Virus record (IMG/VR): IMGVR_UViG_3300011443_000020
Location: 1 to 47,519 of that record
Length of the DNA: 47,519 nt
Reading direction: 5' to 3' (one strand)
DNA from: a virus
Lineage: Duplodnaviria; Caudoviricetes
Part shown: piece by piece, positions 1-47,519 of the stretch
How positions within the stretch are numbered: the first letter of the stretch is position 1
Layout of the letters: the number at the start of each line of letters is the position of its first letter
The notes under the pieces: model-generated
What the model saw: the letters and a program-made list of their open reading frames with translations, nothing else
Told to the model about the DNA's origin: nothing
Database searches by the model: none
Position numbers and translations under genes: made by a program

Positions 1-1267
1 CGGAGTAGACCCGGACGGCATTCGTGAACGACTCGACCGGCACATCGGTCCCCGTCCATCCGGCGTTCCGATACGCGAGGCGCGCGTCGGTCTGTGCGTG
101 GATGCTGCGGAACCCCGAGACGAACGCCGCCGCGCACGCCTGTTGGTTCTGCTGCGGGAGCCTGGCGAAGAGCCCATCCTCGGAATGGAAGACGCACGCG
201 CCGAGCTCGAACAGCCGACAGAGCGCGCCCATTGCATAGAAAAACGCAGGGTCAGACTCGCGCTTACCTTGATCATCGAACTCTGCTGCGCCAATCGGTT
301 CCCCGCTGATCGCGGGCTTGCCGGTCCCCTCGCTGATGCCGGCAATCTCTCGAATGCGGCGGACCTGGTTCCACTGGTCGCGCGAGCGGTCGAGGTGCGC
401 CGTATTGAACGGGGCGGCGCCATTCGGCGGATACCCTTCGGCGCTCATCTCGTCTTGGCCGAGCATCGCCCCGAGCGACCAGACGTGGCCGTTCGGCATC
501 GACCGCGCGGCGACGCTGTTGAACCCGGGGATGTCGTTGACGAGCGACGACTGCGACGGATGGCCGAGCTCGTTCGCGCCCTCGAGGATCACATGCGAGT
601 ATGGCCCGACCAGCGCCGATACCTGCTGCATGTGGGCCTCGACCTGGTAGCCCGTGGCCGAATCCGTGTTGACGACGAGGTAGAGGTAGAGCCCTCGCGC
701 CGCCGTCTCTTTCACCAGCGCCGGCAGCGCCGCGCGCGCCGACTCCGGGGTCTGGTTCGCCCAGGTCAAGGCGCCGCCGAACACCCGCACGCCGCCGAAC
801 CCGGTCGCCGCCACCCAGTCGAGAAACGCCGCGCGCTCCGGAGGGGGACGGGCGAGGAGTGACAACCCAGACGTCCAGAACCCACGATACGTCCCGGCAT
901 CCGTGACGAAGAAGCGCCCCTCGATCCGCATCGGCAGGAGCGGGGGCATCAGCCGGGTCAGCCGCAGATCCCGATGGCTGTTCCGCGTCAGGTCGACGTC
1001 ATACGCCGCCGGCGCGAAGCCCTGCGCCTCGACGCGCACCGTATGCGCGCCGCGCGCGAGGGTCGTAGACGTGTAGCCGTAGGTGTTCGTCGTGCCCTTC
1101 GCACTGGCGTCTACGATCAGCGTCGCGCCTGGCAGGTACGGACCCGTCGACTCGCGCACCGTGACCGAGTACTGGAACGACGTCGCCGGCGGATCGGGCG
1201 GCCGCGGTGGCCGGTTGCTACCACACGCCGCGACGGCCACGAGGAGGAGCACGGTCCAGATCTTCAC
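1..1267 (-). CDS. Lipoprotein with a PEGA/carboxypeptidase-regulatory-like domain and a clan GH-A (GH5-like) TIM-barrel glycoside hydrolase domain; runs off the left edge
   Basis: Absent from the ORF track; translated by hand. GTG at 1267 overlaps the TGA of the upstream gene and the frame stays open to base 1. MKIWTVLLLVAVAA-C lipobox; LPGATLIVD...G.HTVRVEAQGFAP; VILEGANE (acid/base NE); KPAISGEP (nucleophile-like E). Confidence 0.7.
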   Translation of the reverse strand, partial: MKIWTVLLLVAVAACGSNRPPRPPDPPATSFQYSVTVRESTGPYLPGATLIVDASAKGTTNTYGYTSTTLARGAHTVRVEAQGFAPAAYDVDLTRNSHRDLRLTRLMPPLLPMRIEGRFFVTDAGTYRGFWTSGLSLLARPPPERAAFLDWVAATGFGGVRVFGGALTWANQTPESARAALPALVKETAARGLYLYLVVNTDSATGYQVEAHMQQVSALVGPYSHVILEGANELGHPSQSSLVNDIPGFNSVAARSMPNGHVWSLGAMLGQDEMSAEGYPPNGAAPFNTAHLDRSRDQWNQVRRIREIAGISEGTGKPAISGEPIGAAEFDDQGKRESDPAFFYAMGALCRLFELGACVFHSEDGLFARLPQQNQQACAAAFVSGFRSIHAQTDARLAYRNAGWTGTDVPVESFTNAVRVYS

Positions 1268-3054
1268 AGCTTCTCCAGGCAGGAACGGACCAGCGCGGTA
1301 TGCGACGTCGGGTCACTCTCCGGCAGGTTGTGCGGGAGCTGCCGGTTCTCCTCAGACGGCGTCGAGGCCCACGACTGCACGGCATACCCGTCGAACCCGA
1401 GGCCCTGACAGTAGGTGAACCAGGCGCCGGCTTGCTTCACCCACTCGGCGTCGCTGATGTGTTCCTTCGCGTTGATGGTGACCTGCAAGGTCATCTGCGG
1501 GTCGGAGCGGTCCGCCACCAGTTCGCGAATCTGGCGATGGATGTCGGCGGTGTACACCGACCGCTGGTTGTAGTCGACGTCCATCCGGAGGAAGTCCGGC
1601 CGACCACCGAAGGCGTCCCAGACCTCGAGCCGCTCGTAGATGGCCCCGACCGACGCCATCGGATACGCGCAGTAGGCCCCGATGACCATGGACGGCCACC
1701 GCTCGCGGATCGTCCGGACCTCCGCCGCGAAGTCTTGCCCGGAGAGCTCCATGAACGCGTGGTCGTAACAAACAGCCCCGAGGGTCACGGGCGGGTCGAG
1801 CGCCGCGAACTTCGCGACGATCTTCTCGATGGCGTCGAGCGACTTGCCGACGACCTGCACTTCGATCAGTACCCCGGCGGCCTGGAGCTTCGTGAAGGCG
1901 TTCGCGCCGTTGAGCCAGTCCCAGGTGTTGGCGCCGCAGAACCGGTTCCCGTAGTCGCGGCCGTCGAGGGAGAAGTGCCCCTGGTAGAACTGGAACGCCC
2001 CGATGCGATCGAAGCCCCACTGCCAGAGGTTCGACTCCGTGAACAGCTGCGCCATGTCGGACGAGCCGAGGTTCGGGCCGAAGCAGATTTGTTTCCGAGC
2101 CGTGGGATCGGTCGGCGGCACGCGGTCCTCCACCGTGATGAAGCGCGGGTTGACGGTCTGGTCCGATCCCCCGGGTCCGTCGACGCGCAGCCGGATGCCG
2201 ACGATGCCCGGGTGCGGGAAGGCGTAGCCGTGCTGCGGCCGCGGGGGCGTCTGGATGGTGTCGGTGACCCAGATGGCATCCCCGTACGTCCACAGCCACG
2301 AGGCCGACGTCGCGGTGCCACCGGTATACGACGCCTCACAGATCGCCAACTGCCCGAGCGTGACCGTCGCCGGATAGCTGACGATGCGGCAGAGCGGCCG
2401 CTCGGGGGTGACGACGGGTGTCTCGAGCGGCAAGCCCTCGAGCTCCGCCACGGTGCCCCAGTAGTACCGGGCCTTGTTCTCCCGCTGCAGGATAAAGGCG
2501 ACCGCGAACAACGACCCGTGCCGGGTGAAGTGGACGCGGTAACATTCGCCGGGATCGAGCACGCGGTGCGGGCCGTTGCCGATCTGCACGATGCAGCCGC
2601 CCTCCCCTTGCCCGATGGTGATGCCCCCGAGGTGCGTCCACTCCCAGAATCCCGAGAGGCCGTAGGACTGCGCCAGCGGGGTCTGGCTGTTGACCGTCTC
2701 ATCCCCGGTGACGAGGTGCCCATCATCCGCGACGTAGCGATAGCCTTGACTGCCCTGCGCGATCGTTGAGAGATGGAGGAGGCCGCCGTGGTCGTAGATG
2801 ACCGGGTTGATGCCGTGGGTCAGGCCGCGGTCGTACCACCGGTGGTCCATGTGCTCGAGCGCGCGACCGGACTGGTGGCCTTGGCCTGCACAGACGCCAG
2901 GGGCCAAGAGTCGTGGGTAGAGGACCGCTTCGCCAGACCAGGCATAGCCGGGACTGTTCTCGGTCCAGGTGGTCGCGACATACGGCCCCATCTCGCCGGG
3001 GAGGCCCGGGAGACAATCCGCGCCTATGGCCCCGACAACGTCCAGCGTGATCAC
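1264..3054 (-). CDS. Multidomain protein with a central PKD/Ig-like domain and a C-terminal putative glycoside-hydrolase-like barrel
   Basis: 596-aa ORF coupled to both neighbours by GTGA overlaps; PKD-like segment SWLWTYGD...HGYAFPHPGIVGIRLRVDGPGGSD; alternating alpha/beta C-terminal half. Confidence 0.5.
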   Translation of the reverse strand: MITLDVVGAIGADCLPGLPGEMGPYVATTWTENSPGYAWSGEAVLYPRLLAPGVCAGQGHQSGRALEHMDHRWYDRGLTHGINPVIYDHGGLLHLSTIAQGSQGYRYVADDGHLVTGDETVNSQTPLAQSYGLSGFWEWTHLGGITIGQGEGGCIVQIGNGPHRVLDPGECYRVHFTRHGSLFAVAFILQRENKARYYWGTVAELEGLPLETPVVTPERPLCRIVSYPATVTLGQLAICEASYTGGTATSASWLWTYGDAIWVTDTIQTPPRPQHGYAFPHPGIVGIRLRVDGPGGSDQTVNPRFITVEDRVPPTDPTARKQICFGPNLGSSDMAQLFTESNLWQWGFDRIGAFQFYQGHFSLDGRDYGNRFCGANTWDWLNGANAFTKLQAAGVLIEVQVVGKSLDAIEKIVAKFAALDPPVTLGAVCYDHAFMELSGQDFAAEVRTIRERWPSMVIGAYCAYPMASVGAIYERLEVWDAFGGRPDFLRMDVDYNQRSVYTADIHRQIRELVADRSDPQMTLQVTINAKEHISDAEWVKQAGAWFTYCQGLGFDGYAVQSWASTPSEENRQLPHNLPESDPTSHTALVRSCLEKL

Positions 3055-4457
3055 GGTTGGCGCATTCTATAGCGAAACACCCGACCGCCGGAAGCGACTT
3101 CCACGACCCCGAGATCGAGGCCGTCATTCCCGGCGCCGCGGTAGGAACTCCCCGGGATCAACCGTTCATCGTCCGTCAGTTGCGCCTCGTGCTCCGCGAT
3201 GGTCGGGCGGAACGTCGTGTCGGGATAGACGTAGGACGCATGGCTGCTGGCGAGGACGTTGTGTGTCCAGGTGAACGTCGACGTCATCGCCGAGAGCCCG
3301 GTCGAGCCGATGCCTTCACTGGTGAAGACGCCGTAGTCGCGGTGGTACCCGAGGTTGTTCACGCAGGTCAGATCGTCGATCGCGAACAGCCCCGGCCGCG
3401 TGCCCGTGCTGACCTCGATGTCGCCCGCGTACAGCGTCATGAAGTTAAGGCCCTGGTTGATCGTGTTGTGCTGGATCGTGACCTCGCCCACTTCGTTGCC
3501 CGCCTGTAGGAAGAACCCCGTGCCGTACAGGTAGTTGTGCTGGATGGTGATGCGCGTCGCCTGGCCGCTCTGGTTCACGTCGTCGTAGCCGAGCAGGTTG
3601 ATGATGCCCTCGGTGTCCCGCACGGTGTTGCGCTCGAAGAGGACATCTTCGACCACTGACCAGGTCGATCCGCCTTCGTCGTTCCGGGTGGTGAACACGA
3701 TGGCCGTCCCGCTCTGACCGTCTGACCAGTTCCGTTCGAACGTGTTGCCTCGGATGACGACCCGTTTCGCCGATTTGAGTTCGAACAGGTTCTTGACGAC
3801 CTTGCCTTCGCCCAACCAGCTGAGTTGCTTGGAGAAGAAGTTGTTCTCGACCAGGATGTCCTGGGGGATGTTCCCCGCCGACGCACTGTTCGCCCCGCCG
3901 AAGAGCACATTGATGCTGGCCGCTTCGATGTAGTTGTCGATGAGGGTGTACGGCCCCGCGCCGTCCCACGCGCAGAACCCCTGCGACTCTTGGCCCACCG
4001 CCCAGATGTTGGCGATATGCGAGCGGGTCAGGGTGATGTTGGTGCCGTTGCCCTGCACGCCCCGCTTCTGCCCGGAGGCGCCAGCGACAATGAGGATCCG
4101 ATCCATGTAGATCGAATCCGACCCCGCCATGCGCAAGACTTCCCCGTTGCCTCCCGTCGCCGAGCCGAACTGCAACCCGTCGAGGATCCAATTCGCGACG
4201 CCCGTCCCGCCGATGAGCGGCGGGTCGCCGTTGCCGGGCGTGATGAGCGGCAGGAGCGACGCGTCCGCGACGGTGATGCGCCGGTTCGGCAGCGTCGCCG
4301 AGCTCCGCACGGTGATGTCCGCGCCGGCGGCCTTGACGGGCAACACGAAGTTCCCCGTGAACGTCGCGCCCGCCTCGACGACAATCTCGTCGCCGGGGTC
4401 CGCGTCGTCGAGCGCCGTCTGCAGATTGCCGCCGCTGTTGACCGTGATGGTTGCCAT
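3051..4457 (-). CDS. Right-handed parallel beta-helix protein (pectin-lyase-like, putative polysaccharide depolymerase)
   Basis: N-terminal LQTALDDADPGDEIVVEAGATFTG cap; repeated I.I..N rungs (ILVENN, VVIRGN, VLFERN, ITIQHN, VTIQHN). Confidence 0.8.
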   Translation of the reverse strand: MATITVNSGGNLQTALDDADPGDEIVVEAGATFTGNFVLPVKAAGADITVRSSATLPNRRITVADASLLPLITPGNGDPPLIGGTGVANWILDGLQFGSATGGNGEVLRMAGSDSIYMDRILIVAGASGQKRGVQGNGTNITLTRSHIANIWAVGQESQGFCAWDGAGPYTLIDNYIEAASINVLFGGANSASAGNIPQDILVENNFFSKQLSWLGEGKVVKNLFELKSAKRVVIRGNTFERNWSDGQSGTAIVFTTRNDEGGSTWSVVEDVLFERNTVRDTEGIINLLGYDDVNQSGQATRITIQHNYLYGTGFFLQAGNEVGEVTIQHNTINQGLNFMTLYAGDIEVSTGTRPGLFAIDDLTCVNNLGYHRDYGVFTSEGIGSTGLSAMTSTFTWTHNVLASSHASYVYPDTTFRPTIAEHEAQLTDDERLIPGSSYRGAGNDGLDLGVVEVASGGRVFRYRMRQP

Positions 4458-4461
4458 AGTC

Positions 4462-4884
4462 TTACGCCAGTCGTCGGACCCCGAGCACCTTGACGCGGTC
4501 GTACGCCTGCTCGGTCACCGCATTCGCTTGATTGCCGCCGAGGAGCCAGACGGATCGATGATCGTGTTTCAAGTAGAACCCGACGTGCCCACTGACGCCA
4601 TCGGTCCCCCGCTCGAGGATGACGACGTCGAACCCGCAGATGGCCTCGTCGAGCGCCACCGGCTGGCCCATCGTCAGCCACGACCGCGCCCGCGCCGAAC
4701 GGGTCCGCGGCAGGCCGAGGATGAACGCGATGGCGTTCGTGAATGCGGAGCACCACGGGATCTCGTCCGAGGCCTGGAGGCCCAACGAACAGAGCGAGAG
4801 GCACCACGAGATGAACGGATGACTCCCGGTGCCGGCGACTTCCGAGACGCCGAGAAAGCGACGGGCCACGAGGTAGGCCGTCAC
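4462..4884 (-). CDS. TIGR02594-family NlpC/P60-like peptidoglycan hydrolase, endolysin candidate
   Basis: DEIPWCSAF, SARARSW, GHVGF and LLGGNQ motifs; GTG start overlaps the upstream stop. Confidence 0.85.
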   Translation of the reverse strand: MTAYLVARRFLGVSEVAGTGSHPFISWCLSLCSLGLQASDEIPWCSAFTNAIAFILGLPRTRSARARSWLTMGQPVALDEAICGFDVVILERGTDGVSGHVGFYLKHDHRSVWLLGGNQANAVTEQAYDRVKVLGVRRLA

Positions 4885-5141
4885 CGGCGCGTCTTCAATT
4901 CGTTGATGCCCTTCTCGATCCGGTCGAGTTGCTGCTGCTGAAACGTCATCCATTGTTCGATGCGCAGAATCCGATCGCGCGCCTCCTGTATTTGCAAGTC
5001 CTGGTGCCGGTCATTGTTGCGCAGCTCCTGTGAGGCGTCCACGCTTTGCTGATAGGTGAGGCCACAAAGCGCCATGATGATGGTCAGCATGACGCCCATC
5101 AGCCACACCCGCCACGTCGCATCCCGCTCGGCCATAGGCAC
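4881..5141 (-). CDS. Small single-TM protein with a coiled-coil tail, lysis-associated
   Basis: Hydrophobic VWLMGVMLTIIMALCGL, heptad-like C-terminus, directly upstream of the hydrolase. Confidence 0.55.
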   Translation of the reverse strand: MPMAERDATWRVWLMGVMLTIIMALCGLTYQQSVDASQELRNNDRHQDLQIQEARDRILRIEQWMTFQQQQLDRIEKGINELKTRR

Positions 5142-5171
5142 GTCCCCTCCCCTCGCCGCGTGTGGTCGTGC

Positions 5172-6722
5172 TTAGTCCTGCGGCTCCTGACGATAGCGCC
5201 CGGCCGTCGTGGCCGACCGCTCCGTCGTCTGCGCGATCCGTTTCAGCTTCGCAATCAAGGCTTGCGCCTGCGCCGTGCGTCCGCCGCGCAGCGCATCTTC
5301 CAACGTCGTCATCAAGCGCGCGGTGTGGATCTTCGTCGTCAGGCCCGACTCCGCGATGGCCGCCATCGTGTCGCCGATCACCACGCCGACAATCGCCCCG
5401 AGGCCGCCGCCAGCCCCCGCCCCCGTCGCCGCGCCTGCGGTGCGCGCCATCGTGCGCTTGAACGTGTTGGGGCGGACCTGGTCGGTTTCCTTCGCGGCAC
5501 GCAACACACTGTCGGCCGTCTTGTAGAGATGGAACTGCGCATTCGCGGCGGCCGTCGCGGGGTCTTCCCCCGCCAGCGTCTCGCGCATGATCCCCGCGCC
5601 TTCCGCCGAAGCCTTGCCCCCGCTGCGTTGTTTCAGGTAGTCCGCCGAGATGGACGGGGCGTATTCCGCCTTCGCGCCTTCATCCCACGCCGCGCGCAAG
5701 CGGCGCAGCGCCTCGTAGCGCGCAATCGAGCCGAGTTGCGAGACTTCCTCGATCATCCGGTCGATCTTCGCGACCGCGGGCTGAAACTCCTCCGGGATCA
5801 CGTCTTTCCCCAAGGGCGCCCGGCGTCCTGGTGGCACCATGTCGGAGACGGCGCCTGTATTCGACACCAGTTGTCCCTGCGCGGCGCCACCCGTCGCCTC
5901 ACTCCCCTCCACCGCCTCCGCGACGAGCTTCTGTCGCGCGTCCTGGAGCTGCTTGAGGATCGGACCGGTCGGAATCGCCTTCGTGCTGTTGCGCGCGTCG
6001 GCCGCCTCGTCGAGCGCCGTGCGCGCCTCGTCCAGACGGGCCGAGACTTTCGCCGCGAGCGTGTCACGCGTCAGTGCGCCGAGCTCGGGATCGCGTGCGA
6101 GCGCCGGCGCGACCTCGCGCGCCTGATTCCCGAAGCGCGTCTTGTTCGCCCCCGTCTTCGGGGAGATGACCGCGGTCATGCGGTTCTCGGCCCCGCGCGC
6201 CAACGCATCGGCGACCGGCGCCTTGACCGCGGCCGGGACGCCCGGGGCGTGCTTCAGCAAGCCGGGCGATAGCAGGCCCGTGGTTTGTCCGAGCGCGGTC
6301 TGCCAGTCGCCCGTGGCCCCGAGCTCTTCGCCGATATTCGCGGCGGCCGGACCGACGAGCGGCAGGACGGTGGCCGCGCCGTGGCCGAGCATCTCGGAGT
6401 AGCGCCCCTCGCGTCCCGCCTGAATCGCCTTCTGCCCCTGCGTGACGTGCGCGTCCTTCACCGCATTGAGCAAGAGGCTGATGGCATCAATGGGATGCTG
6501 CGCGGCGTATAGCGGGCCTTCGATGTAGTCCCCCGGTGTCGTCGACGGCAGCACATATTGCAGCAGCCCGGACAGCGCACGGCTCAGCCCACCGGGTTGC
6601 TCGGCCGGCGCCTGCCCCGTGAAGTCTGGTGCGGCCGGTGGCGGTGCCGTGGGGGCTGCTGGTGGCGCTTGACCCGCCGCCGGGATGCCGGAGAAATCGA
6701 ACTTGCCGACCTGTTGGGGCAT
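5172..6722 (-). CDS. Internal virion / DNA ejection protein
   Basis: 516 aa, Ala/Gly-rich and helical; last of four abutting genes after the tail genes, as for the P22 ejection genes. Confidence 0.6.
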   Translation of the reverse strand: MPQQVGKFDFSGIPAAGQAPPAAPTAPPPAAPDFTGQAPAEQPGGLSRALSGLLQYVLPSTTPGDYIEGPLYAAQHPIDAISLLLNAVKDAHVTQGQKAIQAGREGRYSEMLGHGAATVLPLVGPAAANIGEELGATGDWQTALGQTTGLLSPGLLKHAPGVPAAVKAPVADALARGAENRMTAVISPKTGANKTRFGNQAREVAPALARDPELGALTRDTLAAKVSARLDEARTALDEAADARNSTKAIPTGPILKQLQDARQKLVAEAVEGSEATGGAAQGQLVSNTGAVSDMVPPGRRAPLGKDVIPEEFQPAVAKIDRMIEEVSQLGSIARYEALRRLRAAWDEGAKAEYAPSISADYLKQRSGGKASAEGAGIMRETLAGEDPATAAANAQFHLYKTADSVLRAAKETDQVRPNTFKRTMARTAGAATGAGAGGGLGAIVGVVIGDTMAAIAESGLTTKIHTARLMTTLEDALRGGRTAQAQALIAKLKRIAQTTERSATTAGRYRQEPQD

Positions 6723-8264
6723 CTACTTGGGTTCCTTGATTCCCAGCAGGGCGCGGTTCTTCGGGTTCTGCAGGAACTTGTCGATGCTCGCGTCGGACGC
6801 GTCGTACTTGCCGTCGAGCAGGATCTGCTTCGCGCGCGCGCGCACGTCGGGCGGGACGGAGGCCGCCGGCGGTGGCGGAGCGGACGGTCCAGCCGCGGAC
6901 GCGGGGAACGCCCCGGCGTAGTCGATGAGGTAGTCGTCGGGCTCCGCGTTCGTGCCCTGCGTCATCGCCCGGAACTGCTTGACGTAGCCCTTGCGGAGGT
7001 TGTCGTACGTCTGCCGCGAGGCTTCGAACTTGCTCATCATCGTCTTCTTGAGCATCGCCTTCGCGGTCGGCGTCAGGAACTCCGTGTTCTCATAGATGCG
7101 CCGGAAGTTGAACCCGAACTGGCTCAGGAACGTGCCCGCGTACCGCTCGGCCGTTTTGTATTCACCCTCGCGGACCACCGACTCCGGGTCCATCGCCTTC
7201 GCAAACGCATAGATGAGCGCGAGGTCATCCCCGGGGTTCTTGCTGTTGGGGTCCATGCTCTGCGCGAAGTTCACCCCTTCCGCCTGCGTCACCGCCCGCT
7301 GGACGTTCTTGTCGTTGCTATACCGCGCCGCGAGGGCATTGACCTGCGACTGCAAGCGCGGCGGGAGCGCCGGCGTGTTCGCGCCGGCCCGCGCCTGCGC
7401 GAGGGCGATCTCTCGGATCGCCTGCAGCGTGGGATCGGCCGGGTCACGCGCGACCTTCGTGATGATCGCGTCGCGTTCTTTCGCGTCCGGCGGTCGGCCC
7501 TTCTCGGCCGTGAACACGTCGACGGCGCTCTGGAGGCGCGTCTCGAACTCGCTCGGATTGTTGATCTTGACGTCTTTCGGCGGCTGGATAATGCCGCCCT
7601 GCGCGTCCCGGATCACGGGATAGCGCCCGAGCTCGGCGGCCTCCGCAATCGGCACCCGCTCCGCAATCCCGTCGCCGTCGCGGTCGAACTCGACGAACCC
7701 GCCAGACCCGAGCACTTCCGCGCCGTGCGTCTGGACCAGTGTCTCGATGGCTTTCTTCGCGTCGGCCTCGGCGGTCGGCCCGGTATAGGGCACCGCGGTC
7801 CGGAGGGTGTTCGGACGCATCCCGAGCTGCGTTTCGTACCCCGTCACGGCCGCATCGTAGGCCGCCTTGGTTGGGAACTTCTGCGCGCGCAGGTTGTCGA
7901 CGACGGCGCCGATCTGCTGTTGGCGCCGCTGCTCGATCTGCTGTTGCTGCTGCTGCAGCAGGTACTCGTGCCGGAGGCGACTGTCTTCCTGCCGCCGGCC
8001 TTCTTCCTGCACCGCGAGCTGTTCCCGCAGGGCCTGCTGCCGCTGGACGTCGACCTGTTGGACGCCCTGCTGATACCCGCCAATCGCGGCGGGGCCGATC
8101 TCTTTGTTCCCGCCGATGCGTGCCCCGATGGAAAAAAGCGCGGGCAAGAGCGCGGCCCAGGCCGGGGCCTGCTGCGGCAGTGACACAGGCGTCTGCATCG
8201 GCGGCGGGAGCGTCGCTTGCGGATTCGGGAACGACTCGTCGTCCGGCGGAGGGAAGGGAAACAT
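6723..8264 (-). CDS. Internal virion / DNA ejection protein
   Basis: Gln-rich N-terminus and DLALIYAFAKAMDPESVVREGEY, a motif I associate with podovirus ejection proteins. Confidence 0.65.
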   Translation of the reverse strand: MFPFPPPDDESFPNPQATLPPPMQTPVSLPQQAPAWAALLPALFSIGARIGGNKEIGPAAIGGYQQGVQQVDVQRQQALREQLAVQEEGRRQEDSRLRHEYLLQQQQQQIEQRRQQQIGAVVDNLRAQKFPTKAAYDAAVTGYETQLGMRPNTLRTAVPYTGPTAEADAKKAIETLVQTHGAEVLGSGGFVEFDRDGDGIAERVPIAEAAELGRYPVIRDAQGGIIQPPKDVKINNPSEFETRLQSAVDVFTAEKGRPPDAKERDAIITKVARDPADPTLQAIREIALAQARAGANTPALPPRLQSQVNALAARYSNDKNVQRAVTQAEGVNFAQSMDPNSKNPGDDLALIYAFAKAMDPESVVREGEYKTAERYAGTFLSQFGFNFRRIYENTEFLTPTAKAMLKKTMMSKFEASRQTYDNLRKGYVKQFRAMTQGTNAEPDDYLIDYAGAFPASAAGPSAPPPPAASVPPDVRARAKQILLDGKYDASDASIDKFLQNPKNRALLGIKEPK

Positions 8265-9608
8265 CTAGACCACCGGCCTCGAGGTCGCCGTGCGTGTGCC
8301 GCTCATCCCCGGAATCAAGCCGAGGAGCCCCGGGAGCGACGAGAGGAGACTGCCCCAGAACGCCTGGTCCTGACCCGCGGCCTGGTTCCCCGCGGCCGTG
8401 CCGCCGTTCGCCAGCGCCAGAAGGGCGGTGATGAGGCCCGCGGTGTTGTCCGCCTGTGGCACTTGGGTCGCGTTCAACGACCCCAGCGCACTCTGGTTCG
8501 CGGCGAGCGCCTGGAACGGCATCTGGGCCATCTGCCCGGAAATGCCCAACGCCTGCAGGAGCCGCTGCGTCGGTTCGTTCTGGAGGCTCTGCCCGATGTT
8601 CCCCATCTGGCTCGCCGCCGACAGTTGCAGGGGCAGGTTCTTCCCCGAGAGACTCGCCAACATCTGGCCGATGTTCACGGCCTCCTGCTGCCGCGCTTCG
8701 TTCGCGCCGATCTCGCCGACCGCCAGTTGTCGCTGGCCCTCGCCGAGGATCTCATCGAAGCTGCGATCGATGTCCCGGACGTCGCCCTCGATGAGCCCCG
8801 AGCTCAGCCCCAACCCGCGCGCGGCGTTGCGCTCGAGGGCCTGCGTCTGTCGCGCTTTGCGCTGCGCCTCGAGCGGCTCCGAGAAGTTCGTCTGGATGAG
8901 CGCCCGCTGCTCCGGCGTATACGCCGGTTGGTCGAGCTGCGCGAGCCGCTTCCCGGCAATCCCCTGGAACTGCTCATACCCCGAGTCGCGCGTGTTCATC
9001 AGCGCGGTGAGGGCCGAGAGCGCCTGCTGCAGGACGGGGTGCGTCTCCTGCGGACCGAGGAGGCGGCCGATGCCTTCCTCCCCGAGCGAGAAGAACTGCT
9101 GCAGGGCGGGGTCGTTCCAGTAGTTCCCCATGCCACCGCCGGCGTCGGGGCTCCACTGATAGCCCTGACCGCCGAGCCCGGCCGAGATCACCGCGTCAAT
9201 CGTCTGGCCGTTCGGGAGCCGAATCTTGTCGCCCTTCGACCCGAACCGTTCGATGCCGGGGAACTGCGACTCCAACTGCGGGTAGATGGTGTTGATGAAG
9301 TCGTCGAGCGACCCGGACGTGCCGGCGCTCGCCTGCTCCGCGGCCGTCTTGAAGGCGTTGTAGTTGAACGGGCTCTGAGTCGGCTGCTGCACCGTCTCCG
9401 GCCAGGTATAAGGCTGGCCGTACAGACCCCCACCGGTAATGCCGGTATTCGTGGGCGACCCACGCGGGGCCGTGGGCGCCTGAAAGCCGGGCACGGTGTA
9501 GGGCGGCGCCGCCGGCGCGGACGTCCGGCGCCGGGACGTGCCGCTCGCCGCCCCACTGATCGTGGGGGTCGCGTACGGGTCGCGGCCTTCAAGGTCCAGA
9601 AGCGGCAT
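8265..9608 (-). CDS. Internal virion / DNA ejection protein
   Basis: Gln/Ala/Gly-rich, NAARGLGLSSG motif, amphipathic Gly/Leu C-terminus; position. Confidence 0.6.
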   Translation of the reverse strand: MPLLDLEGRDPYATPTISGAASGTSRRRTSAPAAPPYTVPGFQAPTAPRGSPTNTGITGGGLYGQPYTWPETVQQPTQSPFNYNAFKTAAEQASAGTSGSLDDFINTIYPQLESQFPGIERFGSKGDKIRLPNGQTIDAVISAGLGGQGYQWSPDAGGGMGNYWNDPALQQFFSLGEEGIGRLLGPQETHPVLQQALSALTALMNTRDSGYEQFQGIAGKRLAQLDQPAYTPEQRALIQTNFSEPLEAQRKARQTQALERNAARGLGLSSGLIEGDVRDIDRSFDEILGEGQRQLAVGEIGANEARQQEAVNIGQMLASLSGKNLPLQLSAASQMGNIGQSLQNEPTQRLLQALGISGQMAQMPFQALAANQSALGSLNATQVPQADNTAGLITALLALANGGTAAGNQAAGQDQAFWGSLLSSLPGLLGLIPGMSGTRTATSRPVV

Positions 9609-9611
9609 GGG

Positions 9612-10256
9612 TTACCTCGGTTGCAGCCGCATCGCCAGCGAGGCAATCGCCTGCTGCAAGGGGGCCGACTGTTGCGCCTTCGCCTGCTGCGCGGCGTAAT
9701 TCTCTGCGCTCTGCGTCTGTTGCTGTTGAATCAACGCCTGAATCAGCGGGGCCATGGTGGCGAAATCCATCCCGCCCGAGGCTTGCCGCCGCGCGTTCTC
9801 CGCCGACTTCCCGGCGAAGATGCCGCCACCGAGCGACGTGCCCGCCGAGATGAGCGGGAGCCACTTCTGGAGGCCCGCCAGCGCCCCGCTGGCGCCCGCC
9901 GTCGCACTGCCCGCCCCAGCCATGGTGCCGAGGCCGCCGAGCCCGGAGATCGCCCCAGGACCGCCCGCCAGCCCGGCCGCGCCCGCACTCCCCGCGCCGC
10001 CGGCCCCGAGCGCCCCCGCGAGCGCCCCGCCGCCGCCGAACCCGCCGACCATCAGGAGGGGGAACAGGGGGTGGTTGATCAGCCGCGAGAGGCCGGAATC
10101 CTGGGTGCTCACCGTGCCCGACTTCCCCACCTCGAACCCGGACGGCGGCGGCGTCCCGCGGGTCTGGTACTGGTGGTTGTAATAGTTCGCCGACCCGGGG
10201 GTGTATTCGTCCTCCCGCCGGGGTCGGGCTTGTCCGAGCAAGGTCGTATCAGGCAT
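9612..10256 (-). CDS. Gly/Ala-rich pilot or ejection protein
   Basis: Long GA-rich hydrophobic tract followed by a Gln-rich tail; position. Confidence 0.55.
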   Translation of the reverse strand: MPDTTLLGQARPRREDEYTPGSANYYNHQYQTRGTPPPSGFEVGKSGTVSTQDSGLSRLINHPLFPLLMVGGFGGGGALAGALGAGGAGSAGAAGLAGGPGAISGLGGLGTMAGAGSATAGASGALAGLQKWLPLISAGTSLGGGIFAGKSAENARRQASGGMDFATMAPLIQALIQQQQTQSAENYAAQQAKAQQSAPLQQAIASLAMRLQPR

Positions 10257-10263
10257 CAGATCC

Positions 10264-11181
10264 TCACCGACACGTCAACGCGCCGACCTGCACTTGAATG
10301 CGAGCGAGCGCGTGCTTCCAGTCCGTCTCTTCGGCCGCGAGCTGCGCGAGCTCGGCATGGACCGTCGAGCACAACAGCCGTCGCCGGACCGCCTTCCCGT
10401 CGTCCGTCGGTTCTTCCACCGTCACGAACGGCTGGAACGACGGGCGGGTCAGGAGCGCCGTCTGATACCGGGTCCGCTTCACGCCGATCTTGTGGAGCTC
10501 CCAGGCAATCGGATCCGTCTGCGCCGAGGGGCGCGGCTCGAACCCATACTGGTAGCCCGCCTGGAGCACCGGGGACGCTTCCGGAAGCGCCACATGCCCG
10601 TCTGCGGTCGTGTAGTGCCGCAGGCCGTCCTTGACCGTCATGGTCTGCTTCCCGACGCCCAAGACCTTGCCGAGCAGATACTCGAACCCCGGGCGCTGGT
10701 CCATGTACTCCTGCTGGGTCGCGAGGTGGATCCCGTAGACGCTGATGTCGCGACAGCCTTCGATCACCGCGTGCGCCACGAGGAGCGCCGGGGTGCTCGT
10801 GAAGTAGCGCCCGAAGTGCGCCTCGACCGCGGCCTTGGGGAAGGCATGGGCATTCGGCCACGTCGCGGCCGCCGGATGCTGCGTCAGGTAGTCGGGGTTG
10901 AGAAACACCGGAATCTGCTGGGACGCGAGCCACGCGAGATGCTTCTCCGGCCGGACGTAGTGCCCCGCCGGGATCTGATGGGCGTAGAGCGCCGTGCCCG
11001 GGGTCGGGTGGTAGAACTTGTGGAGCGGGTGGATGTCGTACCACCGGTCCGCGCGCTGAAAGCCCTTCAGCTGATAGGCGTCATTCAGCGACCACACCTG
11101 GAGCGTCGTGTCCGTCCAGGGCACCATTTGCCAGCTCGGCGCCGTCCCGACAATCGCGACCCGCTGCGTCATACGTCTCAC
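10264..11181 (-). CDS. Sialyltransferase/Maf-like (GT29/GT42-type Rossmann fold) glycosyltransferase
   Basis: RVAIVGTAPS (cf. sialylmotif-L CAVVGNG.SL), VWSLN, FTSTPALLVAHAVIEGCRDISVYGIHL, EYMDQRP. Confidence 0.6.
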   Translation of the reverse strand: MRRMTQRVAIVGTAPSWQMVPWTDTTLQVWSLNDAYQLKGFQRADRWYDIHPLHKFYHPTPGTALYAHQIPAGHYVRPEKHLAWLASQQIPVFLNPDYLTQHPAAATWPNAHAFPKAAVEAHFGRYFTSTPALLVAHAVIEGCRDISVYGIHLATQQEYMDQRPGFEYLLGKVLGVGKQTMTVKDGLRHYTTADGHVALPEASPVLQAGYQYGFEPRPSAQTDPIAWELHKIGVKRTRYQTALLTRPSFQPFVTVEEPTDDGKAVRRRLLCSTVHAELAQLAAEETDWKHALARIQVQVGALTCR

Positions 11182-11543
11182 ATCTCCAACAGCACCGCGA
11201 TGGCGGCGTTCGTATCCGGGCTACTGAGATAGACCCGGTTCACGTCCGCCGGTCGCGTCACCTGTAACCGCACAATCTGGCCGCCGATCGCGTTCAGGGG
11301 CGCAAACGGGATCAGGTTGCGCGGCACCTGCCCCAGCCCGTGATTGATCGTGAACTCCCCGTTGACCGACGTACTCGTCACCGCATCGAACCGATAGAGC
11401 CGGGCATTCCGGGCCTTCTCGCCGTCCGAGACACTCCCGAGCTCCCAGTTGTTGCAGAGCTCCCGGATGATCGTCTGCAGCGGCGGTTTGATGTCCGCCG
11501 GCAGGGGGCCGAGCAACGATTCGAGATGCCCGATGTTCGACAT
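11178..11543 (-). CDS. Small tail-associated virion protein
   Basis: FTINHGLGQVP motif typical of tail fibre/needle domains; position. Confidence 0.55.
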   Translation of the reverse strand: MSNIGHLESLLGPLPADIKPPLQTIIRELCNNWELGSVSDGEKARNARLYRFDAVTSTSVNGEFTINHGLGQVPRNLIPFAPLNAIGGQIVRLQVTRPADVNRVYLSSPDTNAAIAVLLEM

Positions 11544-11545
11544 GG

Positions 11546-12007
11546 CTACGGATTGTAATAGGGAATGACGAACGTCGAGCCATTGATCGTCGTCCGCAGA
11601 TACCCCGCCGGCGTCGCCGGGAGCGCATCCACGCCGCCCGCGGTGCCGGACGACGCGGGGACGACATTCGCGAACACCGCATTGCTGCTGTTGACGTTCC
11701 ACGTGCCGTTCCACGTCCCGAGCAGCGTGCCCACGAACGCCCCGGCGGTGATGACCGTCGCCGAGATGGAACTCGCGGTCATGTTCGTGATGGTCGAGGC
11801 CGTGGCCTGGATCCCGGTGAACGTCGACGTCCCCGCACTGATGTGGCCGGCGGTGATGTTGCTCGAGACGACCGGGGCCGTGCCGTTGAGCAACCCGCCG
11901 CCAATCGCGACCACTTCGTCCTGGATGGCGTTGATGTGCGCCGAGGCAATCGTCTGCCCCGGGGTCTTGTTGCTGAAGCTCGGGGCGGTCGCGGGATAAT
12001 TCGCCAT
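11546..12007 (-). CDS. Short tail fibre or needle-like protein
   Basis: ASAHINAIQDEVVAI anchor followed by 5-residue S/T beta repeats (SSNIT, ASTIT, ASSIS). Confidence 0.55.
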   Translation of the reverse strand: MANYPATAPSFSNKTPGQTIASAHINAIQDEVVAIGGGLLNGTAPVVSSNITAGHISAGTSTFTGIQATASTITNMTASSISATVITAGAFVGTLLGTWNGTWNVNSSNAVFANVVPASSGTAGGVDALPATPAGYLRTTINGSTFVIPYYNP

Positions 12008-13974
12008 TAGTCGTTGAAGTCCCGGCTCACGCTCTCCGGGACCAACCCGGGGGCGTAGCCAAAATGCTTGAAGGCGGACTGGCCCGTATAGATGAGTGTC
12101 TGCACGAGTGTGCGCCCTTCCGCCCGGAGGGGCAAATTCGTGTGCCATTGCCGGCGGCCGGCGCCGGGATAGACCGACACGTCATAGACCGCGGTGTCAT
12201 ACGCCGACATCCCGGCCCCAATGACAATCGTCCGCGGCCCCTGCGGGACGCCGTCCACGAGCGACTCGACGCTCAGCATTCCGCCGTTCGGTTCGTACTC
12301 CCCCCGGACGTCGACCCACCGTCCCTTCCGTGCCCCCAGCGTCAGCCCGGAGCCTTCGTAGGTGGCGACCATGTCCCCGCCGTTGGCACTCGTCCCGACC
12401 GCCTCCTCGAACAGCTGGGGGGTCGACGAGGCCCACGCCAGGAGCCGCCCACGATTGCCCGCGACCGCTTCGGGGCCGTGCCACGGGATGTACCCCACAA
12501 TCGCCCGGTCCGTCTCGGTCCAGCTCAAGGCCCCGCCGTCCTGTTCGCTGCGGTTCAGGTCGAGGATGTACTCCCCGAAGGTCCCGGACGGATACCGCCG
12601 CGGCACCGCGATCCGCACTTCCTTGCTCAGGGCACTGTAGGTCATCGACACCCGGTCGAGATCGGTCACGGCCGCTTGGGTGACCAGATCCCGCCACGCG
12701 GGGTCGATCTCGCGGGTCAGGAGCCGGTCCGACGCGCCGTCGAAGCTGTAGATCCCCGAGGCCCCGGCATGGAGGAGGCTGCTCTCGACGCGCACGGTGG
12801 CGCGGGAGCCGAGGGCGCCTTCCTGACTGCCGAGGGCGGGCCGGACTTCAAAGTCGAGCGAGGTCTGGCCCAGAATGACGTACGCCTTGGTCGCGCCATG
12901 AATGATGAGCGTGTCCCCCACCGCATCGATCGCCCGGATGACGTCGCCCAGATCGAACGGGATGTCGATGTAGAAGAGCGCCGGCCACGACTGCGGCTGG
13001 AAGAGCTGCGTGAAGTGCAGCCGGTTGCCGATGACGCCGTGCCGTGCCCACCACCGGTTCTTCCACACCACCCCGAACGCGAGGACCGGGGCGACGTCGT
13101 GATCGGTCGGCGCCTCGTCGTTGCTCGTCCAGTTCGAGCTCGTGACGAGGAGCGTCGAGGACACGCCGCTCGACATCGCGCCGCTCGAGGCCTTGCGGTG
13201 AATCGTCTCGCCGTTCTGGTTCAGGACGTAGACGACGATCGCATCGACGGCGACGTCCGTGGAATTGGGCACGACCACCCGGATGGCCTGCGTGCTGCCG
13301 GCGGTGCTGACCGTGATCGTCGAGGGCGCCGAGGCGTTCGACTCGTGGAACAGATCCCGGTCCTTGTAGGTGAAGACGACCGAATACGAATTGCCCGACG
13401 ACAACGCGCCGCCGGCCGTGGAGTTGAGCGTCGCAGACGTCGAGGGGGTGATGATGCCGAGTTGTGACCACTCCGCCGTGCTGGCGGACGTGCTTTTGAA
13501 CGGGGCACGGATCCCGTCCATGGCGGCCACCAAATCTCGGTCATGGATGAAACTGATCAACGCGGAGGTCGAGTAGGTCCCCGCCACGATACTCAGGCCG
13601 GTCGACCCGAGGCCCGCATCGCTGACCACCACAATCTGTCCGTTTTGTCCCACCAGGGTAAACGCGGTCGAGTTGAGGTTCGGGAGGTTCGTGTGGAGGT
13701 AGATCCGCTGGCCGCCCTGAATCGGCCCGCTCCCGAAGAACGTCGAGACTAAGACGCGCGAGGACGTGAAGACGGTCGAGAACGCGCGATACCCCGCCCG
13801 GACGGTCAAGGCGCCGGGGGTGCCGAGGCTCCAGTTGACGAGCTTGCGGGACTTCTCGGTCGGGAGGAGCGTCTGGTCCTGGCGGAGATCGAGGCCCCCC
13901 GTGAGGTCGCCCACGGGCACTTGCTGATACGCCGAGCCGGTTTTCGCGGCCGCCGCCCGGGCCTGTTTCGCCAT
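12007..13974 (-). CDS. Tail hub/nozzle protein (P22 gp10 / T7 tubular protein B-like)
   Basis: 655 aa; N-terminal DLTGGLD...N motif; beta-propeller-like WKNRWW...NRLHFT...PQSW; position. Confidence 0.7.
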   Translation of the reverse strand: MAKQARAAAAKTGSAYQQVPVGDLTGGLDLRQDQTLLPTEKSRKLVNWSLGTPGALTVRAGYRAFSTVFTSSRVLVSTFFGSGPIQGGQRIYLHTNLPNLNSTAFTLVGQNGQIVVVSDAGLGSTGLSIVAGTYSTSALISFIHDRDLVAAMDGIRAPFKSTSASTAEWSQLGIITPSTSATLNSTAGGALSSGNSYSVVFTYKDRDLFHESNASAPSTITVSTAGSTQAIRVVVPNSTDVAVDAIVVYVLNQNGETIHRKASSGAMSSGVSSTLLVTSSNWTSNDEAPTDHDVAPVLAFGVVWKNRWWARHGVIGNRLHFTQLFQPQSWPALFYIDIPFDLGDVIRAIDAVGDTLIIHGATKAYVILGQTSLDFEVRPALGSQEGALGSRATVRVESSLLHAGASGIYSFDGASDRLLTREIDPAWRDLVTQAAVTDLDRVSMTYSALSKEVRIAVPRRYPSGTFGEYILDLNRSEQDGGALSWTETDRAIVGYIPWHGPEAVAGNRGRLLAWASSTPQLFEEAVGTSANGGDMVATYEGSGLTLGARKGRWVDVRGEYEPNGGMLSVESLVDGVPQGPRTIVIGAGMSAYDTAVYDVSVYPGAGRRQWHTNLPLRAEGRTLVQTLIYTGQSAFKHFGYAPGLVPESVSRDFND

Positions 13975-13978
13975 GACG

Positions 13979-14440
13979 TCAGATCAGGGGAATCCGGTGC
14001 GTGCCTTCCGGCGCCTCGCCCGGCGCGCGACGGGGATTCCGCGGCGCCCCACCCATCGGGCCGCCTGTCGGCGGGTTCTGCGGGATGATGCGCGGTTTCT
14101 GCGTCGTCGGGAGCGGCAGCGTCGCCCCCGGCTCCTGCGGGTTGGGGACGCCCGATCCGGTCCGACCCGGTCCGGTGGGTGGTCCCGGCAGGCCCATCGC
14201 ATTCGGGGTCTGCGCCCCGAGAATCGCCCGGAGCATGTCGAGCAGCGGGTTCCCCGTGGGATCCGGTGCCCCCATCCCGCCGGGGGCGGTCAGGAGTTGC
14301 TGCGGAATGGGGCTGTTGGCCCCGACGACTTTCGGCAAGCGCAGGCTCAGGAGCTTGATCGCTTCCTGGAGCGGCGGCGCGCCGGTCTTCTGTTGGGTCG
14401 GGTTCTGCGACCCGGGCGCGAACGTGACACCGAGTGCCAT
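13979..14440 (-). CDS. Pro/Gly-rich hypothetical virion-module protein
   Basis: ATG at 14440 coupled to the upstream TGA. Confidence 0.5.
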   Translation of the reverse strand: MALGVTFAPGSQNPTQQKTGAPPLQEAIKLLSLRLPKVVGANSPIPQQLLTAPGGMGAPDPTGNPLLDMLRAILGAQTPNAMGLPGPPTGPGRTGSGVPNPQEPGATLPLPTTQKPRIIPQNPPTGGPMGGAPRNPRRAPGEAPEGTHRIPLI

Positions 14441-14646
14441 CAGGGCCTCTCTTTCTCGCGGAGCGACACCGGGATGGCCGGCAGCGCCAGGGTTTCGACA
14501 TAGGGGCCGGTCGCCTGGCCGCGGAAGGTCGGTGGCGGCGCGGCGACGTGGCGGATGCGATGCTCGCCGTCGAGCGGACAGATCGGCGCGGCGCCCTCGG
14601 AGGCGACCGGGACCGTGTGCCCGCACGCGAAGGTGATCTTGATCAT
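14440..14646 (-). CDS. Small putative zinc-ribbon protein
   Basis: CGH...CPLDGEH; overlaps both neighbours. Confidence 0.5.
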   Translation of the reverse strand: MIKITFACGHTVPVASEGAAPICPLDGEHRIRHVAAPPPTFRGQATGPYVETLALPAIPVSLREKERP

Positions 14647-15437
14647 GTGCGGGGATCCTCAGACGTCCCCCGGCCCCGGAGCGGCCGTTCGCGCAGGTAT
14701 TGCCGGGTCGTGGTGATCGCCGTCCCGCCGCGGGGACGGTTCGCGGTCAGGTACCGCTGCACGTAGCTCAGGAACATCTGCGTCTGCTGCTGCACGCCCT
14801 CGATGTTCTTGCGGAGCTTCTCGAGTTGCGCGGCGGCGTAGTGGACCGCCGCCTGGTGATAGGGCCGCAGATCGTAGCGAATGACCCCGTCCACGGTATA
14901 CGGGACGTCGGTCGCCGCCGTCAGCCGTGGCGGAAAGGCGACATAGTCGACGTGCCCCGAGAACACCGCACTCGAGCCGGACGTGGACGGGCGCGGCCAG
15001 AACGCAATCTGCGTCCCGCCCAGGAGGAACCGATCCGGGGTGCGATACGCCGAGCTCGTCACGAGCTGCTGCGCCTGCCAGTTCGGCTCGTAGACGTCCA
15101 TGTAGCGGAGGCTGCGCTGCGGCAGTTCTTCGCCGGCGAGGACGCGGACCTGGGTGCTCCCGAGCGAACTGTAGATGAAGAACGCCGGCCCGCGTTCGCT
15201 CGCCAACCGCACGTAGTCGGTCGAGCCGACGTCGGTCGACAGGAGATTCCAGAAGAGCGCCGTCGACGTCACGGTCCATTGCCGCGAGCGGCGGAAGCAT
15301 TCCGTGAGATCCGCAAATTCGCGGATGCCCTCGTTGACCGCCGCTTCCCGGCGCGCGGTGGTGAAGAGGACGGTCGAATCCTCCGACCCGAGCTCGATGT
15401 CGAGGAGGCGTCCGGTGAGCGTGGAGAGATCGGGCAT
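14643..15437 (-). CDS. Head-tail adaptor (P22 gp4 / tubular protein A-like)
   Basis: Helical N-terminus AAVNEGIREFADLTEC, central beta region ending IAFWPRP, C-terminal YHQAAVHYAAAQL. Confidence 0.65.
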   Translation of the reverse strand: MPDLSTLTGRLLDIELGSEDSTVLFTTARREAAVNEGIREFADLTECFRRSRQWTVTSTALFWNLLSTDVGSTDYVRLASERGPAFFIYSSLGSTQVRVLAGEELPQRSLRYMDVYEPNWQAQQLVTSSAYRTPDRFLLGGTQIAFWPRPSTSGSSAVFSGHVDYVAFPPRLTAATDVPYTVDGVIRYDLRPYHQAAVHYAAAQLEKLRKNIEGVQQQTQMFLSYVQRYLTANRPRGGTAITTTRQYLRERPLRGRGTSEDPRT

Positions 15438-16144
15438 CAGCGGCCCACTCCTAACGTCATCAGCCGCGACGGAATCACCACCGCACCGCCGCCGCCATCG
15501 AACGCCAGATCCATCGAGAACTCCACCCACGGATTGTCTTGACTCGTGCCCGTTTCGTCTTCCGCCAGGTCAGAGGCGGAGTTGTCCCCGAACTCGATGC
15601 GCGAAAAGCGTGACGAGGTGTACTGCAACGCGTGAAACCACCCGATCTCCACGATCAGCCGATCCCCGGCACTCACGCCCGTGCTCGCGAGGTTGAGTGT
15701 GAAATCGTCGGTGCCTTCTTCTAGGCGACGGTTCGTATACGTCGTCGGCGTGACGACGAACCCCGGCGGGCTGGCCTCGGTATCGGATTTGGTAATGGCG
15801 AGAATTTCCGTGACGGAGCTCCCCGTGCTATCACATTTCGCCACGCGGACCGTCGGCACCTGCGATCCCCCAGACCCACTATTGCACTGGCCGCGGAGCA
15901 CCCCCTTGATCGTGCCGCTGATCGTCTGCGCCGCGAGGGCCGCACTGATGAACTGCCGCAACAAGATATCGCCGGCCGCCCGGCTATCGCCCACGTCCCC
16001 GTTGCCAATGTTCGCAAACGCGGAGCTAATGCGGGTCGTCACCATGTCCACCCGTGCCAGCGCCGGATCTTGCACCCACCCGGACCCATAGGCGGGGCTA
16101 ATGCTCGGCGTGCCGGTGGTGGGCAGATAGAAGCGGGTCGCCAC
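15437..16144 (-). CDS. Beta-sandwich virion / receptor-binding accessory protein
   Basis: 235 aa, beta-rich, VSAGDRLIVEI; lies in the tail module. Confidence 0.5.
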   Translation of the reverse strand: MATRFYLPTTGTPSISPAYGSGWVQDPALARVDMVTTRISSAFANIGNGDVGDSRAAGDILLRQFISAALAAQTISGTIKGVLRGQCNSGSGGSQVPTVRVAKCDSTGSSVTEILAITKSDTEASPPGFVVTPTTYTNRRLEEGTDDFTLNLASTGVSAGDRLIVEIGWFHALQYTSSRFSRIEFGDNSASDLAEDETGTSQDNPWVEFSMDLAFDGGGGAVVIPSRLMTLGVGR

Positions 16145-16338
16145 TAGGGCTCATCCTCCGATCTAATCGGCAGGGAGATGACATCCAGCACAATCTGTAA
16201 CGCGCGATGGTCCTGTGCGTAACTGAATGTAATCTGCATATCCCGACGCTCGAGCGCTGGGTCTTGCACCCACCCAGGCCCACAGGCTGGGCTAATATTC
16301 GGAGTCACAGGGGTGGGCAGATAGAAGCGGGTCGCCAT
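16144..16338 (-). CDS. Short paralog or remnant sharing its first ~34 aa with the downstream gene
   Basis: MATRFYLPTPVTPNISPACGPGWVQDPAL versus MATRFYLPTTGTPSISPAYGSGWVQDPAL. Confidence 0.5.
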   Translation of the reverse strand: MATRFYLPTPVTPNISPACGPGWVQDPALERRDMQITFSYAQDHRALQIVLDVISLPIRSEDEP

Positions 16339-16340
16339 TT

Positions 16341-17786
16341 TTACTCCGGTCCAATAACTTCACTACCTGTAATATAGCAGCCCGCGGGAATCACGGTGTC
16401 ATCCGACCCGCCGATGCTATAGATGGCCCGCCCAATCGTCAACGCGGGCGATCCCCCCTGGAGATGGAAATCGTCACTCGCATAGTTCACGAACAGGGGA
16501 TCAGACCCGATGATGGAATCATCCGATCCGCCGTCGTCGTCGTCCTGGTCGTAGGTGGCGCCCTGCCACGACGCGAAGGAAATATCCGTCCCCGCGGTGT
16601 TCGCGAAATCCGTCGGTGTCTCGTAATAGACATTGTGCTCGGCGTCGAACCGGGCCTTGTCGGTGAAATTGGACGCCCCGCCGTCGATGTTCCATAGCAC
16701 ATGCGTGGCGATGTCGCGCACGATGTTGTTCCACCAGAGATGCCCCGCGTTGGCCTGGAAGGTGTTCGCCGTGCGAATGAGTAGGGCCGCATCGCAGCCG
16801 TCCACGGTATTGTTGAAGATCTTGACGTGCATCGGCGAGGTCGCATCCGAGAACAGGCGCATCGCAAACGCCGTCGTCGTCTCACCCACGTAATGGATCA
16901 CGCCGTCACGCACGATATTCTGATAGATCAGGCAGGGATCGCCGGAGGTGTGCGGCGCCCGGTGAATCACGATTCCCGTGCTGTTGTCATAGCAGAGGTT
17001 GTAACGGATCCACACCGGACCCGTGTTGTTCGTGGCGCCGTCATGCGGGGCCTTCTCGTGAATGGCGCTGCCATTCCCGAAGAAGGTGTTGTGCTCGATG
17101 ATGATGTTGCCAGTCGTGTAAATTTCAATCCCGCTCGCGTTCTCCACGTTGTTGGCTTCGTCGTTGCTAAAGCCAGAGATCGTGCAGTTCCGGATCTCGA
17201 CCGCCTCGGAGGTGGACATAAAAATCCCGACATGGTTGTCGGCCGGCAGCACCGTCGGATCGGCGATGATGCGCAACCCGTCGAAAATGATGTTGGTGGC
17301 GTCCAGCAAGCGGATGACAAACGCCCCGCCGCTCGTCGCCGAGGGACAATCGGCCTCATCAATCCAGAATTCTCCCGCCCAGGTGATGTAATCCCGCGAC
17401 ACCGCGCCGATGTAGGGACCGTCACTGCTGCTGTAGATGAGCGTCACCGTGCCGACGGCGCGGAAGGTAATCGGGTTCCCCGCCGTGCCGGAGTTGACGG
17501 GGTTACAATACACGTCGGCCCCGTCGCCGGTGCCGACACCACTGTAGGTGCCCGCGGCGATGCTCACGATATCCCCTGCGACCGCCGCCTGCGCGGACAC
17601 ATCAGCCCCGCCGCCGGGCGCGACCCCGCGTGCCGCGCGGTAGATCGTCGCCCATTGGACACTGCCCGCCCCAGCCCGCACCTGCGCAATCGTGTTGCTG
17701 TCGGATCCGGTGGAGGCATTGACCCAGAGGGTCGCGCCCTCGCCGGTACTCGTCCCACGCGTCCGCAGCCGGAACCGCACCGGCAC
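16341..17786 (-). CDS. Parallel beta-helix tailspike / depolymerase
   Basis: AGDIVSIAAGTY, SGTAGNPITFRA, asparagine-ladder rungs, DPLFV...DFHLQGGSPA. Confidence 0.8.
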   Translation of the reverse strand: MPVRFRLRTRGTSTGEGATLWVNASTGSDSNTIAQVRAGAGSVQWATIYRAARGVAPGGGADVSAQAAVAGDIVSIAAGTYSGVGTGDGADVYCNPVNSGTAGNPITFRAVGTVTLIYSSSDGPYIGAVSRDYITWAGEFWIDEADCPSATSGGAFVIRLLDATNIIFDGLRIIADPTVLPADNHVGIFMSTSEAVEIRNCTISGFSNDEANNVENASGIEIYTTGNIIIEHNTFFGNGSAIHEKAPHDGATNNTGPVWIRYNLCYDNSTGIVIHRAPHTSGDPCLIYQNIVRDGVIHYVGETTTAFAMRLFSDATSPMHVKIFNNTVDGCDAALLIRTANTFQANAGHLWWNNIVRDIATHVLWNIDGGASNFTDKARFDAEHNVYYETPTDFANTAGTDISFASWQGATYDQDDDDGGSDDSIIGSDPLFVNYASDDFHLQGGSPALTIGRAIYSIGGSDDTVIPAGCYITGSEVIGPE

Positions 17787-17788
17787 GG

Positions 17789-19339
17789 TTACGGCTCCTG
17801 CACGTAGCTGAGACTGATGCGCGCCTGAATCGCGGTGGACGCGGATTCAATCCGGACGTTCAACGCGTTCTGGTTGTCCGTCCGGAACAGGAACCCGGGC
17901 GGTGGGATGGCGAGATTCGCCCCGAAGACGCCCGAGGACAGGATGATGCCCCAGCGGTCAATCGCCAGGCTCGACATGAAGACGAGGGTGCTGTGGTTGC
18001 CCGACGTCGAGCAGCCCACGAAGTACGCATGGACCTTGATGACCTGCCCCGCGACCGACGAGATGAGCGAGTAGACGGCGGTCGAGTTCGAGCTCGTGAC
18101 CGTCACCGTGGTCGACTGGACCGTCGAGGGCACCTGGCGGACGTGGAGCCCCAAGACGCCGGAGAGCGGCGTGCCCGTCGAGCCCTCGACCGCCCCACCG
18201 GAGGACGTCGTGGCCCGACTGAGGACCGTCCAGGCGGTACTGTTCGGGGTGACGGTGGCCTGGAGGTCCCCGGCCGTCGATTGCGCGACGCGCACCGAGG
18301 CCGTCGACACCGGCGACACGATCACGGTCCCCGCGAGGCTCGACACGTTCACCGTCGTCGAGGCCGCGGACCCCGCGACGACGTTGACGGGCAGGCCTTG
18401 CGAGATCCCGACGATCCGCATGGTCGCATTTGAGCCGTTGTCGAACGTGAGCGCCGGTCCCGCGAGATTGCTCGCGGTCGAGGCGTCCGTGTAGTCCGTC
18501 CCAGGCGTCAGGAACGCCGTGCCATTCGACAACCGCACCGGCAGATAGAGCGAACTGTTGCTCGAGGCGTTGCCGTTCACCGTGACGACCGTGGACGCCG
18601 CGGATCCCGCCACGACGTTGACCGGGAACCCCAACGTCGAGCTCACCGCCCGCATCGTGGCGTTCGAGCCGTTGTCGAACGTCAAGGTCGGACCCGCCAA
18701 CCCACTCGCGGTCGAGCCGCTCACATAATCCGTGGCCGGCGACAGGAACGCGGTCCCGTTCGTCAGCCGGACCGGCAGATAGACCGAGCTGTTGCTCGAG
18801 GTGTTGCCGTTGACCGTCACCGAGGTGTCCCCGGCGACCGATCCCGCGACGACGTTGACGCGAATCGCGCTGTTGGTCGAATCCGCGAACGGCGCGGGCA
18901 TCCGGACGACCTGCCCATACGCCGTCGAGGCCGGGGCGACCGCATTGACCACCGCGACGACCGCCGTCGACGCGTCGCGGTCCGCGATCCGCATCAGGCC
19001 GTTCAGATCGGTGTAGGTCGACTGCGAGACGGTCGCGAGGAGGTCCGCGGCGGACGATTGCGCGACCCGGACCGACGCGGTCGACACCGGAGACACGACG
19101 ACCGTGCCGGCGACGCTCGAAATGATGGGGTCGGCGATCCGGACGACCAGGCCAAAGGCGGTCGAGGCCGGCGCGGCCGCGAGGACCGCCGACAAGGCAT
19201 TCGTCGTCTCCGGCGACCCGACAACCATGACCTCGCGGAGGACGGTCGTCGAATTGTGGTCGAGTTGAATGGCGTCCAACCGGTGCGTCGTGGTCGACGC
19301 GGCGGGTTGGGAGAGCCCGATGTCGTTGTGCGTCGCCAT
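17789..19339 (-). CDS. Ser/Thr-rich fibrous virion protein with internal repeats
   Basis: Two ~79-aa tandem units (VNVVAGS...YLPVRL.NGTAFL.P.TDY...LAGP.LTFDNGSNATMR) plus a duplicated SS.AGTV.VSPVSTASVRVAQS. Confidence 0.7.
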   Translation of the reverse strand: MATHNDIGLSQPAASTTTHRLDAIQLDHNSTTVLREVMVVGSPETTNALSAVLAAAPASTAFGLVVRIADPIISSVAGTVVVSPVSTASVRVAQSSAADLLATVSQSTYTDLNGLMRIADRDASTAVVAVVNAVAPASTAYGQVVRMPAPFADSTNSAIRVNVVAGSVAGDTSVTVNGNTSSNSSVYLPVRLTNGTAFLSPATDYVSGSTASGLAGPTLTFDNGSNATMRAVSSTLGFPVNVVAGSAASTVVTVNGNASSNSSLYLPVRLSNGTAFLTPGTDYTDASTASNLAGPALTFDNGSNATMRIVGISQGLPVNVVAGSAASTTVNVSSLAGTVIVSPVSTASVRVAQSTAGDLQATVTPNSTAWTVLSRATTSSGGAVEGSTGTPLSGVLGLHVRQVPSTVQSTTVTVTSSNSTAVYSLISSVAGQVIKVHAYFVGCSTSGNHSTLVFMSSLAIDRWGIILSSGVFGANLAIPPPGFLFRTDNQNALNVRIESASTAIQARISLSYVQEP

Positions 19340-19501
19340 TTAGCCCCCGAGCGGGACGACCGCGAACAAAATGAACCCCATCGCGGTGATCGTGGTGATT
19401 TGCCAGGTGACATACCCGCCCGATCCCGAGGCGCCCGGCAGAATGGGCACCTCCGGCGCTTGCGTCTGCCAATAGTGACTGTGGAGGGCGACGGACGGCA
19501 T
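19340..19501 (-). CDS. 53-aa protein with a hydrophobic C-terminus
   Basis: Hand-translated MPSVALHSHYWQ...MGFILFAVVPLGG; fills the gap exactly, TAATG overlap. Confidence 0.45.
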   Translation of the reverse strand: MPSVALHSHYWQTQAPEVPILPGASGSGGYVTWQITTITAMGFILFAVVPLGG

Positions 19502-19872
19502 TAGAGCATCGGCTCCGCTTCGATCGAGGCGGCGGCCGCGGCCGTGAAGCTCGAGCCGACCCGCACCCGGAGGCGATCCCCGGGGTTGATCATGTAGCCG
19601 CTGACGAACTGCGACGTCTGATTCGACCCCGTGAAGACCGTCTGCACGTCAAGAATGGCCGTCGAGCCCAGGCCCGTCGAGGAACAGTGCTCGAGGCGGT
19701 AGATCGCCCCGGTCGAGGCCCCGACACGCCAGAAGACGCGATAGAGGACCTCGCGCGGCGACACCTGCGCGAACTGCGTCGAATCGATCTCCGCAATCAG
19801 GGTCGCGGTACTCGGATCGGTCGCCGTGGCCTGCGTCGATTTGATCGGCTTGTTCCCATAGATGTGGAACAT
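19501..19872 (-). CDS. Small beta-rich virion protein
   Basis: INPGDRLRVRV; follows the capsid genes. Confidence 0.55.
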   Translation of the reverse strand: MFHIYGNKPIKSTQATATDPSTATLIAEIDSTQFAQVSPREVLYRVFWRVGASTGAIYRLEHCSSTGLGSTAILDVQTVFTGSNQTSQFVSGYMINPGDRLRVRVGSSFTAAAAASIEAEPML

Positions 19873-19876
19873 GCCG

Positions 19877-20317
19877 TTACTCCGCGCGCGTCGAGCTGAC
19901 GAAGCGCATGTAGCCGTAGAGCGAGATCGTCACGTTGCTCGAGATGCCGCCCCCCGAGGACATGGCGATGCGGAAGAACACCGTGGACCCGCTCGCGATG
20001 CGGGCGCCTTCGTATTCCCCGCCGTCCGGCGTGATCGTGTTGTAGGTGTTCTGCCCGGCGAGGGACGATCCGAACGTCACCGAGCTCAGGACGGTGGAAT
20101 TCGCGAGCACGGACGCCCCGAAGGTCGTCGAGCCCGTCGAACCGCGGAACACATTGAAGCCCGTCGCCAGCCAATCTTCCCCGGCCGGCACAATCGCCGC
20201 CGAGACGACCGTCGAGATGCCATCCGACGCGGCGCCGGACGACAACTCATGCACGCGGCAGGTATGCAGCAGCGACTTCGCCCCGTAGACGGGGCCGGAA
20301 TACGCGGTCTTGCCCAT
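19877..20317 (-). CDS. Capsid decoration / head fibre-like protein
   Basis: N-terminal T.YSGPV motif, immediately downstream of the major capsid gene. Confidence 0.55.
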   Translation of the reverse strand: MGKTAYSGPVYGAKSLLHTCRVHELSSGAASDGISTVVSAAIVPAGEDWLATGFNVFRGSTGSTTFGASVLANSTVLSSVTFGSSLAGQNTYNTITPDGGEYEGARIASGSTVFFRIAMSSGGGISSNVTISLYGYMRFVSSTRAE

Positions 20318-20401
20318 GATGACCTCACAATCGACGGACGGCGGGCAGGTGTGAGCCCACGCGGGCAGATCCGCGCACCCGCCGTCCCCGAGAACCCTCT
20401 G

Positions 20402-21322
20402 CTAGGCGCCCTGCGTGCCGTACACCCCGACCCAGGTCCACGCGCCGAGCGAGAACCGGTGCCGGGTCTTGAGAATGCGGTTCGACGTCCGCGGATCCAT
20501 CACCACCGGCTCCGTGCTGATCGGCACGCGCCGATAGAACGTCAACCCGTGGCCCCCCTTGTCCGCCGAGAGGACAAACCAGGCGTCCTGGTCCGTCAGC
20601 CGGGGATTGACCACCAGCGTCCACGAGCGGCGCGCCTTGATCGGGTTCCGGTCGTTGTCCGCACTCCCCGGGAGGCCGGAGCTGTTCAACAGCCGGTCCG
20701 CGAGGAATTCGAGCGCCGGCGGGACGAGCAGAATCAACGACTGCACGGGCGCCGCGAGATGGCCGGCTTCGTCCTTCCACTCGTTCTGCACGTCGACAAT
20801 CGCATTCGTCAGCGACGTCGCCGACAAGTCGGCATCCGTCGACGGCCGGTTGCGCGCCGTGCCGCCGCCCTTGAGGACGTGCGCCGTCGAGAACAGCGTC
20901 ACCCCGTCCGGCGTGAGCTCGGTGCCGAAGCCGTTGTTGAACACGTTGGCCGCCCGGCCCTCCTCGACATACCGTGCCGAGAACGCCAGCCACTGCCCCG
21001 CCTGGTTCAGGATGCCTTCCGTGTCGTCTTCAAATGCCGTCTGCGTCACCTCGAACCCCAGCCCGTTTTCCGTGTGGGTGAAGTCCTTGGTGAAGCCCGG
21101 CCGCAGCGAATCCATCACGAAGGGCTCGCCTTCCGGCTTGCTCACCGTGTCGCCGAAGGGCACATACGTCATGACCCGCTCGAACTTCCGATCGGAGGTC
21201 TTGACGGTGTAGTACTTCGTGTAGATGCGCGGCAGTTCACTCAGTCGGTCTTTCATGACCGAGAAGAACGCCTTGTCGATGTTGTCGTTGAGTTCGGGGA
21301 ACGTTCCTCGCAGCTGTGCCAT
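20402..21322 (-). CDS. Major capsid protein (HK97 fold, Mu gpT-like)
   Basis: TSDRKFE, KPEG, AANVFNNGF, DGVTLFSTAH, LLVPPALEF, LTDQDAWF, GVYGTQGA. Confidence 0.9.
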   Translation of the reverse strand: MAQLRGTFPELNDNIDKAFFSVMKDRLSELPRIYTKYYTVKTSDRKFERVMTYVPFGDTVSKPEGEPFVMDSLRPGFTKDFTHTENGLGFEVTQTAFEDDTEGILNQAGQWLAFSARYVEEGRAANVFNNGFGTELTPDGVTLFSTAHVLKGGGTARNRPSTDADLSATSLTNAIVDVQNEWKDEAGHLAAPVQSLILLVPPALEFLADRLLNSSGLPGSADNDRNPIKARRSWTLVVNPRLTDQDAWFVLSADKGGHGLTFYRRVPISTEPVVMDPRTSNRILKTRHRFSLGAWTWVGVYGTQGA

Positions 21323-21334
21323 GATCCTGTGTCC

Positions 21335-21874
21335 TTAGCGATAGAACGCGAGGAACGCGTTCGAGGAGACGAGGGTGGACGGGGCCGTGAAGTTCGGCAG
21401 GAAGCGGAACGCGACGCGTCCGCCCGTATCCCCGATGTTATCCAGCAATTGGGTCACGAGCACCCGGTTGTCCGCCGCCGTCGACGCCGCGTTGTCCACC
21501 CAGTGGATGTTCAACGTCGAGTCGAACTGCAGCGTCCGCGCCGACCCGACCAGCGTATCGACCAGGGCGCCGCCCTTCGTGTACGCCGAGAATTCCTGCA
21601 GCGGGTTCGCTTCGTACACCGGGACCGTCGTGACCCCGACCGTCGCCGTCGAGAGCGCCTCGCCGGCAATGCCGACCGTGTTGAACGCCCCGACCGCCGT
21701 CGACGCCTTCACCCGATGGCCGTTCGTCGACGCATCGAGCGTCACGATCCGGCCGACCTGAATCGCCGCCGAGCTCACCCCCGTCGACACCTCGTAGTGC
21801 CGGACGTGAAACGCGCCCCACGGCGTCCGATAGGGCTTCACATGCGAGCCCGAGGACAGCGTGATGTCTGCCAT
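21335..21874 (-). CDS. Capsid cement / decoration protein
   Basis: 179-aa beta-rich gene directly upstream of the major capsid gene; GGGGAG RBS. Confidence 0.6.
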   Translation of the reverse strand: MADITLSSGSHVKPYRTPWGAFHVRHYEVSTGVSSAAIQVGRIVTLDASTNGHRVKASTAVGAFNTVGIAGEALSTATVGVTTVPVYEANPLQEFSAYTKGGALVDTLVGSARTLQFDSTLNIHWVDNAASTAADNRVLVTQLLDNIGDTGGRVAFRFLPNFTAPSTLVSSNAFLAFYR

Positions 21875-22050
21875 GTCTCCCCCACAGTGCGCCACGCGCA
21901 CGGGTGCAAATTTTTGATTGGAACAGCGTCAGCGTGCTACGTGTGGCCGGGCTGACGCCGGACGGACACGGGCACCTCGGTGTTTTGCGCCGCGGGTGGA
22001 CGGCGAGCACTGGCAGGATCCCCGGCGGGCCAGTGAGCCGCCGTGCGCCT

Positions 22051-22078
22051 AGTCTAGCGCGACCGTGGGGGCTGTCAA
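22051..22078 (-). promoter_or_regulatory. Sigma70-type promoter for the capsid/tail operon
   Basis: TTGACA-16 nt-TAGACT in intergenic DNA. Confidence 0.65.
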
Positions 22079-22088
22079 ATTCGCCGAC

Positions 22089-22280
22089 CTACTGGTGCTT
22101 CGCCTTCTGCCCTAGCGTCTGTTTCTGCTTCTGGACGATGGGCGACTTCGCATACTCCTCGCCGATCTCCTTCATCACCGCCGTCTCGCGCGGGGTCAGG
22201 GGCATCCCCTCTTTGGATCGCGCCAGCGCCCGGCCCCGCTCCTCATACGTCGCCGCCTTCTGGTGATACTTATTCGGCAT
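22089..22280 (-). CDS. Small basic hypothetical protein
   Basis: 63-aa ORF with a purine-rich RBS. Confidence 0.5.
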   Translation of the reverse strand: MPNKYHQKAATYEERGRALARSKEGMPLTPRETAVMKEIGEEYAKSPIVQKQKQTLGQKAKHQ

Positions 22281-22369
22281 CGCTTACTTCCCCTTCTTCG
22301 TCGGCTTCTTACTCGGCTTTCGGTTCGTGTAGAGATCCGGATTCGTTCCGCGCACCTGCACTCGTCGCG

Positions 22370-22654
22370 TCATGGTTCCCATCGTTCGTCGGCCTCCTCC
22401 GCCGCACACCGCGCACAATACGTCCCCGCACACGACGCCATGCACCGCCGGCACCGTCCGTCTTCGACCACAGGGAGGGGCTCGGGCGTCGGCTCAACCA
22501 CGGGCTCCGGCATCGGCTCGGGGATCGGGTCCGGCGTCTCAATCACCGGGGACGGCATCGGACGCTCGACGACGGGCACCGGCCGCGGCGTCGGGTGCTT
22601 TTTCACGGCCGCCTTCTTTGCCACGGGATGTTTCACCAATCGCGTCTTCGCCAT
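22370..22654 (-). CDS. Lys-rich / Pro-Glu-rich protein with a C-terminal CxxC...CxxC
   Basis: ATG overlaps the terL stop; CRRC and CARC. Confidence 0.5.
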   Translation of the reverse strand: MAKTRLVKHPVAKKAAVKKHPTPRPVPVVERPMPSPVIETPDPIPEPMPEPVVEPTPEPLPVVEDGRCRRCMASCAGTYCARCAAEEADERWEP

Positions 22655-24201
22655 CAATACCCCCCTCTGGAGAGTCCCCCGCGCCGCCACCGATACGGCT
22701 CCAGCACGTCCACCTGACTCCGCCGCACCATTGCCGCCTCCCGCCGCGCATGATGCCGCTCCACTTCCCCCATCGTCGGCTGCGCCCCCCCGAAGTTTAA
22801 CTCCAAATACTCCAAACAGTTCTGCCCGTGCTCGTACCACCCATCCTTCTTCGGCTTCCGCACCTGCTTACTTCCCACACTCACTAGGTGCTCGTCCCAC
22901 ACATACCCCGCCTCCAACCCGTCCGTCAGAAACGGCCAACTCTTCGCCCCGTCCGGTCCCACTATCTGCCACCGCTCCGGATTCGCCTCGACCCCAAACG
23001 CCTCCCCCTGCACCGTCCGCCGCCGCATATGCCCCGCGATCCGCTCCACCATCGCCCCCCGCACGTCCGGCGCATTCGCATTCCCCACCCACCGCGCCGA
23101 AAACCCATGCTCCGCCAGCACCTTCACCCCGTTGTTCCGCACCCCCTGCGAATTGTCGTGACTCCCCGCCGGATCACAACACGTCCACACCTCGTCCACC
23201 CCCGGAAACCACCGCGCCCGATACTGCTTCGCGATCGGCGCAAAGTCCTCCAGATACAGGTTCTGCCCCATCACCCCACCCAAGACCCGCAACTCCCCAT
23301 ACGGCGTGAACTGCCCCCAGACAATGCACGGATGGTGCTTCCCGAAGTCAATCGCCTCCAGCAACGGCAGCATCGGATTCACCGACAACATCCGGACATG
23401 GATCGCCCGGTTGAACATCGGCACCAGTCCCCGCTCCGCGTCCCCCCCATACACCGGCGTCCCAATGACGTTCAACCCCCGCTTCCCGAGCACCGCACTC
23501 CGATGCTTCGGATGACTCGCGGGATACGCCAGAATCAGGTTCTCGATCGTCTCGGGTGGAATGTTGTGCGCATTCGCATGGATCGGCGCCGAGTAGTACG
23601 TCCGCCCCTTGAGATGGTTGTCCTCCGGGAATTCCCGGGCGAGCCAATGGTTCTCGTCCGGCGGATTCGGCGTCAGCAGCAGTTGATGGGGCACCCCCGA
23701 CTGTGACAACCGTCCAATCAACTCCAGAAACACGTCGTGCGGGAGCTCTTCGCTCTGGTCGTTGTAGACCATCCCGAGCGTCAGTCCACGCAGCTTCGCG
23801 TATCGCGTCACCTGATCCTGGGCCTTGAGCCCCATGATGTAGACCAGACTCCCATTGGGCAGCAGGTCGTACATCTCATCCGGTTTCCAGACCGGTTGGA
23901 TCCCCGCCTGCGACAAGACGTGGCGCCAGACCGGTTTCAGCTTCGATTGCGTATCCCCATCTCCATACCGGCAGATCAAGGCCTTCAGCCCGGGATGCGC
24001 CATGCACGCATTGAACACTTTCCAGCAAGCCGCCGTCGTCTTCCCGGACCGGAACGCCCCTTCCAGGTCGACCAGACGCGTCGTATCGAGCATGAAGTCA
24101 GAGATGACCCCTGCCCAAACCATACGGTGGACGCGTTCGGACGCGGAGGTACCCGCCTGTGGCAAGGTGAGACTTTTACTAGGCTTTTTGCGGAACGGCA
24201 C
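22654..24201 (-). CDS. terL: Terminase large subunit
   Basis: Walker A GAFRSGKTT, Walker B-like MVYNDQSEE, LLLTPNP coupling motif, RNase H-like AIDFG and CDPAG; start uncertain (24201 or 24123). Confidence 0.9.
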   Translation of the reverse strand: MPFRKKPSKSLTLPQAGTSASERVHRMVWAGVISDFMLDTTRLVDLEGAFRSGKTTAACWKVFNACMAHPGLKALICRYGDGDTQSKLKPVWRHVLSQAGIQPVWKPDEMYDLLPNGSLVYIMGLKAQDQVTRYAKLRGLTLGMVYNDQSEELPHDVFLELIGRLSQSGVPHQLLLTPNPPDENHWLAREFPEDNHLKGRTYYSAPIHANAHNIPPETIENLILAYPASHPKHRSAVLGKRGLNVIGTPVYGGDAERGLVPMFNRAIHVRMLSVNPMLPLLEAIDFGKHHPCIVWGQFTPYGELRVLGGVMGQNLYLEDFAPIAKQYRARWFPGVDEVWTCCDPAGSHDNSQGVRNNGVKVLAEHGFSARWVGNANAPDVRGAMVERIAGHMRRRTVQGEAFGVEANPERWQIVGPDGAKSWPFLTDGLEAGYVWDEHLVSVGSKQVRKPKKDGWYEHGQNCLEYLELNFGGAQPTMGEVERHHARREAAMVRRSQVDVLEPYRWRRGGLSRGGY

Positions 24202-24407
24202 TAGGAACCTAGGCCGAGAAAGGCGCACCACACGCGTCGAATCGACCGGAGGCAGCCCCGCGACCCGGCCGCAAGGTACTCCAGACTCCACCGATACTCC
24301 TGCAGCACGGCCGCATCCGGCCGCCAGACCTCACGATGGGCCTCTGCAAGGCGAGCCGAGATGTCAAACCGCTCTTCGCGGGCATCCGAGTGCAAGGGAT
24401 CCGGCAT
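24201..24407 (-). CDS. Hypothetical protein
   Basis: Stop overlaps the proposed terL start. Confidence 0.35.
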   Translation of the reverse strand: MPDPLHSDAREERFDISARLAEAHREVWRPDAAVLQEYRWSLEYLAAGSRGCLRSIRRVWCAFLGLGS

Positions 24408-24438
24408 CTATCCAGCCTGTGGCAGCATGAGCCTTTCC

Positions 24439-24684
24439 CTAACGTTTTGACGGATTCGCCTCGAGCAGGAACGGCGGCCGTTCGGTCGAAAACTGCAGCC
24501 GGCAGCCGTCCGGATGGGGCGCAATCCAGACTTCGCGGCCCACGGCGCCAAAATGTAGGCCGAGCCAGGTCACGTCTGGCGCCGAACTACTCTCAGCGAA
24601 CACGGAACGGGGCGCGCGCCAATGTTCGGCGGCCGTAACGGTCCCATGCACCAGCTGTGCGAGCGTACTGCTCTCGTTTTTCAT
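24439..24684 (-). CDS. Hypothetical protein
   Basis: 81-aa ORF between terS and terL. Confidence 0.35.
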   Translation of the reverse strand: MKNESSTLAQLVHGTVTAAEHWRAPRSVFAESSSAPDVTWLGLHFGAVGREVWIAPHPDGCRLQFSTERPPFLLEANPSKR

Positions 24685-24751
24685 GCCGTTTTCGCCCCCA
24701 TTCCGTCATCCGAAAAGCGAAAGTGTGCGGAATCCCCAACAAAACAGGCCT

Positions 24752-24779
24752 GAGTCTGATAAGTAGGATTATGTTAACT
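24752..24779 (+). other. dif-like XerCD recombination site
   Basis: GAGTCTGATAA-GTAGGA-TTATGTTAACT: 11-6-11 layout; right arm matches the E. coli XerD arm TTATGTTAAAT at 10/11; intergenic. Confidence 0.8.
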
Positions 24780-24782
24780 GAG

Positions 24783-25181
24783 CTAAGTCTGTGATACGTC
24801 GATGGTTACGCTGCTCGAGGCGATAGGAAGGCGAATCAGCGGGGTTACGCTGCTGCTGCTCTGTCTGTGCTCGTGAACCACACGCACCAAATCGGTAAAC
24901 GTGCCTCTGACGTCGAGATCCATTGTGAGCGCAGGCGGACCGATGACCCTATCCCATAAACTGTTTAAGGCCTGTATGTTACCCGCTTTGGCCGCCTTTA
25001 GATGGGCCTTGATCAAGGGCTCAAGTTCCTGCAGCACACGCGCGCGAAAGGCGCGAATCGCGCTGATCTTGTCCATCGTGGACTCATTCAGCCGGCCGAG
25101 TGGTCTGCCAGCTCCAGGTCGTTTACCGCCTTTTCGCTTGGTTTTCGGCCGTTCTGGCAGCTCGAGCGGAATATCCTTCAT
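24783..25181 (-). CDS. Putative terminase small subunit
   Basis: GGKRPGAGRP motif, AKAGNIQAL...WDRVIGPP; upstream of terL. Confidence 0.7.
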   Translation of the reverse strand: MKDIPLELPERPKTKRKGGKRPGAGRPLGRLNESTMDKISAIRAFRARVLQELEPLIKAHLKAAKAGNIQALNSLWDRVIGPPALTMDLDVRGTFTDLVRVVHEHRQSSSSVTPLIRLPIASSSVTIDVSQT

Positions 25182-25252
25182 GCTGTTTTCTGAATAATCG
25201 ACGCAAATCGACAGAAAATCAATCGGAAACCTAAAAACAATCAACTTCCCTC

Positions 25253-25281
25253 TTGACGTCCTGATTATCAGTCAGTATCAT
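25253..25281 (+). promoter_or_regulatory. Sigma70-type promoter for the plus-strand island
   Basis: TTGACG-17 nt-TATCAT; the spacer holds the palindrome CTGAT-T-ATCAG. Confidence 0.7.
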
Positions 25282-25314
25282 CATACGTATAGGTTGATTA
25301 AAGGGAGAGACGCT

Positions 25315-25422
25315 ATGGACAGATATGACATCGCAATCGGCGCGGCGCTCCTCGGTTCGTTCGTTCTGGTGACTTGTGCGCTCGTTATTGGGTATGTCGT
25401 GACGGCCGGTCAAATCCCGTAA
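25315..25422 (+). CDS. 35-aa single-TM protein
   Basis: Hand-translated MDRYDIAIGAALLGSFVLVTCALVIGYVVTAGQIP; AAGGGAG RBS. Confidence 0.55.
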   Translation: MDRYDIAIGAALLGSFVLVTCALVIGYVVTAGQIP

Positions 25423-25466
25423 ATCTCAACGGGTTCATCACTCTGTCCTGAAAGGGATGCAAGACG

Positions 25467-26219
25467 ATGACAAAAGCAAACGGGTCCATTCTCTATCGGG
25501 GTCCCTCGATGTTAGACGGTCAGCCGATCGTCGTGGTCGCAACCGGACTGGCGCACAAGTCTCACAATCCCAAGACCGGCGATATGGTCCAAACCTACAT
25601 TATGCCGGACCGGATTCGACCATTGGACGCGTCCCGAACGGGTCAAGATGCGTCCGTGTGCGGGGACTGCAAGCATCGGCCGGCGAATCTCGGAACCTGT
25701 TACGTGACACTCGTGCATGGTCCGAACGCCGTCCACCGGACACTCCAACATGACGGCTACCGTTACGCGTCCTGGGCCGATTTGGAATCCTTCGGAGAGA
25801 ACCGCTACGTCCGTCTGGGCACATGGGGCGACCCGATGGCGGTTCCGGTGGCCGTCTGGCGCGCGCTGCTGGCAAAATCCCTCGGTCATACGGGCTACAC
25901 CCATCAATGGGCGAATCCCACGATTGACCGCGCGCAACATGCCGGGATCTGTGATCTGGTGATGGCGTCCGTGGATACGCCAGCAGAGGCACGGGATGCA
26001 CGCGCGGCCGGGTATCGCTACTTCAGGGTTCGGCAGGCTGGGGATACGCTGCTCGACAACGAGATTATCTGCCCTGCCAGCAGCGAAGCGAACTACCGCC
26101 GCACCTGCCAAACCTGCAACGCGTGCAATGGGTCGGTTCGGTCATCACGCGCATCAATCGCGATCAACGTCCACGGCAATGGCGCCAAAAAATTCAGCCT
26201 TCGTGAGGTATCTGCATGA
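25467..26219 (+). CDS. Conserved Cys-rich phage protein, possibly an Fe-S / radical-SAM-like fold
   Basis: NPKTGDMVQT, CGDC...CYV, VRLGTWGDP, TGYTHQW, MASVD, CPAS...CQTCNAC...HG. Confidence 0.6.
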   Translation: MTKANGSILYRGPSMLDGQPIVVVATGLAHKSHNPKTGDMVQTYIMPDRIRPLDASRTGQDASVCGDCKHRPANLGTCYVTLVHGPNAVHRTLQHDGYRYASWADLESFGENRYVRLGTWGDPMAVPVAVWRALLAKSLGHTGYTHQWANPTIDRAQHAGICDLVMASVDTPAEARDARAAGYRYFRVRQAGDTLLDNEIICPASSEANYRRTCQTCNACNGSVRSSRASIAINVHGNGAKKFSLREVSA

Positions 26220-26422
26220 ACGCCGAACCGCTCGTATTTATCCGCGCCACACGCGTCTATTCCGTTCCGCCCGTCTGTTCCGCACAATGGACCCCAGCAG
26301 ACTGGGAGCGATCTTCGCGTCTGGTATATGAGCCACTAACACTCACCATACTCGGGATGACGTGGCGCGCCACAGGCGAACGCGACGCGCGTGGGCAATT
26401 GCTGTACGAGGTGTCACGATGA
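26216..26422 (+). CDS. Hypothetical protein
   Basis: ATGA-coupled on both sides. Confidence 0.5.
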   Translation: MNAEPLVFIRATRVYSVPPVCSAQWTPADWERSSRLVYEPLTLTILGMTWRATGERDARGQLLYEVSR

Positions 26423-26715
26423 CCGCTCACGATACGCTCTCCGCCATACAGGCTCGCACCTTGCCGATCGTGGGCGATGTCGCCCTACTCTCAGCAAAAG
26501 AGCTCGACCGCCAAATCCAAGCGCGCGCGCGACGCATCGAAGCCTTGACCATCGACCGCGCGGCCCTGGTCGCACAGTCCGAGCACTACAACCGGGCCGG
26601 CATGTACAAATCCGCCAAATCGAACACGGCAGGCGCGGTGAACCTGACCCGGGCGATCGTCGACTACGCGCGCGAGCTCGCCGTACTGGCGCGAGAATTG
26701 GAACACCGATCATGA
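26419..26715 (+). CDS. Hypothetical helical protein
   Basis: ATGA-coupled on both sides. Confidence 0.5.
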   Translation: MTAHDTLSAIQARTLPIVGDVALLSAKELDRQIQARARRIEALTIDRAALVAQSEHYNRAGMYKSAKSNTAGAVNLTRAIVDYARELAVLARELEHRS

Positions 26716-26945
26716 AACGCAAACCACGGTACACCGGTCCGGTCATTCCCGAATCACAAATCGAGTGGATTGTCGACCGGTTGCACGTCAGCTGCAGCCA
26801 TCTGCAGGTCGCGCGCGAAGTCTGGCCCAGAACGCGGAAATTTGACTGGCCGAAAATCGCCCGCAAGCAAGCACTCCGAATCGCGTTCAACCGCCACCAG
26901 ACAAACCGTGAGCTGTACGCGTACGTGATGGGGGGGATGAAATGA
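26712..26945 (+). CDS. Hypothetical basic protein
   Basis: ATGA-coupled on both sides. Confidence 0.5.
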   Translation: MKRKPRYTGPVIPESQIEWIVDRLHVSCSHLQVAREVWPRTRKFDWPKIARKQALRIAFNRHQTNRELYAYVMGGMK

Positions 26946-27154
26946 CCCGATTGATTGAACTCGTGAAAGCCGGCGATCGCGTAACAATCGTCGACCGGTT
27001 TGGCGTAGCCCAGACCGGCCGGGCCGTACTCCCCTGCTCCGCGGGCGGTTGGGTACTCAACATGGGTGGCCGCTATGGGACGCCCGGCATTGCGACCGAT
27101 GACAACACGATCAAGGTACTGCGATCGCCTATGCGTCGACGTCCGGTGATATAG
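26942..27154 (+). CDS. Small SH3-like hypothetical protein
   Basis: KAGDRVTIVDRFG...WVLNMGGRYGTPGIA. Confidence 0.5.
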   Translation: MTRLIELVKAGDRVTIVDRFGVAQTGRAVLPCSAGGWVLNMGGRYGTPGIATDDNTIKVLRSPMRRRPVI

Positions 27155-27269
27155 CGTAGACTCTCACTTGATGGCCGAACGGCTATCAGGAGATACTAGA
27201 CGGGCCTCCGGGGTCATCCCGTGAGGCCCGTTCACACGTACATCTATTGACGAACGGGGAGATCTGTCT

Positions 27270-27404
27270 ATGCCGTCCTATATCATTCGGAACGCTGACG
27301 ACCAGCTGTGGCAAGCCTTCCGCGCGCGCGCGGCCGCGGAAGGTCATAGCCTGCGCTGGCTCATTCTCGAGCTCGTACGCCGCTATGTGAAACACGGCCT
27401 GTAG
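27270..27404 (+). CDS. Ribbon-helix-helix (Arc/FitA-like) DNA-binding protein
   Basis: Hand-translated MPSYIIRNADDQLWQAFRARAAAEGHSLRWLILELVRRYVKHGL; GGGGAG RBS. Confidence 0.75.
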   Translation: MPSYIIRNADDQLWQAFRARAAAEGHSLRWLILELVRRYVKHGL

Positions 27405-27581
27405 GCCAGGAGAGAACCGACTATGCGATTGTGAAAGAGCCTGCGCGGTCCGGCGAATGCTTGGACGGATGGAATAGCACGCGCGCGAATCACCCGCGCA
27501 GGGATGAAGGCCTTAGTGTAGCCGAACCGTCGACGTGTGCCAATCGGCGCGAGCCTGCCAGGCCGGACGGGTGGCTCGAGG

Positions 27582-27597
27582 TGTTCCCCGTGGAACA
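27582..27597. promoter_or_regulatory. parS-like centromere site
   Basis: TGTTCCCCGTGGAACA, one mismatch from the palindromic chromosomal parS variant TGTTCCACGTGGAACA; intergenic. Confidence 0.65.
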
Positions 27598-27619
27598 GTG
27601 AGACGGCGACGCCGAAACG

Positions 27620-27633
27620 GACTCAAATTTCAC
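27620..27633 (+). repeat. 14-bp direct repeat, copy 1
   Basis: GACTCAAATTTCAC, identical to 28582..28595. Confidence 0.8.
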
Positions 27634-27663
27634 GATTCGGGAAAAGTGCGTTTCGGATCCGCC

Positions 27664-27837
27664 TCACAACACGTTCGGCAACGTCAGAAACCGGCGGATG
27701 AGGTAGAACACAATCACCAGGAGCGCAATGACCTGGATGACCGTCGCCCACTGCGGGGGCATGGGGATCTTCGTGGTCAGAATCCACACCACGAACCCGA
27801 TAATGCACACGACGAGGACGAGCACCAGCAGATCCAT
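27664..27837 (-). CDS. Two-TM small membrane protein (Thivi_2564-like)
   Basis: Hand-translated MDLLVLVLVVCIIGFVVWILTTKIPMPPQWATVIQVIALLVIVFYLIRRFLTLPNVL; GGAGG RBS. Confidence 0.7.
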   Translation of the reverse strand: MDLLVLVLVVCIIGFVVWILTTKIPMPPQWATVIQVIALLVIVFYLIRRFLTLPNVL

Positions 27838-27856
27838 AGGGCCTCCAGCGGTTCAG

Positions 27857-27885
27857 AGTATAGCCCCGGATGGACCAGACGCCAA
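27857..27885 (-). promoter_or_regulatory. Promoter for the small membrane protein gene
   Basis: TTGGCG-17 nt-TATACT. Confidence 0.5.
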
Positions 27886-27905
27886 TTTCACCAGAGGAGA
27901 CACAG

Positions 27906-28583
27906 ATGACCACTGACAATCGGGCGGCGCTCGTGGCGCGGATAGAAACACTGCTGGAGAAGGCAACGGCTGGACCGTGGCGCGTGTCGATGCGTGGCTA
28001 CAGCGTCAAGTCAAACAATGACGACATGCCGATAGTGGTGCAGAATCCGTGGGGCACATCGATGCGCGAGCGAGACATTCCGCGCTGGCTGGATAACGCC
28101 GAGCTAATTGCTGCGACACCAGAACTATTGCGCGATGTCCTCTCCCTACTCACCGCCGAGCCCGAGCGCCCCACGGTTGCGGACCATTATGGCCACGGTT
28201 GGCAAGCTGGTGTGTCGTCTGTGTCAACTTGTCGCCAGTGTGGGCAGTTCTTGAACCACGGTCATGCCTGCGTCGCCGAGCCCGAGAGGCCCACGACGCT
28301 TAGCGAAGCCGACGCGGCGCGCGTGTTGGAACTTCAGAAGATTCCATCCGAGGAGTTTTGGAAGGTCTACGACGACCTGCGCGACATCGGCAAGCTAGCG
28401 AGCGGTGTCAGTAAGTTCGTGGACCGCGTGGCAAACCTGATTCCAGACGCACCGAAGCCGAAGTGTCGGACGTGCGACGCTGAGACGACCGGCTTCGACG
28501 AGCAGGGGCCTATCTGTCTCGATTGCGCCGTCGTCAAGGCATCGCTACCGGGCGCCGAGCCCGAGCGCCGAGCACCGGACTGA
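27906..28583 (+). CDS. Ead/Ea22-like modular protein
   Basis: EKATAGPW...NAELIAATP; three AEPER linkers separating small Cys modules; GAGGAG RBS. Confidence 0.65.
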   Translation: MTTDNRAALVARIETLLEKATAGPWRVSMRGYSVKSNNDDMPIVVQNPWGTSMRERDIPRWLDNAELIAATPELLRDVLSLLTAEPERPTVADHYGHGWQAGVSSVSTCRQCGQFLNHGHACVAEPERPTTLSEADAARVLELQKIPSEEFWKVYDDLRDIGKLASGVSKFVDRVANLIPDAPKPKCRTCDAETTGFDEQGPICLDCAVVKASLPGAEPERRAPD

Positions 28584-28595
28584 CTCAAATTTCAC
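28582..28595 (+). repeat. 14-bp direct repeat, copy 2
   Basis: GACTCAAATTTCAC at the convergent gene boundary. Confidence 0.8.
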
Positions 28596-29641
28596 AATCC
28601 CGGCGTTTTGGGTTTCGATCCCACGACCGCCCCACTCGACCCCCGGGGCTCTGCCACCAGCGTCATCGTGGGAAACGTCTGCTGCAGACTCGGAATGTCC
28701 GCCACCTTCAGCACATGCGTCGTCACCTTGTACGCTTGCCCGAGCAAATCCGTTAAATGCTTATGGGCCAGGCACGTCTGCTGCCACTCGGTATACAGGC
28801 TGATCGTCGGCACCCCGAGGCTCAACCCGAGCTGCGCGAGGCCCCCGTACGTCCCGATGAACCCCTGACTCCCCTTCAACACCGCACTCTGCACCGCCAG
28901 GTTGGTCTGCGGGGTCAGGGTCGTCAGATGCCGGAGGTCGAACACGTTCGGGATGACCGGGAACGGCTGGTCCACATGCTCATCCGCATGGACCCCCCCG
29001 CTCAAGAGCACCACCGGCATCTTCTGCGCGAGGTGTCGGACCGTCGACTCCCCAATCTGGGTCGTCAGGTCACACGCCGGCCACGTCGGGCGGTAGTAGA
29101 ACCGGGCCGTCAGGTACACCGGGGGCAGCTGAATGCCCTCAGGGAGCGGCGGCGCCGGCAGGGGCGTGTAGCTGGTGTGCTGCTGCAGCCACGAGATGCC
29201 CCGCTGCGTCTCCCAGAACGGCCAGAGCACCCGGTACATCCACGAGGGGGAGATCACGTCGTAGGCGGTCACCCCAGCGGCCTTGGCGGCATCCTGGACG
29301 ACCGATCGGTCCCACACCGTGGGCGTCACCTGCTTCAGGAGCCCGGTCGCCTGCTGCTGCCGCAGGTTCTCGACCCGCACACTCCGCGGATCCCGGAGGG
29401 CATACAGCTCGACCGCGTGTTTCGCCGGATACCAGGCCGCCGCCCCGCCGCGGGTGATGGGGATGAGCCGCTCGGGGTCGACCTCGAGCGCCTTCAGGAA
29501 CGGAATCCAGTACAGCGTCTCGAACCCGACCTCCCCCCGGAACGGTCCCGCGAGGATCGGACGGGTGCTCCGCTTAAGCTTCTGCTTGAACGCGCGCCAG
29601 ATGAGCGGCGAGATATGCTTCGGCCACGAGCCAATCGTCAT
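28592..29641 (-). CDS. Putative GT-B glycosyltransferase (GT9-like C-terminus)
   Basis: AGPFRGEVGFE.LYWIP N-terminus; SQGFIGTYGGLAQLGLSLGVPTISLY. Confidence 0.6.
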   Translation of the reverse strand: MTIGSWPKHISPLIWRAFKQKLKRSTRPILAGPFRGEVGFETLYWIPFLKALEVDPERLIPITRGGAAAWYPAKHAVELYALRDPRSVRVENLRQQQATGLLKQVTPTVWDRSVVQDAAKAAGVTAYDVISPSWMYRVLWPFWETQRGISWLQQHTSYTPLPAPPLPEGIQLPPVYLTARFYYRPTWPACDLTTQIGESTVRHLAQKMPVVLLSGGVHADEHVDQPFPVIPNVFDLRHLTTLTPQTNLAVQSAVLKGSQGFIGTYGGLAQLGLSLGVPTISLYTEWQQTCLAHKHLTDLLGQAYKVTTHVLKVADIPSLQQTFPTMTLVAEPRGSSGAVVGSKPKTPGL

Positions 29642-30317
29642 AAGTATCCAGACTCAAACCCGTCTCATCCAGCACGGGCATCCCCCCGACCTTCCGGCCG
29701 CTGATGGTCCCATGCACCTCCACGTTACTCGTCCACCCGACCTCGAGGCTGCTCGTCTGCACCCACAACGGGGGCAGACTCTGCGTCGGGCTTGAGTGCC
29801 ACGGCGTCCCATCCGGGTGCGCCTGGGGCACGTAGGCCGTGATCGGCATCCCCGGATGCTGCCACCGCCACATTTTCCCCGGATGCTCCCGGACCGGCCG
29901 GATCGCCCGCAGGCTGTCCACCGCCATCCCGTCCCGCAAGAGTTCCGCCCAGGCCGCGGTCAGCTGCGCCGGGGTTCGCAGGGGACTCGTCGGCCGCAGG
30001 ATCATGTAGGCATCCGGCCGCCGGCCGACGTCCGTCCGGAGTTGCAGTAAGGGCTGCAGCCACTGGAAGTCCGTCGAGCGGTCCTGGTGCGCCGGCGCCC
30101 CGAGGCGATGCACGTCGAGCCGCACGGGATACCGGAGGCAATGCTGCTCGATCTCCTGGTCGTCCGTGCTCACCCAGACTTCACTGAAGAGCGACCGACA
30201 GACCGCGACCTGCGCCAGCGTGTAGTCGATCAGCGGGACGCCGGCAAGCGGCCGCAGGTTCTTGCGCGGAATCCGCTGCGACCCCCCACGCGCCGGAATG
30301 CAGGCGATCAGCTTCAT
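29574..30317 (-). CDS. neuA: Acylneuraminate cytidylyltransferase (CMP-nonulosonate synthetase)
   Basis: IACIPARGGSQRIPRKN, VWVSTDD, LRPTSPLRT, SLDTYDDW. Confidence 0.9.
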   Translation of the reverse strand: MKLIACIPARGGSQRIPRKNLRPLAGVPLIDYTLAQVAVCRSLFSEVWVSTDDQEIEQHCLRYPVRLDVHRLGAPAHQDRSTDFQWLQPLLQLRTDVGRRPDAYMILRPTSPLRTPAQLTAAWAELLRDGMAVDSLRAIRPVREHPGKMWRWQHPGMPITAYVPQAHPDGTPWHSSPTQSLPPLWVQTSSLEVGWTSNVEVHGTISGRKVGGMPVLDETGLSLDTYDDWLVAEAYLAAHLARVQAEA

Positions 30318-30712
30318 CGCGTCGTCGGCAGGCCCCCGGCCTCCGGCAGTCCGAACTGATCCTCGACATGCACCCGGTCGTTGTAGTGCGGTGTCGACGT
30401 CTCGAAAAACGTGCAGGGGGTGATAGCCTCGACCTGGTGAATCGCGCCCGGAGGCACATGGAAACTCTCGCCGGACATCATCAACGTCTGGACGATCTGC
30501 CCGTCCACGACCGTCCGCACCCACGCGCGGCCCGACCAGAGATGGAACGTCTCGTCCTTGTCGACGTGGTACTGCAGCCCGCCCTTCGTCCCGGCGTGCA
30601 TATGCAGGATCTTGCCGAGATAGTGCGGCGTCTCCGCGATAAAGACCTCCTGGCCCCAGTCGCGGGGAAACGTCTGCGGCGTGTAGGACTCGACCGTGGG
30701 GGTGTCAGCCAT
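30314..30712 (-). CDS. Cupin, mannose-6-phosphate isomerase-like
   Basis: WGQE, YLGKIL, LQYHVDKDETF, VPPGAIH, ETSTPH. Confidence 0.8.
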   Translation of the reverse strand: MADTPTVESYTPQTFPRDWGQEVFIAETPHYLGKILHMHAGTKGGLQYHVDKDETFHLWSGRAWVRTVVDGQIVQTLMMSGESFHVPPGAIHQVEAITPCTFFETSTPHYNDRVHVEDQFGLPEAGGLPTTR

Positions 30713-31613
30713 AGATTTTGTATCCTTCCGGTCCGTGGGTGCGTCGCATCTTCGCGAGGGGGACGGCTTCGGAGGCGTAGACCCGCTTGACCCCATCACC
30801 ACACGCATGATGAGCGCGCGCCAGGTCACGAGCAAGCCGGCGAAGACCAGATGGCTCCAGTGAAAACGCATGATCGGTCCCCTTCGCCGTCCGGTTCAAC
30901 GTGACGTGCTTCTCGATAATCCGCGCCCCGAGCATGTACGCCGCGACACTCATCGCGATCCCGACATCGTGCCCGCTCCACCCGATGACGAGCTCAGGAT
31001 ACCGCTCGCGGAGCGTCGTGATGCACCGGAGGTTGAGCTCGGCGTAGTCCGCCGGATACGCCGCCGTGCAGTGGAGGACCGCGAGGGCACAACTGCCGCC
31101 GCCGAGGACCGCGACCGCGCGATCAATCTCTGCGAGGCTGCTGCCGCCTGTTGAGAGGACCACCGGGACGCCCAGGCTGCGACAATGGGTGAGGAGGGGC
31201 ACATCCGTCACCCCTCCCGAGGCAATCTTGAGCGCCTGGACCCCCAAGCGCAGCAACCGATCCGCCGACCGCTCGTCGAACGCCGTCGCGAACCACGGAA
31301 TCCCCACCCGCTGGGCCTGCGCCGCAATCGCGACATACCCCTCGTCGGGCAGCTCGAGCGCCACGCGGTGCGCCCCGTAGGTGTCCCCGAAGCTCGCCGC
31401 GTTGCGATAGTCCCGGTTCAGCAGTGCCTGGCTGTAGAGCGTCGCGTTGTCGCGCGCCTGGAACTTCACCGCATCCGCGCCGCACCCCGCCGACATCCGC
31501 ACGAGCGCGAGGGCGTCCCGCACGAGGCCGCCGTGGTTGTTCCCCACTTCCGCCACGAGATACGCGGGCGTGTCGTCCGCAATCCGCCGGCCCGCGAGCA
31601 CAAACTCACGCAT
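30705..31613 (-). CDS. neuB: N-acetylneuraminate synthase family protein, short form without the C-terminal SAF domain
   Basis: VAEVGNNHGG, GADAVKFQ, KIASG, LSTG, LHCTAAYP, GWSGH, IEKHVTL, GTDH. Confidence 0.92.
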   Translation of the reverse strand: MREFVLAGRRIADDTPAYLVAEVGNNHGGLVRDALALVRMSAGCGADAVKFQARDNATLYSQALLNRDYRNAASFGDTYGAHRVALELPDEGYVAIAAQAQRVGIPWFATAFDERSADRLLRLGVQALKIASGGVTDVPLLTHCRSLGVPVVLSTGGSSLAEIDRAVAVLGGGSCALAVLHCTAAYPADYAELNLRCITTLRERYPELVIGWSGHDVGIAMSVAAYMLGARIIEKHVTLNRTAKGTDHAFSLEPSGLRRLARDLARAHHACGDGVKRVYASEAVPLAKMRRTHGPEGYKIYG

Positions 31614-32397
31614 GGGCCACCTCCGGCGTCCGCACGATCTCGACCAGCGCATCCCAAGTGTAGATCCCCGGCTGGAGCACCGGCGAGAGCGCATCGGTGT
31701 TCGTGTAGATCCGCTTCCCCGCGTCCACCGCCGCCCAGATGCTGGTGTTGTTCTCCCGCACCGCGGGATCGAAGTAGGCCGCGACCGCGTCGCATTCCTG
31801 CAGCTCACGCGCGAGCGCATCGTCCCCGAGGTACCCCAGTTCCCGCAGCCGCGACCCGAAGATGGCCCGCATCAACGCCAGGCTGTCCGCGAGGCCGGTG
31901 TCCCACGGCGTCCCCTCATGCACCGCCGTCGACAACGCCACGGTGTAGTCGGGATGCTCCGCGTCGAGTTGCGCCTTGAGCGCGACCATGTGTGCCGGGT
32001 GGAGCTTGTGCGCCATCCCGAAGATCAGCACGCGATACGCCCCGCGCGTCGGGTCACCCGTGATGGTCGACGGACACCACGCGGCAATCGCGTCCAGGCG
32101 AATCGTCCGCGCCATGATCAAGAGCGCCCGGTTGCCGCAGTAGATATACCGCGCCGCCTCGATCAAGTACTCCGGACAGGGGCCGTGCAGGAACAGATCG
32201 AACTCCTCGAGGACATCCCCCGCGAAGAGCCGCGTCTTGTCAGGAATCTCCGAGGCCTTGATCGAGAGCAGCGGCAGCGACACGGGCGTCCCGAGCGGCA
32301 CATACGGCACGCCGAGCCGTTTGGCGAGTTGCACGTTGAACTTCGCCACCCCGCACGTCAGCGGGTTCATGTGATAGCCCATCACCACATCAATCAC
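31606..32397 (-). CDS. Putative glycosyltransferase (reduced GT-B, GT4-like)
   Basis: CGVAKFN...LA, LGYLGDDALARELQECD, SIWAAVDAGKRIYTN; gene context. Confidence 0.55.
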   Translation of the reverse strand: MIDVVMGYHMNPLTCGVAKFNVQLAKRLGVPYVPLGTPVSLPLLSIKASEIPDKTRLFAGDVLEEFDLFLHGPCPEYLIEAARYIYCGNRALLIMARTIRLDAIAAWCPSTITGDPTRGAYRVLIFGMAHKLHPAHMVALKAQLDAEHPDYTVALSTAVHEGTPWDTGLADSLALMRAIFGSRLRELGYLGDDALARELQECDAVAAYFDPAVRENNTSIWAAVDAGKRIYTNTDALSPVLQPGIYTWDALVEIVRTPEVAHA

Positions 32398-33425
32398 GAT
32401 GGCACCTTGTAGACCAGCACCCGCCCCTGTCCGTTGTGATCGAGGGACGCCTCGAGGTCCGGACAGCGCGTGCAGCCTTCCAGCACGAACAACGCGCGCA
32501 GCAGGTCCTGGTTGAGCAGCGTGATGTGCGTCGGATCGAGCGTGTCGGCCGTGTCAAAGTCGAAGAGATGCGGCTTCGCGGTGAACCGCGTCGTCACGTA
32601 GACGTACCGCTTCGACATCTGCACGAGGTTCTGCACGGTCGCCGTGATGAGGCGGCACGGGATGTGTTCCAGCACTTCCCGACAGATCACCAGCTCGGAT
32701 CGCAGTTCGTCGTAGAGGTCCGTGAGCCATTCGGGGCTGCTGTCCATGGACGTGATGTCGGCTTGCCAGATGCGGCACTTCGTCGACCAGTTCCCATGCG
32801 CCTGCACGTCGATCCCCTTGCAGGGCACGTGCAGTTCTTCCAGCATCGTCAGTAAGTGCCCGGGGCCACACCCGACATCCAGCACCGACGACGGCGTGAA
32901 CGTGTCCTTGATGAGTTGCGCGTGCGGTCCCTCGGCAAACCGACGACTCGTCAGATCGTAGGGCGTCACCGGCACCCACGGCTTGGCCTCGGGTTGCGTG
33001 CTCACCCACGACTCGAGCGCCGCGAGCTTCTCCGTGTTCTGCCGACGCTGGTAGTCCGCGAGCAGTTCCGACGACGACTCCATCAACGGACTCTCCAGAT
33101 ACCGCGTCCCCGTGCCGACCTCTCGCAAGGCGTCCATGACATCCGAGGGGAACATGCGCCCCGCCCAATCCACACCCTTCACGAACCACGTCGGCTTGAG
33201 TCTCCGGATCTCGTCCGCCAGCGGGAACCCGCACGACACCCCACGCACCCACCGCAGGCCCGCCAACACGAACGCGCGCTGTCCCAGTGGGACGAGGGGT
33301 GGATGCCGTGCCAGATCGTCACCCACGACGACATGCACCAATTCGCCCGCGTCATTCGCGGCGCGTTCCAAAAAACTGACGTGCCCCGCATGGAGCGGAT
33401 CGAACACGCCCGACGTCAGGATCAT
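32394..33425 (-). CDS. Fusion of an HxGH cytidylyltransferase-like domain and a class I SAM methyltransferase
   Basis: SGVFDPLHAGH, FVKGVDW, SSSELL; then VLDVGCGPG, GIDV, ICREVLEH. Confidence 0.85.
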   Translation of the reverse strand: MILTSGVFDPLHAGHVSFLERAANDAGELVHVVVGDDLARHPPLVPLGQRAFVLAGLRWVRGVSCGFPLADEIRRLKPTWFVKGVDWAGRMFPSDVMDALREVGTGTRYLESPLMESSSELLADYQRRQNTEKLAALESWVSTQPEAKPWVPVTPYDLTSRRFAEGPHAQLIKDTFTPSSVLDVGCGPGHLLTMLEELHVPCKGIDVQAHGNWSTKCRIWQADITSMDSSPEWLTDLYDELRSELVICREVLEHIPCRLITATVQNLVQMSKRYVYVTTRFTAKPHLFDFDTADTLDPTHITLLNQDLLRALFVLEGCTRCPDLEASLDHNGQGRVLVYKVPS

Positions 33426-33901
33426 TCGGGCGGTACCGGGCCGACCGTGTCGACCACATCCCCGACCACCGTCGCCTTCTGCATGAAGTTCGCGGCCGGT
33501 TCCCCGAACTGCGCCCCCACCGCCGCGACGACTTCCTTCTTCGCCGCTCCGGGCCGCATCTGTCGCGCGTTGGCCTCGCTCTTCGCCTTCTGAATCTGTG
33601 CCCGCCAGTCGGCCGGCATCTTCATCAGCACTTCCTGCCCCTTCTCACCGCGCACCACGAACCCCTCGGGGCTCGCCTGGAACGCGCCGAGCTGCTCGGC
33701 ATCCGCGAGCTCGTCGGGCCGCACGTTCTCCCAGCCCTTGTACTTCGCGCGCCAGATGTGATCACTCGCCACCTGCGAGTTGAACCACCGGCACTCGTAA
33801 CTGTCATCCTTCAGCGTGACCGGCAGCGACGGTTCGCCAAAGGGGTTCTGCAGCCGCCGCTCGAGGACGGCAATGTTGGGTCGCTTCTTTGGTGGGGCCA
33901 T
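33422..33901 (-). CDS. Conserved head-module protein
   Basis: YECRWFN...GWENV...VLMKMP pattern, which I associate with scaffold/capsid neighbourhoods. Confidence 0.55.
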   Translation of the reverse strand: MAPPKKRPNIAVLERRLQNPFGEPSLPVTLKDDSYECRWFNSQVASDHIWRAKYKGWENVRPDELADAEQLGAFQASPEGFVVRGEKGQEVLMKMPADWRAQIQKAKSEANARQMRPGAAKKEVVAAVGAQFGEPAANFMQKATVVGDVVDTVGPVPPE

Positions 33902-34722
33902 TAGCCGTCATCCTCCAGGCTGTTCGACGTCCCGGGTTTGAATCCTTTGGTCAGGTCCGCGTACCGCTTGCTGTCAATGCCACGGACCGCCATGACCTTC
34001 GACTGAATGTCATCGAGCGACGTCCGCGCGAACGGCGTCGAGCGGTTGCCCGCCGCTTCGGTGATGAGCGCCGGCGGCGCCGCGGGGGCCGGGGCGGGCG
34101 TCTCGAACGCCGCATACCCGCGCACGACCGCGGCGTAGGTCTTCGCAATCGTCGGGTCCGCGAGATGCTGCAAGCCTTCGGGGGTCTGCGCCATCGCATT
34201 CCACACCTGGCGCAACGCGTCGGTATTCACCCCGGGGAGCTTCGACACCTCGTGGAAGTTCGCGATCGCCTTGTCGCGCGCGTTCTGCTGGTGGAGGGGT
34301 TGCAGTTGGGCCTGCGCCTCCTGCCCCACGTACTGCGCGAGCTTCGCCGCCCGCTTCACGTCGGGCTTGCCCTCGTTCGTGTAGAGGTCCAGCGTCGTCG
34401 CGAGCTCGACGAGCTTGGGGTCGTCACCGGTTGGAGCAGGCGGCTGCGACTTCTGCCGGCGGAGCTCTTCCAGTTCCGGTTGCACCTGCTCGACCCACCC
34501 GGCAATTTCATCGAGGCGCGACGCCTTGTCCTTGAACGTCTTCTTCTCCGCCCGCTCCGCGAGCAGGGCCGAGAGCGGCACCATCTTCTGGCCCGCGACG
34601 TCGACGGCGTCGGGCTCTTCTGGCGCCGGTGGTTCGGGGGGCGGCGCCGGCGGCGCGGCCGGGACCGGCGTCGGCTCTGGCGGCGTCGGCGGTTGTCCGG
34701 GTTCTACATCGACATCAGGCAT
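33901..34722 (-). CDS. Putative capsid scaffolding protein
   Basis: Pro/acidic N-terminus, VPLSALLAER, coiled coil, C-terminal helix-turn-helix (MAVRGIDSKRY). Confidence 0.65.
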   Translation of the reverse strand: MPDVDVEPGQPPTPPEPTPVPAAPPAPPPEPPAPEEPDAVDVAGQKMVPLSALLAERAEKKTFKDKASRLDEIAGWVEQVQPELEELRRQKSQPPAPTGDDPKLVELATTLDLYTNEGKPDVKRAAKLAQYVGQEAQAQLQPLHQQNARDKAIANFHEVSKLPGVNTDALRQVWNAMAQTPEGLQHLADPTIAKTYAAVVRGYAAFETPAPAPAAPPALITEAAGNRSTPFARTSLDDIQSKVMAVRGIDSKRYADLTKGFKPGTSNSLEDDG

Positions 34723-35105
34723 TACGCTACCTCTTCCATATCCACCACGCACAACACGTCCGCGACGCGCAGCATCAAGACGACCTCGCCATCGACGGTG
34801 ATCTGCTGCCCGGCGTCCGCCGAGAACACCACGAAATCCCCGACCGCAATCGGCGGCGTGGGCGTGAGATCCCGCAGCAGGGTCGCCGCATCTTGCAACA
34901 GCGGCTCGTGATAGACGTTGAAATTCTCCAGACGACGCGCGAGGTCGTGCGCCTCGCGCCGGAATGGTGACAGCTGCGTCCCGAGCGCGATGACGGTCCC
35001 TGTCGTTTCCTGCGGCCAGTGCCGCACGAGATGCAGCCCCGAAGCTGTGATGGCCTCCGGCGGCTCCGGCTTCACGAGCAGTCGATCCCCTAACGGTCGC
35101 AGCAT
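34722..35105 (-). CDS. groES: Co-chaperonin GroES
   Basis: LRPLGDRLLVK, TASGLHL, GTVIALG, VGDFVVF, VDGE...DVLCVV. Confidence 0.9.
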   Translation of the reverse strand: MLRPLGDRLLVKPEPPEAITASGLHLVRHWPQETTGTVIALGTQLSPFRREAHDLARRLENFNVYHEPLLQDAATLLRDLTPTPPIAVGDFVVFSADAGQQITVDGEVVLMLRVADVLCVVDMEEVA

Positions 35106-35207
35106 TTATCGCTTCCTCACAAGATAGGGGATCGCCACGGCGCCCACCCAGTACCCGATGCTGTACCCGAGCAACAACGCCACGACGCCTCGTGCGACGT
35201 CTTCCAT
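35106..35207 (-). CDS. 33-aa membrane peptide
   Basis: MEDVARGVVALLLGYSIGYWVGAVAIPYLVRKR; fills the gap exactly. Confidence 0.45.
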   Translation of the reverse strand: MEDVARGVVALLLGYSIGYWVGAVAIPYLVRKR

Positions 35208-35515
35208 TACACGCCTCCCCGGCGTTGCGCGTATATCCCTCGTGGGTCGAGCGCCGCGCCTTGTTCGTGCTGACGCTCCAGCCGCCGGAGTTGCTCCTCC
35301 GGCCACGACAGCACCTGGTTCACCGCATCACTCGCGGCATCGACCGCTTGCACGGCGGCCTCGACGCTGGTGTGCTTCCCGAGCGCGGTCTGGATGGCGA
35401 GCTTGATCTCCCGGCCATACCCTTCCCCGCCCCAGCGAATCCGCGCCATCGTCACGACCTGCTGCCACCCTGGACTATGCACGAGGGCGTGCAGGTCTTC
35501 CCGTTCATCAGCCAC
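35207..35515 (-). CDS. Small helical head-module protein
   Basis: LVHSPGWQQV; typical position downstream of a portal. Confidence 0.5.
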   Translation of the reverse strand: MADEREDLHALVHSPGWQQVVTMARIRWGGEGYGREIKLAIQTALGKHTSVEAAVQAVDAASDAVNQVLSWPEEQLRRLERQHEQGAALDPRGIYAQRRGGV

Positions 35516-36155
35516 GCTGTGCCACCAGATTCACAAAGCGATCACACCACGCCCACCAGTCCCGGAACCGCTCCCGGTCAATGGGCGTCAAGGGGTCCGT
35601 CATCCAGTACAACTGCAACCCCGCCTCCGCGAAGCGGTCATAGAACTGCTCGGACGTTACGCCGATCTTCTCCAGCATCGGCGGCCAGACTTCGCAGACC
35701 CAGAGCGGACACGTCGCGAGCAGCCGTGAGGCCCCCAGCAGGACGTGGTACTCGCCGCCTTGCACGTCGAGCTTCACGCACGCCACGGGCTGATCGGTGA
35801 TCGCGTCGAGCGGCACGCCATGCACTTGATCCGGTCCCTTGAGATCGGGAACCGCGGCGGCGAGCAGTGAGGAATGCACCGACGAGGTCCCGAGATGCAG
35901 CACCGCCGGACCGGTCGTTTCCGTCAGGGCAACCTGCATCACCGTCACGCACCCGTGTTGTTCGGCAATCCCGTCGAGCGCCTGCTTGCACCTGGCGTCC
36001 GGCTCGATGGCGTACACCCGCCCCGTGGGACCGACCCGTTCGGCCGCGACGAGGGTCATCGTGCCGATGTTCGCCCCGCCGTCGAGGCACACGTCTCCGG
36101 CCTGCAGCACCCGCTGGAGGTACGCGCCGACATCACCTTTCGGCGGCCGCGTCAC
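35508..36155 (-). CDS. FkbM-family methyltransferase
   Basis: LDGGANIG, VYAIEP, VKLDVQGGE. Confidence 0.9.
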   Translation of the reverse strand: MTRPPKGDVGAYLQRVLQAGDVCLDGGANIGTMTLVAAERVGPTGRVYAIEPDARCKQALDGIAEQHGCVTVMQVALTETTGPAVLHLGTSSVHSSLLAAAVPDLKGPDQVHGVPLDAITDQPVACVKLDVQGGEYHVLLGASRLLATCPLWVCEVWPPMLEKIGVTSEQFYDRFAEAGLQLYWMTDPLTPIDRERFRDWWAWCDRFVNLVAQRG

Positions 36156-38110
36156 TGGGGAATAGTCGGTCCTGGAGGTGGCGCCATGCCGGGCGCCATC
36201 GGGGGCGCACCCATCCCCAGCATCCCCGGTAGTGCCTGGGGTTGCCCGACCTGGTTGGACGCGCCGAGAAACGCTTGCTTATTGGGAATCCGATAGACGC
36301 GGACGAACTGCTCGAGCATCGCCTTGGCGGCGTTCGGGTTCATCAGCAGCACCTGCTGCAACATCGGGAACGTCTGCAGCATCGCCGGCAACGCATGCAG
36401 CATCTGCGTGAAGTCCGCCCGGAGGGCTCGGGGATCGGCCGTCTCGACGCTGCCACGAGGTTTGCCGCGATACCGCCCGTTCAACATCGCTGGCGTGATG
36501 CTCGGGTCGTCCACGGGCACGCCGCGGGCCTGGAGCGTCTGCTGCATCCCCGAGGGCATCGTCATCGGCACGGCGTTCGGGGCCGTGATCGCCCGCTTCC
36601 ACATCTCGTGGCGGACCTGGAAGAGATCCTCCATCGACTCCTGGAACCGCCGCACGACGAGGTCCATGCGGACGAACGACTGCTCGGTCGCCATCTGCAC
36701 TTCACCGAGGGTCTTGCTGTCCTGCACCGTCTGCCCGGAGGCGATGTCGTTGACCCCGACGAGCCGCTCGGCGATGCGCTCGAGGCCCCGCTCCCAGTCG
36801 ATGACCGAGTTGGGCACGTCGGTGATCTGCATCTGCTCGACTTCGCGCATGTCGCGCACGTCGATCGTCTGCGACGGGCCGAAGGGCTGGTCCTGGGGAT
36901 GCCACAAGGCCCCGGTGAGCCGTTTGATAGGCGCCTGCACCGCGAGGCTCGAGCGGTCCGCGCGCATGTTCCGGACGGCCGTGTGCTCCTCGATGACCGT
37001 CACGAGCTTGTGCCCGATGAGGGAAAAACCTTCCGTCACCCGATCCGGCCGGGGGAACAACACGACCGAGATGTACCGGGGGATCTGGATGGGGTCGAAC
37101 TTGCACCGGAGCAAGACCTGCTGGTTGAGGTTGATGGTCGCGAGGTACCACCGCTCCCCGGACCCGTCGAGGTCCTGGAGGATGAGGAGCTCCCAGAGCT
37201 CCTTCTCGACCGTGGCGTTCTCTTGGGTGGCAATCCCTTGCCCGGACCGCTCGAGGGTCGGGGTGGGTTCGCGTTCGCTGGTCCGCGTCAGGCTCGCAAC
37301 CGCGTCCGTGTCGTAGTCGCCCTTCTTGGCGCCGGCCTCGAGCTCGGGGATGCGCCGCCAGAACCGCTTGCCGTAGCCCCAGATCTCGTCGCGGTCGCGC
37401 GCGTGCCCGGGGAAGATCAGCGAGTCGCTGTACGGCAGCACCCGATACTGCGGCCCGACCTGGATGGGTTCGGTGCTGTCGATTTGAATCTGCGCCGCCG
37501 GCACGCTGTCGTCCTCGACCTCGACATGCCGCCCGGCCGCGTCCATCTCGAACTCCGGCTGACCATCGGCCTTGAAGACCGGGACCATCTCCGGCATCCC
37601 CGTCTCGGCATTCACGGAGGGATGCAGCAGGAGCTTCGCCCAAATCTCTTTGCGCACCGCCCGGGTGTCGGTCCCCTCGTAGCACTCGAGCAGCCCCCGG
37701 GGTTCAAGGAGGGCATTCAGGGACCAGCGATCGAGGACACTTTGGAGGCGTTCCTCTTCCGCTTTCCACTGGTGGAACTCTTCGACGATCGGGGCGCGGT
37801 CCGCGGCGTCGCCCCAGCCTTCCACGGTCCAGATCGGCTCGACGGCGATCGTCTTCATCAGCCGCGCATGGAGCGCATCGACGTTCTGCGTGCCGAGGTA
37901 GGACGTGAGATCCGCGGCGCCCGGCCAGGGCATGGACTGCCCGAGACGGGTCCGGGCCTGTTCGTAGAGCTGGTGCCAGTAGTCGACTTCCCGCTCGGTC
38001 GACCCGCGCGCGTCGAGGGCGTGCTGCACCTCGTCACAGAGACGGATCGCTAACTGCCGCTGCTGCTCAGGAGTGAGCTTGATGTCGAACGCGCTGGCCT
38101 TTGGCGCCAT
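36152..38110 (-). CDS. Portal protein
   Basis: 652 aa; PWPGAADL, KTLGEV (TATE-like), Pro/Met/Gln-rich C-terminus typical of podovirus portals. Confidence 0.85.
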   Translation of the reverse strand: MAPKASAFDIKLTPEQQRQLAIRLCDEVQHALDARGSTEREVDYWHQLYEQARTRLGQSMPWPGAADLTSYLGTQNVDALHARLMKTIAVEPIWTVEGWGDAADRAPIVEEFHQWKAEEERLQSVLDRWSLNALLEPRGLLECYEGTDTRAVRKEIWAKLLLHPSVNAETGMPEMVPVFKADGQPEFEMDAAGRHVEVEDDSVPAAQIQIDSTEPIQVGPQYRVLPYSDSLIFPGHARDRDEIWGYGKRFWRRIPELEAGAKKGDYDTDAVASLTRTSEREPTPTLERSGQGIATQENATVEKELWELLILQDLDGSGERWYLATINLNQQVLLRCKFDPIQIPRYISVVLFPRPDRVTEGFSLIGHKLVTVIEEHTAVRNMRADRSSLAVQAPIKRLTGALWHPQDQPFGPSQTIDVRDMREVEQMQITDVPNSVIDWERGLERIAERLVGVNDIASGQTVQDSKTLGEVQMATEQSFVRMDLVVRRFQESMEDLFQVRHEMWKRAITAPNAVPMTMPSGMQQTLQARGVPVDDPSITPAMLNGRYRGKPRGSVETADPRALRADFTQMLHALPAMLQTFPMLQQVLLMNPNAAKAMLEQFVRVYRIPNKQAFLGASNQVGQPQALPGMLGMGAPPMAPGMAPPPGPTIPQ

Positions 38111-38129
38111 AGGTTAGGGGTCGACGCCT

Positions 38130-38159
38130 ATTGTGCGTGTCGGTCTTGTCCGACGTCAA
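38130..38159 (-). promoter_or_regulatory. Possible promoter for the portal-glycosylation operon
   Basis: TTGACG-18 nt-CACAAT with the inverted repeat GTCGG-N6-CCGAC. Confidence 0.4.
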
Positions 38160-38638
38160 GAGGTTTTCGCTCCGCAGTTGCAGATGCCGAACTGGTGATA
38201 GCAGCCGGGTTGAACCGGTGGCCCCTCTGGTTTTTCCTCCTGCCGGGTGGACGCCAGGGCCGCAGCGGCAATCGCTTGTGGACTGTCCTGTCGGATCGTG
38301 GGGAACCCTTCGGAGTCTAGCGCAAACCGATCACCCGAATGGGCCGCGATCTGCTGCAGGGTGGCCGTCAGCACCGCGACCTGCGCCTCGGCGGCTTCGG
38401 CGCGCATCTGCCATTCCATGCCTTCTAGGCGTGCGGCTTGCGTGTAGCCGTTTGCCGCGTCCCGCTCCTGCTTCGCTGTCTCCAGTTCGGCACGGAGGGC
38501 GGCGATGGCGTCGGCAGCTTCCTCCAACAATGCGGCCTCCTCGTTCGCATAGGCGTTCGACATGTCAAGCAAGCGTGTTTCTATACCAGACGCGCGCGCT
38601 TGCCGAATTCTGTCACCGAGCGCTTTCTTGGCGCCCAT
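38156..38638 (-). CDS. Coiled-coil hypothetical protein with an XRE-like first helix
   Basis: ALGDRIRQARASG, then LLEEAADAIAALRAELE; start uncertain. Confidence 0.5.
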   Translation of the reverse strand: MGAKKALGDRIRQARASGIETRLLDMSNAYANEEAALLEEAADAIAALRAELETAKQERDAANGYTQAARLEGMEWQMRAEAAEAQVAVLTATLQQIAAHSGDRFALDSEGFPTIRQDSPQAIAAAALASTRQEEKPEGPPVQPGCYHQFGICNCGAKTS

Positions 38639-38666
38639 CGGATTCACCCAATCCGGTGGCCTGAGG

Positions 38667-38715
38667 GCCTTTGTCCTTTTCATGTGCATAATATGCACCT
38701 GAAAAGGACAAAGGC
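38667..38715. repeat. 49-bp near-perfect palindrome
   Basis: GCCTTTGTCCTTTTCATGTGCATA-A-TATGCACCTGAAAAGGACAAAGGC; 23 of 24 pairs complementary. Confidence 0.9.
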
Positions 38716-38794
38716 AGCCAAGCCATTTGACCTTCGGTTAGGTATTCGCATACCTTAAAGGGAATATTAACACTGTGAAGGGGTTGAGCTATAC

Positions 38795-38947
38795 ATGACA
38801 AGCGCCGTCCTCGTTCTCGTTGCGCTGTTGGCAATCCCGGTGGGCGTTGGCATCATCATTAAGCTTGAAGACTTCGTAAGTCGAATCGTTAAGCCTAACG
38901 GCAGTCACTTGCACGACCAGATCGACCCGTCGTCGCCAACGCGATAG
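38795..38947 (+). CDS. 50-aa single-TM protein, opposite to the flanking genes
   Basis: Hand-translated MTSAVLVLVALLAIPVGVGIIIKLEDF...; AT-rich upstream DNA. Confidence 0.45.
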   Translation: MTSAVLVLVALLAIPVGVGIIIKLEDFVSRIVKPNGSHLHDQIDPSSPTR

Positions 38948-38975
38948 TGGGGCCATCCTTCGATCGGCCGATACT

Positions 38976-39284
38976 CTACCTGCATTTCAGCATCTCCTGA
39001 ACCCACGCTAGGGCCATGCCGTTGTTAACGTGCTTTGGAGTTACGCGGAGCACGCGCCAACCTTGAATCAGGGCCGCGTTGTACTTTTCCGCGTCCTTCT
39101 CGATGCCGGTCCCGCGCGAGTGCCGGCCATTCACAAAGCCGCCGCCGTCCACCTCCAGCGCCAGCGACTTCTCGGGCCAGGCGTAGTCAAACCGCCAGCG
39201 GCGGCCGTTCGTGTCGAAGCGGTACTCGGTCACAGGCTCAGGCACACGCGCCACCTTGAACTGCATGGGCAGGCTAATCTTCAC
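38976..39284 (-). CDS. Vsr/DUF559-like PD-(D/E)XK endonuclease
   Basis: EYRF...RRWRFDYAWP...ALEVDGG...GRH.RG...D.EKYN.A...GWRVLR. Confidence 0.8.
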   Translation of the reverse strand: MKISLPMQFKVARVPEPVTEYRFDTNGRRWRFDYAWPEKSLALEVDGGGFVNGRHSRGTGIEKDAEKYNAALIQGWRVLRVTPKHVNNGMALAWVQEMLKCR

Positions 39285-39370
39285 GACACCTTCCACTTCT
39301 GGATGGGGACTGGTATACACACACCACTGGCATCCCTCGACGCGGGCACTACGACAACTGTCACACCAGC

Positions 39371-39748
39371 TCACGCGGCTGGCCGCCGCTTCTGCTGCTG
39401 CCGCACATACTGCGCGCCCGCCGCGTAGCAGTCCTTCGCCAGCGCATACGCCGCATTGACCAGATCGCGTTCGGTCAGCTTGCCGCCCGCCTGCTTCGCA
39501 CGAATCTCGCGCACGAATGACCACACCCGCCGCTCCCGCCGTGTCCTCGAAGCCGTCTGGCCCTGCTGCTTCCTGAGCACCGGACAGGACGCCGCGCACC
39601 ACGTCTGCTGCTTGTGATACGACGTCACCACAAAGAGCTGCCCGCACTGGCAGCGGCGCTCTCCGAGGCGGTAGTACTTGCGGTCGTAGCCGTCCGCCTT
39701 GTTGGGCATGGTAAACGCCACGATGTCACTCGGTGGCTTGACTGGCAT
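39371..39748 (-). CDS. Hypothetical protein with a small Zn-binding motif
   Basis: CQCG...WCAASC. Confidence 0.5.
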   Translation of the reverse strand: MPVKPPSDIVAFTMPNKADGYDRKYYRLGERRCQCGQLFVVTSYHKQQTWCAASCPVLRKQQGQTASRTRRERRVWSFVREIRAKQAGGKLTERDLVNAAYALAKDCYAAGAQYVRQQQKRRPAA

Positions 39749-39927
39749 CTAGTCCTCATCCTTCAGCTTCTGGAAGTCCCCCGGCTTGCGCCGCACATAC
39801 TGCGCCTCACAGCGCCGCCGCCAGTCCTGTAACACTGCGCGTCCTTCTCTGGGGATGGGGGCAGCTTGCAGATGGCCTCCAGCTCCCGCCAAAAGTTGCG
39901 GCCGGTCTGGGTGATCTCTGGGCTCAT

Positions 39928-40692
39928 CTACACTCCACATCTACCCGAACAGTCGTTGGTGAAATGGTTCGTGTCATCAAGGAAGCTCCCCTGTGCCGCA
40001 AAGTCCAGTTCTCGCAGCGGAATCATGCTGCGGTGGATGGCCGCCTGCCGTTGCGCTCGCAGTCGGTCGTCGTAGGCGATCGCCCGCTGCCAGCCTGCAG
40101 GGTCATGCACCTGCAAATCCCGCCAGCCTCGGTCAGACCGCCACGGGCAGAACACGCACGCGCTCTTGCGTGGGACGGGTAAGCCGTGCTCACGTAAAAG
40201 GTCGGCGCAGTCGTGCTTTCGCATCCCAGCATCCACGAGCGGGTAGAGATGCCGCAAATACTTGAACCGGGAATCACGCATCCGATCAGCTTCGTCCAGG
40301 CTGATCCCGATCATGGCCGCCGCCTTCTTCACCCCGCGCCGCTTCATCTCTGCCCGTGTCGCCTGCCGGATCGGCGTCAGCTTGTAATCGCGGGTGCAGT
40401 TCTGCGACAGAGGCGCAACGTCGCCGTCCGTGTTTCGCACATAGGCCGGGACACGAATCACGGCATCATCGGACAGCCGGCCCCGTGTCACGTCCAACAC
40501 TTGCAGCCCGTGGTTGAGCGCCCATTCCGACATGATGAGAAAGTGTTGATACGTCCATGACGCCTCGTCTTGCGTGTCTGCAAAAATAGCGAGGTCCGCC
40601 GAGGGGCAATCGCGCAGCCCCAACGCCGCCATGACTAACAGCGCAGACGACTCGACCCCAGCACCGAGCGACACATATCGAAACTCGGTCAC
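39928..40692 (-). CDS. PAPS-reductase-like / adenine nucleotide alpha-hydrolase family protein
   Basis: PP-loop variant SLGAGVESS, IFADT, CTRDYK, IGISLDE, YPL, KSACVFCP, terminal CSGRC. Confidence 0.8.
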   Translation of the reverse strand: MTEFRYVSLGAGVESSALLVMAALGLRDCPSADLAIFADTQDEASWTYQHFLIMSEWALNHGLQVLDVTRGRLSDDAVIRVPAYVRNTDGDVAPLSQNCTRDYKLTPIRQATRAEMKRRGVKKAAAMIGISLDEADRMRDSRFKYLRHLYPLVDAGMRKHDCADLLREHGLPVPRKSACVFCPWRSDRGWRDLQVHDPAGWQRAIAYDDRLRAQRQAAIHRSMIPLRELDFAAQGSFLDDTNHFTNDCSGRCGV

Positions 40693-40790
40693 GGTGCCCG
40701 CCTTGCCATGAGCAGCAGAATGACGACGCCCAGACAAATCCCCACCAGTCCCCAAGCGAGTTGAGAAAGCACCATCTCTGCCTCGCTCAT
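40689..40790 (-). CDS. 33-aa membrane peptide
   Basis: MSEAEMVLSQLAWGLVGICLGVVILLLMARRAP; ATGA/GTGA-coupled. Confidence 0.45.
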   Translation of the reverse strand: MSEAEMVLSQLAWGLVGICLGVVILLLMARRAP

Positions 40791-41194
40791 GCCCCACCTC
40801 GCTCCGCGCGTTGCCGGTCGCGCTCATCCCGCACCCCCTCCACACACCAGGCGCGGGCATGGCAGGGCGGATCATGCGGACAGGTCCACTCCTGCCGTGC
40901 GGCTGGTGCGGGCTCGACATAATCATCCCAGCGGCCCCCGCGAATCCACTTCGCCGGCGTCGTCCGATAGCCGAGGCGCCACTTCTCGGTCCGGCTGTGC
41001 GCCGCCACCGCCTCGATGCACCGCTGCTCGAACGCGGCATTCGGACGGGGGCAGGCCTTGATCCACTCCCGCCGCGCGTCCAGTCTCGCCTCCCGCCAGT
41101 CTGGAGGCAAGGACTGCCACCAGCGGACGAAGTCCGGCCGCACATCCATCGACGGGTCTGACCCGAATGGCAGGAGCCGCAGCGGACTACTCAC
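40787..41194 (-). CDS. Protein resembling the C-terminal domain of phage replication initiators
   Basis: F..WW..LP......A...W.K...KW..GY...PAKWI...RWDD pattern. Confidence 0.55.
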   Translation of the reverse strand: MSSPLRLLPFGSDPSMDVRPDFVRWWQSLPPDWREARLDARREWIKACPRPNAAFEQRCIEAVAAHSRTEKWRLGYRTTPAKWIRGGRWDDYVEPAPAARQEWTCPHDPPCHARAWCVEGVRDERDRQRAERGGA

Positions 41195-41495
41195 AACCCG
41201 TCCCGACTGGGAGCTGAGTCTTCGGAACCGCCGCGAGATGGCCCGTGTTCGACCAATAGAGACAGACGCCGGCGGTGTCCACCACCCAGACCGTGCTGGT
41301 CCCTTTCAGTCTCCACATCTTCGTCTGCGGACCGATGGTGTCTTGCCCTCGAATGATCTTCGCGCGCGTGACTTGATCGAAGGGATACTCGACCTCCTGC
41401 GCGAGCGCACGAATCCCGATCTCCGCCAGGCACACCATCACGAGCCCGCACAACGTCCCGATCAGCGCCGCTTCCACGGTGAACTTTTTCATCAC
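41187..41495 (-). CDS. Hypothetical protein with a signal/TM segment
   Basis: MKKF followed by a hydrophobic stretch. Confidence 0.5.
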   Translation of the reverse strand: MMKKFTVEAALIGTLCGLVMVCLAEIGIRALAQEVEYPFDQVTRAKIIRGQDTIGPQTKMWRLKGTSTVWVVDTAGVCLYWSNTGHLAAVPKTQLPVGTGCE

Positions 41496-41737
41496 TGATT
41501 CCCCACTGGAGACACCACCAACGGGAACGCCCTATCGTCCGCGACAATCGTGATCGAGGACATGCCCACACGGAAACGCCCGAGCGCCTCTGAGCACTCA
41601 CGCCGCAGTGTCTCCGCGAAAAACTCTGCGAAGGCCTCGTCTAGACCGTCCGATACTTCGATTGTGATCGAGATGTTGTGATTGGCATATCGCCATGTGA
41701 ACGACTTGATCTGAGCCGCTGTACTGATCTTGTTCAT
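41492..41737 (-). CDS. Hypothetical protein
   Basis: GGAG RBS; stop overlaps the next start. Confidence 0.45.
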   Translation of the reverse strand: MNKISTAAQIKSFTWRYANHNISITIEVSDGLDEAFAEFFAETLRRECSEALGRFRVGMSSITIVADDRAFPLVVSPVGNQ

Positions 41738-42151
41738 GTTCTGTACTCCGAGACACACGTCCGGCCTTACTCCCGTGGTAAGGAAAGGGAACCCTCCCAC
41801 GGCCTATGGCGGTGACTCCGTGACGGTCACCCTTGTCCTCTCTCACTGTTCCAGATGCTCAGCGCATCCACCACATACGCGCAGGTCGCCTGCCGGTGAG
41901 CCGTTGCCTGCTTGCTTCGAGAGGTCGTCCACAGGGAGCGGTCTGACCGAGAGCCTCTACGTCTCTCGTGTCCGTGACGTGTAACCGCGAAGTCTCCGCG
42001 CCATTTCCGGCGAGAATGGCGAACCATTCGCGCATAGAACGTGAAGCGCGGGCACGAGTTTGGTAGTATTGGGAATCCTCACTCGCTGTCCTTGTCAGCA
42101 GTGATTGGTGAGGGGCCGCTCTGGTGTAACTAGCACCGGGGCGGTTCCGCT

Positions 42152-42179
42152 ATCTTACCCGTTTCCTCCTCTGTGTCAA
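42152..42179 (-). promoter_or_regulatory. Sigma70-type promoter
   Basis: TTGACA-16 nt-TAAGAT. Confidence 0.6.
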
Positions 42180-42643
42180 TCGGTCGTTTCGTCTCCCCAC
42201 TCGCACTCCCACCGAATCTTCTCCTGTATGGGATGGTGCGTCTCTCGCACCCGCTCCGGCCTTGACCAACTCCCGCCGCCAGCGATGCCCGCACGATGCC
42301 AACCGACCGCGCGCAGGCTCGCCCCTGATTCATAGGCGAGCGTATAGGTCAACACCTTCCGATAGCCCAACGCCTGCGCCGCGCGTTTCGATGCCCCATA
42401 CAGAAACGAGCAGGCATTCCGAGTGCCGTCTGTCGCCACGCGAATTACTTCGGCCGTGGTCCCGTTGTCCAACATACGCGATACCGGCCGCCCCACCATT
42501 GCCACTCCAACCAGTGCGCCCTCGTGCCATGCCGAGAGCGCGAACCGTGCGCCCTGCGGTGAATCGTGGTGGCGATGGTGTTCGGCCACAAAGCGACCCG
42601 CCTCACGAATCGTGATCGGCCGCAACTCCACCCTAGTTTCCAA
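42176..42643 (-). CDS. XF1762-family, Mom-like GNAT-fold protein
   Basis: FVAEHHRHH, VGVAMVGRPVSR.LD, NACSFLYGA, LGY.KVLTYT, ESGASLRA.GW. Confidence 0.8.
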   Translation of the reverse strand: METRVELRPITIREAGRFVAEHHRHHDSPQGARFALSAWHEGALVGVAMVGRPVSRMLDNGTTAEVIRVATDGTRNACSFLYGASKRAAQALGYRKVLTYTLAYESGASLRAVGWHRAGIAGGGSWSRPERVRETHHPIQEKIRWECEWGDETTD

Positions 42644-42887
42644 CCAATTTATACAGCGTCATACCGCTCGTGTAGTCCCGCTCGATCACCTTCACGTCAT
42701 ACCCCGCCTTCCGCAGGTCCGAGATGCGCGAGGTGTACTTGATCGACAACTGCGCCAGTTCGAAGTTCGTCGCCGGGCCGTGCTGGAGTCGCGCCAGGAT
42801 GTCCCCGTTCTGGCCGGACAGCCGCCGCAGTTCGGCGGGCTCGGTGAGGTGGGTATCGCGCGCGGTGAGGAGGTCTAGTTGGGTCAT
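42633..42887 (-). CDS. Winged helix-turn-helix protein
   Basis: QNGDILARL..GPAT..EL...YTSRISDLRKAGYDV. Confidence 0.75.
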   Translation of the reverse strand: MTQLDLLTARDTHLTEPAELRRLSGQNGDILARLQHGPATNFELAQLSIKYTSRISDLRKAGYDVKVIERDYTSGMTLYKLVGN

Positions 42888-43111
42888 CAGAACAACTCGC
42901 CTTGAACACGTTCGTAGGGCGCTTCGTGCGTGGCGCCGTGCGTCCCGTCCGCCAACTCCTCGACCCGGAGCCTGCAGAACCAGGAGTCGTTCGCCATCAG
43001 CGTCGTCAGCACCGCTTGCGTCGCCGCATCGCCGTAGGGCGCCATGCCGGCCGGTTGCGTCGCCCGGATGACGGCGGTGGCAATCTTCTCCGCGAGCTCG
43101 AGGGTCGTCAT
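42887..43111 (-). CDS. Hypothetical protein
   Basis: Overlap-coupled 74-aa ORF. Confidence 0.45.
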   Translation of the reverse strand: MTTLELAEKIATAVIRATQPAGMAPYGDAATQAVLTTLMANDSWFCRLRVEELADGTHGATHEAPYERVQGELF

Positions 43112-43524
43112 GTGCGTGGCACACTCAGGACGGAGACGCTCCCGCGCGAAATGCGTAAGATGCCATCGGCCCCCTTGACCGAGTCAAGCGCGGTTATCTC
43201 GATCGTGTCGAAGGGATGGCCCTTGTCGTCGTAGAGCGTGTGATGGAACGAGCACAACTGGCAGGTCCAGACCGTGCTGTGGCGTTCTTCTGGAGGCAAG
43301 CCACGGGTTTTGTATCGGCGCTTCTCGCCCATATGTGCCCACTCCGAGGCGCCAAAACATTCCCGCCCGAACAGCGTAGCCGCCAGCCGGCACTCGCCAT
43401 CGCGCTCGACGCACGCCGCCCGCACCCGCTGGATCACTGACGCCTCGGCGCGAGACTGACGCGCCTTGGCCCGCTTGCGCGGCTCTGGCTTCTGGCACTC
43501 GACGCCGCCATGCTCAGCTGGCAT
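43108..43524 (-). CDS. HNH-like nuclease
   Basis: CVERDGECR...C...EWAH...LCSFHH. Confidence 0.6.
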   Translation of the reverse strand: MPAEHGGVECQKPEPRKRAKARQSRAEASVIQRVRAACVERDGECRLAATLFGRECFGASEWAHMGEKRRYKTRGLPPEERHSTVWTCQLCSFHHTLYDDKGHPFDTIEITALDSVKGADGILRISRGSVSVLSVPRT

Positions 43525-43707
43525 CTACTTGCCAGCCTTCGCCGCGCGCAGTTCGGCCATCTCCATATACTCGGCCCACAGCTCGGGAAACGCCGCCTTG
43601 AGCCGTCTGTTGTTCTCGCTGTCAGCACGAGCGAACGCGAGCGCAAGAGCCTGCACGAAACTCCCGCCATAGATCCTCATCGCGTCCACGACTTCGTAGT
43701 CCGTCAT
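43525..43707 (-). CDS. Conserved small phage protein
   Basis: YGGSFVQALA.A...AD..N..RL..AFPELW. Confidence 0.6.
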   Translation of the reverse strand: MTDYEVVDAMRIYGGSFVQALALAFARADSENNRRLKAAFPELWAEYMEMAELRAAKAGK

Positions 43708-44051
43708 CGCGTCAACCTCATCTCATCTCCGGCCGTGCGAAGCACCTGCCGCAACGTGATCACCAACTGCTTCGCTTCCTCGCGCGTGTCGACCGCCTCA
43801 CACTTCCGCGCGTACTCGCTCGTCACGTTCAGGAACAGCTTGGCCCGGTTCGCGGCTTTGTGCGTCTGGAACAGTTCCAGATATTTCACGTCGCACGCGA
43901 GATTCGCCTGCCGCAGTTCGTCCCCGATGTTGCCGAGGATGGCCGTGAGCGTCGTCAGCATTTCGGCGGCACGTTGGGGATGCACCTCGGTGTCGCGGCA
44001 CTCCACCTGAATCTCCCGGACGATCGATCTGATGCTGCGGTCGGTTGGCAT
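43704..44051 (-). CDS. All-helical protein next to the SSB-like gene (possible recombination mediator)
   Basis: Helical composition and position only. Confidence 0.45.
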   Translation of the reverse strand: MPTDRSIRSIVREIQVECRDTEVHPQRAAEMLTTLTAILGNIGDELRQANLACDVKYLELFQTHKAANRAKLFLNVTSEYARKCEAVDTREEAKQLVITLRQVLRTAGDEMRLTR

Positions 44052-44067
44052 GGGCGTCAAGTGCGAA

Positions 44068-44454
44068 TCAGAACGGGATGTCATCGTCGGTCAGTTCGGT
44101 CGTCATCTCGACCGGCTTGGGCTTTTCGACCGGCGTCTTGCCGTTCTTCGCGGCGCGCACGCGAATGCAATCCACCGTCTCGCCGGCATATTCCGTCTCG
44201 CTGCGGTACAGCGTGACCGCGTGGCCCGGCCACTGGTCCGTATCGGCCGCACCGATCAGGGCGGCGATCTTCTTGGCGTTCGTGATGTTCAGCACGAAGC
44301 CTTTCTTGGCCTTGGCGAAGTAGACGACGAGCTTGCGCGTGCCCTTGCCGTCTACATCCTCGACCTCGACGCGGTCAATCAGCATCGAGATGCCATCCTC
44401 TGGTACCTCGGCGGACTTGACGTACTTACTGGGGAATGCGGCGTTGATGTCCAT
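44068..44454 (-). CDS. Putative single-stranded DNA-binding protein
   Basis: FPSKYVK, LNITN, beta-rich core, acidic SSB-type tail DDDIPF. Confidence 0.7.
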   Translation of the reverse strand: MDINAAFPSKYVKSAEVPEDGISMLIDRVEVEDVDGKGTRKLVVYFAKAKKGFVLNITNAKKIAALIGAADTDQWPGHAVTLYRSETEYAGETVDCIRVRAAKNGKTPVEKPKPVEMTTELTDDDIPF

Positions 44455-44658
44455 TTAGTCTCTCTCCTGCATCTTGAGCTGCACGATGTACTGATACAAC
44501 AACTTCAACATCGTGGTGCTCTTGGTTTCAATCTTGCGCCAGTGCGGCTGGCCCATCGCGTCGTCACCTTCCCGCTGCTCGAGCGTGAACGTGTCCTGTC
44601 CGCTCACGACGTCATGCACGATCCGGAACCCCATTTCGTCCACCAGCAGCGTCGGCAC
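44455..44658 (-). CDS. Hypothetical protein
   Basis: GTG overlaps the upstream TAG. Confidence 0.45.
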   Translation of the reverse strand: MPTLLVDEMGFRIVHDVVSGQDTFTLEQREGDDAMGQPHWRKIETKSTTMLKLLYQYIVQLKMQERD

Positions 44659-44984
44659 TAGCGCCAGTCCTTCCCCGTGCCGTCGTGCTTCGCTGCGTCG
44701 CACCGTGGGCACTGACACTGCGATGACTGCCGCGTGGTAAACCACGATGCCACCGCATCCGCGCTACACTGCGGGCAGGCCGTTGATGCGAACCTTAAAA
44801 TGTGACCGCAGGCATGACACTCGTCCATGAGCCAGCCGATCTCGTTAATCGCCTCGACAACAGCCTCCGCTTCTTCCTTCGTGAAATCGGCCGGAAGCCC
44901 ACCGATCCGCCACAGCTTCCCGTCCTTTTTGGATACCGGGTGCGGCTGCGTCACATAGACCCGTGTCGGCTCGTGTTCGCTCAT
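44658..44984 (-). CDS. Zn-ribbon protein ending AAKHDGTGKDWR
   Basis: CHAC, CPQC, CQCPRC. Confidence 0.55.
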   Translation of the reverse strand: MSEHEPTRVYVTQPHPVSKKDGKLWRIGGLPADFTKEEAEAVVEAINEIGWLMDECHACGHILRFASTACPQCSADAVASWFTTRQSSQCQCPRCDAAKHDGTGKDWR

Positions 44985-45247
44985 TAGCGCCAGTCCTTTC
45001 CAGTCCCGTCATACTTCGCCGCGGCCCGTTCGTAGGCTTCGTCGTAGCCCTCGCCCAGACAGGTGGTGCAGCCCACCATGTCGTACTCGGCCGGGCTGCT
45101 CAGGGTCTGCCGGCAGACTTGACGCCAGACCATCTCCTGCTCATGGCACAACTCGCCGCACTTTTCGCAGGGGTGGCGCTTGTCCGGCACGCTCTCCATC
45201 GGCTCCATGTCGGCTCCATTCCACTGTTCGGGTTCTGGGAAGCTCAC
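44984..45247 (-). CDS. Zn-ribbon protein ending AAKYDGTGKDWR
   Basis: CEKC, CTTC. Confidence 0.55.
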   Translation of the reverse strand: MSFPEPEQWNGADMEPMESVPDKRHPCEKCGELCHEQEMVWRQVCRQTLSSPAEYDMVGCTTCLGEGYDEAYERAAAKYDGTGKDWR

Positions 45248-45456
45248 CGCTGCTCCTGCTTGAGCGTGCCCAGATACACTGTGAGCATGACGTTGGCGAC
45301 GTCCTCGGCATCGTCCAGGCACAAGTGATAGCAACTGCTGGGCAGGTCATTGACCCACTCCCGCAACGCCTTGGCGGCCTTATCCCGTGCGGCGTAGTGG
45401 CCGCGCGGGATGCCGTTGGTGTCGAGCAGTAGGGTCGGCATCTGCGTGACGCTCAC
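45244..45456 (-). CDS. Hypothetical protein
   Basis: GTGA-coupled on both sides. Confidence 0.45.
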   Translation of the reverse strand: MSVTQMPTLLLDTNGIPRGHYAARDKAAKALREWVNDLPSSCYHLCLDDAEDVANVMLTVYLGTLKQEQR

Positions 45457-45600
45457 TTGCCCTCCTCGTAGGCGTGTTTGGACATCTCTTCGAGGCGCCG
45501 CCACTCGCGCAGTAACAGTTCGCACTGTGACGGCGCCAGAATGGCCGCGCGCCGTTGCACAACGGCATCGGCAATCTCGTCGTAGGCCATCTGTAACGGG

Positions 45601-45819
45601 CTACCCACGGCGCACCGCGTCCATGTCGGTCGCCTGCTGACGCCCCTTCTCGAACGCCTCCTCGAATAACCACACCAGTAACGTGTCGCGGCCGAACCGC
45701 TTGAACATCGCGGTGAAGATGTCACGCGCGAGCTTGTAGTCTTGTTCGGCGTCCCAGGTGTCCGAGACGGCGGCCTCTGCGGATTTACCACTAGCCATCG
45801 CCTGAAATGTGAGCGGCAT
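45601..45819 (-). CDS. Hypothetical protein
   Basis: AAGGA RBS before MPLTFQ. Confidence 0.4.
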   Translation of the reverse strand: MPLTFQAMASGKSAEAAVSDTWDAEQDYKLARDIFTAMFKRFGRDTLLVWLFEEAFEKGRQQATDMDAVRRG

Positions 45820-45901
45820 CACGAATCCTTTCCATCCAAACACGGGCCAATCACGAGCGCCCCGGAGGCGAACACCGCGAGGGCAATCAGGACGGCTACC
45901 G

Positions 45902-46156
45902 TCACTTCCGCGCCTCCAGCATTTGGTCGGCAATCTCATACGCGAGTCGCGCGACTTCGCTCGGTTCTGGCGCACTACTGTGAAAGACGAACGCCATGCC
46001 GTGATAGCTCTCGTTCCACCCAGCCACAACCTGCGCCGCGAAGTAATCGCGCAGGGACATGCCACATTCGCGCAACTGTAGGACACCGCCAGACTCATCG
46101 AGCGTTGGAAAGGCTGCCCCTCCATCGACGACGACCGGACCTTTTTTGTCTACCAT
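45902..46156 (-). CDS. Conserved small phage protein
   Basis: GGAAFP...GMSLRDYFAAQ...AYEIADQMLEAR. Confidence 0.75.
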   Translation of the reverse strand: MVDKKGPVVVDGGAAFPTLDESGGVLQLRECGMSLRDYFAAQVVAGWNESYHGMAFVFHSSAPEPSEVARLAYEIADQMLEARK

Positions 46157-46510
46157 CGCCCCACCTTGCCCGACCGTTCCAACCGGTTGAGCAGCGCATC
46201 GCGCTTCCGGTTGCTCTCCGTCTTCTGGTTCCACGCCATCAGCGCGAGGGTGAGGCCTGAGAGGATAATGCTCACCATCGCCAGGGTCGTCGAGCTCATC
46301 GCGTCCTCCGTCGAAGCGCCCGCGGGACGCCCCCGTACCGCTTGATCATCTCAATCTCTCCGGACCGGACCCCGAGGCTGCGGTAGTAGGCGTCGACCGC
46401 CGGATACAACCCCACCCACGGACCGGGCGGCAGCGGTGGCAGCTTGGGACGCCGGACCTGCGCTGCCAGCGGCTGTGCCAGCAGCAGCAGCCCCAGGAAC
46501 AGCCGGCGCG

Positions 46511-46642
46511 TTAGACGGACCACCACGCCACGACTCCCGCAACGCCCGCAATCGCGACGAGCGTCAGCAGGTAGACCACGACCCAGCCAGCCCGCTCGCT
46601 GTCGTCGTTCGCCTCGGCCATCTGCCGCTCGAACGCGGTCAT
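46511..46642 (-). CDS. 43-aa single-TM protein
   Basis: ATGA-coupled; hydrophobic C-terminus. Confidence 0.45.
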   Translation of the reverse strand: MTAFERQMAEANDDSERAGWVVVYLLTLVAIAGVAGVVAWWSV

Positions 46643-46788
46643 CGCGCCACCGCCACAACCTTCGGCTTCGGCGCCGCGGTGTGCCAGGACGTGCGCTTGC
46701 AGACCGGGCAAATCTTCGGGAGATTGGGCCGGCGCGGGAGCCACGAATGCCGACACCGTTTACACGTTTGCGTTGACACAGTCACCAT
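46639..46788 (-). CDS. 49-aa zinc-ribbon protein, first gene of the early operon
   Basis: CKRCRHSWLPR...PKICPVC...W. Confidence 0.65.
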   Translation of the reverse strand: MVTVSTQTCKRCRHSWLPRRPNLPKICPVCKRTSWHTAAPKPKVVAVAR

Positions 46789-46795
46789 GTGCAAG

Positions 46796-46824
46796 ACTCT
46801 ACGCCTTACGTATAGCGGTGTCAA
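46796..46824 (-). promoter_or_regulatory. Sigma70-type promoter, probably giving a leaderless mRNA
   Basis: TTGACA-17 nt-TAGAGT; 7 nt separate the -10 box from the ATG at 46788. Confidence 0.7.
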
Positions 46825-46987
46825 GCGATTTGTATTGGGTATCCCGAGTGGGATAGGGTATGCAGAAGACGAGGCTGGCCGGTGCGCTAGCTTGATCCGG
46901 GTGTCGAATCCGAATCCCCTAACCAGAGGGCTTCCACCTCTGACAGCGAGGACAGGGAGGCCTGTCTCCGCCGCTCCCAGCAAGGGG

Positions 46988-47122
46988 TTAGCGCACCGGC
47001 ACAACTTGGAAGGACGCACTACAGACGCGGCAGAACCACCACGACGTCGCGCGCCCGATGGGCTCGACGTGTGAGGCCGGGGCCGTACACCGCGGACACT
47101 CCGGCGTTACAGGCGCAGCCAT
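46988..47122 (-). CDS. 44-aa zinc-ribbon protein
   Basis: CPRC...WFCRVC. Confidence 0.45.
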   Translation of the reverse strand: MAAPVTPECPRCTAPASHVEPIGRATSWWFCRVCSASFQVVPVR

Positions 47123-47188
47123 ACCGCCACGAGCACGAGCACCGCCCACGCCGCGATGAGCACCGTCGTCACAATCGCGATCGGCCAT

Positions 47189-47461
47189 TCACGCATCCTC
47201 GGCCGCCGCCTTCGCCGCCACGTTCGTCGCCGCATTCGCTTTGATCTGCTGCGTCGAGAGTCCGCCGGCCTGATCGATGGTCGCCATCGGCACCACGCGT
47301 CCGCGCACGAGGAACGTCAAGAGCCCCGAGACGAACGCGAGCACGAGCCCCTGCTGGGCATCGGTCCACTGGATGATCTGAAACCCGAGCAGCAGGTACA
47401 TGAACTGCCGCACGAGCTCTGACAGCGTGTTCGGCTCCGACTGAATCCGCTGGCTAACCAC
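47189..47461 (-). CDS. Holin-like two-TM protein
   Basis: IQSEP...LLLGFQII.WTDAQQGLVLAFVSGLLTFLVRGRVVP; start ambiguous. Confidence 0.55.
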   Translation of the reverse strand: MVSQRIQSEPNTLSELVRQFMYLLLGFQIIQWTDAQQGLVLAFVSGLLTFLVRGRVVPMATIDQAGGLSTQQIKANAATNVAAKAAAEDA

Positions 47462-47519
47462 TGCACCACGGGCTGCTCCTATTTTGCAATCTTCCACACG
47501 ATGACGCCGGGCATCCGGC

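Follow-up and report, generated by a model that had tools for sequence, protein, structure and literature searches.

Virion glycosylation has, to our knowledge, been demonstrated in few tailed phages. In mycobacteriophage virions, glycans are found at the C-termini of capsid and tail tube proteins (Freeman et al. 2023, as cited in PMC12619734, PMC11256854 and PMC10877033). Maf enzymes attach nonulosonic acids to flagellin Ser/Thr; they consist of an N-terminal Rossmann-like, a central and a C-terminal helical domain, their PF01973 domain resembles CstII, and no sequon is known for them (PMC11339370). A literature search, mostly restricted to papers open without subscription, returned nothing on a Ser-Thr (ST) sequon or on phage virion systems of the Maf type. 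Here we describe a phage group in which an ST excess of two- to fourfold over chance, in tail and predicted capsid-decorating proteins, is found only in relatives with a predicted Maf/CstII-fold gene, so that these pairs are likely tags for sugar-coating of the particle.

The window is the whole 47,519-nt stretch of Caudoviricetes DNA that was analysed. It was compared with cassette genomes (n = 17), which encode the families of the proteins at 10264–11172 and 28592–29641, and with cassette-free genomes (n = 9). The virion genes of interest are listed below; P-values come from shuffling, and family figures are observed/expected ST in cassette genomes and, where given, cassette-free genomes.

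11178..11543, minus strand: conserved tail-region protein, 121 aa; 1 ST in the window; family enriched, 27/12.9 versus 1/3.4
11546..12007, minus strand: probable short tail fibre by its position after the nozzle, 153 aa; 3 ST; family 60/31.8 versus 31/26.7
12007..13974, minus strand: podovirus tail nozzle/hub, structure model pLDDT 90; 15 ST (5.5 expected, P 0.0004), 8 TS; family 209/92.8 versus 40/32.8
14643..15437, minus strand: head-tail adaptor, orthologue matching PF24175 SU10_adaptor (E 1e-18); 7 ST (2.1 expected, P 0.002), 4 TS; family 72/35.5 versus 7/8.8
16341..17786, minus strand: beta-helix spike-like protein, 481 aa, PF13229 (E 7e-9), phrog_7458 tail spike; unenriched
17789..19339, minus strand: presumed fibre, 516 aa, repeat-containing, Ser/Thr/Val/Ala-rich; 23 ST (8.8 expected, P 0.0002), 5 TS; family limited to 11 cassette genomes, 183/73.7
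19501..19872, minus strand: presumed virion accessory protein by position, 123 aa; 6 ST (1.5 expected, P 0.001), 1 TS; family 47/14.6
19877..20317, minus strand: presumed virion accessory protein by position, 146 aa; 6 ST (2.5 expected, P 0.02), 0 TS; family limited to 9 cassette genomes, 57/23.0
20402..21322, minus strand: major capsid protein, PF25209 (E 3e-16), an unenriched internal control; family 25/28.1
21335..21874, minus strand: probable capsid cement (decoration) protein, 179 aa, directly upstream of the major capsid gene; 7 ST (1.8 expected, P 0.001), 0 TS; family 107/35.2 versus 2/5.5

A first-pass annotation had counted ST and TS by hand and proposed an ST enrichment of outward-facing virion proteins that composition could not explain. 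All of its counts were reproduced, including those for the portal (2 ST) and three ejection-type proteins (0, 0 and 2); TerL has one ST in its longest ORF and none when counted from the ATG at 24093, because the single pair precedes that codon. Seven proteins pooled (including 11546..12007) hold 67 ST against 24.5 expected (z 8.6, rank 1 of 400 dipeptides); in 23 other proteins ST is outside the top eight dipeptides. Composition is indeed insufficient, and low-complexity clustering is ruled out as a source by shuffling within windows of 10–40 residues (2000 shuffles), which gave a mean of 26–29 ST and a maximum of 45. The ‘outward-facing’ part of the proposal holds for a subset only, since three proteins in the range it covered are not enriched: the major capsid protein (ST 3, TS 3, 1.7 expected), the beta-helix protein (ST 4, TS 5, 3.2 expected) and the product of 15437..16144 (ST 2, TS 2, 2.7 expected). 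Three accessory spike-like proteins, together with the major capsid protein, lie outside the enrichment.

Both its fold and its position after the adaptor identify 12007..13974 as a nozzle of the T7 gp12 / P22 gp10 / SU10 type: the best Foldseek matches of the model are tail chains of Pa223, A4, SU10, HRP29, T7 and P22 gp10 (E 3e-22 to 6e-17). Fourteen of its 15 ST fall within residues 66–274. The cement, fibre and accessory labels are presumptive and come from position and weak matches. Cassette-free cement orthologues match PF09956 Phage_cement_2 weakly (E 0.022 and 0.057, short of the cut-off), the cement family has no match in a PDB sequence search, and PDB sequence searches with three family alignments gave nothing useful. 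Several cement ST are located in insertions or a C-terminal extension missing from two cassette-free orthologues. The presumed fibre has no match in Pfam or PHROG, and the beta-helix protein has no relative among the 108 loci of the group.

A DNA-level TCGA or TCGAC bias could also yield the dipeptide, and the TCG codon is used at 50 of the 67 window sites. However, no group-wide preference for TCG is seen (347/859 ST serines versus 1000/2560 other serines), conserved sites are encoded by TCN as well as AGY serine codons, even within one column, and in the window SI, SM and SK are depleted, while neither other A-starting codons nor TCGA in other frames are raised. Such a bias, already largely refuted, is thus a highly improbable cause; the excess is a protein-level signal.

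For four shared families (nozzle, adaptor, probable cement and a further tail protein), the ST observed/expected ratio (O/E) is 1.90–3.11 in 17/17 cassette genomes; the same families give 0.57–1.32 in 9/9 cassette-free genomes. Only two gene families, the Maf-fold and the GT9-like proteins, are present in 17/17 versus 0/9. The excess is absent from homologs in genomes without the two candidate glycosyltransferases, a comparison that the first-pass annotation had suggested and that amounts to about one phylogenetic contrast. Proteome-wide, ST is the top dipeptide in the 17 cassette genomes (1511 against 1014 expected) and is outside the top 12 in the nine cassette-free proteomes. Among 107 distinct nozzles, the 48 with the Maf-fold gene carry 8–20 ST and the 17 without it (at least 5 kb read) carry 2–6, 42 of the 107 being untestable for the gene; the O/E ranges overlap at their edges (1.33 for L283, which has the gene; 1.92 for L157/L274, which lack it). 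One nozzle with 9 ST (L254), untestable for the gene, sits inside the negative clade. Serine content of the enriched families is 10.8% in cassette versus 6.3% in cassette-free genomes, compared with 4.9% versus 4.8% in nine core control families; the median S[ST] O/E of control families is 0.79 versus 1.24. In the trees for nozzle (0.98), capsid (0.88) and adaptor (0.95), all cassette-free podoviruses fall into a single clade and hence reflect about one evolutionary event; on the portal tree they are a weakly supported grade. A scan for transferases in cassette-free genomes covered 130 non-core proteins from 7/9 of them; a true PF01973 gene is present in G025 and a GT2-like gene in G002, neither genome having an ST excess. 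A general trait of phage structural regions is rejected as the source, ST O/E being 0.60–1.58 at 69 distant phage capsid loci.

The two transferase candidates and the sugar genes of the window are the following.

10264..11172, minus strand: candidate initiating Ser O-glycosyltransferase, 302 aa, predicted Maf/CstII/MptE-type fold (residues 1–203) and C-terminal helical hairpin; 20/20 versus 0/17 records
28592..29641, minus strand: GT9-like (GT-B) glycosyltransferase candidate, 349 aa, PF01075 (E 0.004, under the cut-off); the second gene tracking the motif, 19/20 versus 0/17 records
29574..30317, minus strand: NeuA-type acylneuraminate cytidylyltransferase, PF02348 (E 3e-16); 13/17 versus 0/9 genomes
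30314..30712, minus strand: cupin, putative sugar isomerase, PF07883 and PF01050; 12/17 versus 0/9 genomes
30705..31613, minus strand: NeuB-type nonulosonate synthase, PF03102 (E 2e-70); 17/20 versus 0/17 records
31606..32397, minus strand: sugar-cassette protein, possibly a transferase, 263 aa, no Pfam match, relatives in some bacterial sugar loci; 15/17 versus 0/9 genomes
32394..33425, minus strand: nucleotidyltransferase-methyltransferase fusion, PF01467 (E 4e-10) and PF13489 (E 9e-11); 16/17 versus 0/9 genomes
35508..36155, minus strand: FkbM-type methyltransferase, possibly for glycan methylation, PF05050 (E 9e-13); 4/17 versus 0/9 genomes

The predicted model of 10264–11172 (pLDDT 95) has the central CstII-like fold of the Maf type. 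Foldseek matched it to CstII 1ro7 (E 1.4e-4, prob 1.0, TM 0.33/0.40), and VIA aligned residues 1–203 with Maf 5mu5 (Z 10.3, rmsd 3.1, 160 aligned, chain 271–498), Cst-I 2p56 (Z 10.0), MptE 8sd5 (Z 9.3) and SteA (Z 8.6). Maf, Cst and the kinase MptE are tied here within 1 Z. By sequence, the protein has no Pfam match at E 0.01, PF01973 (Maf_flag10/MptE-like) included, and a 124-row profile found no Maf among PDB sequences; PF01973 occurs in 16% of members of the nearest named Atlas cluster (score 0.82). The GT9-like protein gives Atlas TM values of 0.58–0.63 to GT9-bearing clusters. It is closest to Vicinamibacterales sugar-locus genes, and Vicinamibacterales as a host lead comes from this gene only; a BipA gene flanking record G005 is 47–49% identical to four genomes of different groups and is uninformative on the host.

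The motif is better written as Ser-[Thr/Ser], with Thr preferred to Ser at the second place and the first Ser constrained, and is common to the phage group. ST at conserved nozzle columns swaps mostly with SS. ST occupies window position 273 of the nozzle in 74/80 versus 0/27, position 102 in 64 versus 1 and position 238 in 64 versus 4; conserved ST sites are lost in relatives without the two transferases. N-X-S/T was rejected as the main signal, being weak beyond N-S-T: it numbers 393 versus 258 in the enriched families (98 of them N-S-T) and 84 versus 69 in cassette-free orthologues, with P 0.004 and 0.018 in two window proteins. A parsimony test of ST gain is uninformative, since TA (407) and SA (338) changes rival those of ST (339; TS 248).

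These data make phage-encoded O-glycosylation of virion serines, probably with a nonulosonic acid, the likely explanation. NeuB and NeuA would make CMP-nonulosonate in the host cytoplasm; 10264–11172, or less likely the GT9-like protein, would recognise Ser followed by Thr/Ser in an uncharged small-residue context and glycosylate that Ser, and the second transferase and the methyltransferases may lengthen or cap the glycan. Such a coat could shield the particle or adjust the charge of its surface. The motif would be avoided by internal and channel proteins and the major capsid protein would be spared, the cement probably carrying the sugars of the head. The O-glycosylation sequon of the first-pass annotation thus survives in part: the excess confined to relatives with both transferases, the loss of sites without them and the nonulosonate pathway speak for it, whereas the motif is rather Ser-[Thr/Ser], the major capsid and accessory spike-like proteins are excluded, and the contrast is about a single one. 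Secondary structure, as a guide to exposure, shows no difference and so counts against this reading: ST serines are no more often in coil than other serines (10/15 versus 33/52).

The cassette might instead write the tag with a group other than a directly linked nonulosonate, either a heptose-type sugar added by the GT9-like protein or an MptE-like phospho-linked group, NeuB and NeuA serving for capping or host-surface conversion. GT9-like protein O-heptosyltransferases do exist: the autotransporter enzymes TibC/AAH have this fold and modify Ser of beta-rich proteins. The equal tracking of the motif by the GT9-like gene, the MptE tie, the match of the nucleotidyltransferase to a heptose adenylyltransferase PHROG and the complete genome G018, which keeps the ST excess without NeuB or NeuA, would agree with this. 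Against it, bacterial relatives of the GT9-like gene, in sugar loci and often beside NeuB, show no ST excess; the Maf-fold family had no match in 301 genomes of their bacterial class, in a search without a positive control whose profile matched phage records; and the Ser-Pro loops of siphoviruses L445 and L446 are accompanied by a Maf-like gene alone. We consider this alternative unlikely. A turn or strand-capping habit inherited by one lineage of Ser-rich beta proteins, with no modification, is rather improbable: Asn, Gly or Asp is favoured before ST, and 747/936 nozzle ST are in 19 columns, with ST (76) below TS (141) in rare columns, but the sites are missing from orthologues of the same families, ten protein families within a single genome group share the bias, and ST O/E at the distant loci is 0.60–1.58. 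It is very improbable that a host enzyme or factor reads the motif and that motif and cassette co-occur through the shared host range of one lineage. The single contrast would allow it, and G018 would need donor sugar from its host; the Maf-fold gene, however, lies 0.2–3.3 kb from the nozzle gene in 48/48 loci, the two groups overlap in GC content, and three separate cassette-free siphoviruses lack the motif of their own group.

That unrelated siphovirus group has Gly-Ser-Pro 52 versus 11.3 times in 22 loci classed as cassette-bearing (Maf-like cassette), and 2 versus 1.8 times in the three cassette-free loci, which branch at three points of the tail-tube tree. ST is not in excess (53/65, 68/78) in siphoviruses that carry distant relatives of both transferases. 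More tentatively, tailed phages may time and again encode pared-down transferases of the Maf type, which would read short Ser sequons specific to their lineage (Ser-Thr; Gly-Ser-Pro in that siphovirus group) and add sialic-acid-like sugars to the particle at thousands of sites. The specificity of the enzyme would then be imprinted on the virion proteome, and a tag of two residues would make sialylation in the cytoplasm programmable by sequence. If glycosylation of virion serines is correct, the group sugar-coats its particle through a nonulosonate pathway that it encodes itself, genome sequences reveal the acceptor motif, and 10264–11172 is a compact candidate enzyme for sialylating tagged proteins in the cytoplasm.

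Compared with known systems, the GT9-like protein would resemble TibC/AAH as a GT9-like enzyme modifying Ser of beta-rich proteins; its closest relatives are the Vicinamibacterales genes. Cst enzymes act on sugar acceptors; CstII and Cst-I (GT42) are the best Foldseek matches of 10264–11172, and the CMP-sialic acid donor pathway is present, but identity is only 12–14%, with the low TM given above. As in mycobacteriophages, phage-encoded glycosyltransferases are proposed to modify the particle; unlike there, the predicted sites are many and internal and lie on accessory and tail proteins, with a capsid not enriched in ST and with a Maf-type enzyme and a nonulosonate pathway. The nearest parallel is with the Maf flagellin O-glycosyltransferases of Magnetospirillum (PDB 5mu5) and Clostridium botulinum (PMC11339370), which share the predicted central-domain fold, a nonulosonate synthase and CMP-transferase (here NeuB and NeuA in the phage genome), Ser/Thr acceptors in small or apolar context and the proposed action in the cytoplasm on subunits of a structural polymer. 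The phage protein differs in its 302-aa size, in having only the central-type domain and a helical hairpin in place of the three-domain layout, and in lacking a PF01973 match. Its proposed substrates are several unrelated virion proteins instead of flagellin, and, unlike the Maf enzymes with no known sequon, the phage system would have a defined Ser-[Thr/Ser] motif.

The window is an entire 47.5-kb record of podovirus type. Seven of its proteins together contain 67 Ser-Thr dipeptides (ST) against 24.5 expected, which places ST at rank 1 of 400 dipeptides, and windowed shuffles of the pooled proteins never gave more than 45. All ST and Thr-Ser (TS) counts of the first-pass annotation were reproduced on recount, and its claim that the excess goes beyond composition holds. 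Its description of the enriched set as outward-facing holds for only part of the range it had marked: three proteins there that it did not list show ST at expectation, namely the major capsid, a beta-helix protein of 481 aa and another protein of 235 aa. The latter two have no relative among 108 loci. Accessory proteins 1264-3054 and 3051-4457, beyond that range, are also at expectation. Three of the enriched proteins were assigned:

12007-13974, minus strand: podovirus nozzle, by fold
14643-15437, minus strand: SU10-type adaptor, via an orthologue
21335-21874, minus strand: probable capsid cement, by position and a weak PF09956 match of orthologues

No family match was obtained for the proteins of 123, 146, 153 and 516 aa, which are probably virion components, judging by their position. 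N-X-S/T is likewise above expectation in 11546-12007 (7 versus 3.0) and 17789-19339 (15 versus 7.5). The adjacent ORFs 15437-16144 and 16144-16338 share nearly identical first 35 residues, a short duplication. Nozzle ST sites are concentrated in residues 50-300; the coil holds 10 of 15, a share no higher than for other serines, and rare nozzle alignment columns show no ST excess. As a rule, cement proteins are about as numerous as the capsid subunits. If the 179-aa protein is such a cement, its seven sites alone would amount to a few thousand per head.

Since TCG encodes the serine at 50 of the 67 sites, a TCGA or TCGAC bias of the DNA was initially hinted at. It is largely refuted by the window itself, where SI, SM and SK are depleted and other frames carry no raised TCGA, by codon shares in 17 related genomes (TCG at 347/859 ST serines versus 1000/2560 other serines), and by conserved nozzle sites at which the serine is encoded by TCN in some genomes and by AGY in others (at position 238, for example, 42 with TCN and 22 with AGY). 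The excess thus persists after this check, and the signal acts at the protein level. At the same columns ST is replaced mainly by SS, itself above expectation (548 versus 379); therefore, the motif is better written Ser-[Thr>Ser], Ser being the residue under the strongest constraint. Its favoured neighbours are Asn, Gly or Asp on the N-terminal side and Ala, Gly or Val on the C-terminal side, and few charged residues lie nearby, as read from families picked after their excess was seen.

We compared 107 distinct nozzles (175 before duplicate removal), 42 contigs ending too soon for scoring. The 48 nozzles accompanied by the Maf-fold gene (10264-11172 in the window) have 8-20 ST and an observed/expected ratio (O/E) of 2.19 (TS, 1.02), against 2-6 and 1.12 in the 17 without it. 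Edge cases of this split are L283, which carries the gene, L157 and L274, which lack it, L254, from the negative clade, and L267. A set of 37 long records splits into 20/20 versus 0/17 for the Maf-fold gene, 19/20 versus 0/17 for a GT9-like gene and 17/20 versus 0/17 for NeuB. From these, 25 picked for completeness formed, with the window, a set of 26 genomes analysed in full, 17 with the transferase cassette and 9 without. ST leads all dipeptides in the former and falls outside the top 12 in the latter, and the two transferases are the only gene families distributed 17/17 versus 0/9. In four shared families (nozzle, adaptor, probable cement and one tail protein) ST O/E is 1.90-3.11 with the cassette; in homologues from the 9 cassette-free genomes, the comparison proposed in the first-pass annotation, the excess is gone (0.57-1.32). 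The median S[ST] O/E of nine control families is 0.79 versus 1.24, a hint that these avoid the motif in cassette genomes.

Because the genomes are kin, p-values overstate the significance. On three trees the negatives group as a single clade, and on the portal tree as a weakly supported grade, so the contrast amounts to about one event, which the capsid tree reads as a loss and the portal tree as a gain. Also against the link, G025, with a true PF01973 gene, and G002, with a GT2-like gene, show no ST excess. The former gene (L342:13346-14296) is accompanied by a methyltransferase; the latter (L333:16044-16787) lies among structural genes. In the complete genome G018 the excess persists with NeuB, NeuA and the nucleotidyltransferase all absent. 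Missing NeuB in G005 may be explained by host flank, the record carrying at its start a bipA/typA gene (L302:1522-3249) that is probably of such origin.

No ST excess is seen in siphoviruses whose head-gene region includes distant relatives of both transferases. Their top tripeptide is Gly-Ser-Pro, a motif picked after the fact (32 versus 8.4 in two related genomes; 1-10 versus 3-5 in the 26 podoviruses). By gene map, 31 tail-tube loci comprised 22 cassette-bearing (14 of them showing a Maf-like gene, the remainder being truncated), 3 cassette-free, 4 unknown and 2 duplicates. Gly-Ser-Pro reaches 52 versus 11.3 in the 22 and 2 versus 1.8 in the 3. Of 27 distinct tubes, 23 carry Ser-Pro in one particular loop; the exceptions are the three cassette-free ones, which occupy separate positions on the tail-tube tree, and one with Thr. 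The Maf-like gene (weak PF01973 match, E 0.002) belongs to a variable cassette with glycosyltransferase and methyltransferase genes between head-tail connector genes (L435-L465, G039, G040), and stands alone in L445 and L446. In small numbers, this group, with Gly-Ser-Pro raised in its virion proteins, lends parallel support to a motif-plus-cassette principle.

The window encodes NeuB, NeuA, a cupin, a nucleotidyltransferase-methyltransferase, an FkbM methyltransferase and the weakly GT9-like protein, whose relatives are mostly in Acidobacteriota sugar loci, often adjoining NeuB. The product of 10264-11172, located among tail genes, has no Pfam match. Its predicted model (pLDDT 95) best matches CstII sialyltransferase in Foldseek, aligns with Maf 5mu5, Cst-I and MptE (Z 10.3, 10.0 and 9.3) and has viral DUF115/MptE-like proteins among its BFVD matches; its Atlas clusters are 94-100% viral, and 301 sampled genomes of class Vicinamibacteria gave no match to the family. 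More distant second copies occur at L306:1660-2295 (G004) and L008:2-499, the latter directly before NeuB. Another distant one lies near the terminase and portal of a different phage type (L141:4176-9576), the small part seen having ST 10 versus 5.0 and TS 0. Gene order in the window (22654-24291 versus 28592-38110) is unlike that of relatives: the terminase and a plus-strand gene block (~24300-28600) separate the sugar cassette from the cement gene, which it adjoins in L002, L005 and L011. A GroES-like gene (34722-35105) is kept in 26/26 genomes, and two cassette-free ones encode PEP-CTERM proteins (L350:9363-10052, L353:2343-3917).

The excess, its seat in the protein sequence, its distribution and the genes that co-occur with it are observed; the folds are predictions. 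We infer that phage genes would direct nonulosonate synthesis, the Maf-fold protein would transfer the sugar to Ser, the second transferase would extend the glycan and the resulting coat would shield the particle. The O-glycosylation sequon proposed in the first-pass annotation is thereby partly supported and sharpened: motif and transferases go together, but through about one event and with the motif redefined as Ser-[Thr>Ser]. In the parts of the literature consulted we found no report of a Maf-type phage virion system or of an ST sequon. By predicted fold and gene context 10264-11172 would work like a Maf, as a candidate transferase, although its domain content does not place it in that family. 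Maf enzymes add nonulosonic acids to flagellin Ser/Thr with no known sequon (PMC11339370), and mycobacteriophages are reported, in papers citing the original work, to be glycosylated at the C-termini of capsid and tail tube (PMC12619734, PMC10877033, PMC11256854).

Follow-up and report, generated by a model that had tools for sequence, protein, structure and literature searches.

Chromosomal dif is an 11-6-11 sequence through which XerC, XerD and FtsK resolve dimers. In phage P1, the recombination site loxP lies near pac, at the packaging start, where it allows headful DNA to be circularised and dimers to be resolved; P1, which also has a parS, encodes Cre and ParAB. Lox sites within one head permit circularisation according to a portion of PMC2841073, and headful redundancy of 102–110%, with circularisation by recombination, is given in passages of PMC9006064. 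Plasmids ColE1 (cer) and pSC101 (psi) encode no recombinase and use host XerCD in cis, at a core site joined by an accessory site for an architectural protein, as described in part of PMC5357621. The same part of that source describes the integrative mobile elements that exploit Xer (IMEXs) CTXphi, VGJphi, TLCphi and the gonococcal island, which have a dif-like site and no integrase; excerpts of PMC7062461 and PMC12715192 describe this for dif-type gokushoviruses and double-jelly-roll phages. These elements either lack tails or are islands, and they occur with dif on both flanks. For parS, the nearest described case is Bacillus phage phi29, which lacks Par genes and has five host-type parS sites that are bound by host Spo0J and used for spore entrapment (passages of PMC2731898).

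The lifestyle of a phage is called from genes such as those for integrase, ParAB and Cre. Should tailed phages need no more than cis sites to enlist host XerCD and ParB, gene-based calls would miss them. Within the open-licence PMC and bioRxiv literature, we found no report of dif beside the terminase genes of tailed phages.

Results

The window, meaning the whole stretch of 47,519 nucleotides that was analysed, is the genome of a podovirus-like phage of 47.6 kb and is 99% complete (CheckV). Its ends carry two parts of one minus-strand gene for a carboxypeptidase-regulatory-domain protein. The N-terminal 422 aa (2..1267), which run off the window start, match the 500-aa protein P0008 at 81%, and the last 12 codons plus stop (47479..47517) close the genome into a circle. 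By protein alignment, about 93 bases are absent from this circle, all within the end-spanning gene, whose product had no viral relatives in our scan. The initial annotation had reported a phage with no integrase, Xer or Par genes and had left room for a cassette beyond the window. Because the gap falls inside the end-spanning gene, no cassette can lie outside. Six-frame profile searches of the window likewise found no integrase or Xer (PF00589, phrog_1 and our own profile), no serine recombinase (PF07508), no ParB (PF02195) and no ParA (PF13614); the Pfam scan covered 208 ORFs (82 + 126). The C-terminal domain of a phage-type replication initiator is encoded at 40787..41194 on the minus strand (phrog_9474, E 4.6e-6), and no polymerase or helicase was found in the window. 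Phage-plasmids are recognised by their own plasmid-type replicon and partition genes; this genome has only the phage-type initiator domain and neither ParA nor ParB. No close cultured relatives were found, the best terL matches being about 25%. A portal-to-sugar block precedes terS/terL, a gene order unlike that of the phages G003 and G007, and no repeats that could account for a mis-join behind the unusual order were found.

A dif-type 11-6-11 site is indeed present at 24752..24779 on the plus strand, with a XerC-side arm (24752-24762), a spacer (24763-24768) and a XerD-side arm (24769-24779). No other stretch of the window comes within two mismatches, and 0.01 such matches would be expected (100 shuffles). 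The XerD-side arm is canonical, and both arms are free of mismatches to 4 of 23 distinct dif sequences of Vicinamibacterales, which sequence resemblance suggests is the likely host order. The spacer differs from those of the arm-identical host sites at no fewer than 3 of its 6 positions; position 5 is T in 30/30 host dif and G in the window. No dif-length match to the site was found in cultured phages, although sites resembling dif exist in two of them, Escherichia phage PhiR41_1 and Rheinheimera phage Barba2A. One locus with the same spacer (L315) was set aside as unrelated, having 34% GC and non-phage genes. A chimeric join at dif was suspected, as contigs of the source run break there and a flank of the G232 type is present in the same run. 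It was rejected on the basis of coherent gene order and of contigs from two other studies, which read through the site with no difference (101 and 174 bases).

The site is located 0.7 kb before terL, in a minus-strand run consisting of a terS-like gene, dif, two small ORFs and terL. The terL gene (22654..24060; PF04466 Terminase_3, phrog_2) may have its true start up to about 90 bases further right. The ORFs between dif and terL, of 81 aa (24439..24684) and 68 aa (24201..24407), belong to no family. The 132-aa gene at 24783..25181 is a likely terminase small subunit, judging from its position before terL, and its stop is 4 bases from dif. Its protein matched no family over threshold and no viral relatives in the scan; its look-alikes in the Atlas are phage hypotheticals, with one set assigned to DUF5681 at 16%.

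This position recurs in other phages. Fifty dif-bearing records were picked by the dif pattern alone, and terL was found in 29 of them with phrog_2, which was used in place of our own terL profile (only 6 terminases found among dif loci). Dif occurs within 2.5 kb upstream of terL at 21 of 30 sites (20/29 records), representing 12/21 flank-similarity groups and 7/15 groups in records of at least 29 kb. The upstream sites have the same orientation as terL in 9 cases and the opposite in 12. Among terL-relative loci above the null, 3 of 4 have dif 420–781 bases before terL, a zone comprising 7.4% of bases under a uniform-position null, which is lenient given that intergenic space is concentrated near terS. 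A distant terL lineage has dif 218–278 bases before terL in 3/3 members at ≥57% identity.

A candidate IHF-like box (24784..24796, plus strand) begins 4 bases past the XerD arm and overlaps the stop of the terS-like gene. It has one mismatch to YAANNNNTTGATW, which we take to be the IHF consensus, and the same offset is seen in four other loci (L271, L318, L319 and L322). Boxes called by motif match to this consensus lie within 60 bases of dif at 7/13 sites in the window's phage group (5 of the 7 being close kin) versus 1/26 controls, at 10/28 other GC-rich viral sites versus 3/53, and at 34/53 AT-rich viral sites versus 25/102. Host dif had none (0/30; control windows 0/60). The strongest pattern in the data, which the initial annotation had not noted, is the association of dif with the terS-terL packaging region and with an IHF-like box. 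KOPS were scored with the E. coli-type motif: 2 point towards dif and 3 away in the window, and polarity was absent over 12 phage records (33 towards, 36 away), versus 4 towards and 0 away in host dif flanks.

Over 14 sites, the majority frequency was 0.46 in the spacer, 0.44/0.43 in the flanks and 0.84/0.90 in the arms, the arm values not being independent since arms were the selection criterion. A 110-base dif block is common to the window and a co-occurring mosaic phage, where it has the opposite orientation to terS-terL.

Conservation of dif among relatives is low. The site is found in 4/80 terL-relative loci, and among 15 relatives at least 90% complete a good dif is present in 2 (both 8–17 kb from terL), a PF00589 integrase in 3 and neither in 10. 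It follows that dif is dispensable. No mutual avoidance of dif and integrase was seen in the terL family, with an overlap of 1 where about 1 is expected. Integrase was sought in the 50 terL relatives by PF00589 only, and PF00589 alone was not accepted as proof of absence because it missed the integrase of prophage G224. In searches with phrog_1, which do not cover serine recombinases, 47/50 dif-bearing records and 18/19 complete ones had no hit.

The parS-like 16-mer at 27582..27597 (no strand assigned), 2.8 kb from dif, was first described as a palindrome. It is one mismatch from the palindrome TGTTCCACGTGGAACA and hence imperfect. The window has no second match (0.01 expected). The 16-mer agrees with host parS bar one base in 5/5 genomes and overlaps unsupported open frames only. 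The two sites had been described as bracketing the plus-strand operon. That operon (25467..27154; a 250-aa phrog_2554 protein and several small ORFs), with a predicted sigma-70-like promoter at 25253..25281 (consensus match 10/12 only), does lie between them, but so does the minus-strand terS-like gene. The reported ribbon-helix-helix (RHH) gene is found at 27270..27404 on the plus strand and encodes a 44-aa Arc/FitA-like protein (PF22513, E 8.5e-6, just below the cut-off; PHROG Arc-like); its homologues adjoin dif in four other records (G232, G219, G209 and L285). The parS is real but is not conserved together with dif. Nothing within 2 mismatches of parS exists in G505, whose dif is identical to the window's; only 1/50 dif-bearing records has one within 1 mismatch; and one record in the terL family has both sites, with about 1 expected. 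The proposal that dif and parS form a single chromosome-mimicking module is not supported by these counts.

Discussion

The position of dif between packaging genes, as in many unrelated phages, and the lack of an own recombinase suggest that the phage likely borrows host XerC/XerD. We give an even chance to host XerCD recombining one phage copy with another, which circularises terminally redundant genomes or resolves multimers. The Terminase_3-type terL points to headful packaging, which would probably begin at a pac site in or near terS. Pac is in or near terS in P22, SPP1 and P1, and, given such a pac, the first headful would carry two copies of a dif located 4 bases past terS. Host XerC/XerD would then bind and recombine the two dif copies on the phage's own DNA, much as Cre acts on loxP in P1. 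The outcome would be circularisation after injection, or the splitting of genome multimers, and not insertion at host dif. IHF would either bend accessory DNA, the part that PepA/ArgR play at cer, or have a role in pac cleavage. The occurrence of both dif orientations relative to terL fits self-by-self recombination, which permits either, and the drifting spacer and adjacent IHF-like box also speak for it. The patchy distribution of dif and the lack of KOPS polarity in the phage records weigh against it. As for parS, it is likely an optional extra, separate from dif, that would let host ParB (and SMC) load, as in phi29.

It is rather unlikely that the site is instead the attP of a tailed IMEX, at which host XerCD integrates the phage into chromosomal dif and terS is split from terL. 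The lack of a phage integrase in the window, and of phrog_1 in most dif-bearing records, agrees with this. XerC-first integration of VGJphi requires homology on the XerC side only, according to part of PMC5357621, and attP sites of gokushoviruses that integrate at dif also vary in spacer, according to excerpts of PMC7062461. The XerC-side bases of the window dif are also present in the chromosomal dif of 1/401 Vicinamibacteria genomes, and the whole spacer is found in one Myxococcota-like chromosomal fragment. The spacer of L320 is identical to the window's and that of G529 is GTATGA. Five related variants share one spacer while their flanks are 74–83% alike; however, in the G232 type the upstream terS-like ORF terminates within the spacer (ORF end 2465; site 2451-2478), and its stop codon accounts for part of this constancy. 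In a provirus record without integrase (G222), a canonical dif lies 1.4 kb from the end and host-like genes come after it. Against these observations, no host junction at dif was detected among the contigs of three runs (depth 2–18), and no hybrid junction was detected at 9 metagenome loci with the exact spacer or in MAG hits. Dif fell within 50 bases of a contig end in 1/80 cases (0.8 expected), so there is no pile-up. Capsid relatives are present in 2/401 Vicinamibacterales genomes, one of them strong, seen only near a contig start and with no dif there. The comparator G224, a prophage of 64 kb, is bounded by 28-bp repeats resembling a tmRNA/tRNA 3' end and has its own divergent integrase (phrog_1, E 4.7e-19). 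Some 70 bases beyond an Sf6-type terS, in mid-prophage, it keeps an intact dif, which is thus not the attachment site there. The suggestion in the initial annotation of integration at dif is not borne out by these results. A second record (G677) also combines dif with an integrase. G205, with two dif 36 kb apart, was considered as an attL/attR pair and proved to be two related phages in tandem (77–88% self-similarity).

XerC/XerD might also bind without recombining, so that the site unloads SMC, recruits decatenation or, with IHF, aids terminase at the packaging start. XerD unloads SMC in Bacillus, as stated in part of PMC12322038, which makes it a natural partner to a parS loader; arms that are kept beside a free spacer, the lack of KOPS polarity and the tie to terS are also in line with binding. 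We consider this improbable, since the site retains its two arms at a spacing of exactly 6 bases, which is the geometry that strand exchange needs, and since most dif carriers have no parS.

Doubtful as well is a plasmid-like prophage that mimics the chromosome by means of two coupled cis sites, host ParB/SMC segregating it at parS and XerCD monomerising it at dif. The two sites are host-type and close together, and the genome encodes a replication-initiator domain as well as an RHH regulator. Parallels exist in G022, where dif and parS are 240 bases apart, and in the unrelated G676, where they are 2.7 kb apart, dif is 1.7 kb before terL and phrog_1 gave no hit; but G022 has an integrase, and the parS of G676 falls inside a long replication ORF. 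Sites resembling parS occur in 8/50 terL relatives, scattered and several in coding frames, versus 0 in the reversed control. The coupling itself is missing in G505 and in nearly all dif-bearing records. Of 80 parS-bearing viral loci, 17 have a loose dif match versus 10 controls, and one is convincing; among the first 80 viral loci listed, 76 have the perfect palindrome and 4 the window variant. The window has a single imperfect copy, and the assembled contigs give no sign of a lysogenic state.

A neutral relic, taken from the host chromosome or shuffled between phages, would suit the patchy distribution and the inverted 110-base block but is very improbable, as the arms are conserved while spacer and flanks drift, the position recurs in many lineages and host dif has no IHF-like box.

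Extending copy-with-copy recombination beyond this phage, we tentatively propose a widespread class of tailed phages that swapped Cre/lox for host machinery. Dif and an IHF box would sit at the packaging start, within the terminal redundancy, and XerCD would circularise and monomerise the genome independently of FtsK. Some members would also carry parS and be maintained as 'gene-less' plasmid prophages that depend wholly on host XerCD and ParB/SMC. Where tailed phages do rely on such cis sites alone, the 28-bp site would identify their host group. A tie between dif and terS would reveal a use of Xer other than resolving dimers or integrating IMEXs, probably activated without FtsK.

Compared with the chromosomal dif of Vicinamibacterales, with which it shares the 11-6-11 layout and, in 4/23 sequences, both arms, the window site is on a phage, has an off-pattern spacer and an adjacent IHF-like box, and lacks KOPS polarity. 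Unlike the IMEXs, it belongs to a 47.6-kb podovirus-like phage, its arms are near-perfect and no integrated copy was found. In contrast to the five parS sites of phi29, the window has one, which is not conserved in close kin. The site resembles cer and psi, at the sequence level, in that it would offer host XerCD a core with a likely accessory site on an element without a recombinase; it differs in belonging to a tailed phage, in its chromosome-like core with a 6-bp spacer and in its candidate factor, IHF and not PepA/ArgR/ArcA. The likeness to P1 is a putative recombination site near the probable packaging start, but whereas P1 supplies Cre and ParAB, here all proteins would be the host's.

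Host-type dif and parS sites in a phage genome

The window is a single virus record (47,519 bases) listed as linear and 99% complete by CheckV. Pfam and PHROG profiles give it a podovirus-like gene set: capsid, SU10-type portal, internal virion protein, terminase large subunit (terL), GroES, and sugar enzymes. One gene is cut off at position 1; its product shares 81% identity with a protein of 500 aa, whose final residues are encoded at the opposite end of the window; the map is therefore circular, with ~93 bases absent within that gene. Six-frame searches of the window found no tyrosine recombinase, serine recombinase, ParB, or ParA, and comparison of 208 ORFs to Pfam gave no recombinase or Par gene either, in agreement with the initial annotation of a phage without integrase, Xer, or Par genes. 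A replication-initiator domain lies at 40787-41194.

The two sites described in that annotation are present. The 11-6-11 dif-type site (24752-24779, plus strand) and the parS-like 16-mer (27582-27597, one base off the parS palindrome) are each the sole window match at ≤2 mismatches, with 0.01 expected from shuffles. The search motifs were those we assumed for such sites and were afterwards verified against host genomes. The minus-strand order is a terS-like ORF (24783-25181; putatively the terminase small subunit, from its position and weak look-alikes), 4 bases, dif, two small ORFs, and terL. A match to what we take to be the IHF consensus lies at 24784-24796. The main plus-strand operon is divergent from this run and does end, as first noted, in a ribbon-helix-helix (RHH) gene (44 aa), followed by parS.

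A block at 28592-38110 (portal, GroES, methyltransferases, NeuB, cupin, cytidylyltransferase, GT9) precedes terS/terL. The order in two compared genomes, G003 and G007, differs (terL-portal-...-GT9-capsid); the arrangement is a block swap, and obvious repeats were not found. Mom-like (XF1762 family) and PAPS-reductase-like genes at 42176-42643 and 39928-41145 suggest DNA modification. The early region holds an inverted repeat of 34 bases (38657-38725; 85% complementary, 1-base gap).

Likely host

Four genome contigs, each from a separate group, contain relatives of terL; one of them belongs to a Vicinamibacterales MAG. A capsid relative (58%) was found in 1 of 401 Vicinamibacterales genomes, along with one weak match, and a Vicinamibacterales MAG is the source of a single named homologue of the protein that spans the window ends. 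The dif core is present in 134 of 151 Vicinamibacterales genomes; arms identical to those of the phage occur in 4 of 23 distinct host sequences (31 fetched), with spacers differing at 3-6 of 6 positions. The perfect parS 16-mer, one base from the phage version, was present in 5/5 host genomes examined. Together, the protein relatives, matching arms, and host parS make a Vicinamibacterales host likely. One genome of this order, G149, has 12 dif-like matches on small contigs, resembling pdif modules.

Recurrence of dif beside the terminase genes

Conservation of dif was partial. The site recurs before terL in several lineages, but only 4 of the best 80 of 128 terL-relative loci outscored all 160 null sequences, three with dif 420-781 bases before terL and one 8.4 kb before. 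The nearest terL relatives had no dif within the DNA examined for them. Whole-record searches of 50 terL relatives gave a loose dif pattern in nine (controls, 3); seven look real, one of these being borderline.

Scanning the viral collection for host-type arms yielded 119 loci. Two belong to a second, co-occurring phage with the identical 28-mer, an RHH protein 84% identical to that of the window, and a distant terminase. Its order is likewise terS-like ORF, dif, terL, but the block with dif is inverted relative to terS-terL. In this mosaic phage (records G232/G237/G505) the dif lies inside a 39-base block shared with the window (regions compared, window 24714-24823 and 2413-2522 of locus L271), and the stop codon of the terS-like ORF falls in the dif spacer. 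In this second terminase lineage, dif precedes terL by 218-278 bases in 3/3 members at ≥57% identity, and was absent from the three distant loci scored (30-36%).

Fifty of the 119 loci, chosen for length or for high GC, were searched as whole records. Among the 29 with terL, 20 had dif no more than 2.5 kb upstream of that gene, two had it downstream (≤0.3 kb), and seven had it ≥4.5 kb away. Grouped by flank similarity, upstream dif (≤2.5 kb) occurred in 12/21 groups, and in 7/15 for records ≥29 kb (P ~3e-5 under a uniform, lenient null). Tyrosine integrase was detected in 2 (PF00589) or 3 (phrog_1) of the 50, and in 1/19 complete records. The dif spacer drifts at the rate of its flanks. An IHF-like box lies beside dif in 0/30 host cases, 7/13 of this phage group (5 close kin), and 10/28 GC-rich and 34/53 AT-rich other viral cases, exceeding control windows in each viral set.

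One AT-rich group (loci L083-L199, e.g. G208, G228, G236, G238) comprises phages of ~35-38 kb in which a canonical dif with a TGTATA spacer precedes terL by 0.4-1.3 kb; the IHF-like box keeps a constant offset, and no integrase was found. Among cultured phages, dif-like sites occur in Escherichia phage PhiR41_1 (L340:3501; 108 kb, annotated ParA and integrase) and, intergenically, in Rheinheimera phage Barba2A (L341:3501) and Pseudoalteromonas phage H101 (L342:3001).

Possible integration at dif

We judge integration at host dif, one of the initial proposals, to be unlikely. In low-depth contigs from three runs, one probably the source, which bear on presence only, dif was never seen next to a host flank; the sole foreign flank belonged to the second phage. 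An exact-spacer metagenome scan gave nine loci: one identical to the window (non-independent), six of the second-phage kind, an unrelated low-GC contig, and a GC-rich Myxococcota-like chromosome piece with the same spacer and five arm differences. The first spacer bases are common to 1/401 Vicinamibacteria genomes. The spacer should not be over-read, since VGJphi requires homology on the XerC side only (PMC5357621) and gokushovirus sites that integrate also vary in spacer (PMC7062461). An inovirus at dif has also been described (10.1101/633727).

G224, G677, and G022 have their own integrase besides dif. G224 is a prophage of 64 kb that its own integrase has placed between 28-bp repeats, at what resembles a tmRNA/tRNA 3' end; against integration at dif, its dif beside terS (L302:3475-3502 and L305) stays unsplit. 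PF00589 missed its tyrosine integrase; an O-antigen ligase-like gene lies between terS and terL, with the intact dif after terS. A possible true tailed IMEX is G222 (L270:2025), a provirus record without integrase; its canonical dif lies 1.4 kb short of one end and is followed by host-like genes, and no second dif was found at the opposite end.

Relationship of parS to dif

XerC/XerD might instead only bind the site and unload SMC, as XerD does in Bacillus (PMC12322038); we regard this as improbable. Also doubtful is the plasmid-like mimic first proposed, in which dif and parS act as one pair. Matches to parS (≤2 mismatches) occurred in 8/50 terL relatives and 0 controls, scattered and several within long frames, and overlapped dif in one record, the chance expectation. 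The second phage sharing the dif has no parS at ≤2 mismatches, and parS matched in 4 of the 50 dif records, one at ≤1 mismatch. When 80 viral loci were retrieved with the parS pattern, a loose dif match was present in 17 (10 in controls), one convincing. The window parS is plausibly a host-ParB site, for which phi29 offers a precedent (PMC2731898), but given this scatter and chance-level overlap it belongs to no fixed pair with dif. What survives of the original interpretation is the host-type cis sites and the lack of a detected phage recombinase or Par gene.

The viral collection is estimated to contain the parS pattern in ~2,800 stretches; among the first 80 loci (L345-L424), 76 have a perfect palindrome and 44 lie outside long ORFs. 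Judged by such matches, phage records often carry parS of host type. An unrelated complete 42-kb phage without phrog_1, G676 (L397:7344 and 10001), has dif 1.7 kb before terL and a perfect parS 2.7 kb beyond dif, inside a 663-aa replication ORF.

Proposed function and comparison with known systems

We give an even chance to host XerCD recombining one phage dif copy with another. This reading builds on the observed site, its position and recurrence, spacer drift, the IHF-like neighbour, and a genome in which no recombinase was found. Packaging would be by headful, starting at pac in or near terS, where pac lies in P22, SPP1, and P1. A 102-110% headful would give 1-5 kb of redundancy here, which is enough to include dif, as it lies 0.4 kb from where terS starts; such headfuls circularise through recombination (PMC9006064). 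Host XerCD would join the two dif copies of terminally redundant DNA and would also split circular multimers. Spacer and orientation would be free because the partners are identical. Activation is the weak step, as no KOPS polarity towards dif was found. Most relatives are without the site, which is therefore dispensable, and homologous recombination is capable of the same job. That dif is a relic is very improbable.

Recombination between phage dif copies by host XerCD would resemble the joining of lox sites by Cre within one P1 head (PMC2841073), and multimer splitting would resemble cer/psi (PMC5357621). In searches of the open-licence literature, the elements described as using Xer were all non-tailed phages, islands, or plasmids (among the papers PMC5357621, PMC7062461, and PMC12715192), and nothing was found on dif beside terminase. 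The genome described here is that of a tailed phage that bears a cis site of host-Xer type next to its packaging genes.
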